In this document: positions 1-64,000 of the stretch, piece by piece | Layout of the letters: every line of letters begins with the position of its first letter | Numbering within the stretch: position 1 is the stretch's first letter | From: Terriglobia bacterium | Lineage (GTDB): Bacteria > Acidobacteriota > Terriglobia > JAJPHL01 > JAPKYU01 | Direction: 5' to 3' | NCBI GenBank assembly: GCA_965218055.1 | Contig: CBDCKA010000001.1 | Coordinates: 840,953 to 904,952 of the forward strand | Length of the DNA stretch: 64,000 nucleotides | Translations under genes and position numbers: made by a program | Notes under the pieces: generated by a model | The model's input: only the letters and a program-made list of their open reading frames with translations | Databases searched by the model: none | Told to the model about the DNA's origin: nothing

Positions 1-527
1 ACCAAAGCCGGGGCAATCTTCCACACCGGGATAGCCGCCGGAAAATTCCAGGGGGTGATGCAGGCCACTACCCCCAGCGGGTGCTTCAGCGTGTAGCAGA
101 AGTTCCGCGGCAACTCCGACGGTAAGGTGTCGCCGCCGATGCGGCGCGCCTCGCCGGCCATGAATTCGATCACGTTGATGGCCCGCAGCAACTCCCCGAG
201 CGACTCTTTCACCGTCTTGCCTTCTTCCCGGTTGAGCGCGCGCGCCAGCCTGTCCTTCCGCTCGGTCATGATCTGGGCCGCACGGGCAAGGACCTTCCCG
301 CGCACTGGGGCAGGCGTCTCCCGCCAGGCGGGAAATGCCTCGGCCGCGGCGCGGATGGCCGCCTGGGCCTCCTCGCGCGTGGCTAGCGGGATGACGCCTA
401 CGAGGTCATCGAAATCGGCCGGGTTGCGGCGCTCCAGGCTCTTGCCGGACGAGGATTCTTCCCACCGCCCGCCGATGAAATTCTTGGCCCGGGCGACCTG
501 TTGCTCTTGTTTGGTTACGGTGCTCAT
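1..527 (-). CDS. NAD(P)-dependent aldehyde dehydrogenase, N-terminal part (gene runs off window start)
   Basis: Minus-strand ATG ending at 527 with AGGAGA RBS. Translation MSTVTKQEQQVARAKNFIGGRWEESSSGKSLERRNPADFDDLVGVIPLAT...ITPWNFPAAIPVWKIAPAL is a typical ALDH N-terminus. Not in the ORF track because it has no stop inside the window. Confidence 0.8.
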   Translation of the reverse strand, partial: MSTVTKQEQQVARAKNFIGGRWEESSSGKSLERRNPADFDDLVGVIPLATREEAQAAIRAAAEAFPAWRETPAPVRGKVLARAAQIMTERKDRLARALNREEGKTVKESLGELLRAINVIEFMAGEARRIGGDTLPSELPRNFCYTLKHPLGVVACITPWNFPAAIPVWKIAPAL

Positions 528-589
528 CGCTATCTCCTATCCAAAGCGGAGGAAAGGCAGGGAGGCCTGGCTCTACCGCTGACGCTCAC

Positions 590-1900
590 CTAAGGTTTCT
601 TCGTCGCGACGCTAGGCTGGACTGCGGCAAAGGCCTGGTCCAGGATGCTCACGGCTTCGTCCACATCGGTCTTCGAAATGTTCAGCGGCGGCGAAAAGCG
701 CAGGACGTTGTTGTAGAGCCCGCCCCTGCCCACGATCAGGCCGCGCCGCCGCGCCTCTTCCATGAACTGGGCTACCTCTGCCGTCGCCGGCTCCTTCGTC
801 TGGCGATCTTTCACCAACTCCAGGCCCAGCAGCAGGCCCATGCCGCGAACGTCGCCGATCAACGGGTACTTGTCCTGCAATTCCCGCAGGTGCTGGCGGA
901 AGTAGTCGCCGACCCGGTGCGCGTTCTCCATCAGCCGATCCTCTTCAATTACCTCAATGGTAGCGCGTGCCGCCACACAGGAGACCGGGTTGCCGCCAAA
1001 GGTGGATATCTGCAAGCCCTGGAAGCTGCCAGCAATTTCGCGAGTCGTGATGGTGACACCCAGCGGCGCCCCGTTGGCAACGCCCTTGGCCGAGGTGAGG
1101 ATGTCGGGCGTCACTTCCCAATGCTCGATGCCGAACCACTTCTTGCCGGTGCGTCCCCAGCCGGTCTGGACCTCGTCAGCGATAAACAGCCCGCCGTGCT
1201 GTTTCACGATATTGAAGACGATCTTGAAATACTCCGGCGGGGGCGTGATGACCCCACCCAGGCCCTGGATGGGCTCGGCCAGAAAGGCCGCGATGCGCCC
1301 GGAGGTGGACGTCTGAATGACGGTCTCGATCTCGGTGGCGCAGGCCACGTCGCACTCCGGGTAAGTGCGGCCCAGCGGGCAGCGGTAGCAATACGGGTTC
1401 GGAGCGTGAACGACCCCCAAGCCGCCCGGGAGCGAGCCGCGCCAGGTGTGCAGACCGGTCAACGACTGTGCCAGGGCCGAGCGCCCGCTGTAGCCGTGCT
1501 GCAGCGCCACCACCTCGTAAGCGCCTGTATACACACGCGCCAGCTGCACCGCGGTCTCATTGGCCTCGGTGCCGCTATTGGTAAAGAAATTGCAGGTCAA
1601 CTCGCCGGGGGTAATGTGAGCCAGCTTCTCAGCCAGGGCAACGATGGCTTCGCTGGGCAGCAGCGTGGAGGCGTGCTGCAGCCGCTCGTTCTGCGCGTTC
1701 ACACGCTCGGTGACGCGCGGGTTGCAGTGGCCCACGCTGATGGTGACGATACCTCCGAAAAAGTCCAGGTAGCGGTTCCCTTCGTTGTCCCACAGGTATT
1801 GCATGCTGCCGCGCTCGGCCCACAGCGGCTCGCGGTAATAATGCGCCAGAGAGGGGAACAGATGCGCTTGATGCTTGCGGTACAGTTCTTCCCGGTTCAT
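590..1900 (-). CDS. class III (omega-type) aminotransferase, PLP-dependent
   Basis: Within ORF 590..2059; start taken at internal Met MNREELYRKHQ (ATG at 1900). The AT-III family signature is clear throughout. Lies upstream of the ALDH gene on the same strand (gabT/gabD-like pair). Confidence 0.88.
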   Translation of the reverse strand: MNREELYRKHQAHLFPSLAHYYREPLWAERGSMQYLWDNEGNRYLDFFGGIVTISVGHCNPRVTERVNAQNERLQHASTLLPSEAIVALAEKLAHITPGELTCNFFTNSGTEANETAVQLARVYTGAYEVVALQHGYSGRSALAQSLTGLHTWRGSLPGGLGVVHAPNPYCYRCPLGRTYPECDVACATEIETVIQTSTSGRIAAFLAEPIQGLGGVITPPPEYFKIVFNIVKQHGGLFIADEVQTGWGRTGKKWFGIEHWEVTPDILTSAKGVANGAPLGVTITTREIAGSFQGLQISTFGGNPVSCVAARATIEVIEEDRLMENAHRVGDYFRQHLRELQDKYPLIGDVRGMGLLLGLELVKDRQTKEPATAEVAQFMEEARRRGLIVGRGGLYNNVLRFSPPLNISKTDVDEAVSILDQAFAAVQPSVATKKP

Positions 1901-2030
1901 CGAAAACCTGGCCCCAAAATATACCACAGCGGGAACAGGCGGCCACGCCGCCCGACAGCGCTCCCCAAGGAGGTGAAAAAGCGGGCATGCTAGTATAAGA
2001 GGCTTATACGGACTCTGGAAGGGAGACTCC

Positions 2031-3752
2031 ATGCGCTGGAGCCAGCTTTTCATCCCCACGCTCCGGGAAACTCCTGCAGACGCAGAGATTGCCAGCCACC
2101 GGTTGCTGCTGCGCGCCGGCTACATCCGGCAACTGGGGGCTGGCATTTACAGTTATCTCTACCTGGCGCAGCGCTCCCTAGCCAAGATCGCCCAGATCGT
2201 GAGAGAGGAGATGAACCGCATCGGCGCGCAAGAGTTCTACCTGCCGGCATTGCACCCGGCCGACATCTGGCAGCAAACCGGGCGATGGGAAGAGATGGGC
2301 CCAACTATGTTCCGGCTGAAGGACCGCGGTGACCGCGACCTGTGCCTGGGGATGACCGAGGAAGAGGTGATGACCGACATCGCCCGAAGTGAGCTTCGCA
2401 GTTACAAGCAGTTGCCGCAAATCTGGTACCAGATCCAGGCGAAGTTCCGCGACGAGCCGCGGCCGCGCTCCGGCCTTCTGCGCACTCGCCAGTTCACGAT
2501 GAAAGACTCCTACTCGTTTGATCTCGACGAGGCCGGGCTGGGGTTCAGCTACCAGAAGCACCACGACGCTTACCGTCGCGCCTTCGATCGCTGTGGACTC
2601 AAGTACAAGGTGGTGGAAGCGCACTCGGGACCGATGGGCGGCAGCCAGTCGCACGAGTTCATGTTGCTGTCCGATGCTGGGGAGGACCAGCTGGCCGAAT
2701 GCGGCAGCTGTGGCTACGCGGCCAACCTGGAGAAGGCGGTGTCGCGTCTGCCTGCCATCTCGGACGCCGAGGGCCCGGCGGCCCCGGAACCGTTTGCTAC
2801 GCCCGAGCAGAAGACCATCGCTGCGGTTAGCGCCTTTGATGGGAGGCCGGAAGCCGAGCACATCAAGTCGCTCGTCTTCATCAGCCGCGACGCCCCGGTG
2901 CTTGCCTTGCTGCGGGGCGACCACGAACTGAGCGAAACCAAGCTGGTCGGCGTGCTGGAGGATCCGCGCGTGCGTCCTGCGCATCCCGAGGAGGTGCACC
3001 ATCACACTGGCGCCGGACCCGGATCGATTGGCCCGGTCGGCCTGACGGGGCTGCGCATTCTGGCCGATGCGGCGCTTGAGGGACGGCGCAACCTAGTGGC
3101 TGGCGCCAATCGCGACGGCTACCACCTACGTGGAGTCACCCCGGGTCGGGATTTTCGCGCGGAATTCCACGACCTGCGGGCGGTCCACTCGGGCGAGATG
3201 TGTGCCTCCTGCGGCGAGCCCCTCCGGGTCTCGCGCGCCATCGAGCTCGGGCACATCTTCAAGCTCGGCCGCAGGTATTCGGAAAGCATGGGGGCACGAG
3301 TGCTGGACGTTTCCGGGAGCGAGGTGGCGCTGGTCATGGGTTCTTACGGCATCGGCATCGAGCGCATTCTGGCGGCGGCCATCGAGCAGAATCACGATGC
3401 CGACGGTATGGCCCTGCCCGTCTCCATTGCTCCGTTTCATGTTGTAATCACGCCGGTCAACGCTTCCGACCCGGCCCTGATGCGTATCGCAGAACAACTC
3501 TACAGGCAGTGCCTGGAAGAGAAGCTGGAGGCGGTGCTCGACGACCGTGATGAGCGCCCCGGCGTCAAGTTCAAGGACGCTGACCTGATCGGGGTCCCGT
3601 TCCGGGTCACGGTGGGAAGAAAGGCACCTGGGGGTCTGGTCGAGGTGCTGCCGCGCTCGACACGCATTAGTACCGATGTTAAAATCACCCAAGCGGCGGC
3701 ATTCCTAAGCGACGCCTGCAGGAAACAGTGCCTAAGTTCTGAGGCTTGCTAG
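2031..3752 (+). CDS. proS: proline--tRNA ligase (bacterial type with editing insertion)
   Basis: 573 aa. N-terminus MRWSQLFIPTLRETPADAEIASHRLLLRAGYIRQLGAGIYSYL and class II motifs are typical ProRS. Confidence 0.95.
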   Translation: MRWSQLFIPTLRETPADAEIASHRLLLRAGYIRQLGAGIYSYLYLAQRSLAKIAQIVREEMNRIGAQEFYLPALHPADIWQQTGRWEEMGPTMFRLKDRGDRDLCLGMTEEEVMTDIARSELRSYKQLPQIWYQIQAKFRDEPRPRSGLLRTRQFTMKDSYSFDLDEAGLGFSYQKHHDAYRRAFDRCGLKYKVVEAHSGPMGGSQSHEFMLLSDAGEDQLAECGSCGYAANLEKAVSRLPAISDAEGPAAPEPFATPEQKTIAAVSAFDGRPEAEHIKSLVFISRDAPVLALLRGDHELSETKLVGVLEDPRVRPAHPEEVHHHTGAGPGSIGPVGLTGLRILADAALEGRRNLVAGANRDGYHLRGVTPGRDFRAEFHDLRAVHSGEMCASCGEPLRVSRAIELGHIFKLGRRYSESMGARVLDVSGSEVALVMGSYGIGIERILAAAIEQNHDADGMALPVSIAPFHVVITPVNASDPALMRIAEQLYRQCLEEKLEAVLDDRDERPGVKFKDADLIGVPFRVTVGRKAPGGLVEVLPRSTRISTDVKITQAAAFLSDACRKQCLSSEAC

Positions 3753-3784
3753 GAAGCCGTCCAAAGCAAACGCGGGGTTAACTT

Positions 3785-4156
3785 ATGAGCAAGCAATCTG
3801 GAATGGCCAGCTTCAAGGCCGTGGTCGCGGTAGGGCTGTTTGTGGTCCTCGTCTACTTGGGAATCAAGCTGGTTCCTCCCTGGGTGAACAATTACCAGCT
3901 CCAGGACTACCTCACCACGCTAGTCCGCAAGGCCACCTACGCTCAGGGTATAACTGAAGAAGGTATTCGCAGAGATGTCCTCACCAAGACTAAGGAGCTT
4001 CGCATGCCGGTGAAGGGCCAGCAGATTAAGGTGGTCAAGAGCACCTATGGGGTGAACATTGACGTGAAGTACAACGTGGTGGTGAAGACGCCTGCCTACA
4101 CCTTCAACCTCAAGTTCAACCCGACGGCCGGGAACAAGATGATCGCCGCAAGATGA
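3785..4156 (+). CDS. small membrane-anchored protein (DUF4845-like), hypothetical
   Basis: 123 aa ORF with an N-terminal TM helix (FKAVVAVGLFVVLVYLGIKLV) directly downstream of proS. Confidence 0.5.
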   Translation: MSKQSGMASFKAVVAVGLFVVLVYLGIKLVPPWVNNYQLQDYLTTLVRKATYAQGITEEGIRRDVLTKTKELRMPVKGQQIKVVKSTYGVNIDVKYNVVVKTPAYTFNLKFNPTAGNKMIAAR

Positions 4157-4242
4157 CGACCGAGCGCCCGGTTCGGCTAAAATAGAAAGAGAGCCGGCGA
4201 GGGCGCCCCAACCGGATCCGGCGCCTCGGTTGCTGGCCGGGA

Positions 4243-6816
4243 GTGCGTTTGCGAGTCCACTTTAAGAAAACCCGCCTGGCCCGGATCCTGCTGCACCCGT
4301 TCACCAAGGTATTGCTGGCGCTCGCCGTGCTGTTGGCCGTGAGCGGGGCCTCCGTTTTCGGCTACTACTATGTGCGGTTTGCCAAGCTGATTGACCGGCG
4401 GCTGAGCGGCGACGTGTTTGCCCGCACCTCGAAGCTCTATGCCGCCCCCGAGCAGCTCTTTGTGGGACAGGAAGTCCAGCTCCCCGAGCTGATCGACAAG
4501 CTACGCCGCGCCGGTTACTCCGAGGATGAAGCCAACCCTTTGGGCTGGTACCGGCAGGTGCCGGGCGGCGTGGAGATCTATCCCAGCGCGAACTCCTACT
4601 TCCGCGACGAGCCGGCCCGGATCCGCGTGGCCGGCGACAAGCTCGAGGCGGTCCTCTACCTGAAGGGAAACATTGACCAGCAATTCTACGAACTGGAGCC
4701 CGAACTCATCACCAACCTGTTCGACCGCTCCCGGTCAAAGCGCCGGCTGGTACGGTTTGACGATTTGCCACCCCACCTGGTGAACGCGATCCTGGCCGCC
4801 GAAGATAAAAGTTTCTTCCAGCACCCGGGGATTGATTTTCTGCGCGTCCTGAAGGTCGCCTACGAAGACATCCGTACCCGGACGCTGGCGCAAGGCGCCA
4901 GCACGCTGACCATGCAACTGGCCCGCAGCTTCTTCCTGACGCCTGCCCGCACCTTCAAGCGGAAGCTGGCGGAGGTCATGATCGCGCTGCAGCTCGAACG
5001 GCGGCTCACCAAGCAGCAGATCTTCGAGTTCTACTGCAACCAGATCTACCTGGGCCAGCGAGGCAGCTTCAGCCTGAACGGGGTGGGGGAAGCTACCCTG
5101 GCTTACTTCGGCAAAGACGTGCGCCAGCTCACTTTGCCCGAAGCGGCCTTCCTGGCGGGCATTGTTCGTGGGCCCAACCTGTATTCTCCCTATCGCTACG
5201 CGGAGCGGGCCACAGAACGGAGGAACCGCGTCCTGGACGCCATGGTGCGCACCGGCGCCATCAGCCCCGAGCAGCGCGACGCGGCAGTGCAAGCGCCGCT
5301 AGGAGTCCTGCCCCCTTACGTGGAAACCGGCAACGCGCCCTATTTTGTGGACCTGGTGCGCGAACAGTTGCTGGCCCGCTACCCCGAAAAAGAGCTGGTC
5401 ACCCGCGGCTACCGCGTCTACACCACGCTGGACATGAATCTGCAGCGCGCCGCCGGCGAGGCGGTCCGCAAGGGCATGCAACTGGTGGACGAGCAACTCG
5501 CCAAACGGAAAAGGAAGCAGCCCTGGCCGCGGGCCCAGGCGGCCCTGGTGGCCATAGACCCGCACACTGGCGACGTCAAGGCGCTGGTGGGCGGGCGCTT
5601 CTACGGGACCAGCCAGCTCAACCGGGCGGTGGCGCAAAGGCAGCCCGGCTCGGTTTTCAAACCATTCGTGTACGCTAGCGCCTTCAGCTCCGCCCTGGAC
5701 GGCTTCGAGCCGGCCATCACGCCGGCCACGGTGGTCGACGACACTCCGACGACCTTTCTCTACGAGGGTGGCGTCTATGAACCGAGCAATTATCAGCAGA
5801 AATTCCACGGCGAGGTCACAGCCCGCAAGGCGCTGGCGCTGTCGCTCAATGTGTCCACGGTGAAGATTGGAGAAATGGTCGGGTTCGACCGGGTCGCCCA
5901 ACTCGCGCGCCAGGCTGGCCTGAAGACTCCTCGGGGCACACCCTCGGTAGCGCTGGGATCCTATGAGGTGTCCCCCCTGGATATAGCTCAGGCCTACACC
6001 ATCTTCGCCAACCGGGGCGTGCGCGTGAATCCGATGCTGGTGCGGCTGGTCAAAAGCGGCAACGGCGAAGTCATTGAACGGCGGCAGACTTCCCAGCAAA
6101 AGGTGCTGGATCCGCGGATCGCCTACCTGATGACCCAACTGCTGCAGGGCGTCATCCAATCAGGAACCGGGGCCGGGGTAAGGTCCCGAGGGTTCCGGGC
6201 TCCGGCTGCCGGCAAAACCGGCACCTCCCACGACGGATGGTTCGCCGGCTACACCTCCAACCTGCTGTGCATTGTCTGGGTCGGTTTTGACAACAATCAG
6301 GAACTGCCGCTGAGCGGCGCGCGGTCGGCCCTGCCCATCTGGACCGCATTCATGAAAGGCGCCGCTTCCCTGCCCCAGTACCAGGAGATGACACCCTTCC
6401 GCGAGCCGCCGGGCTTGACCTGGCGCGAAGTGGATCCTCTCTCCGGTGAGCTGGCCACGGCCTACTGCCCCCAGAGCCGTCCAGAGGTTTTCCTGGAAAA
6501 TACTGAACCTACCGAAGTTTGCTCGCTACACACGCTCCAGCGGGTGTCGCGTCCCGGCTTCCTATCCAACCCCTTCGGGATCGGCGCACGTCCCCTCGGT
6601 CGCCCGCCAGCCGTTGCCCCTCCTGCGGGGGATGCCCCCCCAGCTGCCTCCGACTCTCCGGACAACGGCGCTCCCGCCGATCAGACCTCCCCGGCAGCGC
6701 ATGCGGCCGACCCTAAGGAGAAGAAACGCGGTTTCTTCGGCACGGTTTTCGGGGTTTTTAAAGGCAGCGACAAGGATAGTCCGGAGAAAAAACAGGCCAG
6801 CCCTCAAGGCCAATAG
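4243..6816 (+). CDS. bifunctional penicillin-binding protein 1A (GT51 transglycosylase + transpeptidase) with Pro/Ala-rich C-terminal tail
   Basis: 857 aa. N-terminal TM helix, GT51 motifs (ILAAEDKSFFQHPGIDF...STLTMQLARSFFL) and a transpeptidase domain. The C-terminus is low-complexity, Pro/Ala-rich. Confidence 0.9.
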   Translation: MRLRVHFKKTRLARILLHPFTKVLLALAVLLAVSGASVFGYYYVRFAKLIDRRLSGDVFARTSKLYAAPEQLFVGQEVQLPELIDKLRRAGYSEDEANPLGWYRQVPGGVEIYPSANSYFRDEPARIRVAGDKLEAVLYLKGNIDQQFYELEPELITNLFDRSRSKRRLVRFDDLPPHLVNAILAAEDKSFFQHPGIDFLRVLKVAYEDIRTRTLAQGASTLTMQLARSFFLTPARTFKRKLAEVMIALQLERRLTKQQIFEFYCNQIYLGQRGSFSLNGVGEATLAYFGKDVRQLTLPEAAFLAGIVRGPNLYSPYRYAERATERRNRVLDAMVRTGAISPEQRDAAVQAPLGVLPPYVETGNAPYFVDLVREQLLARYPEKELVTRGYRVYTTLDMNLQRAAGEAVRKGMQLVDEQLAKRKRKQPWPRAQAALVAIDPHTGDVKALVGGRFYGTSQLNRAVAQRQPGSVFKPFVYASAFSSALDGFEPAITPATVVDDTPTTFLYEGGVYEPSNYQQKFHGEVTARKALALSLNVSTVKIGEMVGFDRVAQLARQAGLKTPRGTPSVALGSYEVSPLDIAQAYTIFANRGVRVNPMLVRLVKSGNGEVIERRQTSQQKVLDPRIAYLMTQLLQGVIQSGTGAGVRSRGFRAPAAGKTGTSHDGWFAGYTSNLLCIVWVGFDNNQELPLSGARSALPIWTAFMKGAASLPQYQEMTPFREPPGLTWREVDPLSGELATAYCPQSRPEVFLENTEPTEVCSLHTLQRVSRPGFLSNPFGIGARPLGRPPAVAPPAGDAPPAASDSPDNGAPADQTSPAAHAADPKEKKRGFFGTVFGVFKGSDKDSPEKKQASPQGQ

Positions 6817-7137
6817 AAGAGTTGGCGCTTCTGCGGAGTTGATGGCCAACCCGCCCGCTGCCTTGCCCCACTCGAAACCCCAATAGGAACCACCGGTCGG
6901 TAGTGGGTCAGTTTCCGATAAGGGCGTTACATATCCAGTGGGCGGCGTGGCAGCATAGGTAAACACTAACCGACTAGTGGGGACCTATCTGCCGAATCCG
7001 AGCCAAATTCTTCCGTTTTAGAAACTTGCACTGCCAGTGAGCCCCCGACTAGCTTCTTCTCAGGCATTCTCAACAGACCCGCCTCGCGTTGACTTGCCTG
7101 CGGGTGGGGCGTAGGATGGGTGGCAAGAGGGAGCCTT

Positions 7138-8013
7138 ATGCGACTCACGCGCGAAGCAATCCTGATAATCCTTTTGTTAACCCCGGTTGTAGTCAGGGCT
7201 GGGGACATCAACAAAGACCTGTTTGAAGCGGCAAGGAAAGGGAACACCGACACCGTGCAGGCGTTGCTCGCCGGAGGAGCGGACGTCAATGCCAAAAGCA
7301 ACTCCAGAGGCGCGGGGAGCCGGGCCTTGAGGTACGCGGCAAGCGGAGGCCACGCCGACGCCGTGAAGGCCTTGCTCGATGCGGGCGCAGACGTCAATGT
7401 CAAAAGCAGGGGCGGATGGACGGCCTTGATGCGCGCGGCAGACAAAGGCCACGCCGACGCCGTGCAAGCCTTGCTCGACGGCGGCGCAGACGTCAATGCC
7501 AAAAACGAGTCTTTAGAGACGGCCTTGATGCGCGCGGCAGGCGGAGGCGTCACGATGCGCCTGCGCCCGTTCACCGCAGGCCACACCCACGTCGTGCAGG
7601 CCTTGCTCGACGCGGGCGCCGGCGTGAATGCCATAAGCAGGGGCAAAGTGACGGCCTTAAGCTACGCGGCAGGCATAGGCCACACCGACGCCGTGAAGGC
7701 CTTGCTCGACGCGGGCGCAGACGTCAATGCCGGGCACTCTACTGGGACGACGGCCTTGATGGACGCGGCACACGAAGGCCGCACCGACGCCGTGCAGGCC
7801 TTGCTCGACGGCGGCGCAGACGTCAACGCCGGGCCATTTACGGCCTTGATGCGCGCGGCAGCCATAGGCCACGCCCCCACCGTGCAGGCCTTGCTCGACG
7901 CGGGCGCAGACGTCAATGCCAAAGGCAAGTTGGGGACGGCCTTGCGGGTGGCGCAGAAGTATGGGCGAACCGAAGTGGTTGAAATCCTCAGGAAGGCCGG
8001 AGCTAGGAAATAG
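7138..8013 (+). CDS. secreted ankyrin-repeat protein (about 8 ANK repeats)
   Basis: ORF 7120..8013 starts with GTG. ATG at 7138 is preceded by GAGGGA and gives the signal peptide MRLTREAILIILLLTPVVVRA. Then comes the repeated ALLAGGADVNAK..G.TALM.AA..GH.D.V.ALLDAGADVNA ankyrin consensus. Confidence 0.85.
   Translation: MRLTREAILIILLLTPVVVRAGDINKDLFEAARKGNTDTVQALLAGGADVNAKSNSRGAGSRALRYAASGGHADAVKALLDAGADVNVKSRGGWTALMRAADKGHADAVQALLDGGADVNAKNESLETALMRAAGGGVTMRLRPFTAGHTHVVQALLDAGAGVNAISRGKVTALSYAAGIGHTDAVKALLDAGADVNAGHSTGTTALMDAAHEGRTDAVQALLDGGADVNAGPFTALMRAAAIGHAPTVQALLDAGADVNAKGKLGTALRVAQKYGRTEVVEILRKAGARK
7180..7990. repeat. approximately 99-bp tandem coding repeats (ankyrin modules)
   Basis: gtgcaggccttgctcgacg(c/g)gggcgcagacgtcaatgcc... 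recurs about every 99 bp. This also generates long spurious antisense ORFs (6966..7646, 7416..7982, 7662..7928). Confidence 0.7.
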
Positions 8014-8569
8014 GAAGGGATTTCTTAGTATCCGTTTCTTATTCTGCCAAACCTAACCTAGCTATAATTCCCACCCCTCCAATGCTTCGGGCGCATGGCA
8101 CCTTCTGCCGGGAGCTACAGGTGCGGAGCAAGACCGAGCCGCTCTTGACGGCTCCTACACTCCAGTGGCTTTGCTTGGCTCGCGTTTGGCAAACATCGTA
8201 CCAAGGAAGGCTCCTGTGAGGATAAGCGCAAAGGATCAGCGGCGATGATCTGCGGCAGGCTTCAGTGAGAGAACACGGACAAAACACGAACGCAGACACT
8301 CAACGCCCCCGAGTTTTCGCTTCACACAGGAAAGACTCAAGCCAAGCAGAATAGCCATCAAACAGAACAGCACAGCGTGCACAATGAGGCTCTTGGTCAT
8401 GACTTAGACTCGGGCTGATTTGGCAAGATTATCTGCCTGCCAAGAAAACCAGGTCTCCGCGAGAGTGGCAGCCTGCATAGGATCAGGGAATGACCACGTG
8501 CGCGGTAGCACTCGTGCTTGTAGCACGCCCGCTGATGATCTGGCTGGTCACGCTTCGGCTGGGACTGCA

Positions 8570-9586
8570 TCAAGCCTTCAGTACCACCAAGTAGTAGGCG
8601 GCAGCGGCCAGCATTGCGGCAACGAGAGGCGCGAGAAGCATGTACCCCCCAATCTTCCATAATATGGGAAAAAGAATCACGCCAGCTAGGAGAACAAGGA
8701 CAGGGATTACCGCCTTAGAGAAATTCACGCGCAAAGGTGGCCTCGAGGCAGATGGAACAGCCGTTCGTCTTGAGTCTGGGTCCAGCTTCAGACCAATGAG
8801 GTACCTGCACAAGGCGTCCGCATTCGGGTAGCGGAGTTTGCTGTCCTTCTGCAGCGCCTTGGAGATTATGCGTTCGATGCCGGGGGGCAAATCAGGATCT
8901 ACCTTGGCATGCGGTGTCGGGTCACGATGAAGGATGGCATCGGCGACTTCCGCCCTTGAATTACCGCTGAACGCCTGGCAGCCTGTGGCCATCTCGTAAA
9001 GGATGGCGCCGAGAGAGAAAATGTCACTATGGGCACCGACTTTTTCGCCCCGCACCTGCTCAGGGGCCTGATAGGCCACGGACCCCGGTGCTGCAGCGGA
9101 ACTGAGTTTCTGAGCTTTTGCCAGATTCGCCAGTCCGAAGTCAAAAATCTTAGCTTGCCCGTGCTTGGTAACAAAGATGTTGGCTGGCTTGAGGTCTCCG
9201 TGAACGATCTCTTCCAAGTGCGCTAGGTTAAGCGCGTCGGCAATCTGATTCGCTAGCTTCAGGAAGGTATCAGAGGGCAGGGGCCGACCGCCAATATGCT
9301 GTTTGAGCGTCTGGCCCTCCAGCAGCTCCATGGCAATGAAGTGCTGGCCTTCGTACTCCCCGATTTCGTAGATGGTGCAGATGTTGGGGTGATTCAGGAT
9401 TGAAGCGGCGCGGGCCTCGCGCCGGAAGCGCTCGACAGCTTGCCGGTCGCGGGAGAGTTCTTCGGAAAGCAACTTGAGGGCGACGAAGCGGCCCAGGTGG
9501 GTGTCTTCGGACTTGTAAACGACGCCCATGTCGCCTGCTCCGAGCTTCTCGACGATACGGTAGTGTCCGAGCGTCTGGCCAATCAT
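8570..9586 (-). CDS. Ser/Thr protein kinase with C-terminal transmembrane anchor
   Basis: 338 aa. Glycine loop LGAGDMGVVYK, VALK, catalytic loop HGDLKPANI (non-RD), DFG and APE motifs. C-terminal hydrophobic stretch VIPVLVLLAGVILFPIL... Confidence 0.85.
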   Translation of the reverse strand: MIGQTLGHYRIVEKLGAGDMGVVYKSEDTHLGRFVALKLLSEELSRDRQAVERFRREARAASILNHPNICTIYEIGEYEGQHFIAMELLEGQTLKQHIGGRPLPSDTFLKLANQIADALNLAHLEEIVHGDLKPANIFVTKHGQAKIFDFGLANLAKAQKLSSAAAPGSVAYQAPEQVRGEKVGAHSDIFSLGAILYEMATGCQAFSGNSRAEVADAILHRDPTPHAKVDPDLPPGIERIISKALQKDSKLRYPNADALCRYLIGLKLDPDSRRTAVPSASRPPLRVNFSKAVIPVLVLLAGVILFPILWKIGGYMLLAPLVAAMLAAAAYYLVVLKA

Positions 9587-10242
9587 GGGAAGTGGACTCT
9601 CTGTGCGGCCATGCTACGTCCTGCCTACGGGCAAGTCAACATGGTGACCTCGTCACTGCCGGCTGGCGCGCGGCCGGCACACCCAGATTCGGGTGACATA
9701 CGCGAGCTTGGCGATCCGTGCCTGACTGCGCCCGACTGCGAACGTCTCTGGGGAGAAGGCAACGGGCGGAGGGAACCCTTCTCGTGGTGCTACATTTGTG
9801 CTATATAATGTTCTAAAGCAGGAAGTGTGCTGCGTGTCGCATTGGGTTGTGCCCATGGCCACAAAGTGCCGGAGTTGCGCTGGATTGGCGGTTCAAACAT
9901 TTCTCACCCAGTTGTCATGGGCCGAAGACCGCATGGGAGTAAGGCGGCGGGCCGGTAGTCGCCAGGTCGTTGGCCCAATCCCGCCGGTGTTGGGACATTG
10001 CGGCGGGCTGTGGGAAACCTGTGCAAAGAATTGGTGGATTCCTTATAACCATATGTTTATAAACACGTTACGTGGCTGGCCGTGCAGTGAAAAACTAGCG
10101 CCTGCTGCAGCACGGAGAGGCAAATTGGATCGTATTGTAGCGCAAGCGCTAACTTGCACCACCTTGCAGCAGCCGGAAAAACTTGCGGGCGACTGGAACC
10201 GCACTGTAACAATCGCTGCCTCCGCTTCCCGTTAAGCTCACG

Positions 10243-11607
10243 ATGGCTACTAGCGACCCGGTCTTGGAAAAAGGATTACCGAGCAACCTGGATGCCGAAC
10301 GATCGGTTCTCGGCGCCATCCTGCTGGACAACTCCGCTTACAACTACGCCGCTGAACTGCTGATCGCCGACGATTTCTCGAGCGGTGGCCACCGGCGGAT
10401 CTTTGCGCGGATGGTGGCTCTGGGGGAAAGCGGGCGGCCCATCGACCCGGTCACGCTGACCGAGGAACTGCTGCGCACCAACGAACTGGAGGCGGCGGGA
10501 GGGGTAGCCTCCCTGTCGGCACTCACCGAGGGACTTCCGCGGGCGACCAACGTGGCGCACTACGCCCGCATCGTCAAAGACAAGGCGGTCCTGCGCCGCT
10601 TGGTTCACACCTCCAACAGTATTCTTCACGAAGCACTGGAAGCCTCCGAGGATCCCGCCGACATCCTGGGGCGCGCCGAAAGCGCCATGCTGGCGGTCGG
10701 CGAAGACCGCGACCGCGAGGGGCTGACGACCCTAGGCGAGGTCTTCAAGAAGACCTACCGCTCGCTGGACGATCTGCTGGACCGCGGTAGCCGTATCACC
10801 GGCCTGACCACCGGATTCCGCCGGTTCGACGACCTGACCTGCGGGCTGCAGTCGAACGACCTGATCCTGGTGGCGGCGCGTCCGAGCATGGGCAAGACCG
10901 CCTGGGCGCTGTCGGTGACCCTGCACGTCGCAGCCAAACTTTTCCCTCCCCGCACCGTCGGCATCTTCAGCCTGGAGATGAGCAAGGAGGCGCTGTTGAT
11001 TCGCCTGCTGTGCGCGGAGGCCAAGGTGGACTCGCACAAGTTCCGCTCTGGCTTCCTCAACAAGGAGGAGATGCAACGGCTGGCTCAGGCTATGGGCCGG
11101 TTGGCCCAGGCACCCATCTACATTGACGACACCCCCGGCCTCCGCCTCCAGGAGATGCACGCCAAAGCGCGGCGGCTGAAGAAGGAGCACGGTTTGGCCC
11201 TCGTCGTGCTCGATTACATCCAGCTGATGAACGCACCGAGGGCGGAAAACCGTAACCAGGAGATTTCGGCGCTGTCGCGGGGGCTGAAAGCGCTGGCGAA
11301 GGACCTGGAGGTGCCGCTGCTGGCGCTCTCGCAGCTTTCCCGCGCTCCCGAACATCGCGGGCAGGAGCACCACCCGCAGCTGGCCGATCTGCGCGATAGT
11401 GGCTCGCTCGAGCAGGACGCCGACCTGGTGGCCTTCCTCTATCGCAAAGACTACTACCTGAGGATGGCCGGCCAGGAGGTGCCCGACGACGTCGCGGGGC
11501 GGGCGGAACTGATCATCGCCAAGCAACGCAATGGCCCCACCGATAGGGTGCCCCTTGCCTTCCTGGATCGCTTCGCGCGGTTTGACAACATCGCCGAGGG
11601 CTTTTAA
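10243..11607 (+). CDS. dnaB: replicative DNA helicase DnaB
   Basis: 454 aa. N-terminus LPSNLDAERSVLGAILLDN, Walker A ARPSMGKTA and the rest are typical DnaB. Confidence 0.95.
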   Translation: MATSDPVLEKGLPSNLDAERSVLGAILLDNSAYNYAAELLIADDFSSGGHRRIFARMVALGESGRPIDPVTLTEELLRTNELEAAGGVASLSALTEGLPRATNVAHYARIVKDKAVLRRLVHTSNSILHEALEASEDPADILGRAESAMLAVGEDRDREGLTTLGEVFKKTYRSLDDLLDRGSRITGLTTGFRRFDDLTCGLQSNDLILVAARPSMGKTAWALSVTLHVAAKLFPPRTVGIFSLEMSKEALLIRLLCAEAKVDSHKFRSGFLNKEEMQRLAQAMGRLAQAPIYIDDTPGLRLQEMHAKARRLKKEHGLALVVLDYIQLMNAPRAENRNQEISALSRGLKALAKDLEVPLLALSQLSRAPEHRGQEHHPQLADLRDSGSLEQDADLVAFLYRKDYYLRMAGQEVPDDVAGRAELIIAKQRNGPTDRVPLAFLDRFARFDNIAEGF

Positions 11608-11629
11608 GCCGGCGTGGTAGGATCGCCAC

Positions 11630-12742
11630 ATGTTGGGCCGTCGCAGCTGGGCTGAGGTTTCGCTCGCCCGCCTGCGCTCCAATTTCCAGGCGCTCCGCGC
11701 TCTGGTGGGACCCAAGATCCAGATCCTGGCGGTGCTGAAGGCAGACGCCTACGGCCACGGCTCGGTCGAGGTGGCGGGGGCGCTTGCCGAGGAGGGAGCC
11801 GACTGGTTCGGCGTCACCTGCGCTGCCGAGGCGCTGCCGTTGCGGCAGGCCGGACTCACCCAGCCGATCCTACTGTTCAGCGGCTTCTGGCCGGGCGAGG
11901 AAGAGCTTCTGCTCGACCAACGCCTAACCCCCACAGTGTTTGCCGAGCAACATCTGCGGATGCTCGACGCCTGCGCTCGAAAGCGCGGCGTCCGCCTGCC
12001 TGTTCATCTCAAAGTGGATACCGGAATGGCGCGCTTGGGCATCGCCGCCGCTGAGCTGGCCCCGTTTCTGGCGCTTCTGCGCACCTGCACGCATCTCCAG
12101 CTTGAAGGCCTCTATACCCACATGGCCTCGGCCGAGGAGCCGTCGCTCGAGCAGACCCGCCAGCAACTAGAGTTGTTCGGTAGCATCCAACGGCAGGTGA
12201 AAGAGGTAGGCTTCCACCCGCCCCACATCCATCTAGCCAACAGCACGGCACTGGCCCGCTGCCCCGAATCCTGGGGGACCATGGTGCGGCCGGGGTTGGC
12301 CCTCTACGGCTATCAGCTCTGTGAATCGACGCTGCAGCTGGCGCCGGTGCTGAGCCTGAAGTCGCGCGTGCTAGCCCTGCGATGGGTGCCAAAGGGGACG
12401 GCCGTGGGCTACGGCGCCAGCTACGTGGCGCCGGCCCGGGCGCGGATTGCCACCGTGGGCGCCGGTTATGCCGAGGGTGTCAACCGCGCCCTGTCTAGCC
12501 GCGGCCGCGCTCTGGTGCGCGGCTGCTTCGCCCCGCTGGTGGGCCGCGTCACCATGGACTACACGCTGCTGGATGTGACCGCCATCCCCAACGTCGAGGT
12601 AGGGGATGAGGTGGTGTTCATCGGCTGCCAGGGTGCGGCGGAGATCACCGCTGCCGAAATTGCCGAGTGCGCCGGGACAATCCCTTACGAGATCCTCTGC
12701 AACATCGGCCCCCGCGTCCCCCACCTCTACCTTCCCTCTTGA
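11630..12742 (+). CDS. alr: alanine racemase
   Basis: 370 aa. PLP-lysine motif AVLKADAYGHG and alanine-racemase C-terminal domain. Confidence 0.9.
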   Translation: MLGRRSWAEVSLARLRSNFQALRALVGPKIQILAVLKADAYGHGSVEVAGALAEEGADWFGVTCAAEALPLRQAGLTQPILLFSGFWPGEEELLLDQRLTPTVFAEQHLRMLDACARKRGVRLPVHLKVDTGMARLGIAAAELAPFLALLRTCTHLQLEGLYTHMASAEEPSLEQTRQQLELFGSIQRQVKEVGFHPPHIHLANSTALARCPESWGTMVRPGLALYGYQLCESTLQLAPVLSLKSRVLALRWVPKGTAVGYGASYVAPARARIATVGAGYAEGVNRALSSRGRALVRGCFAPLVGRVTMDYTLLDVTAIPNVEVGDEVVFIGCQGAAEITAAEIAECAGTIPYEILCNIGPRVPHLYLPS

Positions 12743-13016
12743 CTGGCTGCCAGACCGCGTTCGTCGTAATCTCGGAAACTCTAACCAACCACTTACATTT
12801 GATCGTCCGCGTCCGGATGCTCCCCGAAGCCTGGATTAGTCGTGTGACAACGACTTGTTACGTCCCGACGGGAGTCGCCGCTGGCGCCGCCTCGCCCCTA
12901 GAATCAGGCCCTTAGAATGAGGTTGGTGCGGTGTTATACTGAAGCTTAGAACTGCAAGCCATTTCATAACGAAAGTTTCGGCCTGCGTTTCAGCGCCGGA
13001 ACGGAAAGGACTTATT

Positions 13017-14129
13017 GTGCTTGATCTGGCGATTGGAAGGGCAGTGTTCACCGCTGTCCTGACCGCCGCTTCCTACTATTTCCGTCCTTTTGGGCTCGGC
13101 GCGGAGTCTGCTTTACTTGTGGGGCTGGCGCTTTCGGCGGCTATCATCAGTGTTGAAATTCGATTGAGGCGCGCCACCCTGACCCGGCTGATCGGTGCGT
13201 CGGTGGGTTCTACGTTGGGAATCCTTGGTGCTTTCCTAATCAGCCTGGTGATCGGCCACAGCGTGAACGAGCCCACCACGAGGTCCTTCCTGCAGGTGAT
13301 GACGCTCCTGCTGATGGGCTACGTGGGACTGGTCGTGGGAGCGAGTAAAGGCGATTTGCTGAACCTAGCCGCCTTGGGAGATCTGTTTCGTGGCGAGAAA
13401 CCGGCCAAGAAATCTCTTAAGGTGCTGGACACCAGCGTGATCATTGACGGCCGCATCGCCGACATCTGCGAGACCGGTTTCGTGGACGGCGTCCTGGTGA
13501 TCCCGCAGTTTGTGCTGCGCGAGCTGCAACTGGTAGCCGACTCGGCCGACTCCCTGAAGCGCAACCGTGGCCGGCGGGGTCTAGATGTGCTGCAACACAT
13601 CCAGAAGATGGCCCAGCTCGAGGTGCAGATCGTCGAGGACGACTTCCCGAGCATCCGCGATGTGGACATGAAGCTGATCGAACTGGCCAAGAGGTACGAG
13701 GCCAAAATTGTCACCAACGACTTCAACCTGAACAAGGTGGCCCATCTGCAGGGCGTCCCGGTGTTGAACATCAACGAGCTGGCAAATTCCCTGAAGCCGA
13801 TTGTTTTGCCAGGGGAGGCCATGCGGCTGTTCATCCTGAAAGAAGGCAAGGAGTACAACCAGGGAGTGGCTTATCTGGACGACGGGACGATGGTCGTGGT
13901 GGACAATGCCAGGAAGATGATCAGCAAGACCATCGACATCACCGTCACCTCCGTGCTGCAAACTACGGCTGGCAAGATGATCTTTGGCAAGTACGACGAG
14001 CGGGCGCAGCACCGCCAAGCGCCCGCAGCCGGCCCGGAAAGCTCCGGAGCGGCCTACCCGTCCGGATCCGGGGGCCGTCCTCATCAACGCGAGCGTCGCG
14101 AAGCTACAGGTCTGTCGGAACGACTGTGA
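13017..14129 (+). CDS. PIN/TRAM-domain membrane protein (YacL-like)
   Basis: 370 aa. N-terminal TM helices, PIN domain (VLDTSVIIDGRI...VIPQFVLRELQ), TRAM-like C-terminus. Stop overlaps the ispD start. Confidence 0.8.
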   Translation: MLDLAIGRAVFTAVLTAASYYFRPFGLGAESALLVGLALSAAIISVEIRLRRATLTRLIGASVGSTLGILGAFLISLVIGHSVNEPTTRSFLQVMTLLLMGYVGLVVGASKGDLLNLAALGDLFRGEKPAKKSLKVLDTSVIIDGRIADICETGFVDGVLVIPQFVLRELQLVADSADSLKRNRGRRGLDVLQHIQKMAQLEVQIVEDDFPSIRDVDMKLIELAKRYEAKIVTNDFNLNKVAHLQGVPVLNINELANSLKPIVLPGEAMRLFILKEGKEYNQGVAYLDDGTMVVVDNARKMISKTIDITVTSVLQTTAGKMIFGKYDERAQHRQAPAAGPESSGAAYPSGSGGRPHQRERREATGLSERL

Positions 14130-14887
14130 TAGCCGCTGCGATCATTCCAGCAGCGGGAATCGGGACGCGGATGGCGTTGATGGCTGGGGCCGCAGCTCGC
14201 GCTGGACTGCCGCGTGCGGGCGTGGAGGTGGCCGCCGGTTCCCCCCGCAAACAATTCCTGCTGCTGGACGGCGTCCCGATCCTGATCTATACCCTGCGGA
14301 AGTTCGCAGCCTGCCGGCTGGTCGGGCGGATCTACGTGGCGGTCCGATCTGAAGACCAGGGCGTCTTTGTGCCCGCCCTGGAGCGTGAGCCCTTCGCCGG
14401 GCAGGTGGAAGTGGTTCCTGGCGGCGACTACCGGCAGGAATCGGTGGAAAACTGCTTGCTGTGTCTCCCGCCAGATACCGGCTTGGTAGCGGTGCACGAC
14501 GCCGTGCGCCCTTTCGTTGAAGTCAGCGCCATCGAGCGCGTGATCCAGGAGGGGGAAAAGACCGGGGCCGCCATCCTCGGTATCCCCAGCGTGGATACGG
14601 TGAAGCAGATCGAGCGAACCCGGGTGATGGGAACGATCCCTCGCGAGCGGATCGTTCTGGCCCAGACGCCGCAGGTGTTCCGCTACGCGCTGTTGAAGCA
14701 GGCTTTCGAGCGGGCAGCGGAGGATGGCTTCCAGGCCACCGATGAGGCCAGTCTGGTGGAGCACCTGGGCGCTGAAGTGAGCGTGGTCATGGGATCGGAC
14801 CGCAACATCAAGATCACCAAGCCCGGCGACCTGGAACTGGCCCGCCTGTTCCTGGCCGAGGAGCGCGCTCGCGCCAGTCTGGCCTGA
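14126..14887 (+). CDS. ispD: 2-C-methyl-D-erythritol 4-phosphate cytidylyltransferase
   Basis: 253 aa. MIAAAIIPAAGIGTRM...LLDGVPIL IspD motifs. Carries an unusual Ala/Gly-rich insertion after the P-loop. Confidence 0.88.
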   Translation: MIAAAIIPAAGIGTRMALMAGAAARAGLPRAGVEVAAGSPRKQFLLLDGVPILIYTLRKFAACRLVGRIYVAVRSEDQGVFVPALEREPFAGQVEVVPGGDYRQESVENCLLCLPPDTGLVAVHDAVRPFVEVSAIERVIQEGEKTGAAILGIPSVDTVKQIERTRVMGTIPRERIVLAQTPQVFRYALLKQAFERAAEDGFQATDEASLVEHLGAEVSVVMGSDRNIKITKPGDLELARLFLAEERARASLA

Positions 14888-14901
14888 AGTTGGCTCCCGC
14901 C

Positions 14902-15381
14902 ATGATTCGCGTGGGAATCGGCTACGACTCGCACCGGTTGGTGGAAGGGCGCAAGCTCATCCTGGGCCTGGTGGAAATTCCCTTTGAGCGCGGCCTGGCA
15001 GGGCACAGCGACGGCGATGTGCTTTCCCATGCCATTGCCGACGCGCTGCTGGGCGCCGCCGGGTTGGGCGACATGGGCCGCCATTTTCCCGACACCGACC
15101 CCGCTTTCCGCGGAGCCTCCAGCACCCTGTTCCTCTCCAAGGTCCTTGACCTGCTGGCTGGGAAGGGCTACCGCCCGGCGGCGGTGGACACGGTGGTGAT
15201 CTTGGAGCGTCCCCGGCTGGCCCCGCACCAACAGGCCATTCGTTCTGCGCTGGCCGCCGCTCTGCGTCTGGCTCCGGAGAACGTCAACATCAAGGCCAAA
15301 ACGGCGGAGGGCCTGGGCGAAATTGGGCGGGGAGAAGCAGCCGCAGCGCAGGCTGTGGCCGTGATTGAACTACTTCCCTAA
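14902..15381 (+). CDS. ispF: 2-C-methyl-D-erythritol 2,4-cyclodiphosphate synthase
   Basis: Within ORF 14890..15381. MIRVGIGYDSHRL...GHSDGDVLSHAI IspF signature. Adjacent to ispD. Confidence 0.9.
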   Translation: MIRVGIGYDSHRLVEGRKLILGLVEIPFERGLAGHSDGDVLSHAIADALLGAAGLGDMGRHFPDTDPAFRGASSTLFLSKVLDLLAGKGYRPAAVDTVVILERPRLAPHQQAIRSALAAALRLAPENVNIKAKTAEGLGEIGRGEAAAAQAVAVIELLP

Positions 15382-15472
15382 GCGCAGCGCTCGGGGCGAC
15401 TTCCGTGCGCTTTGGGCGCACCTCCCACGCCCCCGCCGGGACTACGGATGCTCAGGTGGCCACGCCCGTCCC

Positions 15473-16549
15473 TCACGGCGGGATATCGCCGAAATCGATC
15501 TTGGTGTCGGCGGTGTAGCGCCTGTATTGGCGGAACTGAATCTCGTTGCGGGTGGTGACCCGTCCGTCGTCCATCTCCATCACGGCGCGCACCGGAAGCA
15601 GGAAGGAACGCCCGGAAATGGTGGCGTAGTCGTAGTCCAGAGTGGAGGAGGCGGCGCGGATGGGAAAGCCAGCGGGCATTCCCTCAGCTTCGATGGAGAG
15701 ACGCAGTACCTGGTGTTTTTCCGCATCCACCACGACTCGGCCCCGGTAGGGGGGGATAATGGTTTCCTCCTTGTTCCAGGTGATACGCCAGCTGGAGCGG
15801 TCCTTGGCCACGCGGTAGTCGTAGGTGTAGACCGGACGTCCGCGGAGAGAAGCTGGCCCTACATAGGCGAAGCGCGTCTGGGTCTCCGGCAGGAACAGGT
15901 TGTGGAGCAGGCTGCCAAACTCGCCGGTGGAGATGGCGCCGCCCAGAGACTCATAGCTGCGGTTGGTGAGCTGGTCATTGATGGTCACCAACTGGTAGCT
16001 TTCCTGGCGCTCATAATAGGCCAGCCGCGCTTGAACGACGTCCTGGGTCCTCCAATAGCCCCTGCCGTTCAGGTCCACCAGGCGCTTGGTGACCTGCACA
16101 CAGATGAAGTTGGGCAGCTTGTCAGTGTATTGGAGGGCATTTTGACGCACGGACTCCAGCAGGCGGGTCTGCTCCGGGAGATCAAGAGGTGGAGGCTTGG
16201 GGCCCACGATGGGGGCCGGCGCCGGGCGGGCGCCACCGCCGCGATGCTTTAATTCCTCGGCGGCCTTATCCAGGGCCTCCAGCAACGGTGCGCCGGCTCC
16301 CTCTTTTTTCAGTTTCTTGCGGATGGACTTGGTGAGCAAGAATCCGATCCCGCGCCTCTGGACCATTTCCAGCACCTGCTGAGCGCTGAACAGACCCTTG
16401 GATCGAACCATGCGGAACAGTTCGTCCCGGCCGATCGGTGGGCCTGGGCTTTCCTGCTCCGCAGGCACGGCCTGGGGCGCTAGAAGCAGGAGGGTCAACA
16501 ACAGAGGAACCACAGCATCTCTAGGATACCACCGTTTGTGGGCAGGCAT
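15473..16549 (-). CDS. secreted hypothetical protein
   Basis: Within ORF 15473..16594. Start taken at MPAHKRWYPRDAVVPLLLTLLLLAPQAVPA (signal peptide). No family recognised. Confidence 0.55.
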   Translation of the reverse strand: MPAHKRWYPRDAVVPLLLTLLLLAPQAVPAEQESPGPPIGRDELFRMVRSKGLFSAQQVLEMVQRRGIGFLLTKSIRKKLKKEGAGAPLLEALDKAAEELKHRGGGARPAPAPIVGPKPPPLDLPEQTRLLESVRQNALQYTDKLPNFICVQVTKRLVDLNGRGYWRTQDVVQARLAYYERQESYQLVTINDQLTNRSYESLGGAISTGEFGSLLHNLFLPETQTRFAYVGPASLRGRPVYTYDYRVAKDRSSWRITWNKEETIIPPYRGRVVVDAEKHQVLRLSIEAEGMPAGFPIRAASSTLDYDYATISGRSFLLPVRAVMEMDDGRVTTRNEIQFRQYRRYTADTKIDFGDIPP

Positions 16550-16626
16550 AGGCGCGCCTCGGACCTTGGAGCCGTTGACGCCCTGTGCCCGCAATCATAA
16601 GATTCCTTCGTTGGGCAAGGATACGA

Positions 16627-17499
16627 ATGCCCCCATGGATTCGTGAACCAATGATCCGAGTTTCTACCATCAGGTATCTGAACACGGTGCCACTCATCTG
16701 GAGCCTGCAGCGGCAGCGTTCTGACAAGCTGGAACTCAACTTCACTGTGCCCTCGCAATGTGCTGAGCAGGTCGCCTGCGGGCGGGCCGACGTGGGTCTG
16801 ATTCCCTCCATCGAGTACGCGCGAATTCCCGGGCTGGCGGTGCTGGCAGGTCCGGCGATCGCCAGCCGCACGCAGGTGCGCAGCATCCTGCTCCTGTCGG
16901 CCGGCTCGCTGGAGAAGATTCAGAGCGTGGCCGCCGACACCTCCTCGCGGACCACGGTGGCTCTGGCCGATCTGTTGTTGCGCTGCCGCTACGGCACCCG
17001 CGTCGAGATGGTGCCCTGCGCTCCCAGGCCAGCCAGCATGTTGAAGCGATGCGATGCCGCGGTCCTGATCGGCGACCGTGCGCTACGCTACGGGCTGCGG
17101 CCCCTGCCCGGCATCCACGCGGTGGACCTGGTGGCCGAATGGCGGGCCTGGACTGGCCTGCCGTTTGTGTTCGCCTTCTGGGCGGCCCGGCAGGAGGTCG
17201 CCGGCCCGGAACTGGCCCAGCTATTCCTGGAGGCCCGCCAGCAGGGCTTGGCCGCGATCCCGCAGATTGTTCGTGAGGAGGCACGCCGCCGCGGCCTGCC
17301 GAAATCTCTGGTATCGGAATACCTCTGTCGCAATCTCTGCTACGATATGGACGCGGAGTGCAGGGCGGGCTTGGATCGCTTTTACCACCTGGCGGCCGAG
17401 CACGGCCTCATTCCGAGCGCGCCCCGCCTGCACCTAATGCCGCCGGAGAGCGGGTCGCGCGAGGCGGCGTACTCGGCCCTCTCGGAGAAGACCCCATGA
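16627..17499 (+). CDS. MqnA/MqnD-family menaquinone (futalosine pathway) biosynthesis protein
   Basis: Within ORF 16585..17499. IRYLNTVPLIW motif of the MqnA/MqnD periplasmic-binding-like family. AAGGA RBS before the ATG at 16627; the alternative ATG at 16651 is also possible. Confidence 0.7.
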   Translation: MPPWIREPMIRVSTIRYLNTVPLIWSLQRQRSDKLELNFTVPSQCAEQVACGRADVGLIPSIEYARIPGLAVLAGPAIASRTQVRSILLLSAGSLEKIQSVAADTSSRTTVALADLLLRCRYGTRVEMVPCAPRPASMLKRCDAAVLIGDRALRYGLRPLPGIHAVDLVAEWRAWTGLPFVFAFWAARQEVAGPELAQLFLEARQQGLAAIPQIVREEARRRGLPKSLVSEYLCRNLCYDMDAECRAGLDRFYHLAAEHGLIPSAPRLHLMPPESGSREAAYSALSEKTP

Positions 17500-18527
17500 C
17501 GGAAGCCGAAGCCCTGGATCTGTTTCATAGCGATGACCTGATCGGGCTCGGCCTGGCGGCCGACGCCGTGCGTCGCCGCTTGCACCCGGACGGCGTCGTC
17601 ACCTATCTGATTGACCGCAACATCAACTACACCAACCTTTGCACCGAATACTGTTCCTTCTGCGCCTTTTACCGCCCGATGGACTCCAGCGAAGGCTACC
17701 TGCTGTCCGAGGAGACGATGTTTCAGAAGATCCAGGAAACGCTGGCTCTGGGCGGGACCGGCATCCTGATGCAGGGGGGTCTGCACCGCGACCTGAAAAT
17801 CGAGTGGTACCAGGAGTTGTTGTCGGCTATCCGGCGGCGTTTCCCGAGCGTGCACCTGCACTGCTTCTCAGCCCCGGAAATCTTGAACATTGCCGAGATC
17901 AGCGGGCTGACGATCGGCGACACGATCGCCCGGCTTCGAGACTCGGGGCTGGATTCCATCCCGGGCGGCGGAGCCGAAATCCTGGACGCCGAGGTGCGGC
18001 GGCGCATCAGCCGGCTGAAGTGCACCACCGAGGAGTGGCTCGAAGTGCACCGCACTGCGCACGCGCTCGGCTTGCGCACTACGGCCACCATGATGTTCGG
18101 CTGCGGCGAAACCTACGCGCACCGCGTCCGCCACTTTCTGCGCATCCGGCAGTTGCAGCAGGACACCGGCGGGTTCACGGCCTTCATCCCCTGGATGTTC
18201 CAGCGCACCAACACCTCGCTGGGCCGCTTCATCAAAGAAGAAGCCACCGCAGTCGAGTATCTGAAAACGCTGGCCATCGCCCGCCTGTTCCTGGACAACA
18301 TCGACAACGTGCAGGCTTCGTGGCTGACACCCGGCCTGAAGCTGGGACAGATTGCCCTGCGCTTTGGCGGCAATGATCTGGGCAGCATCCTGATCGAGGA
18401 AAATGTTGTTTCCGCTGCCGGCTGCGTGAACCGCACCAATGAAGAAGAGCTGCGCCGCGTCGTCCGCGATGCTGGTTTTCGGCCGGTGCAGCGCGACACG
18501 CTCTACCGCGTCTATTTCCTGAAATGA
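17496..18527 (+). CDS. radical SAM menaquinone biosynthesis enzyme (MqnC/MqnE family)
   Basis: Within ORF 17358..18527. Start MTEAEALDLF overlaps the upstream stop (ATGA). CTEYCSFCAF radical-SAM cysteine triad. The family typically pairs with mqnA. Confidence 0.8.
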   Translation: MTEAEALDLFHSDDLIGLGLAADAVRRRLHPDGVVTYLIDRNINYTNLCTEYCSFCAFYRPMDSSEGYLLSEETMFQKIQETLALGGTGILMQGGLHRDLKIEWYQELLSAIRRRFPSVHLHCFSAPEILNIAEISGLTIGDTIARLRDSGLDSIPGGGAEILDAEVRRRISRLKCTTEEWLEVHRTAHALGLRTTATMMFGCGETYAHRVRHFLRIRQLQQDTGGFTAFIPWMFQRTNTSLGRFIKEEATAVEYLKTLAIARLFLDNIDNVQASWLTPGLKLGQIALRFGGNDLGSILIEENVVSAAGCVNRTNEEELRRVVRDAGFRPVQRDTLYRVYFLK

Positions 18528-19219
18528 ACAGGAGACAGGTCCGTTTCCAGTCCCTCAGTCTTCCATCGGGGTTGGCCTCGGCGCTGGCCCTGAGTTTCCT
18601 GCTGCTGTCTCCGCTAGTGCCACCCGAACTCCGGGGCCAGAAACCGGGTACCGGCAAAGAAGTCACGGCGTGGAAATACAAGCACCTGGTCGTGGTAGTC
18701 CACAATTCCGGCGCCCACCGGCGCGCGGCGCTCTACTGCGTTGATATCCTGAACCAGCTGGCGAGGGTCAAACCGCCTCTAGTGCCGGTCAGCATGTTTG
18801 GGTTTGAGGAAGAGTTCCAGCAACTGGAAGGGGGACGCTTTGCCCGCAAAGTCCGTCTGCTCCTGCCCGATACGACCAGCGCCGACGCCGTCCGCGAGGC
18901 GGCCGATGATCTGGTGTTCCATGGTCCCTCTCCGGTGTATGACGCCGTGGACACCGCTTTGAATGCTGCAAGTGAGCACCCTGAGGCCGCCGTGCTGCTG
19001 CTGTCGAACGGGATTGACAATGCCAGCGACGCTTCGTTTAAGGATCTGGCTCGGCGCGCGAAGAAGACTGGCGTGCCCATCCTCGCAATTTACCTTTCCA
19101 CCAACCCGCCGCAAAAAGGTCCCTCCCGCATGCGCCGTCTGGCCAAGGTGTCCGGCGGCCGCTTCATTGACGCGACCGCCCAAGATAACTGGCAGCAACT
19201 GCTGGCCGCGTTGCGCTGA
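18524..19219 (+). CDS. secreted VWA-like domain protein, hypothetical
   Basis: 231 aa. ATGA overlap with the upstream gene. Signal peptide, then a VWA-like fold pattern (HLVVVVHNSG...LLLSNGIDNAS...GVPILAIYL). Confidence 0.5.
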   Translation: MNRRQVRFQSLSLPSGLASALALSFLLLSPLVPPELRGQKPGTGKEVTAWKYKHLVVVVHNSGAHRRAALYCVDILNQLARVKPPLVPVSMFGFEEEFQQLEGGRFARKVRLLLPDTTSADAVREAADDLVFHGPSPVYDAVDTALNAASEHPEAAVLLLSNGIDNASDASFKDLARRAKKTGVPILAIYLSTNPPQKGPSRMRRLAKVSGGRFIDATAQDNWQQLLAALR

Positions 19220-19251
19220 CCAATTCTGTAGATTAGTCGGGAAGATAACTG

Positions 19252-19989
19252 CTACGGCTGGCCGCCGGTGGAGCCATCGCGGAGCTGGACAATGCGCCGG
19301 CGGAATTGTTCGGCGTCGACGGCGTCCGGATTCCCCCGCAGGTACCACTCCAGCACCTGCGCTTCCTGAAGCGGCCGATTCCAACTTCTGTAGAGTCTGG
19401 CGAGGTGGAGGTGGACGGCCGTCAGCGTCCCTGCCTTCCGGTAGGCCATTGCGCGGTTGAAGGCAACTTCGGCCCGCTTCAGCTTGTTTTGCCGGAATAG
19501 CGCCCGACCCAGGTGAAAGTGGGCCCGAGGGTCTGCGTTATTGACCCCAACCGCTTTCCGCAGTACGGTGACCGCACGCTTCTCATGGCCCTGCGCCAGA
19601 AGCATGCGGCCCTGCATCGTGAGACAGCGCCAGGATCTGGAATGCTTCTTGAGACACCGCGCCAGCAGTTCGGTCGCTTCCTCGGTCCGCTGGTTCTGAA
19701 AATACGCCTCACTCAGCGCCTCCAGCGCCTGGCGATGCGTAGGATGACGCTTCAGGATACCCTCCAATGCTCGAATCCCGGCCTCCCGCTGGCCCCGGTT
19801 GATCAGGTCGGCCGCAGCTTTCACTTCGGGCAGCGGCGGACCGGGAGGCGGCCGATAAGTCCGCAAGCGTTCCTTCCCCAGCCGATTCGCAATTCCACCC
19901 ACTTGCGCAATCAGCCCAGGCGCCACCCACCCCAGGCACACCAACAATCCGCATGCTAGACAGAACCGAAACGCCCGCCCGTTAACCAT
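19252..19989 (-). CDS. TPR-repeat protein with N-terminal signal/anchor
   Basis: Within ORF 19252..20058. Start at MVNGRAFRFCLACGLLVCLGW. Multiple TPR-like helices follow (ALEALSEAYFQNQRTEEATELL...). Confidence 0.7.
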   Translation of the reverse strand: MVNGRAFRFCLACGLLVCLGWVAPGLIAQVGGIANRLGKERLRTYRPPPGPPLPEVKAAADLINRGQREAGIRALEGILKRHPTHRQALEALSEAYFQNQRTEEATELLARCLKKHSRSWRCLTMQGRMLLAQGHEKRAVTVLRKAVGVNNADPRAHFHLGRALFRQNKLKRAEVAFNRAMAYRKAGTLTAVHLHLARLYRSWNRPLQEAQVLEWYLRGNPDAVDAEQFRRRIVQLRDGSTGGQP

Positions 19990-20755
19990 GGCTCGGTTCC
20001 GGCGCCGCAGCCGAAGCTGGTTGCGGTCCTGTGGACACCTGCGACTCCTGCGGCGCAACGTAGTAAAGGATCCGGCCGCAGTTCTCGCAGCGCTGGATCT
20101 GGTCGCTGGTTCTTACCTCCTGGTAGGCCTGAGGGCGCAGCCTCACGTTGCACTCGCCGCAGGTGCCGTCACGTACCTCTGCCACCGCCACCCCTTTGCG
20201 GTGACGCAACAGAGTATCGTAAAAACCCAACACGTCAGGCGAGATTTGCTGACAGTACCCTTCCCGCCGTCGTCGCAGTTCGGTCAGCGCTTCCTCATTG
20301 GCCTGGGTCCGGGCAGTGGCTTCCGTCTTCTCTTTCTCCACCGCCGCGCGCTCACGCGCCAGCTGCCCCTCCGCCTTCCGAACCCGCGCTTCCAGTTCCT
20401 CGGCGGCAATCATCCGCTCCAGGATGGCATCCTCGATCTTGCGAATTTCCCCCTCGGCAAACTCGATCTCGTGCTGGAGCGCTTTATACTGGTCGTTGGT
20501 CTTGACTTCATAAATCTGGTCCTTGTACTTAGAGATTTTCAGCTGGAGCGGCGGGATCTCGCCTTCCAATTTTCGCCGGTCCCGTTGACTGTCGGCCAGG
20601 GTCTGCCGGTCGCTGTCTAGCTGGTGCTGGGCGCCGGCCAGCTTATTTTCAATCTGCTGAATATGCCGGGGCAGATAGGCGATTTCTGCAGAGAGTTGCG
20701 CAATCTGCCTGTCCACAGCCTGCAACTCGATGGCACGCTTCAGGTCCGGATGCAT
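19982..20755 (-). CDS. coiled-coil protein with C-terminal C4 zinc ribbon (COG1579/DUF164-like)
   Basis: Within ORF 19982..20920. Start at MHPDLKRAIELQAVDRQIAQL. Long coiled coil, then CGECNVRL...CENCGRILY zinc ribbon. Confidence 0.7.
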   Translation of the reverse strand: MHPDLKRAIELQAVDRQIAQLSAEIAYLPRHIQQIENKLAGAQHQLDSDRQTLADSQRDRRKLEGEIPPLQLKISKYKDQIYEVKTNDQYKALQHEIEFAEGEIRKIEDAILERMIAAEELEARVRKAEGQLARERAAVEKEKTEATARTQANEEALTELRRRREGYCQQISPDVLGFYDTLLRHRKGVAVAEVRDGTCGECNVRLRPQAYQEVRTSDQIQRCENCGRILYYVAPQESQVSTGPQPASAAAPEPSHG

Positions 20756-20914
20756 GAAATTCCTGTTCGCATACCAAGCTTCCCATATTCTAGCACGTGC
20801 CTGGGCAGACGCAGCCGTCTGTGACAGCTTCTCAACTGTTGCGGAACGGCGCCAGCCAACGAAACGACGCAATGCCCCTAGCCCGAACAGGACGACGGCT
20901 GGTATCGTAGGTGC

Positions 20915-21913
20915 GTGCATCTGGCGGAGCTGACGCGCAAGTTGGTGGATATCGAGTCCACCACGGGACGGGAGCGGGAGGTCGCGCTGTTTTTAGCCGA
21001 CTACCTGCGCGGCCTGGGCGCCCGGGTGGAATTCGAGGAAGCTGCCCCCGGACGCCCGAACGTCTTCGCCTGCTGGGGACAACCGCTGGTGACTCTCTCG
21101 ACGCACAGCGACACGGTCCCTCCCTACAGCCCCTCCCGGGAAGACGCCGATTACATCTACGGCCGCGGTTCCTGCGACGCCAAGGGCATCATGGCCGCCC
21201 AGATCAAAGCCGCCGAGCGCCTGCGGGAACAGGCCATCGAGAATTTCGGACTCCTGTTTGTGGTGGGCGAGGAGCGGGACTCGGTGGGAGCTGCCTTCGC
21301 CAATGACCATCCGCGCGGTTCGCGCTTCCTGATCAACGGCGAGCCCACCGACAACCGGCTGGCCCTGGGTTGCAAGGGCGTACTGCGGCCGGTATTGGAA
21401 GCACGCGGGCGGGCGGCCCACTCGGCGTATCCCGAGCTGGGGGAATCGGCCATTGAAAAGCTGCTGACTGCGCTGGTCAACCTGCGTTCCATCCCGCTGC
21501 CGTCGGACGACGTGCTGGGCGCCTCCACCTATAACATTGGCCTCATCGAGGGCGGCTGGGCTCCCAACGTGATCCCCGACCGGGCCCAGGCGGAGGTGGT
21601 GTTCCGGCTGGTGGGGTCCTCCGAGCCAGTGAAGCAAGCCATTGCCCGTGCCGTCGCCGGATTGGCCGAAGTCCGCTACGCACCGGAGATCCCTGCCATC
21701 CGCCTCGAAGCCATGGAAGGCTTCCCGACGACGGTGGTATCCTTCACTACGGATATTCCCAGGCTGAGCAACTGGGGACGCCCGTACTTGGTCGGACCTG
21801 GCTCCATCCAGATGGCTCATACAGATCATGAACGCGTAGCCAAACAGGAGTTGGAACAAGCCGTGGGAATTTATTCAGAAATGACAAGGGGACTATTGGC
21901 CGAGTCTATGTAG
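20915..21913 (+). CDS. M20-family metallopeptidase (ArgE/DapE-like; candidate succinyl-DAP desuccinylase)
   Basis: 332 aa. HSDTVP...GRGSCDAKG metal-binding motifs. Sits at the head of the asd-lysC-dapBAD cluster. Confidence 0.75.
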   Translation: MHLAELTRKLVDIESTTGREREVALFLADYLRGLGARVEFEEAAPGRPNVFACWGQPLVTLSTHSDTVPPYSPSREDADYIYGRGSCDAKGIMAAQIKAAERLREQAIENFGLLFVVGEERDSVGAAFANDHPRGSRFLINGEPTDNRLALGCKGVLRPVLEARGRAAHSAYPELGESAIEKLLTALVNLRSIPLPSDDVLGASTYNIGLIEGGWAPNVIPDRAQAEVVFRLVGSSEPVKQAIARAVAGLAEVRYAPEIPAIRLEAMEGFPTTVVSFTTDIPRLSNWGRPYLVGPGSIQMAHTDHERVAKQELEQAVGIYSEMTRGLLAESM

Positions 21914-22036
21914 CACCGCTCCTGAGCGTTGCCAGCAGGTAGGCGGCAGGCCGAGGTTTGTCGCGATGTAGTGCCGCCCTTCAGGGCGGCAAGGATCGAG
22001 CGGCGGACGCCGGCACTCGGGGGCTTGGAAGTTACT

Positions 22037-23077
22037 ATGAAAGTGGAAGCAGGAATTTTGGGCGCCACCGGCATTGTGGGGCAACAACTGGTCCGCCTGC
22101 TGGAGAATCATCCCTGGTTTGAGTTGAAGTGGGTGGCAGCTTCGGGCCGCTCCGCGGGCCGCAGCTACGCCGAAGCCGCCTCCTGGCGCCTGTCGTCGCC
22201 CATGCCCTCGGCGGTCCGCAACTTGCGGGTGGAGGAGTGCCGCCCCGGCCGGGGGCCGCGCCTGGTCTTCTCGGGGTTGGACACCTCGGCGGCGCGCGAA
22301 ATCGAGCCAGAATTTGCCCGCTGCGGTCATGTCGTCGTCAGCAACGCCAGCAGTTTCCGCATGGAACAGGATGTGCCCCTGCTGGTGCCGGAGATCAACG
22401 CCGACCATCTCGGGCTGCTTGCCGCCCAAGAGCCGCGCGGCTGGAAAGGAAAGCTAGTCACCAACCCCAATTGCTCGGCCATCACCCTAACGATGGCGCT
22501 GGCGCCGCTGGAGCGGGCTTTTGGTTTGAAGCGCGTGCTGGTGACGACCTTGCAGGCCGTTTCCGGCGCCGGCTACCCTGGCGTGGCGTCGCTCGACATC
22601 CTGGGGAACGTGATCCCTTTCATTCGCAACGAGGAAGAAAAGATCGAGGAGGAAACGCGTAAGATTCTCGGCCAGTTGCGCAACGGCAAGGTGGAAGAGG
22701 CGGCAATCACTTTGAGCGTGCAGACCAACCGTGTGGCGGTGCTCGATGGCCACACCGAAAGCGTCTCGGTGGAACTGCGACAGGCCGCCGCCCTGGAGGA
22801 TCTGAAGCAAGCCTGGCGCCAGTTCCGGGGCGTGCCTCAGGACCGCCTCTTACCGAGCGCGCCGGTACATCCGGTGGTGGTGATGGAGGAGCCCGACCGG
22901 CCGCAGCCGCGCCTGGACGCCGAACGCGAGGCCGGGATGGCTACCTTCGTCGGACGCGCCCGTCCCTGTCCGGTGCTCGACTACAAGTTCATCGCGCTAG
23001 GGCACAACACCGTGCGTGGCGCTGCCGGCGCAGCCGTGTTGAATGCCGAGCTGATGAACTCCGAAGGACTTTTCTAA
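22037..23077 (+). CDS. asd: aspartate-semialdehyde dehydrogenase
   Basis: Within ORF 21929..23077. Start MKVEAGILGATGIVGQQL (Rossmann motif); Asd catalytic-domain motifs present. Confidence 0.9.
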   Translation: MKVEAGILGATGIVGQQLVRLLENHPWFELKWVAASGRSAGRSYAEAASWRLSSPMPSAVRNLRVEECRPGRGPRLVFSGLDTSAAREIEPEFARCGHVVVSNASSFRMEQDVPLLVPEINADHLGLLAAQEPRGWKGKLVTNPNCSAITLTMALAPLERAFGLKRVLVTTLQAVSGAGYPGVASLDILGNVIPFIRNEEEKIEEETRKILGQLRNGKVEEAAITLSVQTNRVAVLDGHTESVSVELRQAAALEDLKQAWRQFRGVPQDRLLPSAPVHPVVVMEEPDRPQPRLDAEREAGMATFVGRARPCPVLDYKFIALGHNTVRGAAGAAVLNAELMNSEGLF

Positions 23078-23087
23078 TTGGCGATCG

Positions 23088-23175
23088 GGTCATTGACCCA
23101 TTGACGACCCATTGACGGCCCATTGACGATTGTTCTATTTTTCCTCTTCAATCCTCAATGATTCAATCGTCAATG
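23088..23175. promoter_or_regulatory. array of ATTGACG direct repeats plus an inverted ATTGAsGATTG pair upstream of lysC
   Basis: tCATTGACccATTGACGAcccATTGACGgcccATTGACGATTG has 4 direct copies at about 10-bp phase. The block caatcctcaatgattcaatcgtcaatg lies 20 bp before the lysC ATG. A near-identical 26-mer occurs at 61681..61706. Confidence 0.4.
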
Positions 23176-23189
23176 AACAAATACTCTCC

Positions 23190-24563
23190 ATGATTGTCCT
23201 GAAATTCGGTGGAACCTCGGTAGCGAACGCCGAGGCCATCGCGCGCGTGGCCGACATTGTGGCGGGGCGCATGGCGGAGCGTCCGGTGGTGGTGGTCTCG
23301 GCCATGGGGAAGACCACTGACCGGCTGCTGGAGCTGGCCACCACCGCAGTCGAGGGGAACCGCAAGCGGGTCGTGGGGCTGCTCGGCGACCTCCGGGATT
23401 TCCACGGCGGCGAGGCACGCAAGCTGGTTCCGCCCGCACGCCGCGTGGCGCTGGAAACCTGCCTGGAAGAGCACTTCCAGGAACTCTCCGAGCTGGCCAA
23501 GGGACTCTCGGTGCTGGGAGAATTGACCCCGCGCGCCACCGATGCCATTTCGAGCTACGGCGAGCGGCTGTCTTCGTTGATCGTTAGCCAGGCCTTCGAG
23601 CACCGCGGTCTGCCGGCCGCGCTGCTCGATTCTCGCCGCTACATCGTCACCAACCAGCACCACGCGCAGGCAGCGCCGCTCTACGACCGAACCGAACAGC
23701 GGCTGCGCCAGGCGGTGCCGGCCCTGCTGGCCGAAGGCTCGATCCCGGTCATGGGCGGCTTCATTGCCGCCACCGCTCAGGGCGTCACCACGACTTTGGG
23801 CCGAGGCGGTTCCGATTTTACGGCCTCGATCGTTGGGGCAGCGCTCGAGGCCAAGCGCATCGAGATCTGGACCGACGTGGACGGCATGCTCACTGCCGAT
23901 CCGACACTGTACCGCGGGGCCCGCCGGGTGAAGATGATTTCCTTCGAGGAGGCCAGCGAGCTGGCTTACTTCGGCGCCAAGGTGCTCCACCCCAGTACCC
24001 TTCTTCCCGCCGTCGAGAAACGGATCTCGGTCTCGATCCTGAACTCGCGCAGACCGCAGGCGCCGGGCACCGTGATCACCGGGCAGGCACCCAGGACGGA
24101 AAACATTTTCAAGTCCATCGCCTGCAAGAAAAACATCACCATCGTGGACATCGGCTCGGCGCGAATGCTGATGGCCTACGGATTCCTGCGGGCCATCTTC
24201 GAGGTCTTCGAGCGCTACCAGACGCCGGTGGACATGGTGTCCACCAGCGAAGTCAGCGTGTCGCTGACGGTGGACAACCCGAGTCGCCTGCCGGAGATTG
24301 TTGCCGATCTCGGCCGCGTTGCCCACGTTTCTTACGAGGGAGGCAAAGCCATCGTCTGCCTGGTGGGCGACAACATCAAGTTCACCCCGGGCGTCGCCGG
24401 GAAAGTCTTCAAGGCGATCGAGAAGGTCAACGTATGCATGATCTCGCAGGGTGCCTCGGTACTGAACATCAGCTTTGTGGTGGACGAGGACCGGCTGAAG
24501 GAGGTAGTCTCCCGCCTGCACCGGACCTTCTTCCGCAAAGTGGACCCCAGAGTTTTTGAATAA
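23190..24563 (+). CDS. lysC: aspartate kinase
   Basis: Within ORF 23130..24563. Start MIVLKFGGTSV; ACT domains at the C-terminus. Confidence 0.9.
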   Translation: MIVLKFGGTSVANAEAIARVADIVAGRMAERPVVVVSAMGKTTDRLLELATTAVEGNRKRVVGLLGDLRDFHGGEARKLVPPARRVALETCLEEHFQELSELAKGLSVLGELTPRATDAISSYGERLSSLIVSQAFEHRGLPAALLDSRRYIVTNQHHAQAAPLYDRTEQRLRQAVPALLAEGSIPVMGGFIAATAQGVTTTLGRGGSDFTASIVGAALEAKRIEIWTDVDGMLTADPTLYRGARRVKMISFEEASELAYFGAKVLHPSTLLPAVEKRISVSILNSRRPQAPGTVITGQAPRTENIFKSIACKKNITIVDIGSARMLMAYGFLRAIFEVFERYQTPVDMVSTSEVSVSLTVDNPSRLPEIVADLGRVAHVSYEGGKAIVCLVGDNIKFTPGVAGKVFKAIEKVNVCMISQGASVLNISFVVDEDRLKEVVSRLHRTFFRKVDPRVFE

Positions 24564-24586
24564 TGCCTTCTACTGAAGGGTCGCCA

Positions 24587-25285
24587 ATGAAGATCGTGCT
24601 TCTCGGCTACGGCAAGATGGGCAAGCTGCTAGATGAGCTGGCCCCCTCCCTCGGCATGGAAGTCGTCGAGCGCCTGGACATCTGGAACAACCAGGGCGGT
24701 TCGGGCATCACCAAGGAAAATTTCCGGGGAGTCGAGGTGGCGCTGGACTTTTCGATGCCTGAGGCGGCGCTGGAGAACATTCCCCGGGTGGCCGGGCTGG
24801 GCGTCAACCTGGTGGTGGGCACGACCGGCTGGCACGACAAGCTAGACCAGATGCGGGCCACGGTAGAGGAGCACGGCATTGGGATGGTCTACGGCTCCAA
24901 TTTCTCCATCGGCGTGAATACCTTCTACCGAGTGGTGGAAAATGCTGCCCGGTGGCTGAAGCAGCGTCCCGAGTATGACCCCTGGATCCACGAGATCCAC
25001 CACCAGGCGAAGTTGGACGCGCCCTCAGGCACGGCGCTGAAGTTGCGCGACCTGCTGCTGGCTGAATATGGGACGCGCTCCATCTGCGTTTCCAGCGCCC
25101 GTGCGGGCACCATCCCGGGCGAGCACACGGTGGGCTTCGATTCCGAGGCCGACACCATCACCTTGACGCACACCGCCCGCAGCCGGAAGGGCTTTGCCCT
25201 GGGAGCGCTCCGCGCTGCTGAGTGGGTTCGCGGCAAGCGCGGCCTCTACGAGTTTTCGGAAGTCCTGTTCGGGAACGCCGGATAA
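24587..25285 (+). CDS. dapB: 4-hydroxy-tetrahydrodipicolinate reductase
   Basis: Within ORF 24563..25285. Start MKIVLLGYGKMGK; DapB motifs (VVGTTGW, HHQAKLDAPSGTA). Confidence 0.9.
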   Translation: MKIVLLGYGKMGKLLDELAPSLGMEVVERLDIWNNQGGSGITKENFRGVEVALDFSMPEAALENIPRVAGLGVNLVVGTTGWHDKLDQMRATVEEHGIGMVYGSNFSIGVNTFYRVVENAARWLKQRPEYDPWIHEIHHQAKLDAPSGTALKLRDLLLAEYGTRSICVSSARAGTIPGEHTVGFDSEADTITLTHTARSRKGFALGALRAAEWVRGKRGLYEFSEVLFGNAG

Positions 25286-25358
25286 TGGTTGCGGACCGTG
25301 GACCGGCGGAGGGCAAGATCATATCCCGGATCCGAAATTGGCAATCAGGAGGGCTCGA

Positions 25359-26288
25359 ATGGGCACCACAACACTAAAGGGCTGCGGCACTGCGCTGGTC
25401 ACTCCGTTCCGGAGCGACGGCGCGCTGGACGAAGACGCGCTGCGGCGTCTGGTCCGTTTCCAGGTGCAGGAGGGAATTGATTTCCTGGTGCCCTGCGGGA
25501 CCACCGGGGAAAGCCCTACCCTGACGCACGAGGAGCACCTGCGCGTGGTGGAAATCACGCTGAAGGAGTCGCGGGCAGGTGGCCGGCGCGTACCGGTGTT
25601 TCCCGGAGCCGGCGGCAACAATACCGCCAAGATTGCTTCGCTGATCCGCGAGCTGGAAGCGATGGGGGTGGACGGCATCGTCTCGGTCTCACCGTATTAC
25701 AACAAGCCCACCCAGGAGGGCCTCTTTCAGCACTACCGCGCGCTCAACGATGCCACGCGTCTGCCTATCATCGTCTACAACGTGCCCGGGCGCACCGGCT
25801 CCAACATCGAGCCGGCGACCCAGGCGCGGCTGGCAGCGCTGCCCAACATCGGCGGCGTGAAGGAAGCCTCAGGAAACATCACCCAGATGGCCGAAGTCCT
25901 CCAGGCTGTGCCGGAGGGGTTTGCGGTACTGTCGGGCGACGACGCCATCACGCTGCCGCTGATGGCCCTGGGAGGCGTCGGGGTCATTTCGGTAGCCTCG
26001 AATGAAGTGCCCGGCGAAATGACGCGGCTGACATCGCTGTGCTTGGCCGGCGATTTCTCCGCCGCCCGGCAACTGAACCGGCGCCTGTTGCCGCTGATGC
26101 AGGCTAATTTCATTGAATCGAATCCCATCCCGGTGAAGGCGGCACTGGCTATGATGGGCTTGCTCGAAGAGCGCTACCGTCTGCCGCTGGTGCCCATGAA
26201 GCCGGAGAACCGCGCCCGGTTGGAAAAGGTACTGCACGCGCTGGACCTGCCCGTTCAAAGTCCCAGCTCCAGCGTCCAAAGTCGGTAG
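25359..26288 (+). CDS. dapA: 4-hydroxy-tetrahydrodipicolinate synthase
   Basis: Within ORF 25194..26288. AGGAGG RBS before the ATG at 25359. MGTTTLKGCGTALVTPF...VPCGTTGES is the DapA signature. Confidence 0.9.
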   Translation: MGTTTLKGCGTALVTPFRSDGALDEDALRRLVRFQVQEGIDFLVPCGTTGESPTLTHEEHLRVVEITLKESRAGGRRVPVFPGAGGNNTAKIASLIRELEAMGVDGIVSVSPYYNKPTQEGLFQHYRALNDATRLPIIVYNVPGRTGSNIEPATQARLAALPNIGGVKEASGNITQMAEVLQAVPEGFAVLSGDDAITLPLMALGGVGVISVASNEVPGEMTRLTSLCLAGDFSAARQLNRRLLPLMQANFIESNPIPVKAALAMMGLLEERYRLPLVPMKPENRARLEKVLHALDLPVQSPSSSVQSR

Positions 26289-26327
26289 CCCGGCCTTGGC
26301 TGACTTTGAATCTTGCACTCTTGACTC

Positions 26328-27161
26328 ATGACCCTACAGGATCGCATTGAGCAGCTTTACGAAGCCTCGCCGGTCGGCGACGAGCACCTGGCCGCGTTTG
26401 AAGAACTGAAGGCCGAGCTGAATACAGGCTCTGTGCGCGCTGCCGAGCCTGATCCGGCGGCCGAACCCACTGGCTGGCGGGTCAATGCCTGGGTCAAGAA
26501 GGGCATCCTGATCGGCTTTCGGGCCGGAGCGCTCCAGAAGATGTCGGTGGACCGCTGGCCGTTCTTTGACAAGCACACCTTCCCGCTGAAGCGGCTCGAG
26601 GTGGCCAGCGGGGTGCGGATTGTTCCCGGAGGCTCTTCGATCCGCGACGGCTGCTTCGTCGCTCCCGGCGTCACTTGCATGCCCCCGATGTACATCAACG
26701 CGGGCGCCTATGTGGACGAGGGCACGATGGTGGACTCGCACGCGCTGGTCGGCTCCTGCGCCCAGGTGGGCAAGCGGGTGCACCTGAGCGCTGGGGCACA
26801 GGCCGGCGGCGTGCTGGAGCCGGTGGGCGCCCTGCCGGTGATCATCGAGGACGAGGTGCTGGTGGGCGGCAACTGCGGCATCTACGAAGGCACGGTTGTC
26901 AAGCGCCGCGCGGTACTGGGCGCCGGCACCATTCTCACCGGTGCAACGCCGGTCTATGACCTGGTGCGCAGCCAGGTCTATCGCCGCGAGGGCGACCGCC
27001 CATTGGTGATTCCCGAGCAGGCCGTCGTGGTTCCCGGCTCCCGCGCCGTCTCTTCCGGGGCAGGCCGCGAGTGGCAGCTTTCGCTCTACACTCCGGTCAT
27101 CGTAAAATACCGTGACCCCAAGACCGAGCGCAGCATACAGCTCGAAGACTTGCTCCGGTAA
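26328..27161 (+). CDS. dapD: 2,3,4,5-tetrahydropyridine-2,6-dicarboxylate N-succinyltransferase
   Basis: 277 aa. Hexapeptide-repeat acyltransferase with a DapD-type N-terminal domain. Confidence 0.82.
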   Translation: MTLQDRIEQLYEASPVGDEHLAAFEELKAELNTGSVRAAEPDPAAEPTGWRVNAWVKKGILIGFRAGALQKMSVDRWPFFDKHTFPLKRLEVASGVRIVPGGSSIRDGCFVAPGVTCMPPMYINAGAYVDEGTMVDSHALVGSCAQVGKRVHLSAGAQAGGVLEPVGALPVIIEDEVLVGGNCGIYEGTVVKRRAVLGAGTILTGATPVYDLVRSQVYRREGDRPLVIPEQAVVVPGSRAVSSGAGREWQLSLYTPVIVKYRDPKTERSIQLEDLLR

Positions 27162-27277
27162 GAAGCTGGAAAGACAACACAAAGACACTAAGACCCAAAG
27201 TTCACGAGGGAAGCGGCATCCCTTTCGACCGCGCGGACTCCTTGGAGCCATCACCAGATTGGTGTAGCCTTGCGCTC

Positions 27278-28173
<896 letters not shown>

Positions 28174-28177
<4 letters not shown>

Positions 28178-29334
28178 GGCCAAGACCCGCAGGGGAGCGT
28201 GGCAGAGGGGCCCAAAGTCAGGGCCAAAGTCAGGCAAAGACACCGGCGGCGCTGGGCTTCCGCCTGCCCGCCGAGTGGGAGGCGCACGAGGCCACCTGGA
28301 TCGGCTGGCCGCACAACCGAAGCGATTGGCCGGGAAAGCTCGCCCCGATCCACTGGGTCTACGGCGAGATTGCGCGGAAACTCGCGCCCGGGGAACTTCT
28401 CCGAATTCTGGTGAACTCCAGGGCCCAGGAGGCGGGGCCACGCCGGCTTCTCACCCGCGTCGGCGTGGATCTCTCCCGCGTCGAGTTCCATCGCTTTCCC
28501 ACAAACCGGAGCTGGACGCGCGACTTCGGCCCGCTGTTTGTTCGCCGCGCCGACCGCGGCGCTGCCCCACACGCAAGCCGCTCGGAAACCGGTGAGGTTG
28601 CCATCGTGCGCTTCCGGTTTAACGGCTGGGCGCGCTATCGGGATTGGCAGAAGGACGACGCAGTGGCCGAGCGCGCGGCCTGCGCGCTCGGCCTTCGTCT
28701 GTTTCACGTCACCAGCGACGGCAACTCGCCGCGCCGGTTCGTGCTGGAAGGCGGCAGCATTGATGGGAACGGCCGCGGCACGCTGCTGACCACCGAGGAG
28801 TGCCTGCTGGATCCGGCCATCCAAGTGCGCAACCCGGGCTTGAGCCGGGAGCAGATGGAGGCGACCCTTCGCGCCTATCTCGGCGTCAGCAACGTGCTCT
28901 GGCTCGGCCGCGGAATTGCGGGCGATGATACGCACGGGCACGTGGACGACCTGTGCCGCTTTGTCGGGCCCCGCACGGTCGTGCTTTGCCGGGAAGACAA
29001 CTCGGGCGACATCAACCACCGGCCGCTGGAGGAAAACCGGGAACGGCTGGAGGCCATGCGGCTGGAGGAGGGGTCTCGGATCGAGGTGGTGCGGTTGCCC
29101 ATGCCCGCGCCGCTTTATCTGGACGGCCAGCGCCTCCCGGCCAGCTACGCGAACTTCTACATTGCAAATGCGGCCGTGCTGGTCCCGACCTTTAACGATC
29201 CTAACGACCGCGTGGCCCTTGGTATCATGGTTGAGCTTTTCCCCGACCGGCCAGTGGTCGGCATCCATGCAGTGGACTTAGTCTGGGGTCTCGGGACACT
29301 GCACTGCTTGACACGCGAGCAACCGGCCAGGTAA
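28174..29334 (+). CDS. aguA: agmatine deiminase
   Basis: 386 aa. Overlaps the aguB stop. FRLPAEWEAHEATWIGWPH N-terminal motif and C-terminal catalytic Cys (TLHCLT). Confidence 0.85.
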
Positions 29335-29418
29335 GGGCCGCAGACATCCCAGCGGCTGGCTTTTACAGGCTCTCCGCAGTAAGCTCACGGGCGCCGACTG
29401 GGCGTAGGAGGAGAAGCA

Positions 29419-29628
29419 ATGAAAGTCGGAGCGCGCAACCGCATCGTGGGGACCGTGACCAGCATCACGAAGGGTAAGCTGATGTGCCTGGTGAAGGTGG
29501 AAGTTCCGGCGCGGTCCCGCATGGCCTCGGTAATGACCATTGAATCGCTGAAGGGCCTGGGCATCCGCAAAGGAGCCCGGGTCGAGGTAGTTGTCAAAGC
29601 AGTGAATGTCTTGTTGCTCAGACGCTAG
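29419..29628 (+). CDS. molybdopterin-binding (Mop/TOBE) domain protein
   Basis: 69 aa. AGGAGGAG RBS. MKVGARNRIVGTVTSI...VKAVNV is the Mop-domain consensus. Confidence 0.8.
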   Translation: MKVGARNRIVGTVTSITKGKLMCLVKVEVPARSRMASVMTIESLKGLGIRKGARVEVVVKAVNVLLLRR

Positions 29629-29703
29629 TCTGTTGATCAGGCTCTCGCGGAATGGGATGGACTAGGGTCTGATCGCAGCAGAGTTGGAGTCGGCGACTCC
29701 GTT

Positions 29704-30453
29704 TTACTTTTCGCTGACTGTAACGGGAGTCCGAAGTCGAAAAGTGAGCACCGTCTCGCTCGGGAAAACCGCCGGGTCGCCCCGGGTGGCGAGCACAACA
29801 CCTGTCCCGACTCCGGCTCCGGTGGCGGCTCCAATCCCGGCTCCCTTTTTCCCCCAAACGATGGCGCCAATGCCAGCGCCAATGCCGGTCGCGATGCCGA
29901 CTTTCGTGGCGTCCTTTTTCTTCGTGGTCTTCGCCTCTCGAGCGCGGGCGTTGGTACTGATCGCAATAGTTTGCCCATCGGCCGTCTCAAATTCCGTCAG
30001 TTGAATTGCCAGACGAGCCACACCCTTCACGCGCCCGCCCTCATCGGCCTCAGCAATGCGGCCATTCACTGTGGAGCCCTTGAGAGCGATCACCCAGTCG
30101 CCTTCCACCAGGGGGTCTACCAGGCTCGCCGTGAAGGTATCTCCTGCCTTGTGCGTCTTCGTGGAAAGAGCAGTCGTGGTGCGCACCTTCAGCGCAGTCC
30201 CATCAGCTAGGGTGGCGGTCCGGGGTTGAGGTTCGGCAGCTTCTTCTGTCGCGGTGGCCCCCTCGGTGGAGGCGCCAGCAGAGGGAGCGGGATGTGTGCT
30301 TCTCCTGGGCGTGGTGGCAGTCTCGGCGTTTGCCGCATCCTCAGAAGACTCAAGGGCGGGCTCGCTAGCCTTCGTGCACCCCGCCTGCAAAACCAACATT
30401 GCAGCCAGCGCACAAACTAGCAACACACCATACACCTGACTTTTCCCGAACAT
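29704..30453 (-). CDS. lipoprotein with C-terminal glycine-zipper domain
   Basis: Within ORF 29704..30531. Start MFGKSQVYGVLLVCALAAMLVLQAGC (lipobox). C-terminus GIATGIGAGIGAIVWGKKGAGIGAATGAGVGTGVV is a glycine zipper. Confidence 0.65.
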   Translation of the reverse strand: MFGKSQVYGVLLVCALAAMLVLQAGCTKASEPALESSEDAANAETATTPRRSTHPAPSAGASTEGATATEEAAEPQPRTATLADGTALKVRTTTALSTKTHKAGDTFTASLVDPLVEGDWVIALKGSTVNGRIAEADEGGRVKGVARLAIQLTEFETADGQTIAISTNARAREAKTTKKKDATKVGIATGIGAGIGAIVWGKKGAGIGAATGAGVGTGVVLATRGDPAVFPSETVLTFRLRTPVTVSEK

Positions 30454-30653
30454 AGAGAGCACCTCCCCAGTAGCATTAGTAGCATTCCTGACAGCATAGC
30501 CATCCTCTTCGTCTCTTGTTCCAGGTGTCAAGGTCAGGAAGAGCGGCAGGCCCCGAAGTTGGCCTCAAACGAACATCGGACTGCTTTGCGGGCGACGCCT
30601 GCACCCGCGGCGGTACCCGCCGAGGGTTGCCCTCAATCATTCGTTTACGAATC

Positions 30654-31028
30654 TTACTTGTGCTTGCCTTTGGCTTTACCCTGGCCTTTGCCCGCGCTCT
30701 TGGCTTTAGCCTTACCCTTAGCCTTGCCCTTAGCTCCGGTCTCCGCCTCACCGCTGGCAGGGGTGCTCTTTTTCCCCAGGCCAGCAGGCTCCTCGAAGCC
30801 ACGGTGCTCCTTGCCCTGGCCCAGTTCCTGGGCTTCGACTGCCCGGTCCGTGCCGCGGCTACCAGTGGCGCGCGCCGAGGCGCCCGAAGCTCCGCGCTCC
30901 GTGTGGGCAGCAGCAGGCTTCGGCTTGTCTTTTCCTTTGGCTGCCCCTTTGCCTTTCCCTGTCAAAGCCGGTGCGGCAACAACCAGCGCAACCAGAACTC
31001 CGAGGGAAAAATAGAATAGTCCTCGCAA
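30654..31028 (-). CDS. secreted Lys/Gly/Ala-rich low-complexity protein
   Basis: 124 aa. TTG start with GAGGAGG RBS. Signal peptide, then KGKGAAKGKDKPK...GKAKGKAKAKSAGKGQGKAKGKHK. Confidence 0.55.
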   Translation of the reverse strand: MRGLFYFSLGVLVALVVAAPALTGKGKGAAKGKDKPKPAAAHTERGASGASARATGSRGTDRAVEAQELGQGKEHRGFEEPAGLGKKSTPASGEAETGAKGKAKGKAKAKSAGKGQGKAKGKHK

Positions 31029-31136
31029 GTGAACCTCCTCGTACTACGCGTCCTGGGGGTAGGAGAATTATACCCAAAGAGAGCGCCACCCCGCTAAGCG
31101 ATGATTCGTGTCTTCTGGGGGTGGGCGGCAGGCATC

Positions 31137-31979
31137 TTACGCCCCCGTCTGGCGCTTGCGGTCGAGCAGCGTCGCAGCCGCCTCGGCCGCTTCCTTTACC
31201 AGGTAACCCATGCGCGAGTGCTGCGCTTCCAGGTCCACCTCCAGCCCGTATTCCCGCAAGCCAGTGCTGGCAGTGGGGCCAATGGAAGCAATCACCACAC
31301 GGCGGAACGCCTGCCGAAGCCCATCCGCCAGGCTCTCCCGTTCGGCAACTTGAAACAGATGAACCACCTGGACCACGTTGGTGAACAGCGCCAGGTCCAC
31401 CTCACCAGCGATGATAGAGCTGATGGCAGAGCGCAGCGGCCCCAAGTCCTCGGGCAAGGTCCAGCGGTAGACCGGGACACGGGTGACCGCAGCGCCTCGG
31501 GCTTCCAGTTCGCGCACTAGTTCCGCGTTAGGGACGCCGTATTCCTGTACGGCCACGTGGCGTCCTTCCAAGGGCAGTTCCGTCCGGCGCGCCTGCAGTG
31601 CGGTAACTATTTCGCGCCAGGTGTTGGGCTCGGGAGCGGCGACGGTAATCGGAACACCCATCTCTCGCAACACAGCAGTTGGTTTCGGCCCGCGCACGAC
31701 CACCGTCACGCGCTTCAGGGCAGCCACCAGCTCCTCTCGCGAATGGCGTCTCTCCAGCAACTCGAAGAGCGAGCGAGTTCCTACCCCCGTGAGGAAAATG
31801 ATCACTTGGTAGCGGCCAGCCAGCAGCTCCTCCCCGAAGGCCAGCGCTACAGGGTTTTCCCCAAGGGGAACTTCGCGCAGGGTCGGGGCAGAGATCGGGC
31901 GACCCCCTTTGGCGGCGATGAGCCGTGCGATCTCCTGCGCCCGGCGGCTCTCAAAGGAAACCACTCGCAGTCCGTTCAT
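31137..31979 (-). CDS. hemD: uroporphyrinogen-III synthase
   Basis: 280 aa. HEM4-family pattern (VVSFESRRAQEIARLI...IIFLTGVGTR). Confidence 0.78.
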   Translation of the reverse strand: MNGLRVVSFESRRAQEIARLIAAKGGRPISAPTLREVPLGENPVALAFGEELLAGRYQVIIFLTGVGTRSLFELLERRHSREELVAALKRVTVVVRGPKPTAVLREMGVPITVAAPEPNTWREIVTALQARRTELPLEGRHVAVQEYGVPNAELVRELEARGAAVTRVPVYRWTLPEDLGPLRSAISSIIAGEVDLALFTNVVQVVHLFQVAERESLADGLRQAFRRVVIASIGPTASTGLREYGLEVDLEAQHSRMGYLVKEAAEAAATLLDRKRQTGA

Positions 31980-32001
31980 CGGCTACCTTCCCTGCCCTGC
32001 C

Positions 32002-33462
32002 TCATACTCTAATGTAGCGCAAACAGTCGGCGGCCGCCGCCCGCCCGCTGCGAACGCAGTCGGAAATGCCCACACCCGATTCCCAGTTCCCGGCCAGAAA
32101 CAGCCCCGGATGGCGCCGCAAGCGCTGCTTGACTGCAGCCACCCGCTGCTGGTGTCCGAGGGTATATTGAGGCATGGAGCGAGGCCAGCGGTAGATGCGC
32201 ACAAACAGCGGCGCTTCGGCCAGCTCCAGAATGCTGTTCAGTTCTTCCCGCACCAACGCCACAACCTGGTCATCGTCCAGTTTCAGGACAGCCTCATCAC
32301 GGCTGCCGCCCAGGAAACAACGCAGCAGCGCGCGGTCCGGGGGAACCCGCGCGGGGAACTTAGTGTGGACAAATGTGCAAGCCAGCAGCCGTCGCCCCTC
32401 CTCGCGGGGCGCCAGGAAACCGAACCCCGGCGGAAGTTGCGCGCGGACGCGCGCCGGGTAGCCCAAGGCCACCGTCAGGGAGGAGGAGTACGGCGTGGCG
32501 GCCAATGGGGTGGCCAGTTCCCGGTCCAGCCCACGAATCAGCCGTGCCGATTCATGGCCCGGCACCGCCAGGACCAGCGCCTCGAAACCGGGGAAGATTC
32601 GCCCCTGTGCCACCAAGTCGTAGCTGCGCCGACCAGCCTGCTCGGTGACCTGAATTGCCGCCACCGGTGTCCGCAACTGCATTCTGGACCCGTGCTCCGC
32701 GTCTTCGAGGTGCGGCCGGATGGCCTCGACGAACTGCACCAGGCCGCCCCGCAGGGTCGAAAACAGCGGGCGCGGCGCCGGAGTTGGGACCGGGGGGCGC
32801 GCGTTCCTGCGCGCGCGCAGCACGGCGCGAATCAAGCTGCCATCCTGTAGCTCCATTTCGGCAAAACGGGGCAAGGTGGCCTGCACGCTCAGCTGTGCCG
32901 CGTCGCCACCGTAGACGCCCGCCAGTAGCGGGTCAGCGATGCGCTCCACCATGGCGCTGCCGAAGTGCCTACCGACGAAGCTGGCCACTGTCTCCTCGTG
33001 AGCGCGACGGCGCCCATGGAACAGCTCGCCCAGCATCCTAAGCTTTTGGCTCCACGGGATCAGGGGCGTAGTCACCATGGGCAGCAACTGCGTCGGAACC
33101 AGAAACTGCAACCCATCGGGCAGCGGGACCAGCTTCTGCCGGTGCAGGATATAGGTGCGGCGCGCGGAGTCATTTGAGCCCATGATGTCAGCGGCAATCC
33201 CCAGTTCCGTTGCCAGCTCAAAAGCCTGCGGTTTCTCGGTGAGAAACGAATCAGGACCGGCTTCGACGAGGCAGCCTTCCGCACGCTCGGTGCAGATGAC
33301 CCCGCCCAGCCGCGCGCTGCTCTCGAACAGGTGCTCTTCGACCGGCTGCCCCGCGGCACGGGCCACCGCCAGATCAAAGGCCGCGGCCAGTCCGGAAATG
33401 CCGCCGCCCACTACGGCCACCCGGTACCGCACGGTCTGTTCATTCTTCCGGATCGCGTCCAT
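32002..33462 (-). CDS. hemY: protoporphyrinogen/coproporphyrinogen III oxidase (HemY/CgoX family, FAD-dependent)
   Basis: Within ORF 32002..33492. Start MDAIRKNEQTVRYRVAVVGGGISGLAAA (FAD dinucleotide-binding fold). Confidence 0.85.
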   Translation of the reverse strand: MDAIRKNEQTVRYRVAVVGGGISGLAAAFDLAVARAAGQPVEEHLFESSARLGGVICTERAEGCLVEAGPDSFLTEKPQAFELATELGIAADIMGSNDSARRTYILHRQKLVPLPDGLQFLVPTQLLPMVTTPLIPWSQKLRMLGELFHGRRRAHEETVASFVGRHFGSAMVERIADPLLAGVYGGDAAQLSVQATLPRFAEMELQDGSLIRAVLRARRNARPPVPTPAPRPLFSTLRGGLVQFVEAIRPHLEDAEHGSRMQLRTPVAAIQVTEQAGRRSYDLVAQGRIFPGFEALVLAVPGHESARLIRGLDRELATPLAATPYSSSLTVALGYPARVRAQLPPGFGFLAPREEGRRLLACTFVHTKFPARVPPDRALLRCFLGGSRDEAVLKLDDDQVVALVREELNSILELAEAPLFVRIYRWPRSMPQYTLGHQQRVAAVKQRLRRHPGLFLAGNWESGVGISDCVRSGRAAAADCLRYIRV

Positions 33463-33567
33463 GTTCGTAAGGGGCTTCGGAAGGCCCTTCATACAACGAA
33501 ACGGGCAACGAAACGGGGAAGCCGGCTCGAACGCTCCATGTGTAACGCCTCCCGCTGCAACTTGGAA

Positions 33568-33870
33568 CTACTCTGGCAGAATTTCAGCGTCCAGGACCCG
33601 AGGCTGGTCGAGATAATGAGGCAGGGCAAATTCGGCCAGGAAACGCTCCACCTTGATAAACGCCCCGCGCCACTCGCCGGGCTGGTGCGGCTGATCGGCC
33701 GGGTGGCGGCACGGACCGCTGCTGCCGTACTGGTGACCAAAATCACTGCCGACAATCTCGTCGAACTGTTTCAGGCTCTCCCAGGCTTCATCGTCCACAG
33801 TACCACCGAGATCAATTTTTATGCTGATGGTCTGCAACTGCAGTGAACCCTTCACAGCTTCACTTTGCAA
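33568..33870 (-). CDS. hypothetical protein (weak call)
   Basis: 100-aa ORF filling the hemY to YVTN gap on the same strand. No family recognised. May be non-coding. Confidence 0.3.
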   Translation of the reverse strand: MQSEAVKGSLQLQTISIKIDLGGTVDDEAWESLKQFDEIVGSDFGHQYGSSGPCRHPADQPHQPGEWRGAFIKVERFLAEFALPHYLDQPRVLDAEILPE

Positions 33871-33882
33871 GGTACGAACCGG

Positions 33883-35853
33883 TTAGGGCTGGCAGGGTTC
33901 GACGTCGGTGTTGACTGCCAGGGTGGTGAAGGGAGGGCTGCTCACTCCTCCGATGGTGACAATGATGGGCACCGCCGGCCCTGAGGGGGGATTCTCATTC
34001 TCCTCGGGGATGCGGATGTTGATCTGCCACAGCCCAACGAAGCCGGGCGCAGCCCCGCTGAATTCCACAGTGACCGGAACGCCGCCCAGGGTGACCTGAG
34101 GCAACGTGGGGGTCTCCGACAGTGGGCTGGGGGGAGCGGGCTCGCCGGGAGGCAGCTCCGGCGTCAAAACTCCCTGGCCGGAGCCAAACAACTGCACCAC
34201 CGAGCCCGGTTCCGCCGGCTTGACGCCCGTTAGGCAGCCATCCACCGAGACCAGCGAACCATCTTCGTTGAGCGCCGCCACAGGCCCGAACCCGGTCTGG
34301 GCTCCAACGACCGCATCGTCTACCCCGTGGCTATTTGCGAAAAACGCAGTGAAGGTAGTCTCCGTGACCGATATGACTTTGACGACCTCGGCGTTCGTCC
34401 CTGAGCCAACCAAAAGGTATATGCCGGGGTAAATCCCGGCCATGCTAGCTGGCGCTATCGTGGCCAATCCCGAAGAAGCCACCGGCGTATTCAGGGTAGT
34501 GCTTACCACCGGCGATTGCGAAAAAAGGGCAGGACTGGCCACGCCCAGAATGAGCTCCCCTCGCAGCTGACTGCCGCCTGATGTGAAGACAACAAAGGAA
34601 ATAGTCCGCACTTCGCCCACCTGAAGGTCTTGCGCCAGTTCGGCGGGAATTTGGAAATTGATCTGGGTAGGCGAAACGAAAAACAGCGGCGCATTCAGCT
34701 CCGCGCCTCCGATCCCCTTCCCATCCCCACCCATTTCCAGGCGGACCCTGACACCCGCCAGCGTGTCGAGCAGGGGAAAGCCGGTGGCGACCTCGGTTTG
34801 GCTGGCCAAGTCAGTCCCAAAGCCGGAAACGATCATGCCGGGCGCAATGGAGCCGCCATGGAAGGCGGCCGCGTTGACTACCGTAAAGCTGCTGACCACG
34901 GGAATGTCTATGAGGGCGACGCTGTTGTTGGAGGGTAAAACCACTGCCGTCTGGCGCCCCCCCTGGTTGGTCGCCGCCGCGGTCGGCGCCGTTAGGCTGG
35001 CAACCTGCCCGATTATCTGGCTGGTGTTTAAATCCAGAAGTACCGCCTGATTGGTGGTGTTACTAGAGATGACAGCCGTATTGGTACGGATGTGGATAGC
35101 GACCCCCTGCGGAGACCCAATGGGGACTTCTTCGATCTGCCCGGTACCCAACTTCACGATGGAAATGCTGTTCCCATTGGCATTGCACACCACGGCCACG
35201 TTGGTGACGGGATTGACGGCCACGGCCACCGGGGACGCTCCGACCGTCAGAGTACCGACGACGCGCGCCTCCGCCAGATCCACCAGAATAATGCTGTTCT
35301 GCGCCGGGCTGGCCACCACCGCCACGTTGGTGGCGCTGTTGACCGCCACCGCCTGTACGGCGCCCGACAGCACAGCGCCCGGCAGCACCGGTACGTCGGG
35401 AATGGTGCCCACCACGGCTATGGGAGTGTTCAAGTCAATCAGGGACAGGGAGTCGCTACCGGAATTGGAGACTACCGCGATATGGGTGCTGCTGTTGATG
35501 TCCACGCTCAGGGGCCTGCTTTCGACCGGAACGCGGGTGACAACCTGTAGGGTGGCCAAGTCAATCACCGTGACCTCGTTGCTTTCCGAACTAGCCACCA
35601 CGGCCAGGCCCAACTGGTCGTCCACGGCCACCCCACCCGCCGTAGACACCGATTCTCCCAGCGTGCGCAACTCGAGACTAGCCAGGTCGAGCACGCTCAC
35701 CGAGTTGTCGGCGAAACTACCCACAATGAGCTGATTCCCCGACGGGTAAAAAGCCACACCGCGGGGTACCGCACCAACGGGAATCTGCTGCGCTTCTTGC
35801 GCAAGAGCCGACACACTCGCCAGCGCCAGAAAGCAGCAAGCCAGGATCCTCAT
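33883..35853 (-). CDS. secreted YVTN beta-propeller protein with two C-terminal 'Solibacter-type' uncharacterised C-terminal domains
   Basis: Within ORF 33883..35889 (TTG). ATG at 35853 gives the signal peptide MRILACCFLALASVSALA. Repeated ~40-residue units (VAVNPVTNVAVV...), then two copies of the pattern AAAFHGGSIAPGMIVSGFG...FFVSPTQINFQIP, resembling TIGR03437-type domains. Confidence 0.75.
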   Translation of the reverse strand: MRILACCFLALASVSALAQEAQQIPVGAVPRGVAFYPSGNQLIVGSFADNSVSVLDLASLELRTLGESVSTAGGVAVDDQLGLAVVASSESNEVTVIDLATLQVVTRVPVESRPLSVDINSSTHIAVVSNSGSDSLSLIDLNTPIAVVGTIPDVPVLPGAVLSGAVQAVAVNSATNVAVVASPAQNSIILVDLAEARVVGTLTVGASPVAVAVNPVTNVAVVCNANGNSISIVKLGTGQIEEVPIGSPQGVAIHIRTNTAVISSNTTNQAVLLDLNTSQIIGQVASLTAPTAAATNQGGRQTAVVLPSNNSVALIDIPVVSSFTVVNAAAFHGGSIAPGMIVSGFGTDLASQTEVATGFPLLDTLAGVRVRLEMGGDGKGIGGAELNAPLFFVSPTQINFQIPAELAQDLQVGEVRTISFVVFTSGGSQLRGELILGVASPALFSQSPVVSTTLNTPVASSGLATIAPASMAGIYPGIYLLVGSGTNAEVVKVISVTETTFTAFFANSHGVDDAVVGAQTGFGPVAALNEDGSLVSVDGCLTGVKPAEPGSVVQLFGSGQGVLTPELPPGEPAPPSPLSETPTLPQVTLGGVPVTVEFSGAAPGFVGLWQINIRIPEENENPPSGPAVPIIVTIGGVSSPPFTTLAVNTDVEPCQP

Positions 35854-36089
35854 AGCAGCTATTTTGACCTGCCCAACCAGCGCGGACAAGGACGAAAACG
35901 GGCGGCAGGTGAATTACTTTGGCACACTGGCGCCGAACGCCCGGCACTAGGTGGACGGGGCGGCCTCCTCGATTCCATGAGCCGGCAGCAGAGTGATTCG
36001 ATAACGGGCGCGACCGGCGCCCCATCCCGCCTCGTGGAGCAAGCCAGGCAGCGAACCCGCTCGGGAGCCCTAAAATCTCACTCAAATCT

Positions 36090-36178
36090 TTACGAATAAA
36101 AATTTTCGATGGGGGTCATCGGAACGTTCGATTGGCCAGGACACCCCGCCTGTGGTCAACTGTGTAGCCTGAGCGCGA
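36090..36178 (+). promoter_or_regulatory. conserved ~85-nt cis element upstream of PII gene (copy 1)
   Basis: ttacgaataaaaattttcgatgggggtcatcGGAACGTTCgattggccaggacaccccgcctgtggtcaactgtgtagcct. About 85% identical to 37585..37662 upstream of amtB. Contains the palindrome GAACGTTC. Confidence 0.4.
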
Positions 36179-36203
36179 GCGCGTTTGCGGCGCTGGATCA
36201 TAG

Positions 36204-36554
<351 letters not shown>

Positions 36555-36815
36555 CGCTTTTTAACTGTTCTGCGGACAGCCTCAAATCGGCAGCGCTGCT
36601 TTTTGACCGCTGCGCTGGGGCGGCCCTGTGCCCGATGCCCGTGTTTTGTTTCTAGCTCTACTTTCCACACTGGCATAATTGCATAATTATTCCTCATAAT
36701 AGGAAAACCTAATCACGCCGATTCAAAAAACCGTCTTGCTTCGCGCTCCAATTATTCCGTAACGTTAGAGATGACAAACACAAGAGTCGTCACATGAACA
36801 TTAAGGAGACTGACA

Positions 36816-37580
36816 ATGGCAAAACTTTTGGTCCTGGTTTTGGTGGTGCTGGGGACGGTCCCCGCTGCCTGGGCTGGCGAACCAGCTGAGGCTGTGAGCG
36901 AAGCGCCAGCAGAGGACGAAAAGCCTTGGAGTCTGTCTTTCGACAGCACGTTCGTAAACAAGTATATCTGGCGCGGCCAAAACCTGAACAACAACGCGTC
37001 GTTCCAACCCGGAATGTCGTTCAGTTACAAGAACCTCACGATATCTTCGTGGAGTCAATTCTCGCACACGAGCTTTGGCGATAGCGGTGTGGCCGGTAAC
37101 CACTGGACCGAGCATGACCTCACTGTTGACTACGGCTTTGCGCTCAGCGAAAAGTTGTCTTTGAACGTGGGCTGGATTAATTATGCGTTTCCGAACCTGG
37201 GAGAGGACCGCTACACGAACGAGTTCTACGCCGGCATCAGCGCCGACACGATTCTCCAGCCGAGCTTCAGCATCTACGGTGACCCGCATCAGGGCGAAGG
37301 CCTCTACTACAACCTCGGCATCGGTCATGGCCTGGACCTGGGCAACGGCTTCGGTCTCAGCTTGTCAGCTGCGGCCGGTCTGAACCAGGGCCAGTGGATC
37401 GACATCACGACGGTTTCCGATGTTGTGCTCGGGGTCGGCCTAGACATTCCGGTCAGCGATAACGTCACATTGTCCCCGTTCTGGAACTACATCACGGGCA
37501 ATGACAGCCTGAGAAGGGGGCCGGACGGGTTCTTCTTCAGCGGTCACCTTGCAGGGGCGAATCTGAACATCAGTTACTAA
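36816..37580 (+). CDS. predicted outer-membrane beta-barrel protein (copy 1), genetically linked to PII/AmtB
   Basis: 254 aa. Signal peptide MAKLLVLVLVVLGTVPAAWA. Alternating amphipathic beta-strands ending in an aromatic residue (..ANLNISY). 80-90% identical to 39685..40443. Confidence 0.7.
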   Translation: MAKLLVLVLVVLGTVPAAWAGEPAEAVSEAPAEDEKPWSLSFDSTFVNKYIWRGQNLNNNASFQPGMSFSYKNLTISSWSQFSHTSFGDSGVAGNHWTEHDLTVDYGFALSEKLSLNVGWINYAFPNLGEDRYTNEFYAGISADTILQPSFSIYGDPHQGEGLYYNLGIGHGLDLGNGFGLSLSAAAGLNQGQWIDITTVSDVVLGVGLDIPVSDNVTLSPFWNYITGNDSLRRGPDGFFFSGHLAGANLNISY

Positions 37581-37584
37581 TCCC

Positions 37585-37662
37585 CATTCGCGGATAAGAA
37601 TCTCTGATGGCTGTCATCCGAAGGTTCGATTTGCCAGGACACCCCGCCCGTGGTTAACTGCG
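37585..37662 (+). promoter_or_regulatory. conserved ~85-nt cis element upstream of amtB (copy 2)
   Basis: ttcgcggataagaatctctgatggctgtcatccGAAGGTTCgatttgccaggacaccccgcccgtggttaactgcgttgcct. Paralogous to 36090..36178. Confidence 0.4.
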
Positions 37663-37691
37663 TTGCCTAACAATTTGCAGGGGGGAGAACG

Positions 37692-39038
37692 ATGAAGAAA
37701 CGAATTGCAACTCTTCCGCTTTGGGTGGCCGTCGCTGCTCCGGCGCTGCTGGGACAGGAGGCGCCCGATATGGCCCAGCTCCAGGCAGAGATAGCCGCTG
37801 CTCAGTCGGCCGGCGACAACGCCTGGATGTTGGTGTGTTGCGCCCTGGTGCTGATGATGACCGGGCCTGGCCTGCTGTTGTTCTACGGCGGCCTAGTGCG
37901 CAGGAAGAACGTGCTGGGCACCATGATGCAGTGCTTCATTCTCATGGCGGTGATCAGCGTGCTCTGGGCCGTGGTCGGCTACAGTCTTGCCTTCGCGGAA
38001 GGAAACGTGTTTGTGGGCGGCTTGGATCATGTGTTTCTCCGTGGCGTGGGCATGGAACCCAGCGGCTACGCCGGCACCATTCCTCATTACACCTTCATGT
38101 TGTTTCAGCTCATGTTTGCGATCATCACTCCGGCGCTGATCACCGGGGCCTTCGCCGAGCGCATGAAGTTCAGCGCCATGCTGCTGTTCATGGTGCTCTG
38201 GTCGCTGGTTGTCTACGCCCCGCTGGCTCACATGGTGTGGGGCAGTGGCGGGCTGCTGGGCTGGGGAGGGACGATCCCGGCGTTCGACTTTGCCGGCGGG
38301 ACGGTGGTCCACATCTCTTCCGGCGTTTCGGCGCTGGTCTGCGCGCTGTACCTGAAGGGCCGGCTGGGCTACGGGAAGGTGCCGATGCCGCCGCACAGCG
38401 TGGTGTTGAGTATCATCGGCGCTTGCCTGCTGTGGGTGGGCTGGTTCGGATTCAACGCGGGCAGCGCGCTGAACGCCGGAGGCTTGAGTGCGAGCGCCTT
38501 TGCCGCAACGCACTTCGCCACCGCCGCCGCCGTCCTGGGCTGGGTGCTTGCCGAATGGTTGCGCAACGGCAAGCCCGGCGTGTTGGGCGCCATTACCGGG
38601 GCCGTAGCCGGCCTGGTGGCGATCACCCCGGCCGCCGGCTTCGTGACCCCCATGGCAGCCATCTTTATTGGCTTCAGCGCCGGGGTGATCTGCTACCTGT
38701 TTGTCGGAATTCTCAAGCACCGCCTGGGCTACGATGACTCGCTGGACGCCTTCGGCGTGCACGGCGTTGGCGGCACGCTCGGCGCCCTGCTCACCGGGGT
38801 GTTCGCCACCACGGCTGTCAATGCCGACCTGCCACATGGCGGCCTGGTGGACGGCAACCCCGCCCAGATTCTCAACCAGGCCGGCGCCGTGCTGATCACC
38901 TGGGCGTTGGCAGCCGTCGGAACCTTGATTCTGCTCAAGGTGGTGGACCTGCTGATAGGAGTCCGTGTCTCGGAAGCGGATGAAGTGCAGGGTTTGGATA
39001 TTACCCAGCACGGCGAGCAGGGCTACGTCATGGAATAA
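37692..39038 (+). CDS. amtB: ammonium transporter
   Basis: 448 aa. Signal peptide plus 11 TM helices. Amt/MEP motifs (DFAGGTVVH, FGFNAGSAL). Confidence 0.95.
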   Translation: MKKRIATLPLWVAVAAPALLGQEAPDMAQLQAEIAAAQSAGDNAWMLVCCALVLMMTGPGLLLFYGGLVRRKNVLGTMMQCFILMAVISVLWAVVGYSLAFAEGNVFVGGLDHVFLRGVGMEPSGYAGTIPHYTFMLFQLMFAIITPALITGAFAERMKFSAMLLFMVLWSLVVYAPLAHMVWGSGGLLGWGGTIPAFDFAGGTVVHISSGVSALVCALYLKGRLGYGKVPMPPHSVVLSIIGACLLWVGWFGFNAGSALNAGGLSASAFAATHFATAAAVLGWVLAEWLRNGKPGVLGAITGAVAGLVAITPAAGFVTPMAAIFIGFSAGVICYLFVGILKHRLGYDDSLDAFGVHGVGGTLGALLTGVFATTAVNADLPHGGLVDGNPAQILNQAGAVLITWALAAVGTLILLKVVDLLIGVRVSEADEVQGLDITQHGEQGYVME

Positions 39039-39089
39039 ACCTATGCGCCGGCCGGCACTCAAGGGGGCTAAGCCGGCGCTGCATCGTAG

Positions 39090-39440
<351 letters not shown>

Positions 39441-39684
39441 CGCTTTTTAACTGTCCTGCCGCCAAACGTTAGGGTAACGCTCTGAATAGACTTCGTTCCG
39501 CGCCCGAAGCCCGTGTTTTCTATTTAGCTACCTCCAAAAACGCAGGTAATATGGTATTTTCTGGTCATAATAGCAACGCCTGGTCCCATAATTAACAGGA
39601 CACTATTACTTTTACACCACTTTTTACTTAATATTGGAGATTTCGCACAAAGGCTCTATCTAATGAGGTTGGAGGAGAAGAGTT

Positions 39685-40443
39685 ATGAAGCTGATCCCTT
39701 GGGTCATGGCATTGGTGGCCATTACAGTCACTGTGAGCGCCGCAGATTTGCTGGGGCAAGACGCCACACCGGCGCAGGCCGACAAACCCTGGAGCCTGTC
39801 CTTCGACGCCACGTTCGTAAATAAGTATATCTGGCGCGGCCAAAACCTGAACAACAACGCATCCCTCCAGCCCGGACTGGCTTTCACTTACAAGAACCTC
39901 ACGGTTTCTTCGTGGAGTCAATTCTCGCATACAGGCTTCGGCGATAGCGGCGTGGCCGGCAACCACTGGACCGAGCATGACTTCACTGTTGACTACGGCT
40001 TTGCGCTCAGCGAGAAGATCTCTGTGAACGTAGGCTGGATTAATTACGCGTTTCCGAATTTGCAGGATGGCCGCTACACCAACGAGTTCTACGGGGGCAT
40101 CAGCGCCGACACGATTCTCCAGCCGAGCTTCAGCATCTACGTTGACCCGCATCAGGGAGACGGCGTCTACTACAACCTCGGCATCGGTCATGGTCTGGAC
40201 CTGGGCAAAGGCTTTGGTCTCGGTTTGTCAGCTTCGGCTGGCCTGAACCAGGGCCAGTGGATCGACATCACGACGGTTTCCGATGTGGTGCTCGGGGTCA
40301 GCCTAGACGTTCCGGTCAGCGACAACGTCACGTTGTCCCCGTTCTGGAACTACATTACGGGCAATGATAGCCTGAGGACGGGACCGGACGCGTTCTACTT
40401 CAGCGGCCACATCGCGGGGGTGAATCTGAACATCAGCCACTAA
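39685..40443 (+). CDS. predicted outer-membrane beta-barrel protein (copy 2)
   Basis: 252 aa. Signal peptide MKLIPWVMALVAITVTVSA. Paralogue of 36816..37580. Preceded by an AT-rich 245-bp spacer. Confidence 0.7.
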   Translation: MKLIPWVMALVAITVTVSAADLLGQDATPAQADKPWSLSFDATFVNKYIWRGQNLNNNASLQPGLAFTYKNLTVSSWSQFSHTGFGDSGVAGNHWTEHDFTVDYGFALSEKISVNVGWINYAFPNLQDGRYTNEFYGGISADTILQPSFSIYVDPHQGDGVYYNLGIGHGLDLGKGFGLGLSASAGLNQGQWIDITTVSDVVLGVSLDVPVSDNVTLSPFWNYITGNDSLRTGPDAFYFSGHIAGVNLNISH

Positions 40444-40844
40444 TCTCCTCCACTGTATTTCTCCTCCACCGCATAGATCAACATGATCCTGGCCGGCCTG
40501 ATCTTAACCTTCTCTTCGCCCCGTTAGGCGGCCGCACAGTGGCCGACTGTGGCGGTGACATCCTCAGGTTGGTGCTGGCCGCTGAGCTGAAAGCAGCCCA
40601 CACGAACGGGGTTGCCTGCCGACCCAGAGACGGCTGGACGCGCGTTTGCAGACCTGTATCCCACCATTGCCTCCCCGCTTGATTCCTGCAAAGCGTGGGA
40701 TAGTGTAAGATAAGATTGGCTTTTTGTGAGCCAACTCCAGCTGGTGCAGGTCTGCCAGCAGCGCGGACGCAGTGCGAATTATGCCTTCGCTTGCTTTGCG
40801 GCCATGGAAGGACAGGTAGTCGAACTCTAGGGAAACACCGTCTC

Positions 40845-43243
40845 ATGTCCACAGAACTAACCCGACCGCAAAGAGCCACGGAACTGGGCCGACCGCTAGG
40901 AGAGGAGGAGCTTGCCGACGAAGCACTCACCCAGGCACTGTCTCATGCACACGCCCAGAAGACCGATGTGCTGGACCTTCTGGTGGTGGAAAAGAAGTTC
41001 AGCGAGGAGGCGGTGGCCGAAGTCCTTTGCCCGGCGGATGCGGCTGCCCCGGGTCAATCTGGCAGCCACCGTTCCGGAACCGGATGCCATCAAGCTGGTG
41101 CCGGAAGGGATGGCCCGCAGGCACCAAGTCGTGCCCCTGAAACTGGAAAACCGCTCCCTGGTGGTGGCTATGGCCAACCCCGCCAACATGGACGCCCAGC
41201 GTGACATCGAGTTCTCCACCGGAAAGACCCTGAAGATCCTGGTGGCGACCCGCACGGAAATCGTGGACGCGCTGGAGAAGACCTTCGCGACGGGCGAAAT
41301 GCTCAAGGACTTCCTGGAAAATATCAGCGACGTCCACAATTTCGAGCTGGTGGAAGAAAGCAAGGCCGAGGAGGTCGATCTGAAGGATTCTTTGGGCGGA
41401 GCGGAGTTGCCACCGGTGGTGAAGATGGTGAACCTGGTGGTGTACGACGCCATCCGCAATCGGGGCAGCGATATCCACCTTGAGCCGACGGTCAATGATC
41501 TGAAGGTCCGGGTGCGGATCGACGGCGTGATGCGCGAGTTTATGCAGCTTCCCAAGTGGGTGTGCCAGCCTGTGGTCTCGCGCATCAAGATACTGGCAAA
41601 ACTGGACATCGCCGAACGGCGCGTGCCCCAGGACGGCCGCCTGAAGGTGGCCATCGAGGGGCGGAACGTGGACATGCGCGTCTCCACCTTGCCCACCCAC
41701 CTGGGAGAGAAAGTGGTGATGCGCATCCTGGGTTCGGGGCAGGTCCCCAAGATGACTGAGCTAGGCTTTGAATCCGAGGATTTGGAAGCAATCCTGGGAG
41801 CGACGCAGAATCCCCAGGGTATGCTGCTGGTGACCGGCCCCACCGGCAGCGGCAAGACAACCAGCCTCTACTCGTTGTTGAATCATCGCAAGAGCCCGGA
41901 AGTAAACATCATCACTGTAGAAGATCCGGTGGAGTACCAGTTACCGGGGATCAACCAAGTTCAGATCAATCCCAAGGCCGGGTTGACCTTCCCTGCCTGC
42001 CTGCGCTCTAGCCTGCGCCAAGACCCGGACATCATTTTGGTGGGGGAAATCCGAGACCAGGAAACGGCCGAAGTGGCCTTCCACGCCTCAATGACCGGCC
42101 ACCTGGTGCTCTCCACCCTGCACACCAACAGCGCGCCGGCCACCCTCAGCCGCCTGCTGGACCTGGGTGTGGACCCGTTTGTAGTGGGTTCCACGGTGAT
42201 CCTGGTGATGGCCCAGCGACTGGCGCGGGAGGTGTGCCCACACTGCAAAGTAAATTACTCTCCGCCCGAGATGGTGCTGAAGCGTCTGAACCTGCCTGCC
42301 GACGAGGTGTACTTTCGCGGCGCCGGGTGTCCTCAGTGTAGTTTTTCCGGTTTCTCCGGCCGAACTGGCATCTACGAGGTGCTACAGGTGAACCCGGCCG
42401 TGCGCGAGCTATTAACCGAAAAGCGCCGGAAGCGGAAATCCGCAAGGTGGCCGTTCGTAGCGGAGGATTTTCCAGCCTGCTCCAGAAAGGGCTGGCCAAG
42501 GTGAGAGCAGGTTTGACCACGCCGGACGAACTGCTGCGGATCCTTCAGGTCGAAGAAGAGGAGGTAGCCGCCTGTCCAAATTGCCGTGCCCAAATCGACC
42601 CGGATTTCACCGTCTGCCCTTATTGCAGCCGGTCTCTAAAGTCCGTCTGCCGCGAGTGCCGGCAGCAGCTCCGTCCTAAGTGGACAATCTGTCCATATTG
42701 CGGCACTCCCGCTGAGGAGTCAGAAGCGGCGGCCGGGGGGCGGATGCCTTCCTTGGCGGACACAACGGGCTCGGCCATGCCGACTCGTCAGAATCACCCT
42801 CCGACCGCACCGGCCCCCGCCTCGTCCGAGGTCACAGCGGACCGGGCTCAGGCACCTGCTGGCTCCCCTGAGACAACCGCTTCTCCGGGGAAGACACCGG
42901 AAGCCGCTTTCGTTCCGCCCCGTTCCACCAAGCCCCCCAAGCAGGTGAAGATCCTGGTAGTGGACGACGATCCCTCCATCTAGATTGTCCTGCGCAAGAG
43001 CTTGGAGCAACTGCCGTTGCCCTCTGAGATCTTCACTGCCTCCAGTGGAGGAAGTACAGCCGGACCTGATTCTGTTGGACGTGATGATGCCTGAGGTCGA
43101 CGGCTTTACCGTGTGCCAAAAGCTGCGGGAAAACGTGCGCACCACCTTTATCCCCATCATCATGCTCACCGCGAATCCGGATGAAGAAAATCGCACTAAG
43201 GGCTTTCTCGTGGGCACAGACGACTACATGAATAAGCCGTTCC
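40845..43243 (+). pseudogene. GspE/PilB-like secretion ATPase fused to a double zinc ribbon and a receiver (REC) domain; disrupted by 2 frameshifts, 1 in-frame TAG and a 3'-truncating deletion
   Basis: T2SSE_N domain MSTELT...EEAVAEVL then a +1 shift (extra T near 41016-41018) into ARRMRLPRVNLAAT... Walker A GPTGSGKTT and tetracysteine CPHC...CPQC are present. A -1 shift near 42423 (aag|cgcc) restores ...EIRKVAVRSGGFSSLLQKGLAKVRAGLTTPDELLRILQ. That frame runs on without a stop into CPNC..CPYC / CREC..CPYC, a Pro/Ala linker, and KILVVDDDPSI-TAG(42981)-IVLRKSL...DLILLDVMMPEVDGF...YMNKPF. Confidence 0.7.
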
Positions 43244-43244
43244 C

Positions 43245-44100
43245 AGTTTGTCCGGCGGGATACCCGGCCCGTAGTTGCGGACGGAGAAACGCACCCGGCG
43301 ATCGATCTCACAGACTGCGGCTTCCACCGCCGTACCAGCCGGCGCATATTTGATGGCGTTGGAAAGTAGGTTCGTCAGGACTTGTTCCATCCGGTCGCGG
43401 TCCGCCATAACGGGCGACACCGCGCCGGACGGCAAAACCACCAGGTGGATAGAGACCCCCTCTGCATAGGTCCGCAGGCCGTTCATGGCGCGGCGGAGCA
43501 GTTCGAGGGGCTCCAGCAGTTCCAGGTTCAGCTCGGTCTTGCCGGCTTCGATCTTGGAAATATCCAGGATGTCGTTGATCAGCCGGTCCACTGCCGACTG
43601 CCCGATCTCCAGCAACTCTCGCACCGAATCGGTAATTGGTCCAGCGTAGCACCCAGCAACAGATCCAGCGACCCCTTGATCGAGGTCATTGGGGTCCGCA
43701 GCTCATGGGAAGCCACCGAGATGAACTCGTTCTTCATCTCGTCGACTTCCTTAGCCTGAGTGACATCGTTCAACGAGCAGACGTAACCGATCAGGCCGCC
43801 CTCAGGATTGTAGATCGACGCGGTGGTCTGCTCAATGTAGCGGAAATCCGGGCGATGCCACTCATAGACCATCTTGCTGGCAGTTTCCGGGTTGCAGGCG
43901 AGCCGCACTAGTTGTTGTCGCATTCGATCTTCTGGCTCAACCAAGTTCTCCAGCAGGCTGGGAGGAAGGCAGATATGCCTGCCGAGCACAGCGGCCGGGG
44001 AAAGACCGGTCATCTCGCCGATCTTGCGGTTGATCCACACCATCCGCCACTGCGCGTCGCACACGACGACCCCGCTGGGAAGGTTTTCTAGGGCCGTAAA
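43245..44100 (-). pseudogene. PAS-domain sensor histidine kinase, frameshifted and 3'-truncated
   Basis: ORF 43579..44064 gives PAS plus H-box [24 protein letters not shown] frame break near 43600-43630 leads into ORF 43196..43624 (MRELLEIG...DILDISKIEAGK...N-box LLSNAIKYAPAG...G1 box). It ends after GIPPDKL, abutting the truncated receiver on the other strand. Confidence 0.6.
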
Positions 44101-44137
44101 TAGGTTTCCGGTGATAGTTTTCTGTCGGGATCACCTG

Positions 44138-44525
44138 TTATTTCTCTCTGCCCGCGTCTTTCAGAATCTGCCGAATTTGGGCGGTCAGTTGGATGGGGTC
44201 AAACGGTTTGACCAGATAGCCGACCGCGCCGAGCGCCAGCCCTTTCCGAATCTCGGTTTCCTGTGCTTTGGCCGTGAGAAAGATGACAGGGATGTGGCGG
44301 GTGGCCGGATCGGCCTTGAGGCGACGGCAGGTTTCGTAGCCATCCATACGCGGCATCATGGCGTCCAACAAAATCACGTCGGGCCGTTCAGTGCTCACTT
44401 TCTTCAGACACTCCTGGCCGTTGCTGGCCACCACTACTTCCCAATGGCCCTGGAACTGGAAGGCTCATGCGCGCAACTTTCTGAATATCCTCCTCATCTT
44501 CCGCGAGCAACACCTTGTGAATTTC
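44138..44525 (-). pseudogene. CheY-like single-domain response regulator with frameshift
   Basis: MEIHKVLLAEDEEDIQKVARMSL is in one frame. ...VVASNGQECLKKVSTERPDVILLDAMMPRMDGYETCRRLK...VGYLVKPF is in another. Break near 44455-44470. Confidence 0.6.
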
Positions 44526-44536
44526 CATAGGTCGTG

Positions 44537-45937
44537 TCAAGACCCTTCGGTCTCGGGCTGGCGACCGAGGATCGACCGCGCTATCTCCACCAGGGCACGC
44601 GCATCAATGGGCTTGCTGACGAATTTCTCCGCGCCCATGGCCATAGCCTGGCCCGGGTCCTCCACGACCGACATGCGAATCACCGGAATGCTCCGGGTGC
44701 GATCGTTTTGTTTGAGCAGGTGGAGCAATTCAAAGCCACTCATGTCGGGCATGAGTAAATCCAGAGCAATGAGGGCAGGCTGATGGCATTCTGCTATTTT
44801 CCACCGCTTCCTCGCCTCGGTCGACGGCCCAGGCCCGGTAGCTGTTTGCTATTGAAAATGCCGCACATTGCCCGGGCCACGTCCTGGTTGTCGGTTCACC
44901 ACCAGGACGAGGGGAAGAGGCTGCTGCTCGGGGTGCGCCGGGGGCTGTCGCCCCAAGCGTGGCCGCCAACTCTGGCTCAGTGCAGGCCGGGGAGTGTAAA
45001 GAAAAACGTGGAACCCTGCCCGACTCTCGTGTCGAACCAAGATGCGGTCGCCGTGCCGTTCGATAATCGCCCGGGCAATCGCCAACCCCAGGCCCGAACC
45101 CTGGTGCTCCCGGGTCAAAGTATCCTCTGCCTGGGAAAATTTGCTGAAAATTCGCTTTTGAGCCTGCCGAGGAATACCTTTACCCTGGTCGCGCACCGAC
45201 ACCTCCACAAACGGGGCGCCATTCTGCATCACGCGGCGAGCTGCAACGGAGACGGTGGCCCCGCGAGGAGAATACTTGATGGCATTGGAAAACAATGAGC
45301 TGAGAGCTTGTTCCAGGCGCTCCCGATCAGCGTTGGCTGGAGGCAGGTCGGGCTCAATTGGGGCTTCTAGCGCCACATTTTTCTTCTCCGCACTCGCCGA
45401 ATGGCTGTTGAGCTCGTGCTGGATACTCTCCGCCACGGAAATGGGCTCCACGCACAAGGGTAGGCGGCGGGTTTCCAGCTTGAACATGTCCAGAATGCTG
45501 TTAGTTAGCGAGACGAGCCGGTCCGTATTCTTTCCCGCCAGTTCCAGTAGTTCTCGCAATTCGGGAGCCAGCGAACCCGCCGCCCCACCCAGCGCAAGTC
45601 CCAGCCGAACCTTTGATGGCCGTCAGCGGTGTCCGCACGGCACGCTTGGTCGGCTTCCAGCTCGGGGGGACTTTGGACCTGGACCACAGGCATCAAATAA
45701 ACGCGCAAGCTTCCCAGTGCACCGGCCAGCGGGAAAACCAATTCCGCCGTCAACGGGAGTCGTTTGCCGTATAGCAGCCAATTGTTTTTGAAACGCCTCT
45801 GAATCGTGGACGTAGTTTTTGAAAAGGCCAGCAATCTGAGGAAGTTCCAGCTGTTTTAGTTCCTCCGGGTCCAGCTGCGCCAGGTTGGCAGCCCGCTCGT
45901 TCGCCATAGCCTCCATTCTGGACTGCGTCATCTTCAT
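44537..45937 (-). pseudogene. hybrid histidine kinase (HisKA + HATPase + C-terminal REC), at least 5 frameshifts
   Basis: Receiver pieces are spread over three frames within 44750-44880 (LVLVVNDNQDVARAMCGIF / YRAWAVDRGEEAVE / KIAECHQPALIALDLLMPDMSGFELL...). The HATPase is intact (GSGLGLAIARAIIERHG). The H-box ...RTPLTAIKGS is in a different frame from ...LAPELRELLELAGKN (break near 45575-45600). The N-terminal part 45623..45937 is also split across frames. Confidence 0.55.
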
Positions 45938-46529
45938 GGATGCCAGAGGCCGGGTGGTGATAGGGACTTATGGTGCTGAGCTTCCTGGCCTTCGGGGGGG
46001 TTCTGGCCTTGTGGATTCACCTCATTCATGGGAACCCGCCATTTGTTCTCAAAAAGACCAGCCCCGGCCGAAGCCAGCCCCGGAGTTGCAAACCGTTGCT
46101 GATCATACGCAGTGTTCATCGGGAAACAAATTACTGGTGCCGGTTGCGCAGGCACGGCAGCGAGCACCTCGGGCACCCCAACACTGTAGCGGTCTGTTCT
46201 GCATGGCAGGGTTTGCCTCTGGAGCACCGGCATTCCACCAACGCCGCGCTGCTTTAGAGCGATGCCCGGGGCGCGACGGCCCGTCCTCGGCTATTCATCT
46301 TGTCCAGGAGCGGACGACGCGCGCAAGCAGCAGTGCACCAAAGGCAAGTGCGGCCAGTAGGGCGGGCGAGACGGCCGCCAGCACCAGCAGGTCGCGATCC
46401 AGGATCAGCCGATGAGAAACGTGCAGCGAGCTGGCAATCAACAGGACACCCATGGCGAAATAGAGTGAGCGTAACACCTAGGTTGCCATTTTTCCGCCTG
46501 AGCCCATAAGTGGTCAACCAACGCCGAAC

Positions 46530-47474
46530 TTACTGGACGGCCATTTTCGCGGGATTGCTCGCTTGGCCGTCGGTTTGGATCACGACGCCGAGATCGCCCG
46601 AGGGTGCATCAAGCGGCACCACAAGGTTCACCTGGTAGAGCCCCACAAATCCGGGGGCCAAGCCGGAGAAGAGCACTTCGGCAACGATACCGCCCACCGT
46701 CACCACCGGCGGAATCGAGGTGAGAGAGAGCGGAGAAGCCGAGGCGGGCGCTCCCGTGAGCGGGGCGGGAGCGACCGGTCCCAGGCCCGTGGCGTAAACA
46801 ACCACCGGCTCACCCGGCGACGCCGGATTTTCGGGCGTGACAAGCTGGAAGGTCTCATTATGCAGAATGGCGCCTGCCGTGCCGTCGAGGGTAAGAATTC
46901 CCGGCTGGGCGAGCGAAATGTTGACCTCGACCGGATCGCTTAACACGCCGTTGTTGTTAACCACTACGGTCACAGTCGCCTGCCCGGTCAGCTCGTAGGG
47001 AACCTGCAGGTTGATCTGCTCCTGGCCATCCACGGTGGCGACGGTAAACAGCGGCACGGCAATGCCACTCAGCGTCACTGAAGTTCCCTGCAACTCGGTG
47101 GGCAGCGGAAGCTGCTCGGCCAGCACGACGCCGCTCACGTCTGTGGTAATCCCCGTCCCGAAGATGGTGACGATGGCCCCCGGCGTCACACCAGGCACAA
47201 AGCTTGCACCGTTCGCATCAGAAAACGCCGCCTCCTGCACGCTGTGGCAGTGAGAGGACATGGGGAACGCCTCGGTCACCGACACCGCGAAGGGTACATG
47301 TGGTTTCCGGGTGACTCGTGGTGGGTCGAAGAACCAAAACCCGCCGTGCTCTGGCGGGTGAACGGAAGGACCACCGGGACTGCCCATGTCAGTCCCAATC
47401 TGATGCCGATCTACCGCAAGCCGGATGCTGAGCACCTGGACCTGGTGCACCTCCGGGCCGGTGTAGACTCTCAA
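46530..47474 (-). CDS. 'Solibacter-type' C-terminal-domain protein lacking a signal peptide (probable gene fragment)
   Basis: 314 aa. From about residue 80, the pattern VQEAAFSDANGASFVPGVTPGAIVTIFGTGI...LSGIAVPLFTVATVDGQEQINLQVP...APGFVGLYQVNLVVP matches the C-terminal domains of 33883..35853. The N-terminal 80 aa have no signal or TM. Confidence 0.55.
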   Translation of the reverse strand: MRVYTGPEVHQVQVLSIRLAVDRHQIGTDMGSPGGPSVHPPEHGGFWFFDPPRVTRKPHVPFAVSVTEAFPMSSHCHSVQEAAFSDANGASFVPGVTPGAIVTIFGTGITTDVSGVVLAEQLPLPTELQGTSVTLSGIAVPLFTVATVDGQEQINLQVPYELTGQATVTVVVNNNGVLSDPVEVNISLAQPGILTLDGTAGAILHNETFQLVTPENPASPGEPVVVYATGLGPVAPAPLTGAPASASPLSLTSIPPVVTVGGIVAEVLFSGLAPGFVGLYQVNLVVPLDAPSGDLGVVIQTDGQASNPAKMAVQ

Positions 47475-47538
47475 AGCAGCTTGGGCCGATCTCTCGACCT
47501 ACGTTCAGCCTCACTAGCCGCTTGCCGATTGGATGATC

Positions 47539-47590
47539 CAAAAGAAAAGGGGAGCCCGATTCGGATCGGACTCCCCTTTCGGTTTCTAGT
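47539..47590. terminator. bidirectional intrinsic terminator downstream of 47649..48755
   Basis: caaaagaaaa-GGGGAGCCCGATtcggATCGGaCTCCCC-TTTCGGTTTCT. GC stem flanked by an A-run and a T-run. Confidence 0.6.
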
Positions 47591-47648
47591 CTCGTGCGTA
47601 AGGCTCTTTCCTCACAAGAGGAGCCGCTGCACGATGGCCCTTCTTAAC

Positions 47649-48755
47649 TTACTCCGTCCGCACCGCGAGATAGCCCTGCGCCAGGGTGTTGTCTCCGTCA
47701 GTGATGAAGGCAAAGCCGTGCGCATTCCGAAATTCACAGGTTGCAGTGATATAGCCCTGGAATTCGGCGGCAATATTTGACAGAAGATCGACCCACTGTG
47801 CCCCACCCGCGACAGGCTCGGGCGTCATCAAATCATCAGGAGCATCGGGACCGCTGTACTCGATGGTGCAGGAGCCAGATCCCTCCGAGGCATTCGTGAT
47901 GACCAGTCCGGTATTGAAGCCGAGCTGGTTGGTCACGAACGGGAACAGCAGCGTCGTGGTGCAATCGTTGATCTCGATCACATCGTTGGTGGGGCCGCTG
48001 GCATAACGCGGGCTCTTTGCAGCGTCATCGGTCACGGGATGATAGCTGACGGTCACGGAACCGGTATTAAGCGTCGGCTCTCCCGCCTCCCACGTGAACG
48101 TTATCGTCAACTCATTCCATTCCATTGCTTTCTCGGCGTCCGTCCCCTCGCGCACGTCGTCAGTAGTATCGAGCTCATCGTCGAAGTTGTATACGATCTG
48201 ACCCGCACGTGCTACTGACAGAGCGACGTTTCCGTCCTCATCAAGGCCGCTCATCTCCCCCTCGGTCATCAACGTGAGTGGGGCTAAATCGCCCGATATA
48301 ACTTGTGGGGAAGCGGTGAGATCTGTCATCTCGAGTGCCATTCTCGTTCCCATCATGCTCGGCGTCACGGTCACACCCTCAGGAATGTCGCGGAAAGCCA
48401 CCACGAGCTGATTTTCATCGTTGAGCGCGCTCGCAAAACCTTCCACGAACTTGATGGTGGCTACGTTCATGTTGTCCGATGGGGCCTCACACTGCAGACC
48501 CGTAGCCGAGGTTACCGTAATGTCGAGTCCGGCTGTCACGTCGGCGAGTTTAATCGGACTGTGTTTAATCATCACACCGTTGACACGAACTTCCGCGGTG
48601 ACATCATTACCATCTCCCACCATGGAGGCGTTGGCCATGATCCCGCCGATAGTTACCGTGCTACCCGTCGCAGTGTTAGGGAAATTTATACCAGTGTTGT
48701 CGGTGGCGATAGTCCAAAACGCTTCGCCAGATCGTTTGTAACTAGCTAATACCAA
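47649..48755 (-). CDS. acidic Thr/Asp-rich protein, shorter paralogue of 49640..51094 (TTG start, no signal peptide)
   Basis: 368 aa. Aligns with the C-terminal two-thirds of the 49640 protein (ASMVGDGNDVTAEVRVN ~ ANAYMVGDDGEISAQLTVN). Shares the C-terminal 4-Cys module FPFVTNQLGFNTGLVITNAS...CTIEY...CEFRNAHGFAFI...AQGYLAV. Confidence 0.65.
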   Translation of the reverse strand: MVLASYKRSGEAFWTIATDNTGINFPNTATGSTVTIGGIMANASMVGDGNDVTAEVRVNGVMIKHSPIKLADVTAGLDITVTSATGLQCEAPSDNMNVATIKFVEGFASALNDENQLVVAFRDIPEGVTVTPSMMGTRMALEMTDLTASPQVISGDLAPLTLMTEGEMSGLDEDGNVALSVARAGQIVYNFDDELDTTDDVREGTDAEKAMEWNELTITFTWEAGEPTLNTGSVTVSYHPVTDDAAKSPRYASGPTNDVIEINDCTTTLLFPFVTNQLGFNTGLVITNASEGSGSCTIEYSGPDAPDDLMTPEPVAGGAQWVDLLSNIAAEFQGYITATCEFRNAHGFAFITDGDNTLAQGYLAVRTE

Positions 48756-48766
48756 TAGATGTACTG

Positions 48767-49057
48767 TTAATCAACGCCCATCAATCCCCTTATTGAATCC
48801 CTCTTTGTAAACGGGAACCCATTGGCCCATTCTGGACTTTTGTAGACCGGTTTGCGAGCAATCCACCCTGAGTCCGGGAATCCGAGGCGGTTGAGTAGGG
48901 TGGCAATCTGCGTGTGCTGCGAATCGGAGATTCGCTGGCTGTGCCGCTGTGCTTCAGCGGCCCGATAGTCGGCCGCGTGCGAACCATCACGACGAGCCTT
49001 CACGACCTGTGTGGAATGGGTGCTCGCGGACCGCAGTGTTTTCAGCTCTTTTGTCAT
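48767..49057 (-). CDS. small hypothetical protein between the two paralogues
   Basis: Within ORF 48767..49072. ATG at 49057 preceded by GGGG. MTKELKTLRSASTHSTQVVKARRDGSHAADYRAAEAQRHSQR... No family recognised. Confidence 0.4.
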   Translation of the reverse strand: MTKELKTLRSASTHSTQVVKARRDGSHAADYRAAEAQRHSQRISDSQHTQIATLLNRLGFPDSGWIARKPVYKSPEWANGFPFTKRDSIRGLMGVD

Positions 49058-49317
49058 CGCGTGACCCCGCAAGTCTAGCTAGATGGAAGTGGCTGCCTAT
49101 CATATCAAGCCAAAGTTGCACATTCAAAGCTATTCAGCCGAATCGCAGCGGCTTGGACAGGCTACTGCGGTCATTGCAAGTCGCCCTCGGCACCCTGCGG
49201 GTGTGCCTCATCGAGTTCCGGATCGCCCTCACCTCTGCGGACCGAGCGCTCGACGAGATCGACCCGCCGCCTCAGATCGGCCAGCCCGGCGGTTCGGGCG
49301 GCGCCGCCTACCCTTAG

Positions 49318-49640
49318 CGTACAAGCCTACCAGACTGTACGCTCTACAAGACAGGCAGGAAAAATGAGCACAGGCTTACCAGCCTATGCTCTCCAGGGGG
49401 CAGGCAGGAATGCCTACCCTACCTTTTGAAAAGGAAAAAAAGGGAGCCTCATCTGGATGAGGCTCCCCTGTAGTTTCCGGCTTGGCGTTCAGGCGCACAC
49501 ACGCCGTCAGGCAGGAAGCGAGTACAGGCCTTGCGGCCTGTACTCTACGCCTAAGCGCAATCGAAGGAGATGGAAACTGAGCACAGGCCTTAGCGGCCTG
49601 TGCTCTCTACAACCCAGGCAGGAATGCCTGCCGCTATGCT
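49318..49640. repeat. cluster of REP-like palindromic repeat units (hairpin + CAGGCAGGAATGCC box)
   Basis: Hairpins: cgtacaAGCCTACCAGACtgtacg (49318-41), gagcacaggcTTACCAgcctatgctc (49366-91), gagtacaggccTTGCggcctgtactc (49520-45), gagcacaggccTTAGCggcctgtgctc (49579-605). Each is followed by ctctacaa(g/c)NcaggcaggaA(atgcct...). Confidence 0.6.
49425..49470 (-). terminator. intrinsic terminator of the 49640..51094 transcript
   Basis: In transcript orientation: GGGGAGCCTCATCcagATGAGGCTCCC followed by TTTTTTTCCTTTT. A 12-bp GC-rich stem plus U-run. Confidence 0.7.
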
Positions 49641-51094
49641 TAGTCCTCCAAGTCGATGGCCAGGTAGCCCTGCGCCGCCGTGGGGCCGCTCATCGTACCG
49701 AAGCCGTTGGAGATGAAGGCGAAGCCGTGGCCGTTTTCAAAGTCACAGTCCACGTCGAGAAAACCCTGGAAGCCCATAGCGATCCCCGACAACACGTAAG
49801 TCTCGCTGCCCCAGGACGGGACCTCCTTCGTCTCCATATCGGCGGGATTGGCCTCCGCACCATAGAACTTGATCGTGCAAGTTCCGCCATAGTTGGAAGC
49901 GTTCGTGAAGGCGATCCCGGTGTCAAAGCCTCCCGCGTTGGTCACGAACGGAAAGCGCATGCTCGTCTCACAGGGATCGAATCCGATGACCCGCACGGCA
50001 GCGGCATCAGCGAACTGCGGATTACCCTCGCTAGCACTGACGAAGCCCACGCTCACCATGCCGTCGGCGATCACGGTGTCTTCCTCCCACGTGAAGCTCA
50101 CCATCAACGTATTGCTCTGCGTCATATCTCCGGCGTCAGAGACATTGTAAGTGACCGAGCCGTCGCCGTCGTCGTCCAGGGTAACTGGAATCATACCATT
50201 GGCCGCTGTCGCGGTTGATGTAGTGGTCAGCGTGACTTTCATGGGATCGGTAGTGCTATCGGTAACCGACACATCGTTGTTGGCTATGTTTGTGATCATC
50301 ACGGTCACGCCGTCCGGGATGCCGGCGAATTTCACCCTTACTACGCCATAGTCAGCACTGTCAGATTGGTCGGTGAGCGCCGTAGCAAAGCCTTCCGTGA
50401 TCGTTATGGTAGCCATTCCCATTTCCATGGTTTCGCACTGCAGGACGTTGGCATCGTCCACCTTGACGGCCAGTCCGGTTTTGACCTTCGAGACATCGAA
50501 CGCCCCCGGCGACACGGACTGCGTGTTCACAGTGAGTTGGGCGGATATCTCTCCGTCGTCTCCCACCATGTAGGCGTTGGCTCGGATGCCGGCGATGATC
50601 ACATTGAAACCGTTGTCGCCAACTCCCAAGCCGAGACTTGCGCCGCTGAGTTTCTCCCACACGACCGTGTTCGGGTCCTCATCGGCATCAATCATCGGAC
50701 CTGCATCACCGGCGGCAGGGTCAAACACGGTTTCGCTTATAGCAGTGCCGCCCGTAGTCCCATCACTGTTCAACTCAGCAGCGTCATAGCTCAGGTCAGC
50801 CAGGCTGGTGATTGGAGTGTTCAGCGTAATGCTTAATGTGAAATCGGTTATTGCAAACAGCGAGCCGGTGTCCTCTGAAGGCACGCACCGCAACTCGATG
50901 CCGCCGATCTGTTCGGTCATGCCCTCGGCCCGCACCGTGGCCACTGCATCGTCGCCCGTAGCAGCCCGCGCCTCGCACCGTTGCGCCTGGGCCACGCTGC
51001 TGCTCAGCACGATGGCCGCCAGCAGGGACAGCATGACGATGCTGTTTCTCAAGATCGCCTTTTGAACCCTCTTCATCGTTCTTCCTTTTTCCAT
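49640..51094 (-). CDS. secreted acidic Thr/Asp/Gly-rich protein of unrecognised family (candidate major surface / secreted protein)
   Basis: Within ORF 49640..51163. Start MEKGRTMKRVQKAILRNSIVMLSLLAAIVLSSSVAQA (signal peptide), GAGG 5 nt upstream. C-terminal 4-Cys module FDPCETSMRFPFVTNAGGFDTGIAFTNAS...CTIKFYG...CDFENGHGFAFI...AQGYLAI. Noticeably lower GC than the flanks. Confidence 0.8.
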   Translation of the reverse strand: MEKGRTMKRVQKAILRNSIVMLSLLAAIVLSSSVAQAQRCEARAATGDDAVATVRAEGMTEQIGGIELRCVPSEDTGSLFAITDFTLSITLNTPITSLADLSYDAAELNSDGTTGGTAISETVFDPAAGDAGPMIDADEDPNTVVWEKLSGASLGLGVGDNGFNVIIAGIRANAYMVGDDGEISAQLTVNTQSVSPGAFDVSKVKTGLAVKVDDANVLQCETMEMGMATITITEGFATALTDQSDSADYGVVRVKFAGIPDGVTVMITNIANNDVSVTDSTTDPMKVTLTTTSTATAANGMIPVTLDDDGDGSVTYNVSDAGDMTQSNTLMVSFTWEEDTVIADGMVSVGFVSASEGNPQFADAAAVRVIGFDPCETSMRFPFVTNAGGFDTGIAFTNASNYGGTCTIKFYGAEANPADMETKEVPSWGSETYVLSGIAMGFQGFLDVDCDFENGHGFAFISNGFGTMSGPTAAQGYLAIDLED

Positions 51095-51574
51095 CTCGCC
51101 TCTTCTCCTTCTTGATTTCAGAGTCAGAATTTTTGATTCCTGGATGACGTTATACCTCAACATGCTCCCCCGTCACGAGAGCTACTGAACAACACGCTCA
51201 CCACAACTTCGCCGCTCCGGGCGGCAAGCTCTGGCAAACCGTACACTCTCGCCGGAGATTGAAAGCCTCACACAGTTCACCTTGGACCCACCCGGGGTGA
51301 TGACGCATTTTTTGTATCAACTCCAGCTGTGCCGCGTCAACTGTTTTTTTACTTTCCTGTTTACTACCCCAAACGGCCAGAGGCGGGATGGCGCGCTCTC
51401 GCCCCGATCATCACTGCCAGTCCAAGCCGGTCCAAACGTTCCCTGCCGCCTTACATACAAAGCGGCCATCGTGAAATTAACAACTGGCAGGGGGTATGTC
51501 AAGATTTTTTTTCGAAATGTGCCAGGAAAAAACAGGCCACTAGGGGGGGCAAGGGGGCGGTAGGCAGTAGGCGG

Positions 51575-51904
51575 CTATCCGGGGAGAAATTTTTGCGGAT
51601 CGGCCATCATACGACCCAACATTCTGCCTAACTGTTCATACCCGGTGACGATGCGCCTATGCAGATCCTGCGATAAGTAGCCGCAATCACGGGCGAAGTC
51701 GAGCCACACTTGCGTTTCGGTTGCCTCCGCGTCGGCGTCAGCAAGCTTACTCACAAACATACTCGGATATTGCCGCTTTCTGAAGCCTTCGGCGAGGTTC
51801 GCGGCAACGCTGCGTGAGGAGCGGCGTATTTGATCGGTCAAGGAGAAACGCTCATCCCTGGGGAATACCTTAGCCGGAATTTCCATTTTGAGCTTCCCCT
51901 TCAC
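51575..51904 (-). CDS. four-helix-bundle protein (23S rRNA intervening-sequence protein / Avd family), possibly N-terminally truncated
   Basis: 109 aa. ...FPRDERFSLTDQIRRSSRSVAANLAEGFRKRQ...WLDFARDCGYL matches the PF05635 core. The usual N-terminal helix (about 30 aa) is absent; an in-frame stop lies immediately upstream. Confidence 0.75.
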   Translation of the reverse strand: MKGKLKMEIPAKVFPRDERFSLTDQIRRSSRSVAANLAEGFRKRQYPSMFVSKLADADAEATETQVWLDFARDCGYLSQDLHRRIVTGYEQLGRMLGRMMADPQKFLPG

Positions 51905-52049
51905 CCGAAAACCTATGCCTCGTACCCTGTCGTGTCAATCGCAAATCGCCCGGGCCTCTTTGAGGTGGTAGTGCGGCACATTTTGGCTGTTCTTCGGAGT
52001 CGCTGTGCGGGTTTCGCCTGCCCAGCCTGCCTCGCCGCTGACACTTGTC

Positions 52050-53600
52050 CGGCCCGACCACTTCTGAGCACCTAAAATTACCCTCTCTCCTGGGTCGCTA
52101 GCCGTCTGGCAGCGGCAGTGCCGAGATCGTTCGCAGCATGCTGCTGAACAGCCTCCGGCTCAAGTGCCCTTCGGCCAGCAAAAGCCAGTAATATCGTGCA
52201 TGTTTCACCAGCCGTCCGCCCGTTTTCACCAGCCGCTGCTGCAAACTCGTCAGCGACCAGTTGTTGATCCTCTTCGGTAGCACCAGCCGCCGCCACAGGT
52301 TTCCCAAGTTGTAGGCGATCAGGCTCAGCCATAGGCGCACCTCGTTCGACCGAAACCGATGGCAACTCAGCCGGGTCATCTTTACCGCCTGCTTGCCTTC
52401 CTTGATCCATTGCTCTGCGGTGCCCCGCTTGTTGTAGAACCGGACCACCGCCCGGCTGTCGGTCTCCAGATTGGTGACGATGAACCCCACGCGAGGGAAC
52501 AGTTCGCCAAAGTGGAACTCCACCTTCGCCACCACCCGCCGCGCCTTTTTCCAACTGGCTGCCTGGTAGAGAAAGCTCTTGTACCAGACCACCGGCTTGT
52601 GGCTCGGTCGCCCCACTGACCGCGTCAACAACTCCGCGATGTCCCTCTCCAGACTGTCGTTGGCCGGGATGCGAATCGCATACTTCACGTCCCGCTCCTC
52701 CAGTGCGTCGTAGATCTCCGGCTTGGCGAAGGCGGCGTCGGCGCGAAACACCGCTTCCTTGCCCAGCTTCTGCTGCCGTTCGATCTCTGGCAGGAGAAGT
52801 TCTTCCCAATCCTCGGCGCTGTGCACGTTGCCGGGTCGCAGCTTGGCCGCCAGACAGTCACCCTCGCGACTGAACAGCAACAACGGGTGATAGCAACTCG
52901 ACTCGAAATGCCCGTTGTAGGCGCTCTGTTCCTGCTCCCCGTAGACCGGGATCTCGGTGCTGTCCATGTCCAGCACCACCCGGCGCGGCGCATCCATAGC
53001 TTCCGCCCTGGCGATCAAATCCCGGTTGATCGCTGCCAAACCAGCAAGGTTCTCGTCTTGCGTCAGCAGTTCTGTCTCGAACGACTGTAACCGGGAAGTC
53101 AGGGCTGCGCCACGTTCCCAGATCTTCTCCGAACCGATCAGCCGGAACGTCGGATCTTGGGAAAGCCGCTCGGCGTCGTTGACGTCTTCGTATCCTGCCA
53201 AGCGGCTGTAGATGGACTGCCGCAGCAAGTCAGCGAGGGGCAACCGGGTGTTCTTCCCCCGAGAGTCGATCAAGTGCTGTTCGATAAGTTCGCCGAACCC
53301 CAAACGTTCGTCCAACTCGCGCACCAGAATCAGACCGCCGTCGGAAGTGATTCGCGATCCCTGAAATGTGACCCGCAGAAACCGGTTGAATGACAGTTGA
53401 AACGCCTGTTTTTGGCTCTCACCCATTCGGTGTACACCTCCGGAAGGCAATGTTGATGCTGGAACCCGCATCAATACTGACGTTGGAGTCATTCAGAAGG
53501 TTGCCGCCGATAGTTCATAAAGGAAATCCGGGCTTAGAATGCTGGAAGACCTCCATCGCTAGCTTGTACGCCAGTTGATAAGCTTTCAGATCCCGATGTC
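52050..53600 (-). mobile_element. IS1380-family insertion sequence (ends approximate)
   Basis: Single DDE transposase ORF with about 100-170 bp of flanking non-coding sequence. It sits between the Avd-like gene and the gspD 3' end. The terminal inverted repeats could not be defined confidently by eye. Confidence 0.55.
52098..53426 (-). CDS. IS1380-family DDE transposase
   Basis: Within ORF 52098..53492. Start MGESQKQAFQLSFNRFLRVTFQGSRITSDGGLILVRELDERLGF is the characteristic IS1380 transposase N-terminus. DDE region ...VVLDMDSTEIPVYGEQE... Confidence 0.85.
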   Translation of the reverse strand: MGESQKQAFQLSFNRFLRVTFQGSRITSDGGLILVRELDERLGFGELIEQHLIDSRGKNTRLPLADLLRQSIYSRLAGYEDVNDAERLSQDPTFRLIGSEKIWERGAALTSRLQSFETELLTQDENLAGLAAINRDLIARAEAMDAPRRVVLDMDSTEIPVYGEQEQSAYNGHFESSCYHPLLLFSREGDCLAAKLRPGNVHSAEDWEELLLPEIERQQKLGKEAVFRADAAFAKPEIYDALEERDVKYAIRIPANDSLERDIAELLTRSVGRPSHKPVVWYKSFLYQAASWKKARRVVAKVEFHFGELFPRVGFIVTNLETDSRAVVRFYNKRGTAEQWIKEGKQAVKMTRLSCHRFRSNEVRLWLSLIAYNLGNLWRRLVLPKRINNWSLTSLQQRLVKTGGRLVKHARYYWLLLAEGHLSRRLFSSMLRTISALPLPDG

Positions 53601-53664
53601 CCTGTAGCAATTGAACCTTCCGTCCACCGCCCGCTTTCCGCCTTCTGCTTTCTGCCTACTGGCC

Positions 53665-55941
53665 TTACTCGCTCTCCTGCCTGAGCGCCTTGCGCAATTC
53701 CTTCAATTTGTCGTGGAACTCCTTGGTGGCCATCTTGGCCTCGCCCATGTCCTTGATCACCCTGGGCGTGAGCAGGATGATCAGCTCGTTGCGGCTGGTG
53801 GAATCGCGGGTGGTGCCGAACAATAGCCCCAAGCCGGGAATGCGCCCTAACAGCGGCACTCGATTGGTGGAGACGATCCGGGTTTCCGAGATGATGCCGC
53901 CCAGGGCAATGGTCTCCCCGTCCTGCACCGTCACCTGAGTGGACACGGAACGCTTCTGGATCGAAGTCAGAGTGCCGCTGCTGGTCGGCAAGCTGACTTC
54001 CTGGTCGATACGCAACGTCACCAGCCCGCTGGGATTGATGCGCGGTGTCACCGACAGGATCACGCCGGTATCCCGCCGCTGGTAGGAACTGACAGGTGAG
54101 ATGGTCCCGAAGGCTACACCCTGCTGAGTCTGGATGGGAATCTCCTGTCCTACCTGGATGCGCGCCTCGGTGTTATTGCTGGCCAAAAGCGTGGGCGCGG
54201 AAAGCACCCGTGTGCGTCCCCGGTTCTCCTGGGCATTCAGGAACAGGAACAACTCGCGGCTGCGGCCTATCAAGGTGCCCACCGAAGCGCTCAGGCCGGC
54301 GTTAGGAAACGTCTCCGTCCCGAAAGCGCTGAATTGCCCAACGGGATTCCGGGAGGCGCTGCTGCGCCGCTGGAGGAACGCTTCGACCCCGAAGGACAGC
54401 GCCCCCGATAAGGTGACCTCGTACACCTTGGCTTCAATGAGCACCTGCCGGGGCGCCACGTCCAGCTCCTTCAGGGTCTCAAGGATGACTTCGTAGTCCT
54501 GCGGGGTAGCCTGGACGACCAGGGTATTGTTGATGGGGTCCGGAACAATGCGCGCCGGACTCTGCAACATTCCACCCGGCACAGCAGCTATGAAGATTTG
54601 CCTGGAACCCCGGTACATAGAACCCCGCGATGTTTGGCCCACCCCGCCGACAGGAAACGACACACCTCCGGGCGTCATTCCTCCACCAGCCGATCCCATC
54701 CCGCCGGGCGGTATCATCCCCGGCGCCGCCATCCCTGGCGCTGTCATCCCGGGCGCCGACGCTCCTGTTGCCTCCGCACCCATCATCGGCCGAGCTGCTC
54801 CGTAAAGGCCCGCCAATACGAAAGCCAACTCCCCCGCCGCCCTGTTTTCCACCTTGTAGGCAAAGTTCTGCAGTCCCCCACGGCGCACGGGCTTGTCCAG
54901 CTTCTCAATCCACTGCTGCACTTCCGAGTACACCTCGGAATTCGGAGTCGCCACCAGGATGGAGTTGATTCGCTCCAGTGCAATAAACCGCACCGCCGAG
55001 CCTTCCTTCGAGAGGGCATACGCCTTGAAGATTTCCTCCAGGTCCTTGACCAGGCTGCTGGCCTGGCTGTTCTCGATGGCAAACAACCGGACCCGCTGCT
55101 GCTCCAGCGCCGAGGTGTCAAACAGGTTCACCATCTCCATTAGCCGCTTCAGGCTGCGGCTGGTGTCGGTGATGAGCAGGATGTTGCCCGGCTCGTGGGT
55201 CACGATGTGGCCCGCTTCCGACAGGTAGCTGCTCAGGATTTTCGACATATCCGCGGCGGTGACGAAGCTGAGGGCGACCACGTTCATCACCATGCGGTCA
55301 TCAGGCGGCAGGCTGGCTCCAGTGGGATCCTGGGTGAGCGGTAGCGGAACACGCGGCGCTCCCTTCAGGGGCACGATCCGCCAGAAGCTGCCGCTCTGGA
55401 CGGCCGAGGCCCCGTTGGCCCGCAGGATGGCCTGCAGCAGGGGCAGCAGGTCCTCATGACTCAGGTTGCCCAGGGTGTTGATGTTCACCACACCCTTCAC
55501 CCCAGGGTCCACGACATAGTTCATCTTGAGTTCGGCGGCAATGATCCCAATCACCTGAAGCAGGTTGGCATTCTCCAGGTGGAGGCTGATGCGCGCCCCA
55601 GCTCGCGTCTTCTCCGTTGCCGGTGCCGCTTCCGCCTCCTGCGCGGGAGGCTCTGCCGATGGCTGGTCTTGAGGCTGGGCAGTCGGTTGTTGCGGTTCCT
55701 GAGCCTGAGGCTCTGTCGGTTCCCCCTGCGCTGGCGGCTGGACCGATTGCTCGGTTTGAGACTGCGCAGGTGGTTGCGCGGGTTCCTGGACCGGCGCGGC
55801 CTTCCTCGGAGTGCTGCCTGCGGCGACCGTCGACATCAGCCCCCAAGCTGCTAAAACTAGGACGGCGCTACCCAGTTGGCCTCTCAGTACACCGGATGTG
55901 AAATTCTGCATCCTCTTCATGGTTCGTTTTATTCGGCTCAT
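53665..55941 (-). CDS. gspD: type II secretion system secretin GspD
   Basis: Within ORF 53665..56007. Start MSRIKRTMKRMQNF. Signal peptide, Pro/Gln-rich linker, N0-N3 domains, and secretin domain ...GETIALGGIISETRIVSTNRVPLLGRIPGLGLLFGTTRDSTSRNELIILLTPRVI. Confidence 0.9.
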   Translation of the reverse strand: MSRIKRTMKRMQNFTSGVLRGQLGSAVLVLAAWGLMSTVAAGSTPRKAAPVQEPAQPPAQSQTEQSVQPPAQGEPTEPQAQEPQQPTAQPQDQPSAEPPAQEAEAAPATEKTRAGARISLHLENANLLQVIGIIAAELKMNYVVDPGVKGVVNINTLGNLSHEDLLPLLQAILRANGASAVQSGSFWRIVPLKGAPRVPLPLTQDPTGASLPPDDRMVMNVVALSFVTAADMSKILSSYLSEAGHIVTHEPGNILLITDTSRSLKRLMEMVNLFDTSALEQQRVRLFAIENSQASSLVKDLEEIFKAYALSKEGSAVRFIALERINSILVATPNSEVYSEVQQWIEKLDKPVRRGGLQNFAYKVENRAAGELAFVLAGLYGAARPMMGAEATGASAPGMTAPGMAAPGMIPPGGMGSAGGGMTPGGVSFPVGGVGQTSRGSMYRGSRQIFIAAVPGGMLQSPARIVPDPINNTLVVQATPQDYEVILETLKELDVAPRQVLIEAKVYEVTLSGALSFGVEAFLQRRSSASRNPVGQFSAFGTETFPNAGLSASVGTLIGRSRELFLFLNAQENRGRTRVLSAPTLLASNNTEARIQVGQEIPIQTQQGVAFGTISPVSSYQRRDTGVILSVTPRINPSGLVTLRIDQEVSLPTSSGTLTSIQKRSVSTQVTVQDGETIALGGIISETRIVSTNRVPLLGRIPGLGLLFGTTRDSTSRNELIILLTPRVIKDMGEAKMATKEFHDKLKELRKALRQESE

Positions 55942-55954
55942 CTCAGATTCTGCC

Positions 55955-56752
55955 TCATTGGGTTTTCTGCGCCGCCGGGAGATCCTCATACCAGGTCTGT
56001 ACGCCAAATGGCGTTACCCGGTCGTATCTCTTCCGGTTACCTTCGACGGTGACGGTTAAATAGCGATCCCCGGTGGGGGAGCCGGTCGCTGGGGCGACAG
56101 CGGGAGCGGTGGCGGCTCCTGGGGTGGGTGTAGACGCCGGCCCTGCAGAAGAAGCTGAAGGGGCAGCCGGAACAGCGGTCAACACCTGGTCGGCCGCGGT
56201 GCCGGCCGGGCGGGCGGGCCGGACTGCGGCCCGCCCGGCGGCCTGGCGCACGTTTTCGGCTGATTCGTAGACATCAATGGTGGTCTTCTGGCCCTCGAAT
56301 TCGATAATCACCTGGTGCTCGGCGATTTCCGCCACGCGATAGCCACCGATTTCATCGCCCACCTTGAGCCGGCGGAATGTGGCCTGCCTGGCCTGTTGCG
56401 GCTCGGCCATCAGGGCCACCGGACCGCTGCCGAGGTTCACGGTTCCAATCACCAAGGGGACCGGCGGCCGGACCTTGGATACGCTTGCCAACGCCTGGTC
56501 GTTGTTGCGGTCGGGGCTGAACAGGTTGCGGGTAAGCAGCACGGAGTGGCTGTCCGGGACAGCCGCCAGTCCAGCTTCAGGCATGCCTGCTTTGGACACA
56601 CCTGCCCAGGGGGTGGCTGCTGAGGTCACAAACTGCTTGTAGCGGGCATGATTGCTCTGCCAGGTATCGTGGATGGCGGCAGCAACCCACACCGCCAGCG
56701 TCAAGAGGGCCAGGTTAAGATAGGTTATCGGTTTGCGCATGCTTTCTCTCAC
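55955..56752 (-). CDS. T2SS accessory protein (GspC/GspN/PilP-like), single N-terminal TM
   Basis: 265 aa. TM helix ITYLNLALLTLAVWVAAAI, then a periplasmic domain and an Ala/Pro-rich tail. Located between the gspM-like gene and gspD. Confidence 0.5.
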   Translation of the reverse strand: MRESMRKPITYLNLALLTLAVWVAAAIHDTWQSNHARYKQFVTSAATPWAGVSKAGMPEAGLAAVPDSHSVLLTRNLFSPDRNNDQALASVSKVRPPVPLVIGTVNLGSGPVALMAEPQQARQATFRRLKVGDEIGGYRVAEIAEHQVIIEFEGQKTTIDVYESAENVRQAAGRAAVRPARPAGTAADQVLTAVPAAPSASSAGPASTPTPGAATAPAVAPATGSPTGDRYLTVTVEGNRKRYDRVTPFGVQTWYEDLPAAQKTQ

Positions 56753-57411
56753 GATTTGGGAGTTGGCGCGGGCTCGGCGAACATCAGCCCACGAATCACC
56801 ATTCGCACCGTCACCATCTTTTGTGGCTTTTGTGGTTTTTGTGTCCGACCGGGACGCGAGGGCAACGCCCTAATGGAGAGCTGATCCAGCGCCAGTACCT
56901 TGCGACTGGCGTGGGCAGCCAGCAGAAAACTCGTGAGCTGGTCCAGCCTGCATTGGAACGACAACGACAAGGGCACGACGTTATAGCTCGCCCCGGCGAC
57001 CTTGAGAACCCGCACCGGCCGGAAGGCGGCGTTGCGCATTTCCATGCCCTGCTTCGCCATCAGTTGCTTGATCACTTCCTGCAACTCGGCCGCAGCCAGG
57101 GCCGACGTGCTGCTGCTCAGCAGGCCTTTCTCGGCTTCAGCCAGACGAGCCTGCATTTCCTGAAACTCCTTTTTCTGATCTGCGGCCAGGGCTACAAGTC
57201 GCCGGTATTTGCGCAGGGTCTTCTCCTTCAGTGGCAGCGAGGCACGGAGCTTCTCGGCGGGGTCCATGACGGGCAAGACAAGCAAATCCAGCAGCAGGAA
57301 CAGAGCAGTGGCAGCTGCCAGCAAGAGCAGAGCCCGCTGGTCTCGAGCGCTCAAAGAACGCAAGAAAGACGCAGCTGTCGCTGGCTCCCTCTTCCTGCCT
57401 CCGTTAGTCAT
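56749..57411 (-). CDS. gspM: T2SS protein GspM-like
   Basis: 220 aa. One TM helix (ALLLLAAATALFLLLDLLVL) plus a coiled coil. Overlaps the gspL stop. Confidence 0.6.
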   Translation of the reverse strand: MTNGGRKREPATAASFLRSLSARDQRALLLLAAATALFLLLDLLVLPVMDPAEKLRASLPLKEKTLRKYRRLVALAADQKKEFQEMQARLAEAEKGLLSSSTSALAAAELQEVIKQLMAKQGMEMRNAAFRPVRVLKVAGASYNVVPLSLSFQCRLDQLTSFLLAAHASRKVLALDQLSIRALPSRPGRTQKPQKPQKMVTVRMVIRGLMFAEPAPTPKS

Positions 57412-58939
57412 GACTGGCCACCTCCTCCGCTCGTGCCTGCGTCTCCCGCAACCGCATCCGGATCTGGAAGGCCTCCCGCCCTTGTTTGTTCTTGGTGATC
57501 GCGGTGATGAATTCCGGCTGTTGGAAATGCGGCGACTGATTGATGGCCTGTAGAATGCCGGAAGCGGATTGGGCTTGCCCGGAGGCCGTCACCTGGTTAT
57601 CCTTAAAATGGAGTGTTTGCAACCAGGCCGTATCGGGAACCAGGCGAGTTAGTTCCTTCCACGCCTCGAGCCTGAGCGCGATATCCTGCCGCTGGCCCTG
57701 TAGCAGATCCCATTTCAACAACAGCGCCTGGTGGCGGGAATTCAGCTGTTCCACATGCTCCACATGGGGCTGCAACTTGCTGATCTCCGAGTTCAACCAG
57801 GAGGAATAGAAGCGGTCCTGCACCCATGTGGTTGCGAGCCAGGCAGCGCCGAGCAACAGCACAAGTACCACCAACGCATAGGCCGACGCATGTGCCCAAT
57901 GGGAGCGCCAGTGAGATCGCCAGTGAGAGCGGTAGCGCTTCTCCGCCGGCAGCAGATTCCAGCGCAGGCCGGGGGGGGAGGCCAACCCCGGCAGGCGGAG
58001 TTCGAGCTCTGGCAGGGCCGCCGCGTAGGCCACAAGATGCTTTCGGAGGTGGAACTCCGCTGGCCCCGCCTCGGGAATGACCACCGGAATATCCTCTGCC
58101 GAGGACCGGTTCGCTGGTGCAGAGTCTTCTGCTGCCGGTTGTTCTCTGACTTCCGATTTTTGCGCGATGACTTCGCCAGTTTCTAGCAGCGGCGGACTAT
58201 CCTGGGGATCGAGTCGCAACTCGGCCACGCAAAACTCCACTTCGCGCTCGAACGAGGTCGTAGCCGCAACTTCTTTAGAGTAGAACGAGCCATCGGGTGC
58301 GACTCCCAGCAGTTCCAGAACTTGCCCGCAGTGATCCATCAACAACAGCGGGCGAGGCAGTCCTGGCTTGTTCCGGCCCCGATGGAAGGAAGCCCCGCGC
58401 AGCGCCTGGTACAGCACGGCTGTAGAAAGGGTGAAGCCGGCCACGTCCACGCCCGCCTGGCAGAACCACTGGTAGAGCTGATCGAGCGCACTCTTCTCCA
58501 CAAGCGCTACAGCCACCCGCAGCCGCCTTCCGAGGCCCTCCTCCGAGGCGCCGGTCCCATTGCCCGCGCCGCGCGCAGGCGATTCGGGCAGCAGCGCGTA
58601 GTCGAAATAGACGCTGCCTTCCTCGAAGGGGTGGAGCTGATCTACCTGGTAGGCCACCGTCTGCCTCAGTTCTCGCCCAACTTCGGGGGGCAATTCCAGC
58701 GTTCGCACCAGGCCGGCTCCGCGCGGGAGCGCCACCAGCGCGCTGGTCGTCAACGCATGATTCTCTTCGCGGAAGCGCCGGTACTGCTGGGCCACCTCGG
58801 CCACCGGCCGGGTGCGGAAATCCTCAATCCGGAGGAATCCGCTGACCCGCAGGCGACGCCCGCGGCCGCGCAGGGAGACGGCTTCCAGGTGACTCCCCCG
58901 AATTGCAATGCCGATGCTGGTCCCCAGGTGGACGGTCAT
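57404..58939 (-). CDS. gspL: T2SS protein GspL-like (actin-like cytoplasmic domain + TM + periplasmic domain)
   Basis: 511 aa. Position and architecture fit GspL. Contains an RSHWRSHWRSHW tandem repeat before the TM helix. Confidence 0.65.
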   Translation of the reverse strand: MTVHLGTSIGIAIRGSHLEAVSLRGRGRRLRVSGFLRIEDFRTRPVAEVAQQYRRFREENHALTTSALVALPRGAGLVRTLELPPEVGRELRQTVAYQVDQLHPFEEGSVYFDYALLPESPARGAGNGTGASEEGLGRRLRVAVALVEKSALDQLYQWFCQAGVDVAGFTLSTAVLYQALRGASFHRGRNKPGLPRPLLLMDHCGQVLELLGVAPDGSFYSKEVAATTSFEREVEFCVAELRLDPQDSPPLLETGEVIAQKSEVREQPAAEDSAPANRSSAEDIPVVIPEAGPAEFHLRKHLVAYAAALPELELRLPGLASPPGLRWNLLPAEKRYRSHWRSHWRSHWAHASAYALVVLVLLLGAAWLATTWVQDRFYSSWLNSEISKLQPHVEHVEQLNSRHQALLLKWDLLQGQRQDIALRLEAWKELTRLVPDTAWLQTLHFKDNQVTASGQAQSASGILQAINQSPHFQQPEFITAITKNKQGREAFQIRMRLRETQARAEEVASHD

Positions 58940-58982
58940 TTCCGATACGCTCGCTTCTTCAAGTCCTCGTTCATAGCCCAGT

Positions 58983-60029
58983 TCACAAAATGACCCGCTG
59001 CTCTTCTACTGCCTGTTCATCCCAGGCCACTAGCTCGGTCCGGCCGCTGGCTTCCCGGCGGAAGATGGCGCGCACCGACGCTCGCGTGGCTGAGCCGCGG
59101 AGCCGGCCCGTGGCAGTCAGGGTGAACAGGTCCGAGATTCGATAGATTCCAAGGTGGGGCAAAGCCTCTGCGGGAATCGAAATTGGCAACTCGGTCAGGC
59201 TTTGGTAGAGCTTTTCCCGGCGTCCGGCGACGACTGCACGTACCCGCTCCTGGTCCATGCCCGGCACGCTCAGCAACGCCTCGTAGGGAGCGTAGTTCAC
59301 ATCCAGCCTTGTGAAGTTCCCATACACCGTCAGCAGGCGGTTGAACCCGCCCCGCCGAACCAGACGGTCATCCGCGTCGCGCTCCATCCAGCCGTAGAAC
59401 AACTCTGGCGTGACCCCCTTGACCAACAGCAGTTCTTCGACCCGCTGGAAGGGCTGGTGCGCTGCCTGGTAGGGCTGCGCCAGACCGGCGTAAAACTGGT
59501 CAAAGACGCTCCCGGCGCTCGAGGTGGCCGGCGCACGCCAATCGGCAATGGCCCGAGTGATCTCCCGGACGTCCATGTTCCCCACCCCGGCGGCTTGAAA
59601 CAGCGTTTGCAGCCGCTCCACCGGGGCGGTGTTGACGTTTAGCTTGCCCGCTTCGGAGGCCACCCGGACACGCGCCGTCCCGGTAGCGTAGGAAAACTCC
59701 AGATAGGGCCGGCTTGGTTCGTAAAGCAATTTCTGTTCCGCGTCCCGCAAGCCGGGGGTTTGTACCAAGTAGAGCGCCTGTTCCAGAGCCCCGCGCGCCA
59801 GGAAGCGGCCTTGCTCAGCTTCCAGGCGGTAGCGGGTGGCGGCCAGCTCGGTGCGCACCGAAAGAGCCAGCGCCAGTGCTACCAAAGACAGCGCAGCCGT
59901 CAGCCACATGACGAGCAACAAGACGGCGCCTCTGTGGGAATTCGAACTGGTCTGGGAATTCGAGCCCCCATGGGAATTCGAGATGGTCGGGGAATTCGAG
60001 CTCGGACTCCGGCCCACCGACTTTGGCAT
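58983..60029 (-). CDS. gspK: T2SS minor pseudopilin GspK
   Basis: Within ORF 58983..60236. Start MPKSVGRSPSSNSPTISN (ATG at 60029, 2 nt after the gspJ stop). GspK motif GKLNVNTAP. The N-terminal region carries an 18-bp x4 tandem repeat. Confidence 0.75.
   Translation of the reverse strand: MPKSVGRSPSSNSPTISNSHGGSNSQTSSNSHRGAVLLLVMWLTAALSLVALALALSVRTELAATRYRLEAEQGRFLARGALEQALYLVQTPGLRDAEQKLLYEPSRPYLEFSYATGTARVRVASEAGKLNVNTAPVERLQTLFQAAGVGNMDVREITRAIADWRAPATSSAGSVFDQFYAGLAQPYQAAHQPFQRVEELLLVKGVTPELFYGWMERDADDRLVRRGGFNRLLTVYGNFTRLDVNYAPYEALLSVPGMDQERVRAVVAGRREKLYQSLTELPISIPAEALPHLGIYRISDLFTLTATGRLRGSATRASVRAIFRREASGRTELVAWDEQAVEEQRVIL
59936..60007. repeat. 4 tandem copies of an 18-bp unit GGGAATTCGAnnnnnnnn (each with an EcoRI site) inside gspK
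   Basis: gggaattcgaactggtct / gggaattcgagcccccat / gggaattcgagatggtcg / gggaattcgagctcggac. In-frame; encodes a Ser/Asn-rich repeat. Confidence 0.8.
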
Positions 60030-60031
60030 TT

Positions 60032-60754
60032 TCACCGGCTCGCTCCGGCGATGCTCAAGCGCGCGTAGAGAGGCACCGGCTCCAGGCCCCTCCACGTGGC
60101 TTCTTCCGCGCCCACCTGTAGGGCGACTGCCGCGGGCATCTCCCTGCGCTCCAATAACGACCAGGAAGATACCCACCGTGCCAGATCGGGCCGTTCGTGC
60201 CGGTACTGGAACCGGCACTCGCGGAGTCCTTCCCACAGCAGCAGGGCCCGCTCTGTGTCAAAGGGACGCAGCTGCGGTTGGTCCCCTTCCGGAGTGCGCA
60301 GCAGGTCCACCACCACGCCAGCCAGCTGCTCGCTGTCGAGCGCCTGCCGCTCTTCGAGCCACAGCTTCCAGGTCCGGTCACGTTGCCGCTGGGCGAAGTA
60401 GTCGGCCACCACGATGCCTCCCCGTCCGCGCTCCAGCGCCGAATACGAGGTCAGAAAGACCAGGCGGCGCTCCTCGGCAAAGAAGAACGGCATCTGCTGG
60501 CGCCGGTTGGGTGACTCCACCACGATGTTCCGCAGCAGGTGGTTGGAAAGCTGGAAATGCAGGATGTCCTCCACCTGGGTCACCCGGCGCAACTGCAGAA
60601 CCGCCTGCTGCCCCTTCTCCCAGGCCCGCAGGCCTATCCGCAGCGAGGTGAGAGCCGCGACAGCTACCAGGCCGGCGATGGTGGTGGCGGCCATCAACTC
60701 CAGCAGCGTCAGTCCCGCGCTGCGTTGCTTACTGCGCTGGCAGTAGTGGTTCAT
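60032..60754 (-). CDS. gspJ: T2SS minor pseudopilin GspJ
   Basis: 240 aa. Prepilin-type N-terminus MNHYCQRSKQRSAG|LTLLELMAATTIAGL. Confidence 0.75.
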   Translation of the reverse strand: MNHYCQRSKQRSAGLTLLELMAATTIAGLVAVAALTSLRIGLRAWEKGQQAVLQLRRVTQVEDILHFQLSNHLLRNIVVESPNRRQQMPFFFAEERRLVFLTSYSALERGRGGIVVADYFAQRQRDRTWKLWLEERQALDSEQLAGVVVDLLRTPEGDQPQLRPFDTERALLLWEGLRECRFQYRHERPDLARWVSSWSLLERREMPAAVALQVGAEEATWRGLEPVPLYARLSIAGASR

Positions 60755-61202
60755 ATTTACAGGTCTCGAACGTGGCGCGTTGCTCTCCGCTGGCGCCTTT
60801 CCAGAACACCGTCAGGGTCACCAGCACCAGGGGCGTCAGCGCCGCTTGTCGTTCGCCGGCGGCTGCACCGGCAGGATTCCAGCGCCGAATTTCCGCCTCC
60901 CAGCGAAACGTTTCATCCCACCGGCCAGCAACCCGGCCGGGCACTAGCGTCTGCTCTATGAGCAAACGGTTCAATTGCGAGCGACCCACCAGTGTCGCTT
61001 TCTCGTAAGTTTCCGTGCGCGCCAGGTTGCGCAGCGAGCCGGAAAGCCCGCTCATCAACGCAGCCACAGCAATGCCCAACAGCGCCATGGCCACCAACAC
61101 TTCCAGCAGCGTGAACCCATGGGTTGCAGGTTGCCGGAGTTGGAAGGAGGCTCTTCCCCCGCCGCTGCTTCCAACATCCCGAATCGCAAGTCCAACACCC
61201 AT
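60729..61202 (-). CDS. gspI: T2SS minor pseudopilin GspI
   Basis: Within ORF 60729..61214. Start at the second Met (TGATG overlap with the gspH stop). Prepilin motif ...THG|FTLLEVLVAMALLGIA, with an unusually long leader (about 29 aa). Confidence 0.65.
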   Translation of the reverse strand: MGVGLAIRDVGSSGGGRASFQLRQPATHGFTLLEVLVAMALLGIAVAALMSGLSGSLRNLARTETYEKATLVGRSQLNRLLIEQTLVPGRVAGRWDETFRWEAEIRRWNPAGAAAGERQAALTPLVLVTLTVFWKGASGEQRATFETCKYEPLLPAQ

Positions 61203-61681
61203 CAGCGCTCCCACTCCACGCGGGGCAGCGCCGTCAGCACATCGAACTTCACCGTGACGGCACGGCCGCGGGCATTGATCAGCCGCAGTCCCACTCGGGG
61301 CATCCCCCCGTTTGGCGGGAAGATAAAGGTGCGCATACGGCTTGGCTCGACCACGATTTCTGGAGGCAACTGCCAGCTCCGACGGTAGGACGGCTCCCCG
61401 CTGGCTGTGGCCCCTTCCAGGTCCTCCAGCTCGACCCGGCGCCGTTCCGAATCCACCGTCACCTGGCAGACGGTCTGCTGACGCAAGGCCCGCACGCGGG
61501 CGTAGCGGAAGGTGTTCGCCAGCCGGTCGGCGGCCGACTTCAGCCGCAACGTATCCAGACCGGCGGTCATGCTCGGGAACACGATGGCTCCCAGCACGCC
61601 GACGATCGTCAGCACGACCACCATCTCCAGCAGCGTGATGCCGCGACAGCGCCCCCGGCGAAACTGTTGACCGCTGCTCAC
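61202..61681 (-). CDS. gspH: T2SS pseudopilin GspH
   Basis: Within ORF 61202..61831. No in-frame ATG exists before the prepilin motif, so the likely start is GTG at 61681: VSSGQQFRRGRCRG|ITLLEMVVVLTIVGVLGAIVFP. Confidence 0.65.
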   Translation of the reverse strand: MSSGQQFRRGRCRGITLLEMVVVLTIVGVLGAIVFPSMTAGLDTLRLKSAADRLANTFRYARVRALRQQTVCQVTVDSERRRVELEDLEGATASGEPSYRRSWQLPPEIVVEPSRMRTFIFPPNGGMPRVGLRLINARGRAVTVKFDVLTALPRVEWER

Positions 61682-61715
61682 AATCGTCAATGATTCAATC
61701 CTCAATTCCCCACTC

Positions 61716-62213
61716 CTAGTGTTTCCAGCTCGCCACATCGCTGTCTTCGCCCTCTCCGCCTTCTCTCCCGTCAGCACCGTGGGAAAGGATGTCGGGTTCT
61801 TCGCCGTGCTCGCCCGGGTACCGGTAGACATAGGGCTGCCCCCAGGGATCGTCCGGGATATCCTGGGGCAGGTAAGGACCGTCCCAGCGCTCCACTTCCG
61901 CGGGTTTGACCCGGAGAGCTTCGAGTCCCTGCTCGGTGGTGGGAAACCTCCCAGTGTCCAGCTTGTAAATGCCCAGGGCGGTCATGAAGCCGTTCATTTG
62001 TTCCCGAGTTGCGGTCTGCTTGGCAGCGCTGACTTTCTTCCACATGCGCGGCAGCACCAGCGCGCTGAACAGGGCGATGATGGTCACCACCACCAGCAGT
62101 TCAATCAGCGTGACGCCGCGCTCACCGGCCTGGCCGCCGAGGCGCGGAGGCACCTTGGAAAGGTTTCTTGCCGGTACGGTCGCGACTTCACCCTCAGATT
62201 GGTTTTTCTTCAT
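61716..62213 (-). CDS. gspG: T2SS major pseudopilin GspG
   Basis: 165 aa. ...ERG|VTLIELLVVVTIIALFSALVLP prepilin motif and GspG signature DPWGQPYVY. The leader is long (about 32 aa). Confidence 0.85.
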   Translation of the reverse strand: MKKNQSEGEVATVPARNLSKVPPRLGGQAGERGVTLIELLVVVTIIALFSALVLPRMWKKVSAAKQTATREQMNGFMTALGIYKLDTGRFPTTEQGLEALRVKPAEVERWDGPYLPQDIPDDPWGQPYVYRYPGEHGEEPDILSHGADGREGGEGEDSDVASWKH

Positions 62214-62261
62214 GCAATTGCTCCTCTGCGCCTCTGTGTGTCTAGTGTCCCTGTGGCTCTC

Positions 62262-63479
62262 TTACAGCGGGACATCATTGATGCTGACGATGCCCAACAA
62301 CATGGACAGCACCATCCCACCGACCAGCAGCCCCATGACCAGGATCACCAGCGGCTCAAATAGAGCCGTGGCGCGCTTGATCGCAGCCCGGGTGTCTTTG
62401 TCGTAGATATCAGCCATGCGCTGGAACATGGCATCCAGCCTGCCCGTCTCTTCACCGACGGTGAGCAGGTGTCCCGCCAGGGGTGGAAAGGCGCCGGTCT
62501 TCCGCAGCGGCCCGGCTAGACCCTCGCCGCGCTGCACGCCCTTGGCGACCGCCGTCAGCGACTCTTCCATCACAACGTTGCCCAGCAGCCCCTTCACGAT
62601 TTTCAAAGACTGCAGCAGCGGCACGCCGTTGGCCAGCAGCGTGGCCATGGTGCGGGCGAACCGCGCCGTCTCCACTTTGCGGAACACGTCGCCGGCCAGC
62701 GGCAGCTTCAGATTCCACGCGTGCCAGCGCTGCCGGCCGGCGGGAGTACGCACGTAGTAACGGGCGCCAACAATCAGGGCCGCGAGGGCCAGCGCTGCCA
62801 TCCAGCCGTAACGGTGGAGCAGGTCGCTGGCCACCAGCAGCAGGTAGGTGGGCGTGGGCACGGGGACGCCCGATTCGGAAAAGACCTGCGCAAATCTGGG
62901 AATCACGAAGTGCATCATCACAAAGATCGAGCCCACCCCGACCAGCGCCAGCAGCAGCGGGTAGATCATCGCCGAGATCAGGTAGCCGCGCAGCTCGTCG
63001 GAGGAGCTCTCCAACTCCGCCAGCCGCTCCAGCGACACACCGAGAGCCCCAGACGCCTCACCGGCACGGATCATGTTCCGGTACAGATCGGAAAACACCT
63101 GCGGGTGCGCCTCCAGGCTGTCGCCCAGCGACTTGCCCCCCTTCAGCTCCTGCAGGACGTCGGTAATGACGCTGCGGAATGTTTTCCGTTCCGTCAGCTC
63201 TGCGCAAATGGATAGCGCGCGGTCCAGCGGCAGCCCGGAATTGACCAGCGTGGAAAGCTCCTGGGTGAAGAAGAGCCGGTCACGCGAGCGCACGCGCCCC
63301 CGGGCGAGCCAGGGCAGCGGCACCCCCGCCGCGGCGGGCTGCCTGCGGCTGCCGATGTAGACCGGCACCAGCCCCCGCCGTTGCAACTCGCGGGCGATGA
63401 CCTTCTCAGTCGCTCCGAAAAGAGCGCCCTCAGCGGGTTTGCCCGCCATCGTCACCGCGCGATAGAAATACTCAGGCAT
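62262..63479 (-). CDS. gspF: T2SS inner-membrane platform protein GspF
   Basis: 405 aa. Duplicated GspF domains and 3 TM segments. Confidence 0.9.
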   Translation of the reverse strand: MPEYFYRAVTMAGKPAEGALFGATEKVIARELQRRGLVPVYIGSRRQPAAAGVPLPWLARGRVRSRDRLFFTQELSTLVNSGLPLDRALSICAELTERKTFRSVITDVLQELKGGKSLGDSLEAHPQVFSDLYRNMIRAGEASGALGVSLERLAELESSSDELRGYLISAMIYPLLLALVGVGSIFVMMHFVIPRFAQVFSESGVPVPTPTYLLLVASDLLHRYGWMAALALAALIVGARYYVRTPAGRQRWHAWNLKLPLAGDVFRKVETARFARTMATLLANGVPLLQSLKIVKGLLGNVVMEESLTAVAKGVQRGEGLAGPLRKTGAFPPLAGHLLTVGEETGRLDAMFQRMADIYDKDTRAAIKRATALFEPLVILVMGLLVGGMVLSMLLGIVSINDVPL

Positions 63480-63532
63480 CTTTTACACTCGCGCCCGCAT
63501 CCTGCCGGCAAGCGTCCACCGACATGGCGGCG

Positions 63533-64000
63533 CTACACATCCTGGGTCACCCGAACCACTTCCTCCACTGTGGTCACGCCCCGATAGACCTTGTCCCAGC
63601 CGTCCTCCTTCAAGGTGCGCATCCCATTGGTTCGGGCAGCGGTGGTCAGCACCTTGGCGTCGGCGTTCTCGACCACCAGGCGGCGAATCTCGTCATTCAC
63701 ATCCATCAGCTCCAGGATGCCCTGGCGCCCGCGGTAGCCGATGTGGGAACAGCGCTCGCACCCGGCGCCGCGATACACCGGTTGGTCGAGCGCCGCCTGG
63801 CGCTCATCTACCACCCGGCAGTGCGGGCAGATCACGCGCACCAGTCGCTGGGCCAGCACCGCCAGCAGCGAGGAGGCGATCAGGTAGTTCTCCACGCCCA
63901 TGTCGGTTAGCCGGGTAACGGCGCTGGGCGCGTCATTGGTGTGCAGGGTGGAGAAGACCAGGTGGCCGGTCAGGGCGGCGCGGATGGCAATCTCGGCCGT
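63533..64000 (-). CDS. gspE: T2SS ATPase GspE, C-terminal part (gene continues beyond window end)
   Basis: ORF 63533..63901 and upstream same-frame sequence give ...[12 protein letters not shown]...CPHCRVV...[20 protein letters not shown] (His box and tetracysteine). Confidence 0.9.

Follow-up and report, generated by a model that had tools for sequence, protein, structure and literature searches.

Near-identical repeats in the asd-lysC and gspG-gspH spacers of a Terriglobia bacterium: probable members of a dispersed intergenic element family

Why should the leader of an aspartokinase gene and the junction between two type II secretion genes carry almost the same 26 nucleotides? Within the window, by which we mean the whole 64,000-nucleotide stretch of DNA analysed here, the pattern CAATCSTCAATGATTCAATCSTCAAT occurs exactly twice, at 23149-23174 ahead of lysC and at 61681-61706 between gspG and gspH. 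Both occurrences lie on the + strand with their C and G positions swapped, which confirms the observation of a preliminary description of this DNA. In 100 shuffles none is expected with three mismatches allowed. The motif ATTGAN{2,3}ATTGA is found six times, always within the two sites (0.05 expected). Clusters of at least three ATTG/CAAT cores are confined to the same sites in the window and number three, versus 0.115 in shuffles. The two 26-mers and the phased ATTGAC array in the lysC leader therefore far exceed chance. A further ATTGACG cluster at 7284-7917 is ankyrin-repeat coding sequence and unrelated; no rRNA was found in the window.

We consider it likely that both sites belong to one dispersed, non-coding intergenic family, the asd-lysC copy being a complete, ORF-less miniature and the gspG-gspH copy half an element. 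The near-identity of the 26-mers would then reflect common ancestry within the family, and lysine synthesis and type II secretion would not be functionally linked by it.

Anatomy of the two window copies

The asd-lysC spacer measures 112 nt (asd TAA 23075-23077; lysC ATG 23190) and is occupied by two repeat arms separated by a pyrimidine-rich loop (Table 1). The array begins at 23077, so that it shares the final base of the asd stop codon, and its first two units (ATTGGCG and ATCGGGTC) are degenerate. ATTGAC then recurs at 23092, 23100, 23111 and 23122, in steps of 8, 11 and 11 nt, and CCCATTGACG is present three times at an exact 11-nt step. The four phased repeats reported earlier are thus real, but the geometry needs correction: the leader is 112 and not 110 nt long, the array starts at 23077, and the 26-mer block, as part of the 3' arm, ends 14 nt and not 20 nt upstream of the lysC ATG. 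The lysC start itself lacks a Shine-Dalgarno sequence.

Between the arms, CATTGACGATTG (23121-23132) and CAATCGTCAATG (23164-23175) form a perfect 12-nt inverted repeat, and further pairings are also possible. The whole element folds with -29.5 kcal/mol (z = -2.8). A 14-mer of the 5' arm, ATCGGGTCATTGAC, is common to copies in Planctomycetota (L040) and Binatia (L061), and the two 11-nt units, atypical for the family, are peculiar to the lineage of the window. As the preliminary description held, there is no lysine riboswitch in the leader: neither an L-box nor any other Rfam family matched the window at gathering score, and at E <= 10 positions 22950-23350 gave only chance miRNA and snoRNA matches.

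Table 1. Positions of the repeat elements and adjoining genes in the window
Feature	Position	Strand	Remarks
asd (aspartate-semialdehyde dehydrogenase)	21929..23077	+	Upstream cistron; stop codon abuts the element; Pfam Semialdhyde_dh in orthologous loci
5' arm of complete ORF-less element	23077..23132	+	Units ATTGGCG, ATCGGGTC, ATTGACCC, ATTGACGACCC, ATTGACGGCCC, ATTGACG, ATTG
Pyrimidine-rich spacer ('loop') separating the arms	23133..23148	+	ttctatttttcctctt; 16 nt
3' arm	23149..23175	+	CAATCCT CAATGATT CAATCGT CAATG; contains the 26-mer of the preliminary description
lysC (lysine-sensitive aspartokinase type)	23190..24563	+	Downstream cistron
gspH-like pseudopilin gene	61202..61691	-	First codons and probable ribosome-binding site supplied by the half element
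Single-arm (half) copy	61681..61706	-	Gene-strand reading ATTGAGG ATTGAATC ATTGACG ATTG; between gspG stop and gspH start

At the second site, the arm begins 10 nt past the gspG stop codon (TAG, 61716-61718), and no partner arm was found near it. Its GAGGA lies 8 nt upstream of an in-frame TTG (61689-61691); a GTG is present at 61677-61679. This half copy may have been co-opted, supplying GspH with its ribosome-binding site, start codon and first residues. As the GspH case suggests, ATTGA elements can rewrite ribosome-binding sites, start codons and N-termini, and they mislead ORF callers, since TTG and TGA both occur inside every unit.

A dispersed family of paired repeat arrays

To follow the sequence beyond the window, we searched GTDB species genomes and metagenomes for the exact 20-mer core CAATCNTCAATGATTCAATC, which is contained unchanged in the window 3' arm and in the gsp arm. 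The core was found in 58 genome stretches, where equiprobable bases would give about 4 (2 x 596e9 / 4^19) and a high GC content would give far fewer. Around 45 of the 58 carry further units on both sides and are genuine copies. The metagenomes added 95 stretches. Copies are distributed over at least six phyla: Acidobacteriota, Planctomycetota, Binatia, Nitrospirota, Armatimonadota and the Bacteroidota/Ignavibacteria/Chlorobi group. Of the options offered by the preliminary description, which had called for such a pattern search, that of a tiny repeat element is the one these dispersed intergenic copies bear out. Every locus considered here was reached either by this single exact 20-mer or by homology to one cassette ORF (see below).

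Chance matches in one shared low-GC coding sequence accounted for five metagenome loci and one viral locus, which were left out, and the single match of the viral-contig scan was chance coding sequence. BLAST with a complete element found nothing in phages and plasmids. Rfam returned no match at gathering score in 16 family loci, with only generic miRNA-like hairpins in E-value mode. A literature search with element sequence strings retrieved primers and chance matches only, with no matching paper.

The family is built from units of 7 nt (146) or 8 nt (161) with the core ATTG(A). The commonest words, ATTGACG (111) and ATTGAATC (62), usually alternate. In a complete element, about five cores on one strand are followed, after a variable spacer, by about five on the other, 5'-(ATTGAnn)~5 – spacer – (nnTCAAT)~5-3', over a length of about 75-160 nt; single arms also occur. 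The order of the arms is nearly invariant, ATTGA preceding TCAAT in 65 cases and following it in 1, and the window copy obeys it (23077-23132, then 23149-23175). The number of cores per chain has a sharp maximum at five (82 chains, versus 7 with six). The spacers between arms, 4-76 nt long and in many cases GC-rich, are unrelated in sequence among copies.

All copies seen lie between protein-coding genes, and none in helix 25 or 45 of 23S rRNA. Complete elements sit in 36 co-directional, 9 convergent and 6 divergent spacers. In the family, the median distance is 5 nt to the preceding stop codon and 45 nt to the next ATG or GTG. The flanking genes serve unrelated housekeeping functions (gap, icd, mfd and APS kinase, for example), and some contigs have a copy in every spacer. 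An apparent association with Ser/Thr kinases was dropped, as the signal came mostly from tandem paralogues in one Bacteroidota MAG.

Neither the 148 flanking ORFs nor an all-against-all clustering revealed a transposase or another mobilising enzyme in the vicinity of any copy. The Y1 transposase RAYT is absent from the 25 commonest families of these ORFs (~1.1 Mb examined), and no target-site duplication was seen at element borders. We propose that the elements spread as selfish or neutral DNA and change rapidly by unit slippage or conversion. They would be co-transcribed with the flanking genes, and complete copies would fold into AU-rich stems. RNase III may cut these stems, as it does those of rRNA intervening sequences; alternatively, the stems may shield the upstream cistron at its 3' end. 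Either effect could uncouple asd expression from lysC expression. The arms of one element pair only slightly better with each other than with arms from other elements (-25.6 versus -22.5 kcal/mol), which leaves any RNA-hairpin function uncertain.

Turnover among relatives and the regulatory readings

Comparison with close relatives reveals gain and loss of copies within one operon. The gspG-gspH copy is missing in L062, L064 and L065, whose GspH is 83-88% identical, and relative to these the window has the segment from the gspG stop to the CRG-ITLLE codons replaced. At gspE-gspF, a small complete copy is present in L062, L063 and L064, and unrelated sequence in the window and L065. At both polymorphic type II secretion junctions the entire spacer is replaced and not simply interrupted.

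These patterns speak against a shared transcription-factor site, one of the options first suggested. Two near-identical 26-mers within 64 kb, each near a gene start, could look like operators through which one factor co-regulates lysine biosynthesis and type II secretion. However, relatives that keep the lysC copy have no gspG-gspH copy and carry one at gspE-gspF instead. The same sequence also adjoins unrelated housekeeping genes in six phyla, in co-directional, convergent and divergent spacers alike, with no coherent regulon. We regard co-regulation by a common factor as very improbable.

Equally far-fetched is a pairing in trans of the lysC and gsp mRNAs that would link their stability or translation. 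The complementarity over 24 of 26 positions, from which the preliminary description derived this option, is real, and both stretches lie in probable untranslated regions near start codons. Yet it is generic to the family, because a transcript with a TCAAT-type arm would pair equally well with any transcript that has an ATTGA-type arm, and the lysC and gsp mRNAs are one such pair. Moreover, the lysC 3' arm has a partner in cis 16 nt away, the gsp copy is lineage-specific, and the partner site is not conserved.

The asd-lysC spacer behaves differently in that its element type persists. Across seven genomes with LysC identities of 72-100%, for which a 100%-identical representative (P0001) stood in for the window LysC, itself without a hit in an exact look-up, ATTGA elements are present in five (window, L001, L002, L164 and L165) and variant units in the remaining two (L166 and L003). 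The absence from lysC leaders of close relatives that would have spoken against the motif was accordingly not found. Hairpin strength is not maintained, with z-scores of -4.6 in L164, -2.8 in the window and -0.3 in L002. As this persistence is coupled with rapid turnover of sequence and hairpin strength, the array is, judging from the sequence comparison, not a conserved operator.

Could this copy nevertheless have been recruited for control of lysC in particular, either as a promoter with TTGACG as -35 box or as an attenuator in which CATTGACG copies pair alternatively with two CGTCAATG/CCTCAATG copies? The persistence of the element type and the missing riboswitch would fit, as would the several alternative inverted-repeat pairings. 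The spacer also holds one promoter-like match at 23112-23141 (0.1 expected), consisting of TTGACG at 23112, an 18-nt gap and the -10-like TATTTT at 23136-23141 inside the loop. However, the -10-like hexamer and the 11-nt phasing are missing in L002, L164 and L165, hairpins range from strong to none, and dozens of unrelated genes adjoin the same element type. Leader-based control is also not required, since the window LysC is of the allosterically lysine-sensitive type. We therefore think a lysC-specific role improbable. A general reading of the TTGACG words as -35 boxes of a promoter array was likewise rejected, given the lack of conservation of the -10-like hexamer in relatives and the GC-rich sequence of many spacers.

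If the two sites are members of one dispersed family, as we prefer, the window loses its tempting regulatory connection of lysine biosynthesis with type II secretion, and the lysC leader houses a repeat element and not a dedicated control region.

PF05635 cassettes and likeness to known systems

Some family members have a long form, in which the arms enclose a gene of ~125 codons for a PF05635 protein ("23S rRNA intervening sequence protein"). PF05635 comprises the four-helix-bundle S23p proteins and is related to Avd, the accessory protein of diversity-generating retroelements (DGRs). To our knowledge, this large family with solved structures has a known function only in DGRs. With 6 matches, it was the top family among the 148 flanking ORFs. 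All six matches sit between an ATTGA arm and a TCAAT arm, and a seventh case is found in L143. In total, loci L015, L018, L024, L072, L110, L114, L143, L167 and L168 bear such an ORF between arms; eight loci of this kind represent only about five independent sites. A prediction test with PF05635 homologues chosen purely on protein similarity gave the same picture: the genes of both P0203, found in an Acidobacteriota MAG, and P0195 have an ATTGnnnn arm on one side and an nnnnCAAT arm on the other.

The nuoK spacer connects the long and the short form. There, L011 retains both arms and 14 codons and is without ~300 nt of the ORF found in the orthologous L015 and L018. By this comparison, the ORF has been lost through internal deletion at one orthologous locus while the arms were retained. 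The window copies have no PF05635 ORF, with a 16-nt spacer at asd-lysC and no second arm at gsp. We file them as putative ORF-less derivatives of a cassette resembling an intervening sequence (IVS), linked to it by shared arm sequence rather than direct descent. The window does have a PF05635 gene of its own (51575-51886), which lacks flanking arms and is not part of an element.

The closest parallel is provided by the IVSs of 23S rRNA in Leptospira, Coxiella burnetii and others, in which inverted repeats form a stem and a PF05635 ORF lies in the loop (PMC4990558). In Coxiella, tandem heptamers (GACAGAT) occupy the 5' arm just upstream of the S23p ORF, their copy number differs among strains, and RNase III excises the stem (PMC4990558). 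IVSs and the elements described here are alike sporadic and horizontal-looking in distribution, with an ORF prone to decay (PMC4990558). The asd-lysC copy has the IVS-type features of tandem units in the 5' arm and inverted repeats able to form a stem. However, ATTGA elements lie between protein-coding genes and not in helix 25 or 45, use the words ATTGACG/ATTGAATC where IVSs have GACAGAT, and are mostly ORF-less miniatures at high copy number. Whereas RNase III excision is a feature of IVSs, the ATTGA family is described here from its sequence.

Like REP, BIME and REPIN sequences, including those with GTAG and CGTC tags, ATTGA elements are short, extragenic, high in copy number and often able to form hairpins (PMC3733652). 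In both groups, copies mostly follow stop codons directly within operons, head-to-head dimers predominate, and one spacer can be occupied by different families in related species (PMC3733652). REPs, however, are single imperfect palindromes of 20-40 nt with stems of 5-13 bp, short loops and a GTAG or CGTC tag (PMC3733652), whereas ATTGA arms are arrays of 7/8-nt direct repeats 4-76 nt apart, with PF05635 as associated gene and no RAYT found beside the copies in the ~1.1 Mb examined. An assignment to CGTC-tagged REPs was rejected, as the CGTC inside the unit CAATCGTCAAT belongs to a paired arm and not to an unpaired tag, and the anatomy differs. With MITEs the elements share terminal inverted arms, a length of about 75-160 nt, a non-coding intergenic nature and, at least once, an origin by internal deletion from a longer ORF-bearing form. 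Unlike MITEs, they have internally repetitive arms, no target-site duplication was seen, and the long-form ORF encodes a PF05635 protein without known transposase activity in place of a recognisable transposase.

Two published repeat types are similar in unit size. The paired tandem sites of Geobacter metallireducens (classes 1-3: GTTGCTYN x4, TCTCCGTS[Y] x3 and MTYCTGA x5) consist of 3-5 tandem units of 7-9 nt paired with an opposite-strand set at variable distance (PMC2700814). They lie in spacers such as proB-proA and are species-specific, the sister species differing at the same spacer (PMC2700814). Their words differ from ours, they were described in one genome and read as sites for IHF/HU or global regulators, and a link to PF05635 was not reported (PMC2700814). 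The TAACTGA repeats of Beggiatoaceae, Cyanobacteria and Bacteroidetes are likewise intergenic tandem heptamers containing TGA and common to distant phyla, with no evident transfer mechanism and no common function among downstream genes (PMC4679880). They are mostly forward-oriented just upstream of start codons without a Shine-Dalgarno sequence, and form long arrays in Bacteroidetes (PMC4679880). Unlike ATTGA elements, they are direct repeats with one inverted set reported and a different word, and S23p or IVSs are not mentioned (PMC4679880).

What, then, keeps the arms so uniform? The 65:1 polarity and the five-core arms, unexplained by hairpin thermodynamics, point to a putative sequence-specific partner. 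It is conceivable, though on balance unlikely, that the arrays primarily serve to bind a conserved nucleic-acid-binding protein and that the window copies are functional regulatory sites of a global network. The core word is conserved from phylum to phylum with no special retention of arm-to-arm pairing, polarity is strict and arms are quantised at five cores, all of which would suit a binding platform. NusA may bind UCAAU-like RNA through its KH domains. Its RNA sites in E. coli require AUU (PMC2724277), and analogous proposals have been published for both repeat types above (PMC2700814; PMC4679880). On DNA, the candidate partners are nucleoid proteins and global regulators, following the proposal for Geobacter; on RNA, the proposal for TAACTGA suggests ribosomal protein S1, a cold-shock protein, CsrA or NusA. 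A further candidate is the PF05635 pentamer itself, as the PDB entry of the homologue 2RLD contains five chains and Xanthomonas S23p is a homopentamer (PMC4990558). Single arms between co-directional genes also favour the ATTGA-sense orientation (22 versus 9). This bias is modest, however, and avoidance of C-rich, G-poor untranslated sense RNA could explain it. The partner protein is putative, none having been found, and neighbouring genes have no common function. Copies are gained and lost among close relatives within one operon, and those in convergent spacers are as frequent as random intergenic placement predicts.

Within the preferred reading, that of a dispersed element family, a wider proposal can be made tentatively. 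ATTGA elements with their PF05635 cargo might represent an unrecognised class of mobile or self-propagating cassettes, in which the pentamer recognises the five-unit arms, one unit per subunit, and either promotes spread or controls processing of the carrier transcript. If so, the orphan 'four helix bundle protein' genes, which number in the thousands, would be cargo of one element type, and the ORF-bearing IVSs of 23S rRNA, possibly also other heptamer arrays such as TAACTGA and the Geobacter classes, might belong with them. PF05635 genes gain a genomic context in inverted arrays of short repeats that leave ORF-less miniature copies behind, and the protein becomes a concrete, testable candidate binder of such heptamer arrays. 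The puzzle of the ORF-bearing IVS would at the same time be tied to a much larger population of intergenic elements in at least six phyla. The cassette proteins of Acidobacteriota and Bacteroidota MAGs are 71-73% identical to the Ignavibacteriales query.

Element copies at asd-lysC and gspG-gspH

The repeat array upstream of lysC and the near-identical 26-mers at lysC and the gspG-gspH junction, reported in the preliminary description, are confirmed. The 64-kb window contains exactly two occurrences of CAATCSTCAATGATTCAATCSTCAAT, with none expected even at three mismatches. All six ATTGAN{2,3}ATTGA doublets of the window (0.05 expected) lie at these two sites, to which clusters of at least three ATTG/CAAT cores are likewise restricted. 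The spacer between asd and lysC is filled by a complete element that lacks an ORF, with an ATTGA-type and a TCAAT-type arm containing a perfect inverted repeat. The gsp copy consists of a single arm and separates gspG from a gspH-like pseudopilin gene in a minus-strand type II secretion operon. Rfam detected no family at the asd-lysC element and no lysine riboswitch in the window, in agreement with the initial reading of the lysC leader.

A homologue search with LysC indicated a placement in the Acidobacteriota, with Bryobacteraceae-like matches of ~65% identity, and lysC resides in a conserved cluster of M20 peptidase, asd, lysC, dapB, dapA and dapD. Across the family, units of 11 nt like those in the lysC leader are found in the window lineage alone; the 14-mer ATCGGGTCATTGAC of this leader also occurs in copies from Planctomycetota and Binatia. 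No Shine-Dalgarno sequence of lysC was found in the window or in the related genomes L002, L003 and L164. A further group of ATTGACG words was ruled out as an element copy, being coding sequence of an ankyrin-repeat gene.

Positions of the elements and of neighbouring features (window coordinates unless a locus is named)
Feature	Position	Sequence or content
asd-lysC spacer	asd TAA 23075-23077 to lysC ATG 23190	three parts
asd-lysC 5' arm	23077-23132	ATTGGCG ATCGGGTC ATTGACCC ATTGACGACCC ATTGACGGCCC ATTGACG ATTG
asd-lysC middle part	between 5' and 3' arms	16-nt pyrimidine tract
asd-lysC 3' arm	23149-23175	CAATCCT CAATGATT CAATCGT CAATG
Perfect inverted repeat	23121; 23164	CATTGACGATTG; CAATCGTCAATG
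Common 26-mer	23149-23174; 61681-61706	CAATCSTCAATGATTCAATCSTCAAT
14 nt preceding lysC ATG	23176-23189	aacaaatactctcc
Ankyrin-repeat gene	7093-8013 (+)	repeated Asp-Val-Asn-Ala codons, giving five minus-strand ATTGACG words at 7284-7917
PF05635 gene	51575-51886 (-)	'23S rRNA-intervening sequence protein' / bAvd-like, E = 7.8e-24
ORF-list entries with miscalled starts	23130-24563; 61202-61831	the first a 477-aa 'lysC' from TTG 23130
asd-lysC spacer arrays of other words	L003 9787-10000; L166 1409-1500	same convergent layout
GspH leader-peptide codons	L062 4001-4050; L064 4040-4080	ACAGGCC-gcga-GGCCTGT
gspG-gspH spacer	L065 9888-10000	113 nt, several inverted repeats
Densely occupied soil contigs	L143 830-3380; L060 1264-3720; L104	four elements in 3.5 kb
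Kinase-preceding arrays	L042 1-130, 5470-5830; L024 1100-1900	up to 25 units

Anatomy, distribution and placement of the family

The genome-wide pattern search that had been proposed was run with the 20-mer core CAATCNTCAATGATTCAATC on one genome per GTDB species. It yielded 58 stretches (~4 expected at equiprobable bases, far fewer in high-GC DNA), of which ~10 look like chance, lying within ORFs and without further units; the others have additional units on either side. A metagenome collection added 95 stretches. Among the GTDB stretches, as judged by record titles, many are from Acidobacteriota MAGs, one of them alone contributing at least 12 contigs, and further carriers belong to the Planctomycetota, Binatia, Nitrospirota, Armatimonadota, Ignavibacteria, Bacteroidota and Chlorobi, with a GC content of the loci from 0.40 to 0.70. 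The phage and plasmid collections held no element match; a single viral-contig match to the 20-mer was rejected as chance coding sequence. Six loci (L079, L082, L091, L105, L109 and L068) that represent one low-GC (~25%) phage-like coding sequence with a chance 20-mer were left out of the family.

Units measure 7 nt (146) or 8 nt (161), alternating as a rule, and are most frequently ATTGACG (111) or ATTGAATC (62). Elements with at least four cores (n = 144) comprise 75 two-armed and 69 one-armed copies, and the ATTGA arm precedes the TCAAT arm in 65 cases, with the opposite order in 1. The number of cores per uninterrupted chain has its maximum at five (82) and falls to 7 at six. Complete elements have a median length of 96 nt, and their inter-arm spacers show no sequence relationship from genome to genome. 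The copy in locus L026 has a very strong hairpin (–68.9 kcal/mol, z = –9.9), as do some other complete copies. On average, arms pair only slightly better with their own partner (–25.6 kcal/mol) than with arms borrowed from other elements (–22.5 kcal/mol), and the window copy is unexceptional in this respect.

Elements lie beside ordinary, unrelated genes (gap, icd, mfd, APS kinase, deoxynucleoside kinase, aminotransferase and others). Complete copies are flanked by co-directional, convergent and divergent genes in 36, 9 and 6 cases, roughly what random intergenic placement predicts. The first unit begins 5 nt (median) behind the upstream stop codon, which in 12 cases is supplied by the first ATTGA as its own TGA; the next ATG/GTG follows the element at a median of 45 nt, often with a normal Shine-Dalgarno sequence in between. 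Single arms between co-directional genes show a modest bias towards the ATTGA sense (22 versus 9 in TCAAT sense). TTG and TGA are part of each unit, and the ATTGA strand has one open frame; automated ORF calls therefore begin within arms, and gene starts next to elements are likely mis-annotated.

Certain contigs carry a copy in every spacer. On some soil contigs, nearly all intergenic spacers are occupied, implying that each of these genomes holds thousands of copies. One Bacteroidota MAG contains tandem Ser/Thr protein kinase genes, and ahead of each there is a very long array rich in ATTGAGGG and ATTGAAGG, then a short TCAAT/AATGA arm directly before the ATG. Four Armatimonadota species genomes (L023, L031, L032 and L050) and the loci L073, L133 and L150 have an identical arm, ATTGAATCATTGACGATTGAGGATTG, each time 5 nt ahead of the ATG at which the same signal-peptide protein begins; the adjoining GC-rich hairpin differs among the seven loci.

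A long form with a PF05635 ORF

A Pfam scan of 148 element-flanking ORFs returned PF05635 ('23S rRNA-intervening sequence protein') as the top family, with six matches of ~125 aa (L015, L018, L024, L072, L110 and L114). All six ORFs are preceded on the 5' side by an ATTGA arm and followed on the 3' side by a TCAAT arm; L143 provides a seventh case. In the orthologous spacer downstream of nuoK, arms and ORF are both present in L015 and L018. In L011, these arms are kept along with 14 initial codons, and ~300 nt of the ORF are missing; this locus directly illustrates the origin of an ORF-less derivative by internal deletion. To test the link by prediction, we collected homologues of the protein encoded in L015 by protein similarity alone. 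The search recovered 3803 (E ≤ 1e-10); records of Ignavibacteriales, Chlorobiaceae, Acidobacteriota and Bacteroidota name them 'four helix bundle protein', and named Acidobacteriota and Bacteroidota MAG proteins were 71–73% identical to the Ignavibacteriales query. Both test loci, P0203 (an Acidobacteriota MAG) and P0195, have (ATTGnnnn)n upstream and (nnnnCAAT)n downstream; as one orthologous locus in two organisms, they count as one additional independent site. The window's own PF05635 gene shares only ~32% identity with the cassette ORFs and lacks flanking inverted arms; GATTTGCGATTGACACG, with two ATTGA-like units, lies ~60 nt upstream of its ATG.

This architecture is reminiscent of the 23S rRNA intervening sequence (IVS). 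In Coxiella burnetii, the IVS is a selfish element of 428 nt with an S23p (PF05635) ORF in the loop of an inverted-repeat stem that RNase III excises, and its 5' arm carries 3–4 tandem heptamers (GACAGAT), variable in number among strains, just ahead of the ORF (PMC4990558). ATTGA elements share the ORF in the loop, the inverted-repeat stem and the tandem heptamers. However, they lie between protein-coding genes, use another word and mostly lack an ORF. REP/REPIN sequences and MITEs are likewise miniature, extragenic and near stop codons, whereas their anatomy and associated gene differ (PMC3733652). Descriptive precedents for the repeat architecture are the paired tandem 7–9-nt sites of Geobacter metallireducens (PMC2700814) and the TAACTGA heptamer arrays of Beggiatoaceae, Cyanobacteria and Bacteroidetes (PMC4679880), the latter paper making no mention of S23p. 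Literature searches by sequence and family name, of incomplete coverage, found no account of the ATTGA element or its PF05635 link, and an earlier description is possible. The family is best described as IVS-like/REP-like repeats. Xanthomonas S23p is a homopentameric toroid (PMC4990558), and the nearest solved structure, 2RLD, has five chains in the entry. Three features deserve follow-up: the match of five-core arms to a pentameric cargo protein, the cross-phylum conservation of the word and the strict arm polarity.

Turnover in relatives and likely role of the window copies

We compared asd-lysC spacers in seven genomes ranked by LysC identity to the window. The window and L001 (100%) carry ATTGA elements that differ by one base, L002 (88%) a degraded, shorter copy, L164 (84%) a textbook element that extends from the stop codon up to 4 nt ahead of the ATG, and L165 (81%) a small copy. 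Variant units are found in L003 (86%; AATCTGCG three times) and L166 (72%; ATTGCGG/ATTTCGG). Predicted stability ranges from z = –4.6 to z = –0.3. The spacer is thus persistently occupied, but neither sequence nor stem is conserved. REP-like repeats behave in this way; an operator or a riboswitch does not. A promoter-like TTGACG - 18 nt - TATTTT in the window spacer is not conserved in relatives either. The array of L003 comprises (C/A)AATCTGCG three times, GGATTTCAC-GGATTT and a 13-nt hairpin, GATGAACACAGAT/ATCTGTGTTCATC; its word is similar to the Coxiella heptamer.

At gspG-gspH, by contrast, the ATTGA arm is absent from L062, L064 and L065, whose GspH is 88%, 83% and 75% identical to that of the window. 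There, the entire segment from the gspG stop to the CRG-ITLLE codons differs from the window, prepilin leader peptide included. Hairpin-type inserts of other kinds occupy the junction in these relatives, and it seems to attract various small elements as a hot spot. The gspE-gspF spacer holds a small complete element in L062, L063 and L064; the window and L065 have a common GC-rich spacer unrelated to the element.

Among the explanations first offered for the paired 26-mers, these comparisons support a tiny repeat element and not a shared transcription-factor site. RNA-RNA pairing is likewise unsupported, the complementarity of the lysC and gsp mRNAs being a by-product of their membership in one repeat family. 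Both window copies are probably co-transcribed with their operons. The asd-lysC copy could form a moderate stem (–29.5 kcal/mol) that, by analogy with IVS and REP, may be cleaved by RNase III or lend stability to the 3' end of asd. Within the gsp mRNA, GAGGA from the arm lies 8 nt ahead of an in-frame TTG, and ATTGAGGATTG, as in the gsp arm, lies 5 nt ahead of an ATG in four Armatimonadota genomes. From these sequences, the element appears to have given GspH a new ribosome-binding site, start codon and leader residues.

Follow-up and report, generated by a model that had tools for sequence, protein, structure and literature searches.

The locus raises a simple question: what is the non-coding element that stands, in two similar copies, before nitrogen genes in a 64,000-nt stretch of bacterial DNA (the window, taken at its full length), and does it have a function? 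Searches with AmtB and PII place the window in the Acidobacteriota, class Terriglobia. Acidobacteria are among the most abundant soil bacteria, and to our knowledge almost nothing is known about how they regulate nitrogen uptake. The element, of ~75 nt, is a real, selectively maintained, and lineage-restricted cis-regulatory module of amt operons in a group of uncultured Terriglobia; on sequence grounds it may well be a promoter that is complete in itself but depends on a putative nitrogen regulator, whose operator would lie upstream.

The two copies, E1 and E2 (Table 1), lie where the first-pass annotation had placed them: a repeat-family search delimits them at 36093–36170 and 37591–37668, and MAFFT agrees. 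The identity of ~85% over ~85 nt given there was slightly generous, the measured value being 82% over 78 nt, ungapped, but the accompanying statement that the element is more conserved than neighboring non-coding DNA is borne out (82% vs. 53–57% for the PII–porin spacers and 31–41% for the 62 nt 5′ of the copies). The 16-mer GCCAGGACACCCCGCC is found once in each copy and nowhere else in the 64-kb window, and a profile built from homologs matches both copies with E ~1e-22. Profile and covariance-model searches of the 64-kb window gave no site beyond E1 and E2, and a half-site pattern gave chance-level matches only; one of these, AACGAAAGTTTCGGC at 12968–12982, with three mismatches, lies in the spacer before a PIN-domain gene at 13017.

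Table 1. Features of the duplicated amt locus and of the element (window coordinates unless a locus is named; E1 and E2, element copies; columns refer to the 90-column alignment).
Feature	Position	Strand	Basis or remark
Beta-propeller gene	33883–35889	−	Upstream neighbor of E1
E1, element copy before PII(1)	36092–36170	+	Two-copy repeat family; profile and covariance-model matches
PII(1) gene, 3′ of E1	36216–36554	+	Pfam P-II, E = 1e-30; 96% identical to PII(2)
Porin-like gene 1 (254 aa, signal peptide)	36816–37580	+	Without Pfam match; paralog of 39685–40443
E2, element copy before amtB	37590–37668	+	Two-copy repeat family; profile and covariance-model matches
amtB (type A Amt), 3′ of E2	37692–39038	+	Pfam Ammonium_transp, E = 1e-118
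PII(2), glnK-like gene	39102–39440	+	Pfam; 96% identical to PII(1)
Porin-like gene 2	39685–40443	+	Weak Gcw_chp match (Pfam)
45-nt imperfect inverted repeat, E1 (columns 6–50)	36092–36136	+	RNAalifold, pair counts; centered on column 28
Inner arms, E1	36105–36112 and 36116–36123	+	3-nt center 36113–36115
45-nt imperfect inverted repeat, E2	37590–37634	+	Inner arms 37603–37610 and 37614–37621
Near-palindrome of the first-pass annotation, ATCGGAACGTTCGAT (ATC-N9-GAT form; columns 32–46)	36118–36132	+	Overlaps right arm of conserved dyad
Candidate −35-like TTGGCCA, E1 (columns 46–52)	36132–36138	+	Proposed from TTKGC conservation
Candidate −35-like TTTGCCA, E2	37630–37636		Equivalent of E1 TTGGCCA
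15-nt spacer, E1 (columns 51–65)	36137–36151	+	E2 equivalent 37635–37649
Block B, E1, GTGGTCAACT	36152–36161	+	Candidate extended −10 (TGn + TNAACT); proposed role
Block B, E2, GTGGTTAACT	37650–37659	+	Read from sequence and alignment
Relic frame	L009 6173–6238; L067 about 3403–3470		TGA overlaps ATG of new amt

The copy number has a structural cause. Three related loci (L009/L011/L012) have a single-copy order of beta-propeller gene, element, amt, PII, and porin; the window is thus a tandem duplication of element-amt-PII-porin from which the first amt has been deleted, and the element occurs twice because the ammonium-transporter operon was duplicated. What had been described as two nitrogen operons is therefore one operon duplicated, and the two copies are not independent evidence. 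At the DNA level the duplicate units are 96% identical in their PII coding sequences and 84% identical in their porin coding sequences, the porin-like paralogs sharing 79% amino-acid identity. The duplicated segment includes almost nothing 5′ of the element, and E2 starts 10 nt after the stop codon of porin-like gene 1. Downstream of E1, similarity to the region 5′ of PII(2) picks up again at 36188; the intervening positions 36171–36187, where amtB was lost from the first copy of the unit, form the junction, a GC-rich insert prone to hairpins (GAGCGCGAGCGCGTTTGCGGCGCT) 3′ of E1.

Evidence beyond the window comes from an alignment of 18 distinct sequences from ~10 lineages over 90 columns (column n is position 36086 + n for E1 and 37584 + n for E2), in which E1 occupies columns 6–84 and which contains no gap. 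The element lies 5′ of amt in L001/L002, with an AmtB 76% identical to that of the window, as well as in L057 and L067–L070, and the sister genomes L071–L076 carry it in the same duplicated layout as the window. A DNA-pattern scan of species-representative genomes located it in three Terriglobia MAGs (L009/L011/L012); among the matches listed for a 20-base pattern in the genome-collection scan were three Terriglobia MAGs and one chance match. Among the 44 matches listed for a 17-base pattern in a metagenome scan, a single metagenome contig (L036) is real, and there the neighboring gene 5′ of the element is rnhA. In L058/L059/L060 a far more diverged form lies between an atp operon and amtB-PII-glnD, matching at 28 of 44 positions with identical spacing. 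The element is absent from the more distant Acidobacteria amtB loci L003 and L004/L005, and no additional copies turned up when ~314 kb of sequence from related loci was searched with nhmmer and covariance models. No sequence 5′ of column 6 is conserved between lineages.

Comparison with the sister locus L071 shows how selectively the element is held. The two loci are 93.5% identical overall, with non-coding sequence at 88–92%; E2 is identical at 76 of 77 positions, above this non-coding baseline, and E1 at 69 of 77, the eight substitutions all falling in family-variable or AT-rich left-arm columns. Core columns have no changes. The earlier proposal of a shared, selectively maintained cis-regulatory element before nitrogen genes is thus supported by its retention 5′ of amt genes in ~10 related lineages. 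Literature searches turned up no published account of an amtB promoter or RNA motif from Acidobacteria; the motif is undescribed, although the kind of element is familiar.

The element has also outlived the gene behind it. It precedes two types of Amt with 31–34% mutual identity. Type A occurs in the window, L001, L036, L057, and L058/L059, and type B in L009, L067, L071, and L065. Between the window (37692–38985, type A) and L071 (6547–8129, type B), Amts that are 34% identical are embedded in flanks that are 93–95% identical. In type B loci a relic of the type A 5′ end sits between the element and the new gene. The relic in L009 and L067 is a 21-codon frame, MKKRIAALVLWAEGRTRGVRK, that overlaps the new amt start as ATGA, an arrangement that allows translational coupling. 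In L071–L076 the start codon of the relic beside E2 has decayed from ATG to CTG, so the relic frame is not universally kept, and in L071 the type B gene begins ~240 nt 3′ of the element end. Because E2 is retained at 76 of 77 positions in front of this dead start codon, its function is not tied to an adjacent ribosome-binding site. The exchange of Amt type at the locus has the look of a gene replaced through recombination. In L065 a relic of the porin N-terminus precedes the type B gene instead, and transposases surround the locus in L062–L066. Since the element stayed while the transporter was swapped for a distant paralog, what has remained constant at this locus is the control region and not the gene.

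Within the element, the conserved symmetry is centered on column 28, between GATGG and YCATC. Inner arms TTYGATGG and YCATCRGAA flank a 3-nt center of free sequence, and weaker outer arms (GCnGATAAr and yTCGATTkGC) extend the imperfect inverted repeat to 45 nt; with G-T allowed, complementarity is 97% in the inner helix and 86.5% in the outer helix (RNAalifold and pair counts). The right half, CATCSGAANGTTCGATTKGC, is the best-conserved stretch of the element. A derived C at 37619 in E2 (CATCCGAA) breaks one dyad pair; this position is G in the sister genomes and nearly all lineages and A in L067–L070, and the C is the sole non-pairing cell at its dyad position. The first-pass annotation had instead proposed a near-palindrome in both copies as the candidate site of a dimeric regulator. 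E1 does contain it, as ATCGGAACGTTCGAT, but E2 reads ATCCGAAGGTTCGAT, a poor palindrome. Its central base (column 39) differs among lineages (C, G, or A); changes at column 35 are matched at column 21 of the central dyad (CG, UG, UA) and not at column 43, the palindrome partner; and L058/L059 have lost the palindrome. Because its center varies, the GGAACGTTC palindrome is not the conserved symmetry, and the reading of GGAACGTTC/ATCGGAACGTTCGATT as a conserved dimer site gives way to a dyad centered 11 nt upstream.

The right end of the dyad runs into TTKGC, which is kept in all lineages but L058/L059 and lies 17–18 nt before TNAACT. The 15-nt spacer that follows has no insertion or deletion in the 18 sequences, and its sequence is unalignable between lineages. 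Block B then reads GTGRTNAACT in consensus, with A72 and T75 invariant in 18 of 18 sequences, and in 8 of 10 lineages the start codon falls at columns 107–111, ~32 nt past GTGRTNAACT. A candidate ECF-type −35 at GGAAC was rejected, as its variants read GGAAG, CGAAG, AGAAG, and GGAAA, and nothing is conserved 16–17 nt 3′ of it.

Three explanations carry little weight once these comparisons are made. A functionless, passive by-product of tandem duplication is what the two copies resemble if only the window is considered, lying as they do within a longer duplication with nearly identical PII genes; the first-pass annotation had itself named the case of a longer duplication with no conservation at orthologous loci, and the former holds but the latter does not. 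Single copies stand elsewhere: L001 and L057 have one, as do L036, where it follows rnhA, and L058/L059, where it follows the atp operon. The element also precedes both Amt paralogs, it exceeds the paralogous spacers in identity, and its core is unchanged between sister genomes; the orthologous loci rule this reading out, and we give it practically no credence. It is similarly hard to credit a leader peptide, in which the ATG within GATGG would open a small frame whose translation controls the downstream gene. Such frames span 36109–36221 in E1 and 37607–37657 in E2; that of E1 terminates by overlapping PII(1) as ATGA, as the L001 frame does with amtB, and in L009 the frame continues in-frame into amt. 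Against this, the E2 frame stops after 16 codons where that of E1 stays open, the ATG is replaced by ATA in L036 and by AAT in L058/L059, and no ribosome-binding site lies 5′ of it. Substitutions fall at codon positions 1 and 2 rather than 3, a pattern that is not codon-like, so the GATGG frame is probably not coding.

A sigma-54 promoter, alone or with an NtrC enhancer as in proteobacterial glnK-amtB, has in its favor that amtB is a classical NtrC/sigma-54 target; the target genes and the presumed physiological signal are shared, and the window copies contain TGG...TTGC-like strings in and 3′ of block B. Such a promoter is defined by TGGCAC-N5-TTGCW, with GG and GC exactly 10 nt apart and conserved in homologs. 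As the first-pass annotation correctly remarked, the spacing in the window copies is GG-N11-GC and not N10; in addition, GG is missing in L009/L011/L012 (GTGATC) and L057 (GTGTTG), L001 and L036 have GC in the wrong register, and no other GG-N10-GC with TTGC occurs between the element and the start codon. With −24/−12 elements thus absent or out of register, a sigma-54 promoter is refuted for the conserved blocks, and we hold it highly improbable for the element in any form.

The first-pass annotation had left open whether the element is a promoter/operator or a structured leader; the evidence leans towards the former, and gives the latter a smaller share. If the element acts as double-stranded DNA, it would combine the promoter of amt-PII-porin with the operator of a nitrogen-responsive transcription factor. 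The binding site of this factor, as a dimer or tetramer, would be the 45-bp imperfect inverted repeat, with its core TTYGATGG-N3-YCATCRGAA and outer arms GCnGAT...ATTkGC; a weak −35-like TTKGCN would overlap the right end of that repeat; and RNA polymerase would use the extended −10-like TGnTNAACT, 17–18 bp further 3′. Transcription would then begin near column 82 (about 36168 and 37666), leaving a 5′ UTR of ~26 nt that would carry the ribosome-binding site only; the position of the start codon fits such a minimal 5′ UTR. Activation under nitrogen limitation is our first guess, and AmtR-like repression relieved by PII would be equally compatible with the geometry.

Rigidity argues for protein–DNA contacts. 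Columns 6–75 are conserved without a gap in the 18 sequences from ~10 lineages, and the 3-nt center and the 15-nt spacer are free in sequence but fixed in length, a signature of protein–DNA and −35/−10 spacing and not of RNA loops or linkers. Moreover, because E2 follows the porin-like gene 1 stop codon so closely and nothing 5′ of column 6 is conserved, the amtB promoter is either inside the element or absent. The core promoter is not of the consensus type, which has TTGACA-like and TATAAT-like hexamers 16–18 nt apart, with A2 and T6 in the −10: a sigma-70 consensus scan of 35850–39750 gave no sites, and the element itself does not conform. Relative to the −10 hexamer, TNAACT keeps T6 and lacks A2; TTKGCN matches the −35 at three to five of six positions; and TGn precedes the hexamer in most lineages. 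It is this departure from consensus that suggests dependence on a regulator. No regulator gene (TetR, LysR, or other HTH) was detected by Pfam among ORFs of at least 120 aa in the window, which are nearly all of the 56 called. Against a promoter, L058/L059 are without the −35-like TTKGC; the asymmetries of the dyad are nearly all sense-strand G·T, a bias that a strand-blind DNA site does not predict; and four stem positions show three complementary pair types each.

These last features favor the main rival reading, a cis-acting leader RNA on the sense strand, formed by an irregular 45-nt hairpin with conserved internal-loop nucleotides together with GUGRUNAACU. Such an RNA would be bound by a protein or a small ligand reporting nitrogen status, and would control elongation, stability, or processing of the amt mRNA, with E2 working inside a porin1–amtB read-through transcript. 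The sense strand pairs 92% of cells in a 15-pair structure (97% in the inner helix), compared with ~76% when the antisense strand is read; there are 48 G·U cells and 5 A·C cells, or 8 vs. 2 by columns (one-sided p ~0.055). The variable pairs are 20/36 (UG, CG, UA), 21/35 (CG, UG, UA), 25/31 (GC, CG, AU), and 26/30 (GU, GC, AU). Three pairs changed on both sides across the ~10 lineages, but a symmetric DNA site predicts the same pattern, since a protein site of this form also yields compensatory changes in its inverted repeat; likewise, the covariation score lies above all 500 shuffles and all slid controls, but related unstructured sequences are known to exceed a shuffle control. In w2, L009, L012, L057, L067, and L071 the fold of lowest energy is the long hairpin, yet minimum-energy folds differ between homologs, and folding z-scores against shuffles (+0.7 to −4.9, mostly −0.5 to −1.6) are only modestly better than expected.

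Other properties sit poorly with an RNA. The terminal loop and the 15-nt linker never change length though their sequence is free; an expression platform is absent, with no terminator-like site 3′ of the element on the sense strand and no specific SD-sequestering helix, as cognate anti-SD/SD duplexes hardly differ from non-cognate pairings (−13.3 vs. −12.5 kcal/mol); the element is kept in L071 although the adjacent start codon is dead; and no promoter is conserved 5′ of the element, with no space for one before E2. Several alternative structures were likewise rejected: the helix register of the w2 minimum-energy fold (85% paired vs. 92%); a mini-hairpin CGGAACG/CCGAAGG, seemingly compensatory between E1 and E2, which homologs read as CGGAAGG or CGGAAAG; a long-range helix from the upstream C/U-rich tract to the ribosome-binding site, in which cognate pairs have no advantage; and a terminator flagged on the antisense strand at 36121–36107, which is the same dyad, shows poor pairing when read from the antisense strand, and has no gene on which to act.

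There is precedent for an RNA at such genes: the glutamine riboswitches (glnA RNA and Downstream-peptide motifs) lie, in some cases as tandem copies, 5′ of genes for PII, glutamine synthetase, and ammonium transporters (PMC2864571). The element is also non-coding and 5′ of PII and amt in all loci, but would form one irregular hairpin where those RNAs have a three-stem junction or pseudoknot, differs in sequence, and belongs to another phylum. Rfam covariance models gave no relevant match at the gathering threshold across the whole window, nor at E ≤ 10 in 35900–37800. A leader RNA in the general sense is a minority possibility, and the specific version, a novel Terriglobia amt leader that senses nitrogen status (through a metabolite, PII, or a PII partner) and controls the fate of the amt transcript, is slightly more doubtful still. 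Were it true, nitrogen-sensing RNAs would gain a new class beyond the cyanobacterial glutamine riboswitches; a promoter with its operator would be a useful, unsurprising addition.

For the promoter with its operator, the closest formal parallels are two families of DNA sites. The AmtR box, tttCTAT-N6-AtAGaaA, serves in Corynebacterium as the operator for AmtR, a nitrogen repressor of the TetR type, and its half-site spacing is essential (PMC2723105). Likewise located in the promoter region of amtB-glnK-type operons, the element too has an inverted repeat flanked by T-rich and A-rich sequence, TTTYGAT-N7-ATCRGAA (TTTCAAT-N7-ATAGAAA in L058/L059), and combines rigid half-site spacing with a center of free sequence. 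It differs in its core (YGAT/ATCR, or CAAT-N7-ATAG in L058/L059, vs. CTAT/ATAG) and in its spacer, which is 7 in 18 of 18 element sequences vs. 6 in the AmtR box; in addition, it comes from another phylum, its symmetry spans 45 bp, and there is no TetR gene in the Pfam-scanned ORFs of the window. By the pattern CTAT-N6-ATAG, it is not a member of the AmtR boxes.

LysR-type regulators recognize ATC-N9-GAT or T-N11-A, the “nod box” (PMC2794183). The E1 palindrome ATCGGAACGTTCGAT shares the ATC-N9-GAT form of the LysR-type regulators, which include NAC-type nitrogen control; this form is present at columns 32–46 in every lineage but L058/L059, and a weaker AT(A/C)-N9-GAT lies 22 bp 5′ of it. With a start near column 82, the two putative boxes would be centered at about −43 and −65, like activation and recognition sites. 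However, the best-conserved symmetry of the element is centered between them, and two tandem 15-bp palindromes, or a 22-bp direct repeat, were rejected: the best offset is 22 (6 of 7 conserved columns equal), which is not significant when weighed against the A/T-only conserved columns and the ~40 offsets tested, so that the repeat loses statistical support once A/T richness is counted. Nor is a divergent LysR gene found beside the target; the upstream neighbor encodes a beta-propeller protein in the window, and at other loci this place is taken by rnhA, atp genes, or further genes. In form the element resembles both kinds of box; it is not an AmtR box and is probably not a LysR box either. The conserved 45 bp offer a bait for finding the regulator, and the motif offers a means of tracing its regulon in Terriglobia genomes.

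The genes that accompany the transporter merit separate mention. Secreted porin-like paralogs of 252–254 aa invariably follow PII in this clade, and in L001/L002 a BBP2-family porin occupies this position; the porin-like proteins are candidates for an outer-membrane channel co-expressed with the ammonium transporter. The otherwise diverged PII–porin spacers share two short conserved patches (36630–36657/39502–39529 and 36694–36710/39565–39581), which include TCATAATAG, resembling a consensus −10. The porin genes probably have a promoter of their own, and this promoter could read through into E2-amtB.

Further from the element, a carbon-nitrogen hydrolase gene adjoins a gene of the Porphyromonas-type peptidyl-arginine deiminase family (PAD_porph) at 27242–29334; judged by their Pfam families, the pair resembles an ammonia-releasing route from agmatine to putrescine. 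Immediately 3′ of porin-like gene 2, a T2SSE ATPase with an MshEN domain is encoded at 40912–42504. A DDE transposase (DDE_Tnp_1_4; 52098–53492) adjoins a type II secretion/type IV pilus-like cluster (53665–63479) that encodes a secretin, PilN, the T2SS M, K, and F proteins, and pseudopilins.

Follow-up and report, generated by a model that had tools for sequence, protein, structure and literature searches.

Probable remains of an accessory secretion-ATPase and two-component module in a Terriglobia bacterium, and the 47.8-nt phasing of its single-base frameshifts

Introduction

The loss of dispensable accessory genes, first by pseudogene formation and then by deletion, is known from Mycobacterium leprae, Rickettsia and Salmonella serovars, and the usual bias of bacterial indels is towards deletion. 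The MshEN domain (PF05157), which occurs in one of the gene products treated here, has been reported to bind c-di-GMP. Broken reading frames also arise as residual indel errors in long-read metagenome assemblies, where frameshift-truncated proteins have been measured with IDEEL (PMC13087279).

The window analysed here is a 64,000-nt stretch of a Terriglobia bacterium genome, and all positions are counted from its first letter. A first-pass annotation had described a tract from 40845 in which every gene appeared broken, and had offered either pseudogenisation or a local quality problem as the cause. The comparison with orthologous loci of relatives that it proposed was carried out and yielded largely intact copies in L027, L028, L033 and L006; the lesion catalogue below is an alignment to these loci (four to five loci).

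Results

Composition and extent of the module

Comparison of the window with the orthologous loci of relatives identifies 40845-46029 as the remnants of five genes, originally encoding an MshEN-T2SSE-zinc-ribbon-REC ATPase, a DnaJ-domain protein (gene now gone), a PAS histidine kinase, a REC protein and a PAS hybrid kinase. The earlier count of four broken genes fits the four remnants but misses the DnaJ-domain gene (258 aa), which was deleted outright. The principal features are as follows.

40739..46199, no strand: extent of the accessory module, the stretch without counterpart in L032 and L034
40845..43242, plus strand: pseudogene 1, MshEN, T2SSE (GspE/PilB/MshE-type ATPase), double zinc ribbon and REC, from Pfam and intact homologues
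43243..44134, minus strand: pseudogene HK2, a PAS-HisKA-HATPase_c kinase truncated at its 3' end, from Pfam and 360-aa orthologues in L026, L027, L028 and L033
44138..44528, minus strand: REC3, a single-domain response regulator (129 aa), from Pfam and orthologue alignment
44537..46029, minus strand: pseudogene HK4, a PAS-HisKA-HATPase_c-REC hybrid kinase (515 aa in L028), from Pfam and relatives

In the module-free relatives L032 and L034, window position 40738 is linked to 46200 through about 140 bp. The presence/absence boundaries lack the hallmarks of a mobile element or genomic island (terminal repeats, target-site duplication, integrase), and no direct or inverted repeats were found at 40738 or 46200; IS copies flank the module on both sides only in L033.

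The syntenic genes of L027, L028, L033 and L006 share 85-90% nucleotide identity with the tract, translations in the orthologue frame share 81-86% amino acid identity, and the tract lesions block full-length products. That every gene is broken in the sequence as it stands is borne out by the orthologue comparison and by Pfam matches that end where the ORFs end (REC 38-101/111, HATPase_c 2-55/111, HisKA 1-29/66, REC 27-110 and REC 52-110). Against the relatives we count 14 single-base indels (12 insertions, 2 deletions) and one CAG>TAG stop, in keeping with the earlier estimate of at least about 10 single-base frame corrections plus one TAG; the larger lesions are a 53-bp inversion and three deletions (23, 66 and 1052 bp). 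The claim that the rest of the window needs no frame correction also holds: in the flanks comparable with relatives (~30-40.7 kb and 46.5-51.5 kb) all indels that are not multiples of three are intergenic or compensated within a few bases, and the long-ORF tiling of the remaining window is unbroken, so the clustering of lesions in the tract is far beyond chance.

Lesions in the individual genes

Gene 1 matches T2SSE (PF00437, 2.2e-126, profile 5-336/370), MshEN (PF05157, 2.4e-22), DZR and REC, and its Walker A motif (GPTGSGKT) and CxxC...CxxC zinc motif are legible, giving it the core and the N-terminal MshEN domain of a T2SSE secretion ATPase. These are common to MshE/PilB/GspE-type ATPases, from which gene 1 differs in its C-terminal double zinc ribbon and REC, in having kinases and a DnaJ-domain gene rather than pilus or secreton genes as neighbours, and in being a pseudogene in this genome. 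The window also holds, at its 3' end, an ordinary T2SS cluster that has a GspE of its own. Intact homologues of gene 1 are 814-829 aa long (829 aa in L002, 814 aa in L027 and L028), and the orthologue-frame translation is 82.7% identical to that of L028, but the full-length frame is interrupted at the following sites.

41020..41021, plus strand: +1 insertion, GAG>GAAG, in this contig only and not in L004, L036 or any relative
42406..42407, plus strand: -1 deletion, GAGGC>GAGC, common to L004 and L036
42981..42983, plus strand: in-frame TAG, CAG in relatives, a C>T transition
43043..43044, plus strand: 23-bp deletion junction; the DGREALEQ stretch near the REC start is lost and the frame shifted
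43242..43243, no strand: 1052-bp deletion junction, from comparison with relatives

The first of these replaces an extra T that had been placed near 41016-41018; the missing G reported near 42423 lies at 42406-42407. The last 20 codons of gene 1, stop included, were removed by the 1052-bp deletion, and with the nonsense codon, the 23-bp deletion and the absent 3' end the gene is dead.

Besides the 3' end of gene 1, the 1052-bp deletion took the entire 258-aa DnaJ-domain gene, which is thus gone outright, and the final ~59 codons of HK2, a convergent gene. The sequence GTTCAGC stands at both edges of the 1052-bp stretch in L027, forming a short homology at the junction. With only profile positions 2-55/111 of HATPase_c left and ~59 C-terminal residues of the ATPase domain lost, HK2 is dead. 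It carries two further lesions from the alignment to orthologues, and a segment at its start is polymorphic.

43649..43650, minus strand: -1 deletion in the HK2 HisKA domain
44118..44121, minus strand: +1 insertion, TTT>TTTT, in the HK2 N-terminal region
44133..44181, no strand: ~48-bp segment inverted in L004 and L036, the window having the orientation of all outgroups

The ~48-bp segment spans the HK2 start codon and the last REC3 codons, and no inverted repeats flank it. In the window contig REC3 has a single lesion, a +1 at 44460-44461; without the extra base the protein is complete at 129 aa and 86% identical to that of L028. In L004 and L036 the REC3 C-terminus is also lost, through the ~48-bp inversion.

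HK4 carries single-base insertions, and these are accompanied by two larger lesions.

44797..45040, minus strand: six +1 insertions, all of which lengthen a homopolymer or double a base (44797-800, 44845-47, 44893-94, 44940-44, 44989-92 and 45039-40; spacing 46.5-49 nt), from alignment to orthologues
45605..45757, minus strand: three more +1 insertions (45605-06, 45652-53 and 45755-57), from the same alignment
45637..45638, minus strand: 66-bp deletion junction; the H-box with the phospho-accepting His (SHELRTP) is removed
45909..45961, no strand: 53-bp inversion relative to L005, L006, L027 and L028

The 66-bp deletion took ...EFLSTISHE and with it the H-box, and the 53-bp inversion wrecks the first PAS strands, so that LDCVIFMDASGRVV now lies on the plus strand. 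The ATG at 45937, at which the first-pass annotation had ended the tract, is a false start produced inside the inverted segment; the genuine HK4 ATG is at 46027-46029, and the tract ends at 46029. Having lost its phospho-acceptor histidine and with part of its PAS domain inverted, HK4 is dead. While the domain orders of intact relatives are canonical for two-component phosphorelay sets, the module in the window lacks the HK4 H-box His, the end of the HK2 ATPase domain and part of the gene 1 REC. Leaving the single-base frameshifts wholly aside, no fewer than three of the four remaining genes are dead.

The substitution record points weakly in the same direction. On the window branch Ts:Tv is 102:33 (3.1) against 1.6-1.75 on other branches, GC>AT substitutions outnumber AT>GC by 75 to 27, and omega is ~0.42, compared with 0.31 for the L006 branch. 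This weak signal, in the expected direction, suggests relaxed constraint and would fit a recent inactivation. Once the single-base indels are undone, all four remaining genes are open in the orthologue frame and no additional stop interrupts them; the 5 kb hold only one nonsense substitution.

Haplotypes and relatives

Two further haplotype contigs, L004 (19x) and L036 (44x, a 1.31-Mb contig), carry every window lesion but the +1 at 41020. SNPs, an IS insertion and the ~48-bp inversion set them apart from the window, so they represent distinct molecules; their agreement is not fully independent, since they belong to a single ENA assembly (ERZ25067264). The frameshifted HK2 tail that results from the 43649 deletion is present in the proteins P0140 (L036) and P0136 (L004) and in P0139, which represents a fourth variant and is recorded from Logan and ENA; lesions of a kind not due to base calling are common to three to four haplotype contigs. 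Between haplotypes, SNPs are ~3 times as dense in the module as in its upstream flank. These haplotype SNPs comprise 18 transitions to 1 transversion, and the indel:SNP ratio is ~1:4.

The relatives show the module in several states. L027 has the full gene set with a TAA nonsense codon in HK4, and L028 the full set with a TAG in the DnaJ gene; in L033 HK4 is split and two IS copies flank the module; L006 has a +2 frameshift and a 108-bp deletion, L005 has lost 4.7 kb of the module, and in L032 and L034 it is wholly missing. Frameshifts also occur in apparently functional genes of relatives, namely a UDP-glucose dehydrogenase gene (L032) and a beta-propeller gene (L034).

These data bear on the proposal that the whole tract is a local quality problem or misassembly and that all five genes are intact in the organism. 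The phasing described below shows that something non-biological may have acted on the stretch, and on the same scale the 1052-bp deletion measures 22.007 periods and the polymorphic inversion about one. Short homology at the deletion junctions, a nonsense codon that is a plain C>T, a substitution spectrum and omega shifted towards neutrality, independent loss or damage of the module in relatives from four other assemblies, and coverage of 19-44x in contigs that are clean elsewhere all speak for real lesions, and we consider a purely technical origin of the tract very improbable. Of the two causes first offered, pseudogenisation is upheld by the deletions, the C>T nonsense codon, the inversion, the sharing among haplotypes and the losses in relatives; the quality problem may account for the single-base frameshifts, given their 12:2 bias to +1, their ~1:3 ratio to inferred neutral substitutions and their 47.8-nt lattice.

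Phasing of the single-base indels

The 12 insertions lie at 41020, 44118-21 and 44460, at the six HK4 sites from 44797-800 to 45039-40, and at 45605, 45652 and 45755, and the two deletions at 42407 and 43649. All 17 of the 17 single-base indels of this lineage in 41020-47520, haplotype-specific ones included, fall on a lattice of 47.80 nt whose phase is held across 6.5 kb, or 136 periods. Their Rayleigh R is 0.93 against a best value of 0.75 among 400 random sets, and five consecutive gaps equal within 4 nt were met in 0 of 200,000 random placements. The four haplotype-specific indels (41020, 45896, 46662 and 47520) are at most 1.2 nt off the lattice and lie in a pseudogene, in intergenic DNA or near a gene 3' end, while the shared ones (42407-45757) are all within pseudogenes. 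None of the other classes is phased: SNPs and substitutions, larger indels and 51 older single-base flank indels are not on the lattice, nor are the inversion and deletion end points or the intergenic indels elsewhere in the window, and the sequence itself has no ~48-nt periodicity. The lattice is defined on the present-day sequence, that is, after the 66- and 23-bp deletions, and it has the same genomic phase in three contigs of different coordinates at 19-44x coverage; it is therefore anchored neither to contig nor to read.

The 14 single-base frameshifts are not explained by ordinary decay. Homopolymer slips of +1 and -1 are the commonest natural indels, yet decay alone with a coincidental lattice is the least credible of the readings considered: the equal-gap run was unmatched in every random placement, R exceeded that of all random sets, and the 12:2 excess of insertions is opposite to the usual bacterial bias.

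We lean somewhat towards a truly dead module whose single-base frameshifts were added on top as errors of consensus or sequencing. The fuller version, in which the large lesions are real and most or all single-base indels are errors of some step working in ~48-base units, stands at about even odds. In its favour are the phase kept by all 17 indels, the haplotype-specific indels that join the lattice, a lattice set on the present-day sequence, unphased SNPs, larger indels and older flank indels in DNA without a period of its own, frames that all open when the indels are undone, and the frameshifts in L032 and L034. However, the contig names suggest metaMDBG or nanoMDBG, which offer no 48-nt unit, since their polishing windows are 500 nt and their minimizers ~200 nt apart. 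It must also contend with an equal phase in three contigs, with the recurrence of the 43649 deletion in a protein also recorded from a Logan assembly, and with intact genes in the near-identical haplotype overlap at 33.6-40.8 kb that lack such indels. Read-level support hints that at least some of the frameshifts are real.

It is unlikely, by comparison, that all lesions are real and that a process measuring in steps of ~47.8 bp, perhaps where mismatch repair is deficient, added or removed single bases at phased positions and left traces only where selection had lapsed. Such a process would suit the confinement of shared lattice indels to pseudogenes, their presence in three to four haplotypes, an 18:1 Ts:Tv and ~1:4 indel:SNP ratio resembling a mutator spectrum, and the want of a documented assembler step that fits. 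Against it, independent new events in different haplotypes land on one lattice, and intergenic indels elsewhere in the window and the end points of inversions and deletions do not; we know of no biological process that holds phase within ~2 nt over 136 periods. More doubtful still is the specific claim that one base was inserted, rarely deleted, ~47.8 bp apart over at least 6.5 kb and repeatedly in sister haplotypes, visibly so only because the DNA is no longer selected. Such a process might also have produced the ~48-bp inversion and the deletion of 1052 bp (22.0 periods).

Discussion

We conclude, with a probability of about 0.8, that the tract is the relic of an accessory five-gene module that recently lost its function in this Terriglobia lineage and is being erased. 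The first inactivating lesion would have left the whole module neutral, and the module is probably dispensable in the clade, given its independent loss or damage in relatives. The decay is young, with frames open once the single-base indels are undone and an omega of only ~0.42. That the gene loss is real, recent and ordinary follows from the sharing of lesions by L004 and L036 and from relatives that lack the module, have mostly deleted it or carry nonsense mutations of their own. Four observations weigh against this conclusion: the lattice, the 12:2 bias to +1 and the ~1:3 ratio of single-base frameshifts to inferred neutral substitutions are unlike plain decay; there is only one nonsense substitution in 5 kb; L004 and L036 do not agree fully independently; and, if the lengths of the 22.007-period deletion and of the polymorphic inversion of about one period are no coincidence, the larger lesions could share the origin of the lattice, although their end points lie off it.

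As in decay of the M. leprae, Rickettsia and Salmonella type, lesions are clustered in one functionally linked gene set, relatives range from intact through damaged to deleted, and there are a GC>AT bias, nearby IS activity and short-homology deletions. The window departs from that pattern in the 12:2 excess of insertions, their 47.8-nt phasing, the single nonsense codon, and two small inversions (~48 and 53 bp) without flanking inverted repeats. With assembly errors it shares +1 and -1 changes in short homopolymers or doubled bases, an origin of most contigs in long-read-style assemblies, and isolated frameshifts in functional genes of related contigs. Such errors are, however, scattered and coverage-dependent, whereas those in the window are confined to 6.5 kb, phased at 47.8 nt and shared by haplotypes at 19-44x.

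If the lattice has a technical origin, coverage of 19-44x does not keep public long-read metagenome contigs free of phased frameshifts shared by haplotypes, and these pseudogene mimics, whose producing step is undocumented, would inflate pseudogene counts; a real lattice would be a mutational signature without a known mechanism. Biologically, the tract is a clean and well-resolved loss of a dispensable regulatory module, useful if not surprising, in which one clade shows the module intact, nonsense-mutated, IS-flanked, lesion-riddled, mostly deleted and fully deleted.

Fragmented genes and their intact counterparts

The first-pass annotation described every gene of the tract as broken, and this is confirmed both by the ORF listing with Pfam, in which four genes are left as fragments, and by a lesion catalogue built against orthologous loci. 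MshEN and T2SSE domains occupy a 530-aa ORF on the plus strand (Pfam 2e-126), followed by a double zinc ribbon and then a partial REC (gene 1, an ATPase-REC fusion). The minus strand carries PAS-HisKA and HisKA-HATPase_c fragments of a PAS histidine kinase (HK2), the REC of a response regulator (REC3), and HATPase_c and REC fragments of a hybrid kinase (HK4). The Pfam domains end where the ORFs end (e.g. REC 38–101 of 111, HATPase_c 2–55 of 111 and HisKA 1–29 of 66), so the frame breaks lie within genes and not between them.

An unbroken 829-aa MshEN-T2SSE-zinc ribbon-REC protein is present in an Acidobacteria MAG (L002), and syntenic loci were recovered from several ENA long-read assemblies by exact match to the 252-aa beta-barrel protein encoded next to the tract, together with its 90% cluster. 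In contigs L026, L027 and L028, an 814-aa gene 1 is followed by a 258-aa DnaJ-domain gene, with HK2 (360 aa), REC3 (129 aa) and HK4 running convergently towards them; HK4 is 515 aa long in L028. Since the intact loci carry the DnaJ-domain gene, the module once held five genes, one of which has been wholly lost from the window. The closest largely intact relative is L006, a 3.9-kb contig of about 90% nucleotide identity. A scan of JGI metagenomes with the intact hybrid kinase P0001 gave no match above 45% identity, and species-representative genomes yielded L001 alone (88% nucleotide identity), which departs from the locus at window 42435, inside gene 1, and is informative for two lesions only. 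In L001 (11515–12338, MAG JAKZXP010000014) the ATPase frame continues into an ORF, itself frameshifted, with a Solibacter-type Ig-like domain; either the contig end is chimeric or the locus was rearranged independently.

By sequence, the gene 1 ATPase is a T2SSE-family member that carries an MshEN domain, and the kinases and receivers are canonical parts of two-component systems. The domain content suggests that the intact module would be a phosphorelay feeding a REC-gated ATPase, which may be c-di-GMP-responsive.

Lesions in the window

Lesions were read from an alignment of the window, its near-identical lineage mate L004, L006, L027 and L028, with L033, L005 and L001 added where they overlap.

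Features and lesions of the tract
40845–43242, plus strand: gene 1, MshEN-T2SSE-zinc ribbon-REC remnant, 3' end lost
41020–41021: gene 1, +1, GAG to GAAG
42406–42407: gene 1, -1
42981: gene 1, CAG to TAG nonsense codon
43043: gene 1, 23-bp deletion taking out DGREALEQ
43242/43243: junction of a 1052-bp deletion; gene 1 loses its final 20 codons including the stop, HK2 its final ~59 codons, and the DnaJ gene is gone entirely
43243–44134, minus strand: HK2; -1 at 43649, +1 at 44118–44121, in-frame changes of 9 and 3 bp
44138–44528, minus strand: REC3; sole lesion a +1 at 44460–44461
44537–46029, minus strand: HK4; six +1 insertions between 44797 and 45040
45605, 45652, 45755: HK4, further +1 insertions
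45637: HK4, 66-bp deletion removing the H-box histidine
45909–45961: HK4, 53-bp inversion in the first strands of the PAS domain

The motif GTTCAGC stands at each edge of the stretch missing through the 1052-bp deletion, as seen in L027. The HK4 start had been placed at an ATG at 45937, which falls inside the inverted segment; the true start is at 46027–46029. When the single-base indels are undone, the orthologue frame is open through all four genes, with the TAG as the only stop. Every insertion lengthens a homopolymer or doubles a neighbouring base, and the window has 12 single-base insertions to 2 single-base deletions. Programmed frameshifting or recoding was rejected, as the sites share no motif and the real frame stops at a TAG at 44849, as was selection for an open ORF across the six-insertion run, as the ORF ends after the fourth insertion. 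No gene here is predicted to be a functional member of its family; the defining features missing among them are an unbroken frame, the histidine of the H-box and a full-length ATPase domain.

Support for genuine loss

Two more contigs from this lineage, both from ENA analysis ERZ25067264 (L004, 13.3 kb, 19x; L036, within a 1.31-Mb contig, 44x), are 99.0–99.6% identical to the window and have all lesions in common with it except the +1 at 41020. An IS is inserted at 44088–44091 in L036, and the IS at window 51874–53532 (transposase ORF 52098–53492, minus strand) is absent from the 99.6%-identical L036, where a small gene with Pfam matches to bAvd and 23S_rRNA_IVP (L036 1255–1626) appears to be the one it splits. 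A segment of ~48 bp (44133–44181), with no flanking inverted repeats, is inverted in both L004 and L036; the window and every outgroup have the uninverted form. Private single-base indels occur in L004 at 46662, where an extra C in the 3' part of the Solibacter-domain gene gives 288 aa vs 314 aa, and in L036 at 45896, while the window is without one intergenic base at 47520 relative to L004, L005 and L032. The SNPs, IS differences, inversion and private indels together establish the three contigs as distinct molecules, and the frameshifted HK2 tail has a fourth variant, P0139, listed in both Logan and ENA. P0141 and P0144 are identical to ORFs of the window, which belongs to a 1,247,849-bp contig present in NCBI and ENA. 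Between the window and L004/L036 (34606–47370) the SNPs comprise 18 transitions and 1 transversion, and single-base indels are about one-quarter as frequent as SNPs between these near-identical haplotypes, a spectrum that resembles mismatch-repair deficiency. L036 shows 37 differences from window 33578–44091, of which about 32 are packed into 260 bp of the beta-barrel gene (39982–40242), a pattern that looks like a short recombination or gene conversion, possibly from the paralogous copy.

On the window branch, Ts:Tv is 102:33 vs 49:28 and 111:70 on other branches, GC>AT changes number 75 vs 27 AT>GC, and omega is ~0.42 vs 0.31 on the L006 branch; the rise in omega implies that about 33 neutral substitutions have accumulated over 2.5 kb after inactivation. 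The substitutions on this branch thus shift toward the neutral spectrum.

Relatives have also suffered damage to the module, or its loss, independently. There is a TAA within HK4 in L027, a TAG within the DnaJ gene in L028, and a +2 frameshift with a 108-bp deletion in L006, while HK4 is in two pieces in L033. L005 is without window 40631–45341, and L032 (a circular 4.4-Mb contig) and L034 are entirely without 40739–46199. No mobile-element signs were found at these presence/absence boundaries. In L033 the whole module lies between two IS copies (DDE_Tnp_1_4; L033 11229–12557 and 20432–20759) in a composite transposon-like arrangement, and a related transposase is found at window 52134–53538 (78% nucleotide identity).

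The alternative raised in the first-pass annotation, a sequence-quality problem, does not explain the lesions if extended to the whole tract, since assembly error does not account for the nonsense codon, the short-homology deletion junctions, the spectrum shift or the clade-wide pattern. The flanks were compared with L032, L028, L005 and L001, and all indels not a multiple of three are intergenic or offset again a few bases away; elsewhere the window is tiled by long high-GC3 ORFs. Isolated frameshifts in apparently functional genes do occur in these assemblies, as single-base indels split a UDP-glucose dehydrogenase gene in L032 (~12732) and a beta-propeller gene in L034 (~4749), each whole in the other contig. 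Recent, real loss of function is the best-supported reading of the sequence comparison, and the earlier suggestion of pseudogenisation is supported by the shared lesions, the spectrum and the clade losses, with its four-gene anatomy corrected to five genes, one lost.

Upstream, an ammonium transporter/P-II/252–254-aa beta-barrel unit is duplicated in window 36190–40445; in one relative (L024–L027, ENA ERZ21829562 ctg257395l) it has been amplified immediately upstream of the module, where a 3218-bp unit is repeated in tandem at least five times. No Rfam families or tandem repeats were found within 39.5–48 kb.

Regular spacing of the single-base indels

The single-base indels, at ~1:3 to inferred neutral substitutions, are not distributed like decay. 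Six successive insertions are spaced 46.5–49 nt apart, and five consecutive gaps equal within 4 nt arose in 0 of 200,000 random placements of 11 points. The 11 insertions at 44118–45757 fit a 47.9-nt period (Rayleigh R = 0.90; p is about 0.002 once the scan over periods 20–120 is allowed for). Six lineage indels added later (41020, 42407, 43649, 45896 in L036, 46662 in L004 and the window -1 at 47520) all fall within 1.2 nt of the lattice, and bring the period to 47.80 and R to 0.93, against a maximum of 0.75 among 400 random sets. Coincidence is accordingly given very little credence.

Homopolymer-compressed coordinates worsen the lattice (R 0.77 vs 0.93), and ancestral coordinates, with deletions added back, bring no gain; R falls when the 66- or 23-bp deletion is restored, which places the lattice on the present-day sequence. 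No phasing was seen among substitutions, SNPs, larger indels, IS ends or inversion ends, nor among 51 older single-base indels of the flanks (R 0.07) or the L032 vs L034 indels, these being 7 events only. The 1052-bp deletion is 22.007 periods long with its junction half a period off the lattice, and the polymorphic inversion at 44133–44181 spans about one period with its ends off the lattice.

A phase that is kept over 136 periods, and that new events arising in different haplotypes also obey, looks computational; we know of no biological ruler this precise. We give roughly even odds to an artefact on top of a dead module, and consider real phased mutation unlikely. Against an artefact, however, the phase is identical in three well-covered contigs whose coordinates are unrelated, one member of the lattice is seen again in sequence also recorded from Logan, and intact genes in the same haplotype overlap have no such events. 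Contig names suggest metaMDBG/nanoMDBG, but the published 500-nt polishing windows and minimizer density of 0.005 (~200 nt apart) do not match the period, and a published step of these assemblers was rejected as its source on these values (PMC11392814, PMC13087279).

The 47.8-nt phasing is statistically strong but unexplained. The status of REC3 hinges on it, its one lesion in the window contig being a lattice insertion. The conclusion that the module is dead is independent of the lattice, and the biology of the module's loss is ordinary.

Follow-up and report, generated by a model that had tools for sequence, protein, structure and literature searches.

The fusion gene at 40845-43242 is very probably a recently pseudogenised gene, whose parent was a conserved and so far uncharacterised PilB-like ATPase module under putative phosphorelay control. 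It was found in a 64,000-nt stretch of a Terriglobia bacterium genome (GCA_965218055.1, contig CBDCKA010000001.1), here called the window, with the studied locus at 40845-43243. The whole module is dead in the window genome, with the ATPase gene broken, the J-protein gene deleted, and both kinase genes and the receiver gene frameshifted, and the decaying region spans about 6 kb (about 40.4-46.5 kb). The earlier note had regarded the gene as an accessory copy that was free to decay; the copy does decay, but this view is too narrow, as the whole module (ATPase, J-protein, two kinases and receivers) decays with it and was lost in several sisters. Outside the module the window displays long contiguous and intact ORFs, and neither Rfam nor tRNA scanning of the window gave any RNA gene.

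The gene starts with an ATG at 40845, and its frame-corrected translation exhibits four Pfam domains, which include MshEN (5e-22), T2SSE (PF00437; 2.5e-130, 434.9 bits against a cutoff of 24.9), which assigns it to that ATPase superfamily, DZR (PF12773; 1.1e-9, 38.8 bits against a cutoff of 27.3), which identifies a double zinc ribbon, and Response_reg (PF00072; 1.9e-18), confirming the order of ATPase, double zinc ribbon and receiver that had been proposed in the earlier note. All parts lie on the plus strand. Codons 1-58, the N-terminus, occupy 40845-41019 (three-frame translation and tblastn of residues 1-62 of the ortholog P0001), past which the frame is lost. The MshEN domain and the PilB-type ATPase core follow at 41021-42408 (Pfam and motif conservation), with the Walker A motif GPTGSGKT, the Walker B motif VGEIRD, the His box and the tetracysteine all present, and TGHLVLSTLHT and CPHC...CPQC likewise readable. 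The end of the ATPase C-terminal domain, ~55 codons long (AINRKAPEAEIRK...LRILQVEEEEVAA), is located at 42408-42572, out of frame with the core (translation and family alignment). The double zinc ribbon at 42573-42701 (Pfam DZR) has the spacing CxxC-x12-CPYC-x8-CxxC-x10-CPYC and keeps 8/8 cysteines, and the Pro/Ala-rich linker at 42702-42947 is unconserved and predicted to be disordered in the ortholog model, as judged by linker lengths, dN/dS and pLDDT. The receiver is divided into a first part at 42948-43043 (KILVVDDDPSI-stop-IVLRKSLEQLPLPSEIFTAS) and a second part at 43045-43242 (VEEVQPDLILLDVMMPEVDG...LTA...YMNKPF) that carries the phospho-acceptor Asp, the Thr and the Lys (Pfam and translation for both). 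Its acidic pair, acceptor Asp, conserved Thr and Lys, the residues expected of PF00072, are all legible in the window (VVDDD, LLDVMMP, MLTA and NKPF, respectively), and the sequence stops at 43242, one base before the end of 43243 given earlier.

Five lesions were observed in the fusion gene: two 1-bp frameshifts, one stop, a deletion of 23 bp and the loss of the 3' end. Four of them recur in L001, which is an independent assembly from ENA with 99.6% identity to the window. Lesion A is a 1-bp insertion at 41020 (an extra A, GAG>GAAG, in codon 59) that shifts the frame; by alignment it is private to the window and absent in L001, P0005 and L002. Lesion B, at 42408-42409, is a 1-bp deletion (GAGGCT>GAGCT) recognised from the sequence and from alignment with L001 and L002, after which the shifted frame stops at 42504. 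The earlier note had described a single -1 shift near 42423; a 1-bp deletion does exist, but its place is 42408, and the second frameshift at 41020 was overlooked. When the shift is repaired, no stop intervenes and the ATPase reads on into the zinc ribbons as claimed, just as the intact P0001 is continuous. Lesion C is an in-frame TAG at 42981-42983 within the receiver, where the orthologs have CAG (Gln), as detected by translation and alignment, and lesion D is the junction of the 23-bp deletion at 43043-43045, by which DGREALEQ is lost and the frame is shifted (alignment). Lesion E, which has no strand of its own, is the junction at 43242-43244 of a 1051-bp deletion corresponding to 10416-11466 of L002 (blastn, alignment and L002 gene map), which removed the last 20 codons of the receiver including alpha5, the entire J-domain gene and, at the 3' end of the convergent kinase, ~55 codons. 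The window copy thus lacks the uninterrupted (beta-alpha)5 receiver that had been read as contiguous, and the gene as a whole, in four frame segments with an internal stop, is no longer the single ORF of a functional coding gene. Gene callers emit it as 519-552-aa 'PilB' and 178-aa 'zinc-ribbon' ORFs; P0007 is the 519-aa ORF call of the window itself, and P0004 and P0005 are 552-aa ORFs without lesion A.

The four-domain fusion is a widespread and conserved Acidobacteriota family, present in public databases as 'PilB'. Among the 120 best database matches, 115 are intact proteins of ~780-830 aa that share all four domains; they come mostly from MAGs of Acidobacteriota/Terriglobia and carry no annotation beyond "PilB". 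The database search suggested in the earlier note thus recovered the same fusion, and its proposal that ATPase, double zinc ribbon, Pro/Ala linker and receiver were ancestrally one ORF holds. An assembly chimera was rejected because the same domain order is intact in more than 100 homologs. The architecture had also been called non-standard, which is correct in that no published description of a PilB/GspE-DZR-REC fusion, and no experiment on any family member, was found in the literature, with the MshEN paper (PMC5013675) noting a generic MshEN-REC association and nothing more specific; it is not a one-off, however. Family members of ~800 aa are composed of an MshEN-type N-domain, a PilB-type hexameric ATPase, the double zinc ribbon, a Pro/Ala tether and a C-terminal OmpR/PhoB-type receiver, and the ortholog P0001 (824 aa) occupies the syntenic site of L002 as an intact ORF, unbroken between ATPase and zinc ribbons. 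In the family alignment the Walker A Lys and the His-box His are found in 115/115 members and the Walker B Glu in 114/115, the tetra-Cys and zinc-ribbon Cys columns checked are conserved in 115/115 each, and all eight zinc-ribbon cysteines are invariant in a 50-sequence alignment. The receiver residues D705, D706, D751, T781 and K803 are likewise each present in 115/115 (P0001 numbering for D751, the acceptor Asp, which corresponds to D730 in the intact ortholog P0003 of GCA_040961615.1), and the receiver has its best matches among solved proteins in PhoP/RpaA/YycF/PleD. The linker varies from 38 to 97 aa across the family and has a pLDDT of 31-37 in the AF2 ortholog model, corresponding to disorder; AF2 of the full fusion gives domain folds joined by disordered linkers, with low confidence at receiver residues 763-783 and confidence that applies per domain only.

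In sequence, the fusion ATPase stands nearer to the PilB of type IV pili than to GspE, with the nearest solved structures being Geobacter PilB 5tsg (458 bits) and Myxococcus PilB 3jc8 (453 bits), against ~368 bits for GspE/EpsE; the earlier designation as a GspE/PilB-like ATPase was therefore right for the superfamily but left this closer affinity to PilB unspecified. An ordinary pilus PilB or T2SS GspE with a decorative tail, serving a standard machine, would agree with the best NCBIfam models (PilB 578.8 bits and GspE 537.9 bits for P0001), with the full-length alignment to Geobacter and Myxococcus PilB, and with the database annotation as PilB, but both of these scores fall below the equivalog cutoffs (675.65 for TIGR02538 and 630.25 for TIGR02533). 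The gene neighbourhood also speaks against it, as none of the 9 loci examined (L002 and L085-L088, each within ±8 kb, and the remaining loci) has adjacent pilin, PilC or PilM genes, so that their context offers no PilC/GspF platform, pilin or alignment complex of a pilus or T2SS machine, and a J-protein and phosphorelay genes are found instead. A J-protein gene with an HPD motif lies directly downstream in 8/9 assessable loci and is the commonest neighbour, a PAS kinase is nearby in 7/9, and a GGDEF protein gene often belongs to the neighbourhood (several loci). Moreover, a further PilB-like ATPase gene is found near the L086 locus, the module is dispensable in several lineages, and the window genome has a separate, apparently intact T2SS-like operon on the minus strand at 53665-64000 (GspD, M-like, L/PilN-like, K, I, H, G, F and the GspE 3' end at 63533-64000; NCBIfam and Pfam), which is context outside the decaying module. 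The second gspE reported earlier at the window end is indeed the GspE of this operon (53.7-64 kb), although it runs on the minus strand, with 63533 as its 3' end, and leaves the window. An ordinary PilB or GspE is thus considered unlikely, though it is the least improbable of the alternatives.

In intact relatives the J-domain gene stands directly downstream of the fusion gene, accompanied by a convergent PAS histidine kinase, a single-domain receiver and a hybrid kinase, and remnants of this arrangement were recovered in the window by tblastn and translation. Upstream, at 40762-40827 on the plus strand, 22 codons remain of a REC + metallo-beta-lactamase-fold gene that is intact with 407 aa in L087 (tblastn of L002/L087 neighbours and Pfam). 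Downstream, all on the minus strand, a 3'-truncated PAS-HisKA-HATPase histidine kinase remnant with a frameshift near 43650-43678 is located at 43244-44121 (tblastn in two frames), a single-domain receiver remnant with a frameshift near 44462 at 44141-44528, and a hybrid histidine kinase-receiver remnant, broken by several frameshifts and by no fewer than 2 in-frame stops, at 44537-46030, which also shows an additional 1-bp indel against L001 at 45896.

Differential divergence was observed between the module and its flanks, with ~85% nucleotide identity to L002 for the module against ~94% for the flanks. The dS against L002 is also higher in the module (0.39-0.57) than in the flanking genes (0.085-0.21), which hints at a different history of the module, such as recombination, and not simple vertical decay. 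Relaxed selection had been considered on account of the higher module divergence and was dropped for that line of evidence, as dS is higher too and the dN/dS values indicate purifying selection over most of the divergence. The dN/dS of the fusion gene against L002 is only 0.23 overall and 0.034 in the receiver, from which the decay is judged to be recent, with 0.17 in the ATPase and 0.99 in the linker. Judging from the related genomes of this Terriglobia subclade, the same module has been lost independently at least two more times, by a truncation after 'APEA' in L003/L083/L084/P0392 and by an IS240 truncation in L089.

These repeated losses invite the reading that shedding the tail was adaptive, with zinc ribbon, receiver and phosphorelay discarded and the ATPase core kept as a motor that runs alone and free of regulation. 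Three independent lineages break at codons ~485-530, and most of the ATPase ORF stays open in each (552 aa in L001, 494 aa in L089 and 679-702 aa in L083/L003); the ATPase dN/dS of 0.17 is low, and no invariant column is radically altered in the corrected window sequence. Every truncation, however, cuts ~40-80 residues from the end of the ATPase C-terminal domain, among them the invariant G535, L539, G550, E556 and R559 (P0003 numbering), the window has its extra frameshift at codon 59, and the low dN/dS mostly reflects the history before the loss. Private radical substitutions at invariant catalytic columns also occur in 'intact' sister ORFs (Walker B E401K in P0001 and Walker A T324A in P0393/P0394), which indicates relaxed rather than maintained selection. 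Adaptive loss of the tail is accordingly regarded as improbable, and recent pseudogenisation is preferred.

It is very improbable that the reading frame is broken only by sequencing or assembly errors in an organism that encodes an intact fusion. The source does resemble a long-contig metagenome assembly, P0007 derives from a 1.25-Mb contig, and the 41020 insertion is missing in the two closest assemblies (P0004/L001 and P0005), so lesion A, known from the window record only, could be an assembly error. Lesions B-E, in contrast, are identical in the independent assembly L001 and are therefore real mutations, a third assembly (P0005) has the same 552-aa truncated ORF, and a nonsense substitution with 23-bp and 1051-bp deletions is atypical of homopolymer error. 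Over the 12.3 kb shared with L001, 1-bp indels are confined to the pseudogenes, with 0 in the intact flanking genes. Sequencing error is thus effectively refuted by L001 as the cause of B-E and is a possible cause of the 41020 insertion alone. Programmed recoding at 42408, yielding ATPase alone and ATPase with zinc ribbon and receiver as two products, was rejected with hardly any chance left to it, for although the two frames share about 100 nt (42342-42504) and the ATPase-only and DZR ORFs are both called by gene finders, more than 100 orthologs carry the fusion in one unshifted frame, the downstream part is itself wrecked by the stop, the 23-bp deletion and the truncation, the site is a simple G deletion relative to L002, and no canonical X XXY YYZ slippery heptamer was seen by eye at the junction.

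For the parent of this pseudogene, two-component control of the fusion ATPase, as suggested in the earlier note, is plausible because the D-D-D-T-K residues of the receiver are invariant in 115/115 and histidine kinases are conserved neighbours. As the likeliest mechanism in intact relatives, the neighbouring kinases may feed a phosphorelay ending on the invariant Asp of the tethered receiver, the phosphorylation of which would switch assembly or activity of the ATPase hexamer, probably by alpha4-beta5-alpha5 receiver dimerisation between subunits. The dedicated J-protein might in turn couple the state of the motor to DnaK/Hsp70, by analogy with the known PilB-DnaK links to polysaccharide secretion. 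Taken together, an undescribed signalling device in which a multi-kinase phosphorelay switches a PilB-type hexameric motor, and a J-protein carrying a domain of nuclease-like fold reads that motor out or resets it through DnaK, is offered as a tentative proposal about which we remain more doubtful than convinced; if it is true, a self-contained module of phospho-controlled motor and Hsp70 may regulate a non-pilus process, for example polysaccharide export or surface behaviour.

To our knowledge, the mechanism by which response regulators of the PilG/PilH and PixG/PixH type switch the T4P extension ATPase is still unclear, and the fusion, if the phospho-switch is true, represents a natural cis-fused model for response-regulator control of PilB. 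As the receiver is fused to the ATPase, stoichiometry and partner are fixed, which is convenient for biochemical and cryo-EM work. The PilB-Hsp70 dialogue has, as far as we know, been seen only genetically and only in cyanobacteria and myxobacteria, and the conserved J-protein neighbour provides an independent genomic hint of such a dialogue between a PilB-class motor and Hsp70. For annotation, the ORFs of 519-552 aa ('PilB') and 178 aa ('zinc-ribbon') in the window should be understood as pieces of one dead gene.

Compared with known systems, the fusion resembles PilB (Geobacter metallireducens 5tsg/5tsh, Myxococcus xanthus 3jc8 and Thermus PilF) in its MshEN/N1, N2 and C-terminal ATPase domains and in its Walker A, Walker B, His box and tetracysteine zinc site, with residues 4-562 aligning at 453-458 bits. 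It differs from PilB by the extra double zinc ribbon, disordered tether and receiver, and by a gene that lies outside the pil operon and keeps J-protein and kinase neighbours. GspE/EpsE (Vibrio cholerae 1p9r and 4ksr) shares the ATPase superfamily and the tetracysteine motif with the fusion but is more distant than PilB at ~368 bits, and no gsp genes adjoin the fusion gene. MshE/PilB proteins under c-di-GMP control through the MshEN domain (PMC5013675) have in common with the fusion the N-terminal MshEN fold and a sensory input on the ATPase itself, and GGDEF genes occur near several fusion loci. A relaxed 24-residue c-di-GMP motif regex, however, matches 1/115 family members and none of the window clade, and the key Arg and Gln of the motif appear shifted or replaced in the family, arguing against an MshEN c-di-GMP receptor; c-di-GMP input by this route was accordingly not relied on.

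Similarly, J-protein/Hsp70 functions are linked to PilB in Nostoc, where the DnaK1/DnaJ3 chaperone system is coupled to active T4P motors (PMC9239167), and in M. xanthus, where PilB-StkA(Hsp70) controls EPS and PilB acts as an EPS signalling protein (PMC5544727, PMC4319316). The link in those systems is functional, whereas that of the fusion consists of gene adjacency alone (8/9 loci), and the J-protein of the fusion locus, as far as tested, is no ortholog of DnaJ3. The closest parallels in regulation are PilG/PilH of Pil-Chp, receiver proteins acting on PilB in trans (PMC12632253), and the PATAN-REC proteins PixG/PixH/TaxP, which bind PilB1 in Synechocystis (10.1101/2021.06.11.447907; PMC11181946). 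In these systems, and putatively in the fusion as well, a phospho-receiver relays two-component or chemosensory input to the extension motor. Their receiver stands apart as a CheY-like or PATAN-REC protein of its own, whereas that of the fusion is covalently tethered and of the OmpR/PhoB sequence type, and the kinase partners at the fusion loci are classical PAS kinases instead of the CheA of PilG/PilH-type systems.

The fusion gene begins with an ATG at 40845, and its product can be read only through four frame segments, located at 40845–41019, 41021–42408, 42408–43043 (with an in-frame TAG at 42981–42983) and 43045–43242. The joined translation harbors MshEN (residues 66–150; Pfam E = 5e-22), T2SSE (residues 188–565; E = 2.5e-130), DZR (double zinc ribbon, residues 577–620; E = 1.1e-9, 38.8 bits, cutoff 27.3) and Response_reg (residues 703–800; E = 1.9e-18). 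The order of ATPase, zinc ribbons and receiver proposed in the earlier note, together with the outer coordinates of the gene, was thus borne out far beyond chance by the Pfam scan of the frame-corrected translation, in which the ATPase also runs into the zinc ribbons without an intervening stop, as had been claimed.

The homologs show that the fusion represents a real, conserved family. Among the best 120 matches to the corrected protein, 115 are 760–834 aa long, with precomputed Pfam domains MshEN, T2SSE, DZR and Response_reg; the matches come from Acidobacteria, Terriglobia, "Acidiferrales/Acidoferrales" and one "Xenobia" MAG, and are named only "PilB", "TadA" or "T2SS/T4P ATPase family". 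The functional residues checked are conserved across the 115 homologs: the Lys of Walker A, the His of the His box, the Cys columns examined in the tetracysteine motif and the zinc ribbons, and the receiver residues D705, D706, D751 (acceptor), T781 and K803 (numbered as in P0001, the 824-aa ortholog of the related contig L002) were found in 115/115 and the Walker B Glu in 114/115. In an alignment of 50 sequences, none of the eight zinc-ribbon cysteines varies. The linker is unconserved, with lengths of 38–97 aa. The AF2 model of the intact member P0003 (mean pLDDT 75) is confident for the N-domain, ATPase and receiver and moderate for the zinc ribbon (55–73), with a disordered linker (620–672). 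A whole-library search with window 42447–42980 (ATPase tail, DZR and linker) matched 239 clusters (50% identity clusters, E<=1e-10), whose sampled members exhibited three related layouts: MshEN-T2SSE-DZR alone (639–723 aa), the same followed by REC (about 780–890 aa), and the latter with an unannotated extension of about 400–750 aa (1182–1528 aa). The C-terminal extensions of P0135 (1513 aa), P0137 (1528 aa) and P0155 (1182 aa), all MshEN-T2SSE-DZR-REC relatives, had no Pfam match.

By sequence, P0003 is nearest to type IVa pilus PilB of Geobacter (5tsg; 458 bits over residues 4–562) and Myxococcus (3jc8; 453 bits), with Thermus PilF (431 bits) behind these and GspE/EpsE (~368 bits) behind PilF. 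The family protein fell short of the NCBIfam equivalog cutoff for PilB (578.8 vs 675.65) and of that for GspE (537.9 vs 630.25), and the ATPase is therefore called PilB-like, not PilB; that the family is "just the ordinary PilB" seems rather improbable. A full-text literature search returned no account of a PilB/GspE-zinc-ribbon-receiver fusion, and the MshEN paper (PMC5013675) mentions only a generic MshEN-REC association. The fusion is an uncharacterised architecture and gene module, already present in public databases under generic names and so not new sequence space. The relaxed 24-residue MshEN c-di-GMP motif of PMC5013675 matched in only 1 of 115 family members. The receiver is of the OmpR/PhoB sequence type, nearest to those of PhoP, RpaA, YycF and PleD, and ends in a conserved helix (...PFSVPELxARVxRLLRRTYGL).

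The genomic context of the fusion gene also defines a module. A J-domain protein gene (~260 aa; Pfam DnaJ at residues 1–70, HPD motif present) lies 2–70 bp 3' of the fusion gene in L002, L085, L086, L087 and L088, and follows it in 8/9 assessable loci (L005, L006 and L010 included); a convergent PAS-HisKA-HATPase kinase (~360 aa) occurs in 7/9, and after it, in most cases, come a receiver (~130 aa) and a hybrid kinase-receiver (513–632 aa). Several loci carry a divergent GGDEF gene upstream, and pilin, PilC and PilM genes were absent near the fusion gene at all 9 loci examined. Directly upstream in L087 (6756–7979) lies a receiver plus metallo-beta-lactamase-fold protein (407 aa), whose counterpart in L002 has an internal deletion leaving 82 aa. 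In L086, 7 kb from the fusion gene, a cNMP_binding-MshEN-T2SSE protein (17513–18349) is another type of acidobacterial PilB-like ATPase with a fused sensor.

Comparison of the corrected window gene with L002 gave dN/dS of 0.23 for the whole gene, 0.17 for the ATPase, 0.13 for the DZR, 0.034 for the receiver and 0.99 for the linker, values that show purifying selection during most of the window–L002 divergence; the death of the gene is therefore recent. The module is undergoing repeated loss in this Terriglobia subclade, in which "Terriglobia bacterium Langseth_Bin_00166" is the named relative, because sister lineages differ in endpoint at the same syntenic position, marked by a beta-propeller gene, Amt, P-II and a 254-aa gene. 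At this site, L087 (73% identity) retains the complete module intact; L003, L083, L084 and P0392 (about 86%) have the fusion gene cut after "...AINRKAPEA" and joined to, or followed by, unrelated DNA, with the phosphorelay absent; and in L089 (87%) an IS240-family element cuts the gene at about codon 485. L002 has a split hybrid kinase, and its module is flanked by IS copies. The fusion ORF of L002 and its cluster mates is open but carries radical, private changes at positions that never vary among 112 outgroup homologs: E401K (Walker B Glu) in P0001; R269L/T324A/D395V in P0393 and T324A/G391V/Q448K in P0394 (T324A being in Walker A); and R246P in P0395. These may reflect either relaxed selection before ORF disruption or long-read assembly errors, as several compared relatives are long-read metagenome assemblies in which some single substitutions could be erroneous. 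It is unlikely that the tail was shed adaptively with the ATPase kept, since the truncated genes have lost invariant residues at the C-terminus of the ATPase, the window copy has an extra N-terminal frameshift, and catalytic-site substitutions accumulate in the sister ORFs.

The lesions of the window copy were resolved by alignment with L001 (ENA ERZ25067264, a 1.31-Mb contig; 99.6% identity) and L002 (ENA ERZ26167216, a 3.87-Mb contig; ~85% identity across the module), the latter encoding the unbroken P0001. Lesion A is an extra A at 41020 (GAG>GAAG, codon 59), lesion B the loss of one G at 42408 (GAGGCT>GAGCT; stop of the shifted frame at 42504), lesion C a CAG>TAG change at 42981 within the receiver (DDDPSI-Q-IVLRK), lesion D a frameshifting 23-bp deletion at 43043–43045 that removes DGREALEQ, and lesion E a 1051-bp deletion after 43242 (L002 10416–11466) that removes the receiver's last 20 codons (helix alpha5), the complete 258-aa J-domain gene and ~55 3' codons of the convergent histidine kinase. 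The single frameshift of the earlier note corresponds to lesion B, placed ~15 nt too far downstream, and the other four lesions had been missed. A programmed frameshift is refuted, because the orthologs show no shift and the domains beyond the site are dead. Sequencing error is likewise refuted for lesions B–E, which are identical in L001, and a third assembly yields the same truncated ORF of 552 aa (P0005); these four are real mutations. Lesion A, absent from L001 and present in the window's own record only, is an unconfirmed candidate; P0007, a 519-aa ORF in NCBI/ENA, matches the window's ORF exactly. The 12.3 kb common to the window and L001 contains only two single-base indels (41020 and 45896), both within pseudogenes, and none in intact flanking genes.

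On this sequence evidence, the window copy is a pseudogene, and the whole module, and only the module, is dead. The REC plus metallo-beta-lactamase gene upstream retains 22 codons (40762–40827), the J-protein gene is absent, the PAS kinase (43244–44121, minus strand) has lost its 3' end and is frameshifted, as is the receiver gene (44141–44528), and the hybrid kinase (44537–46030) has several frameshifts and at least 2 stops, while long ORFs tile the window outside about 40.4–46.5 kb. By itself the pseudogene carries no functional information; what it offers is a pointer to the fusion family and a clean example of module-level decay. An IS (DDE_Tnp_1) lies between the kinase and receiver remnants in L001 (9247–10646) and is absent from the window, and a 49-bp segment beside its insertion point (window 44132–44180) is inverted between the two. 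An intact DDE_Tnp_1_4 transposase (52098–53492, minus strand; 396.6 bits) shares its IS family with the two copies flanking the module in L002. Two paralogous pairs, each a P-II gene with a 252/254-aa gene (weak Gcw_chp match), at 36116–37580 and 39074–40443 flank an ammonium transporter; a dense SNP cluster against L001 at 39982–40242, within one paralog, has the appearance of gene conversion between the paralogs, and the transporter (37692–39038), with ~33% identity to the Amt at the syntenic L002 position and P-II neighbors at 97–98%, looks like a non-orthologous replacement. The second gspE of the earlier note is real, on the minus strand and incomplete at the window end, in an apparently intact T2SS-like operon (53665–64000, minus strand) with GspD (above the NCBIfam cutoff), M-like, L/PilN-like, K, I, H, G (a T2SSG-domain pseudopilin), F (383 bits vs cutoff 424) and the GspE 3' end.

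Intact relatives combine a PilB-type ATPase with complete catalytic motifs, a receiver with an invariant phospho-acceptor on a disordered tether, and kinases and a J-protein as conserved neighbors. The neighboring kinases may form a phosphorelay ending at the tethered receiver, whose phosphorylation would drive its dimerisation, as is typical for OmpR/PhoB-type receivers; dimerisation between subunits could then alter hexamer assembly or activity, the J-protein may bring DnaK to the motor, and the motor's output could lie in pilus extension, in secretion or solely in signalling. Among known systems, the response regulators PilG/PilH (PMC12632253) and PixG/PixH/TaxP (10.1101/2021.06.11.447907; PMC11181946) act on PilB in trans; in Nostoc, the Hsp70 system DnaK1/DnaJ3 is tied to PilB, with DnaK1-PilB binding in two-hybrid assays (PMC9239167), and in M. 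xanthus PilB is linked to the Hsp70 StkA in EPS control (PMC5544727, PMC4319316).
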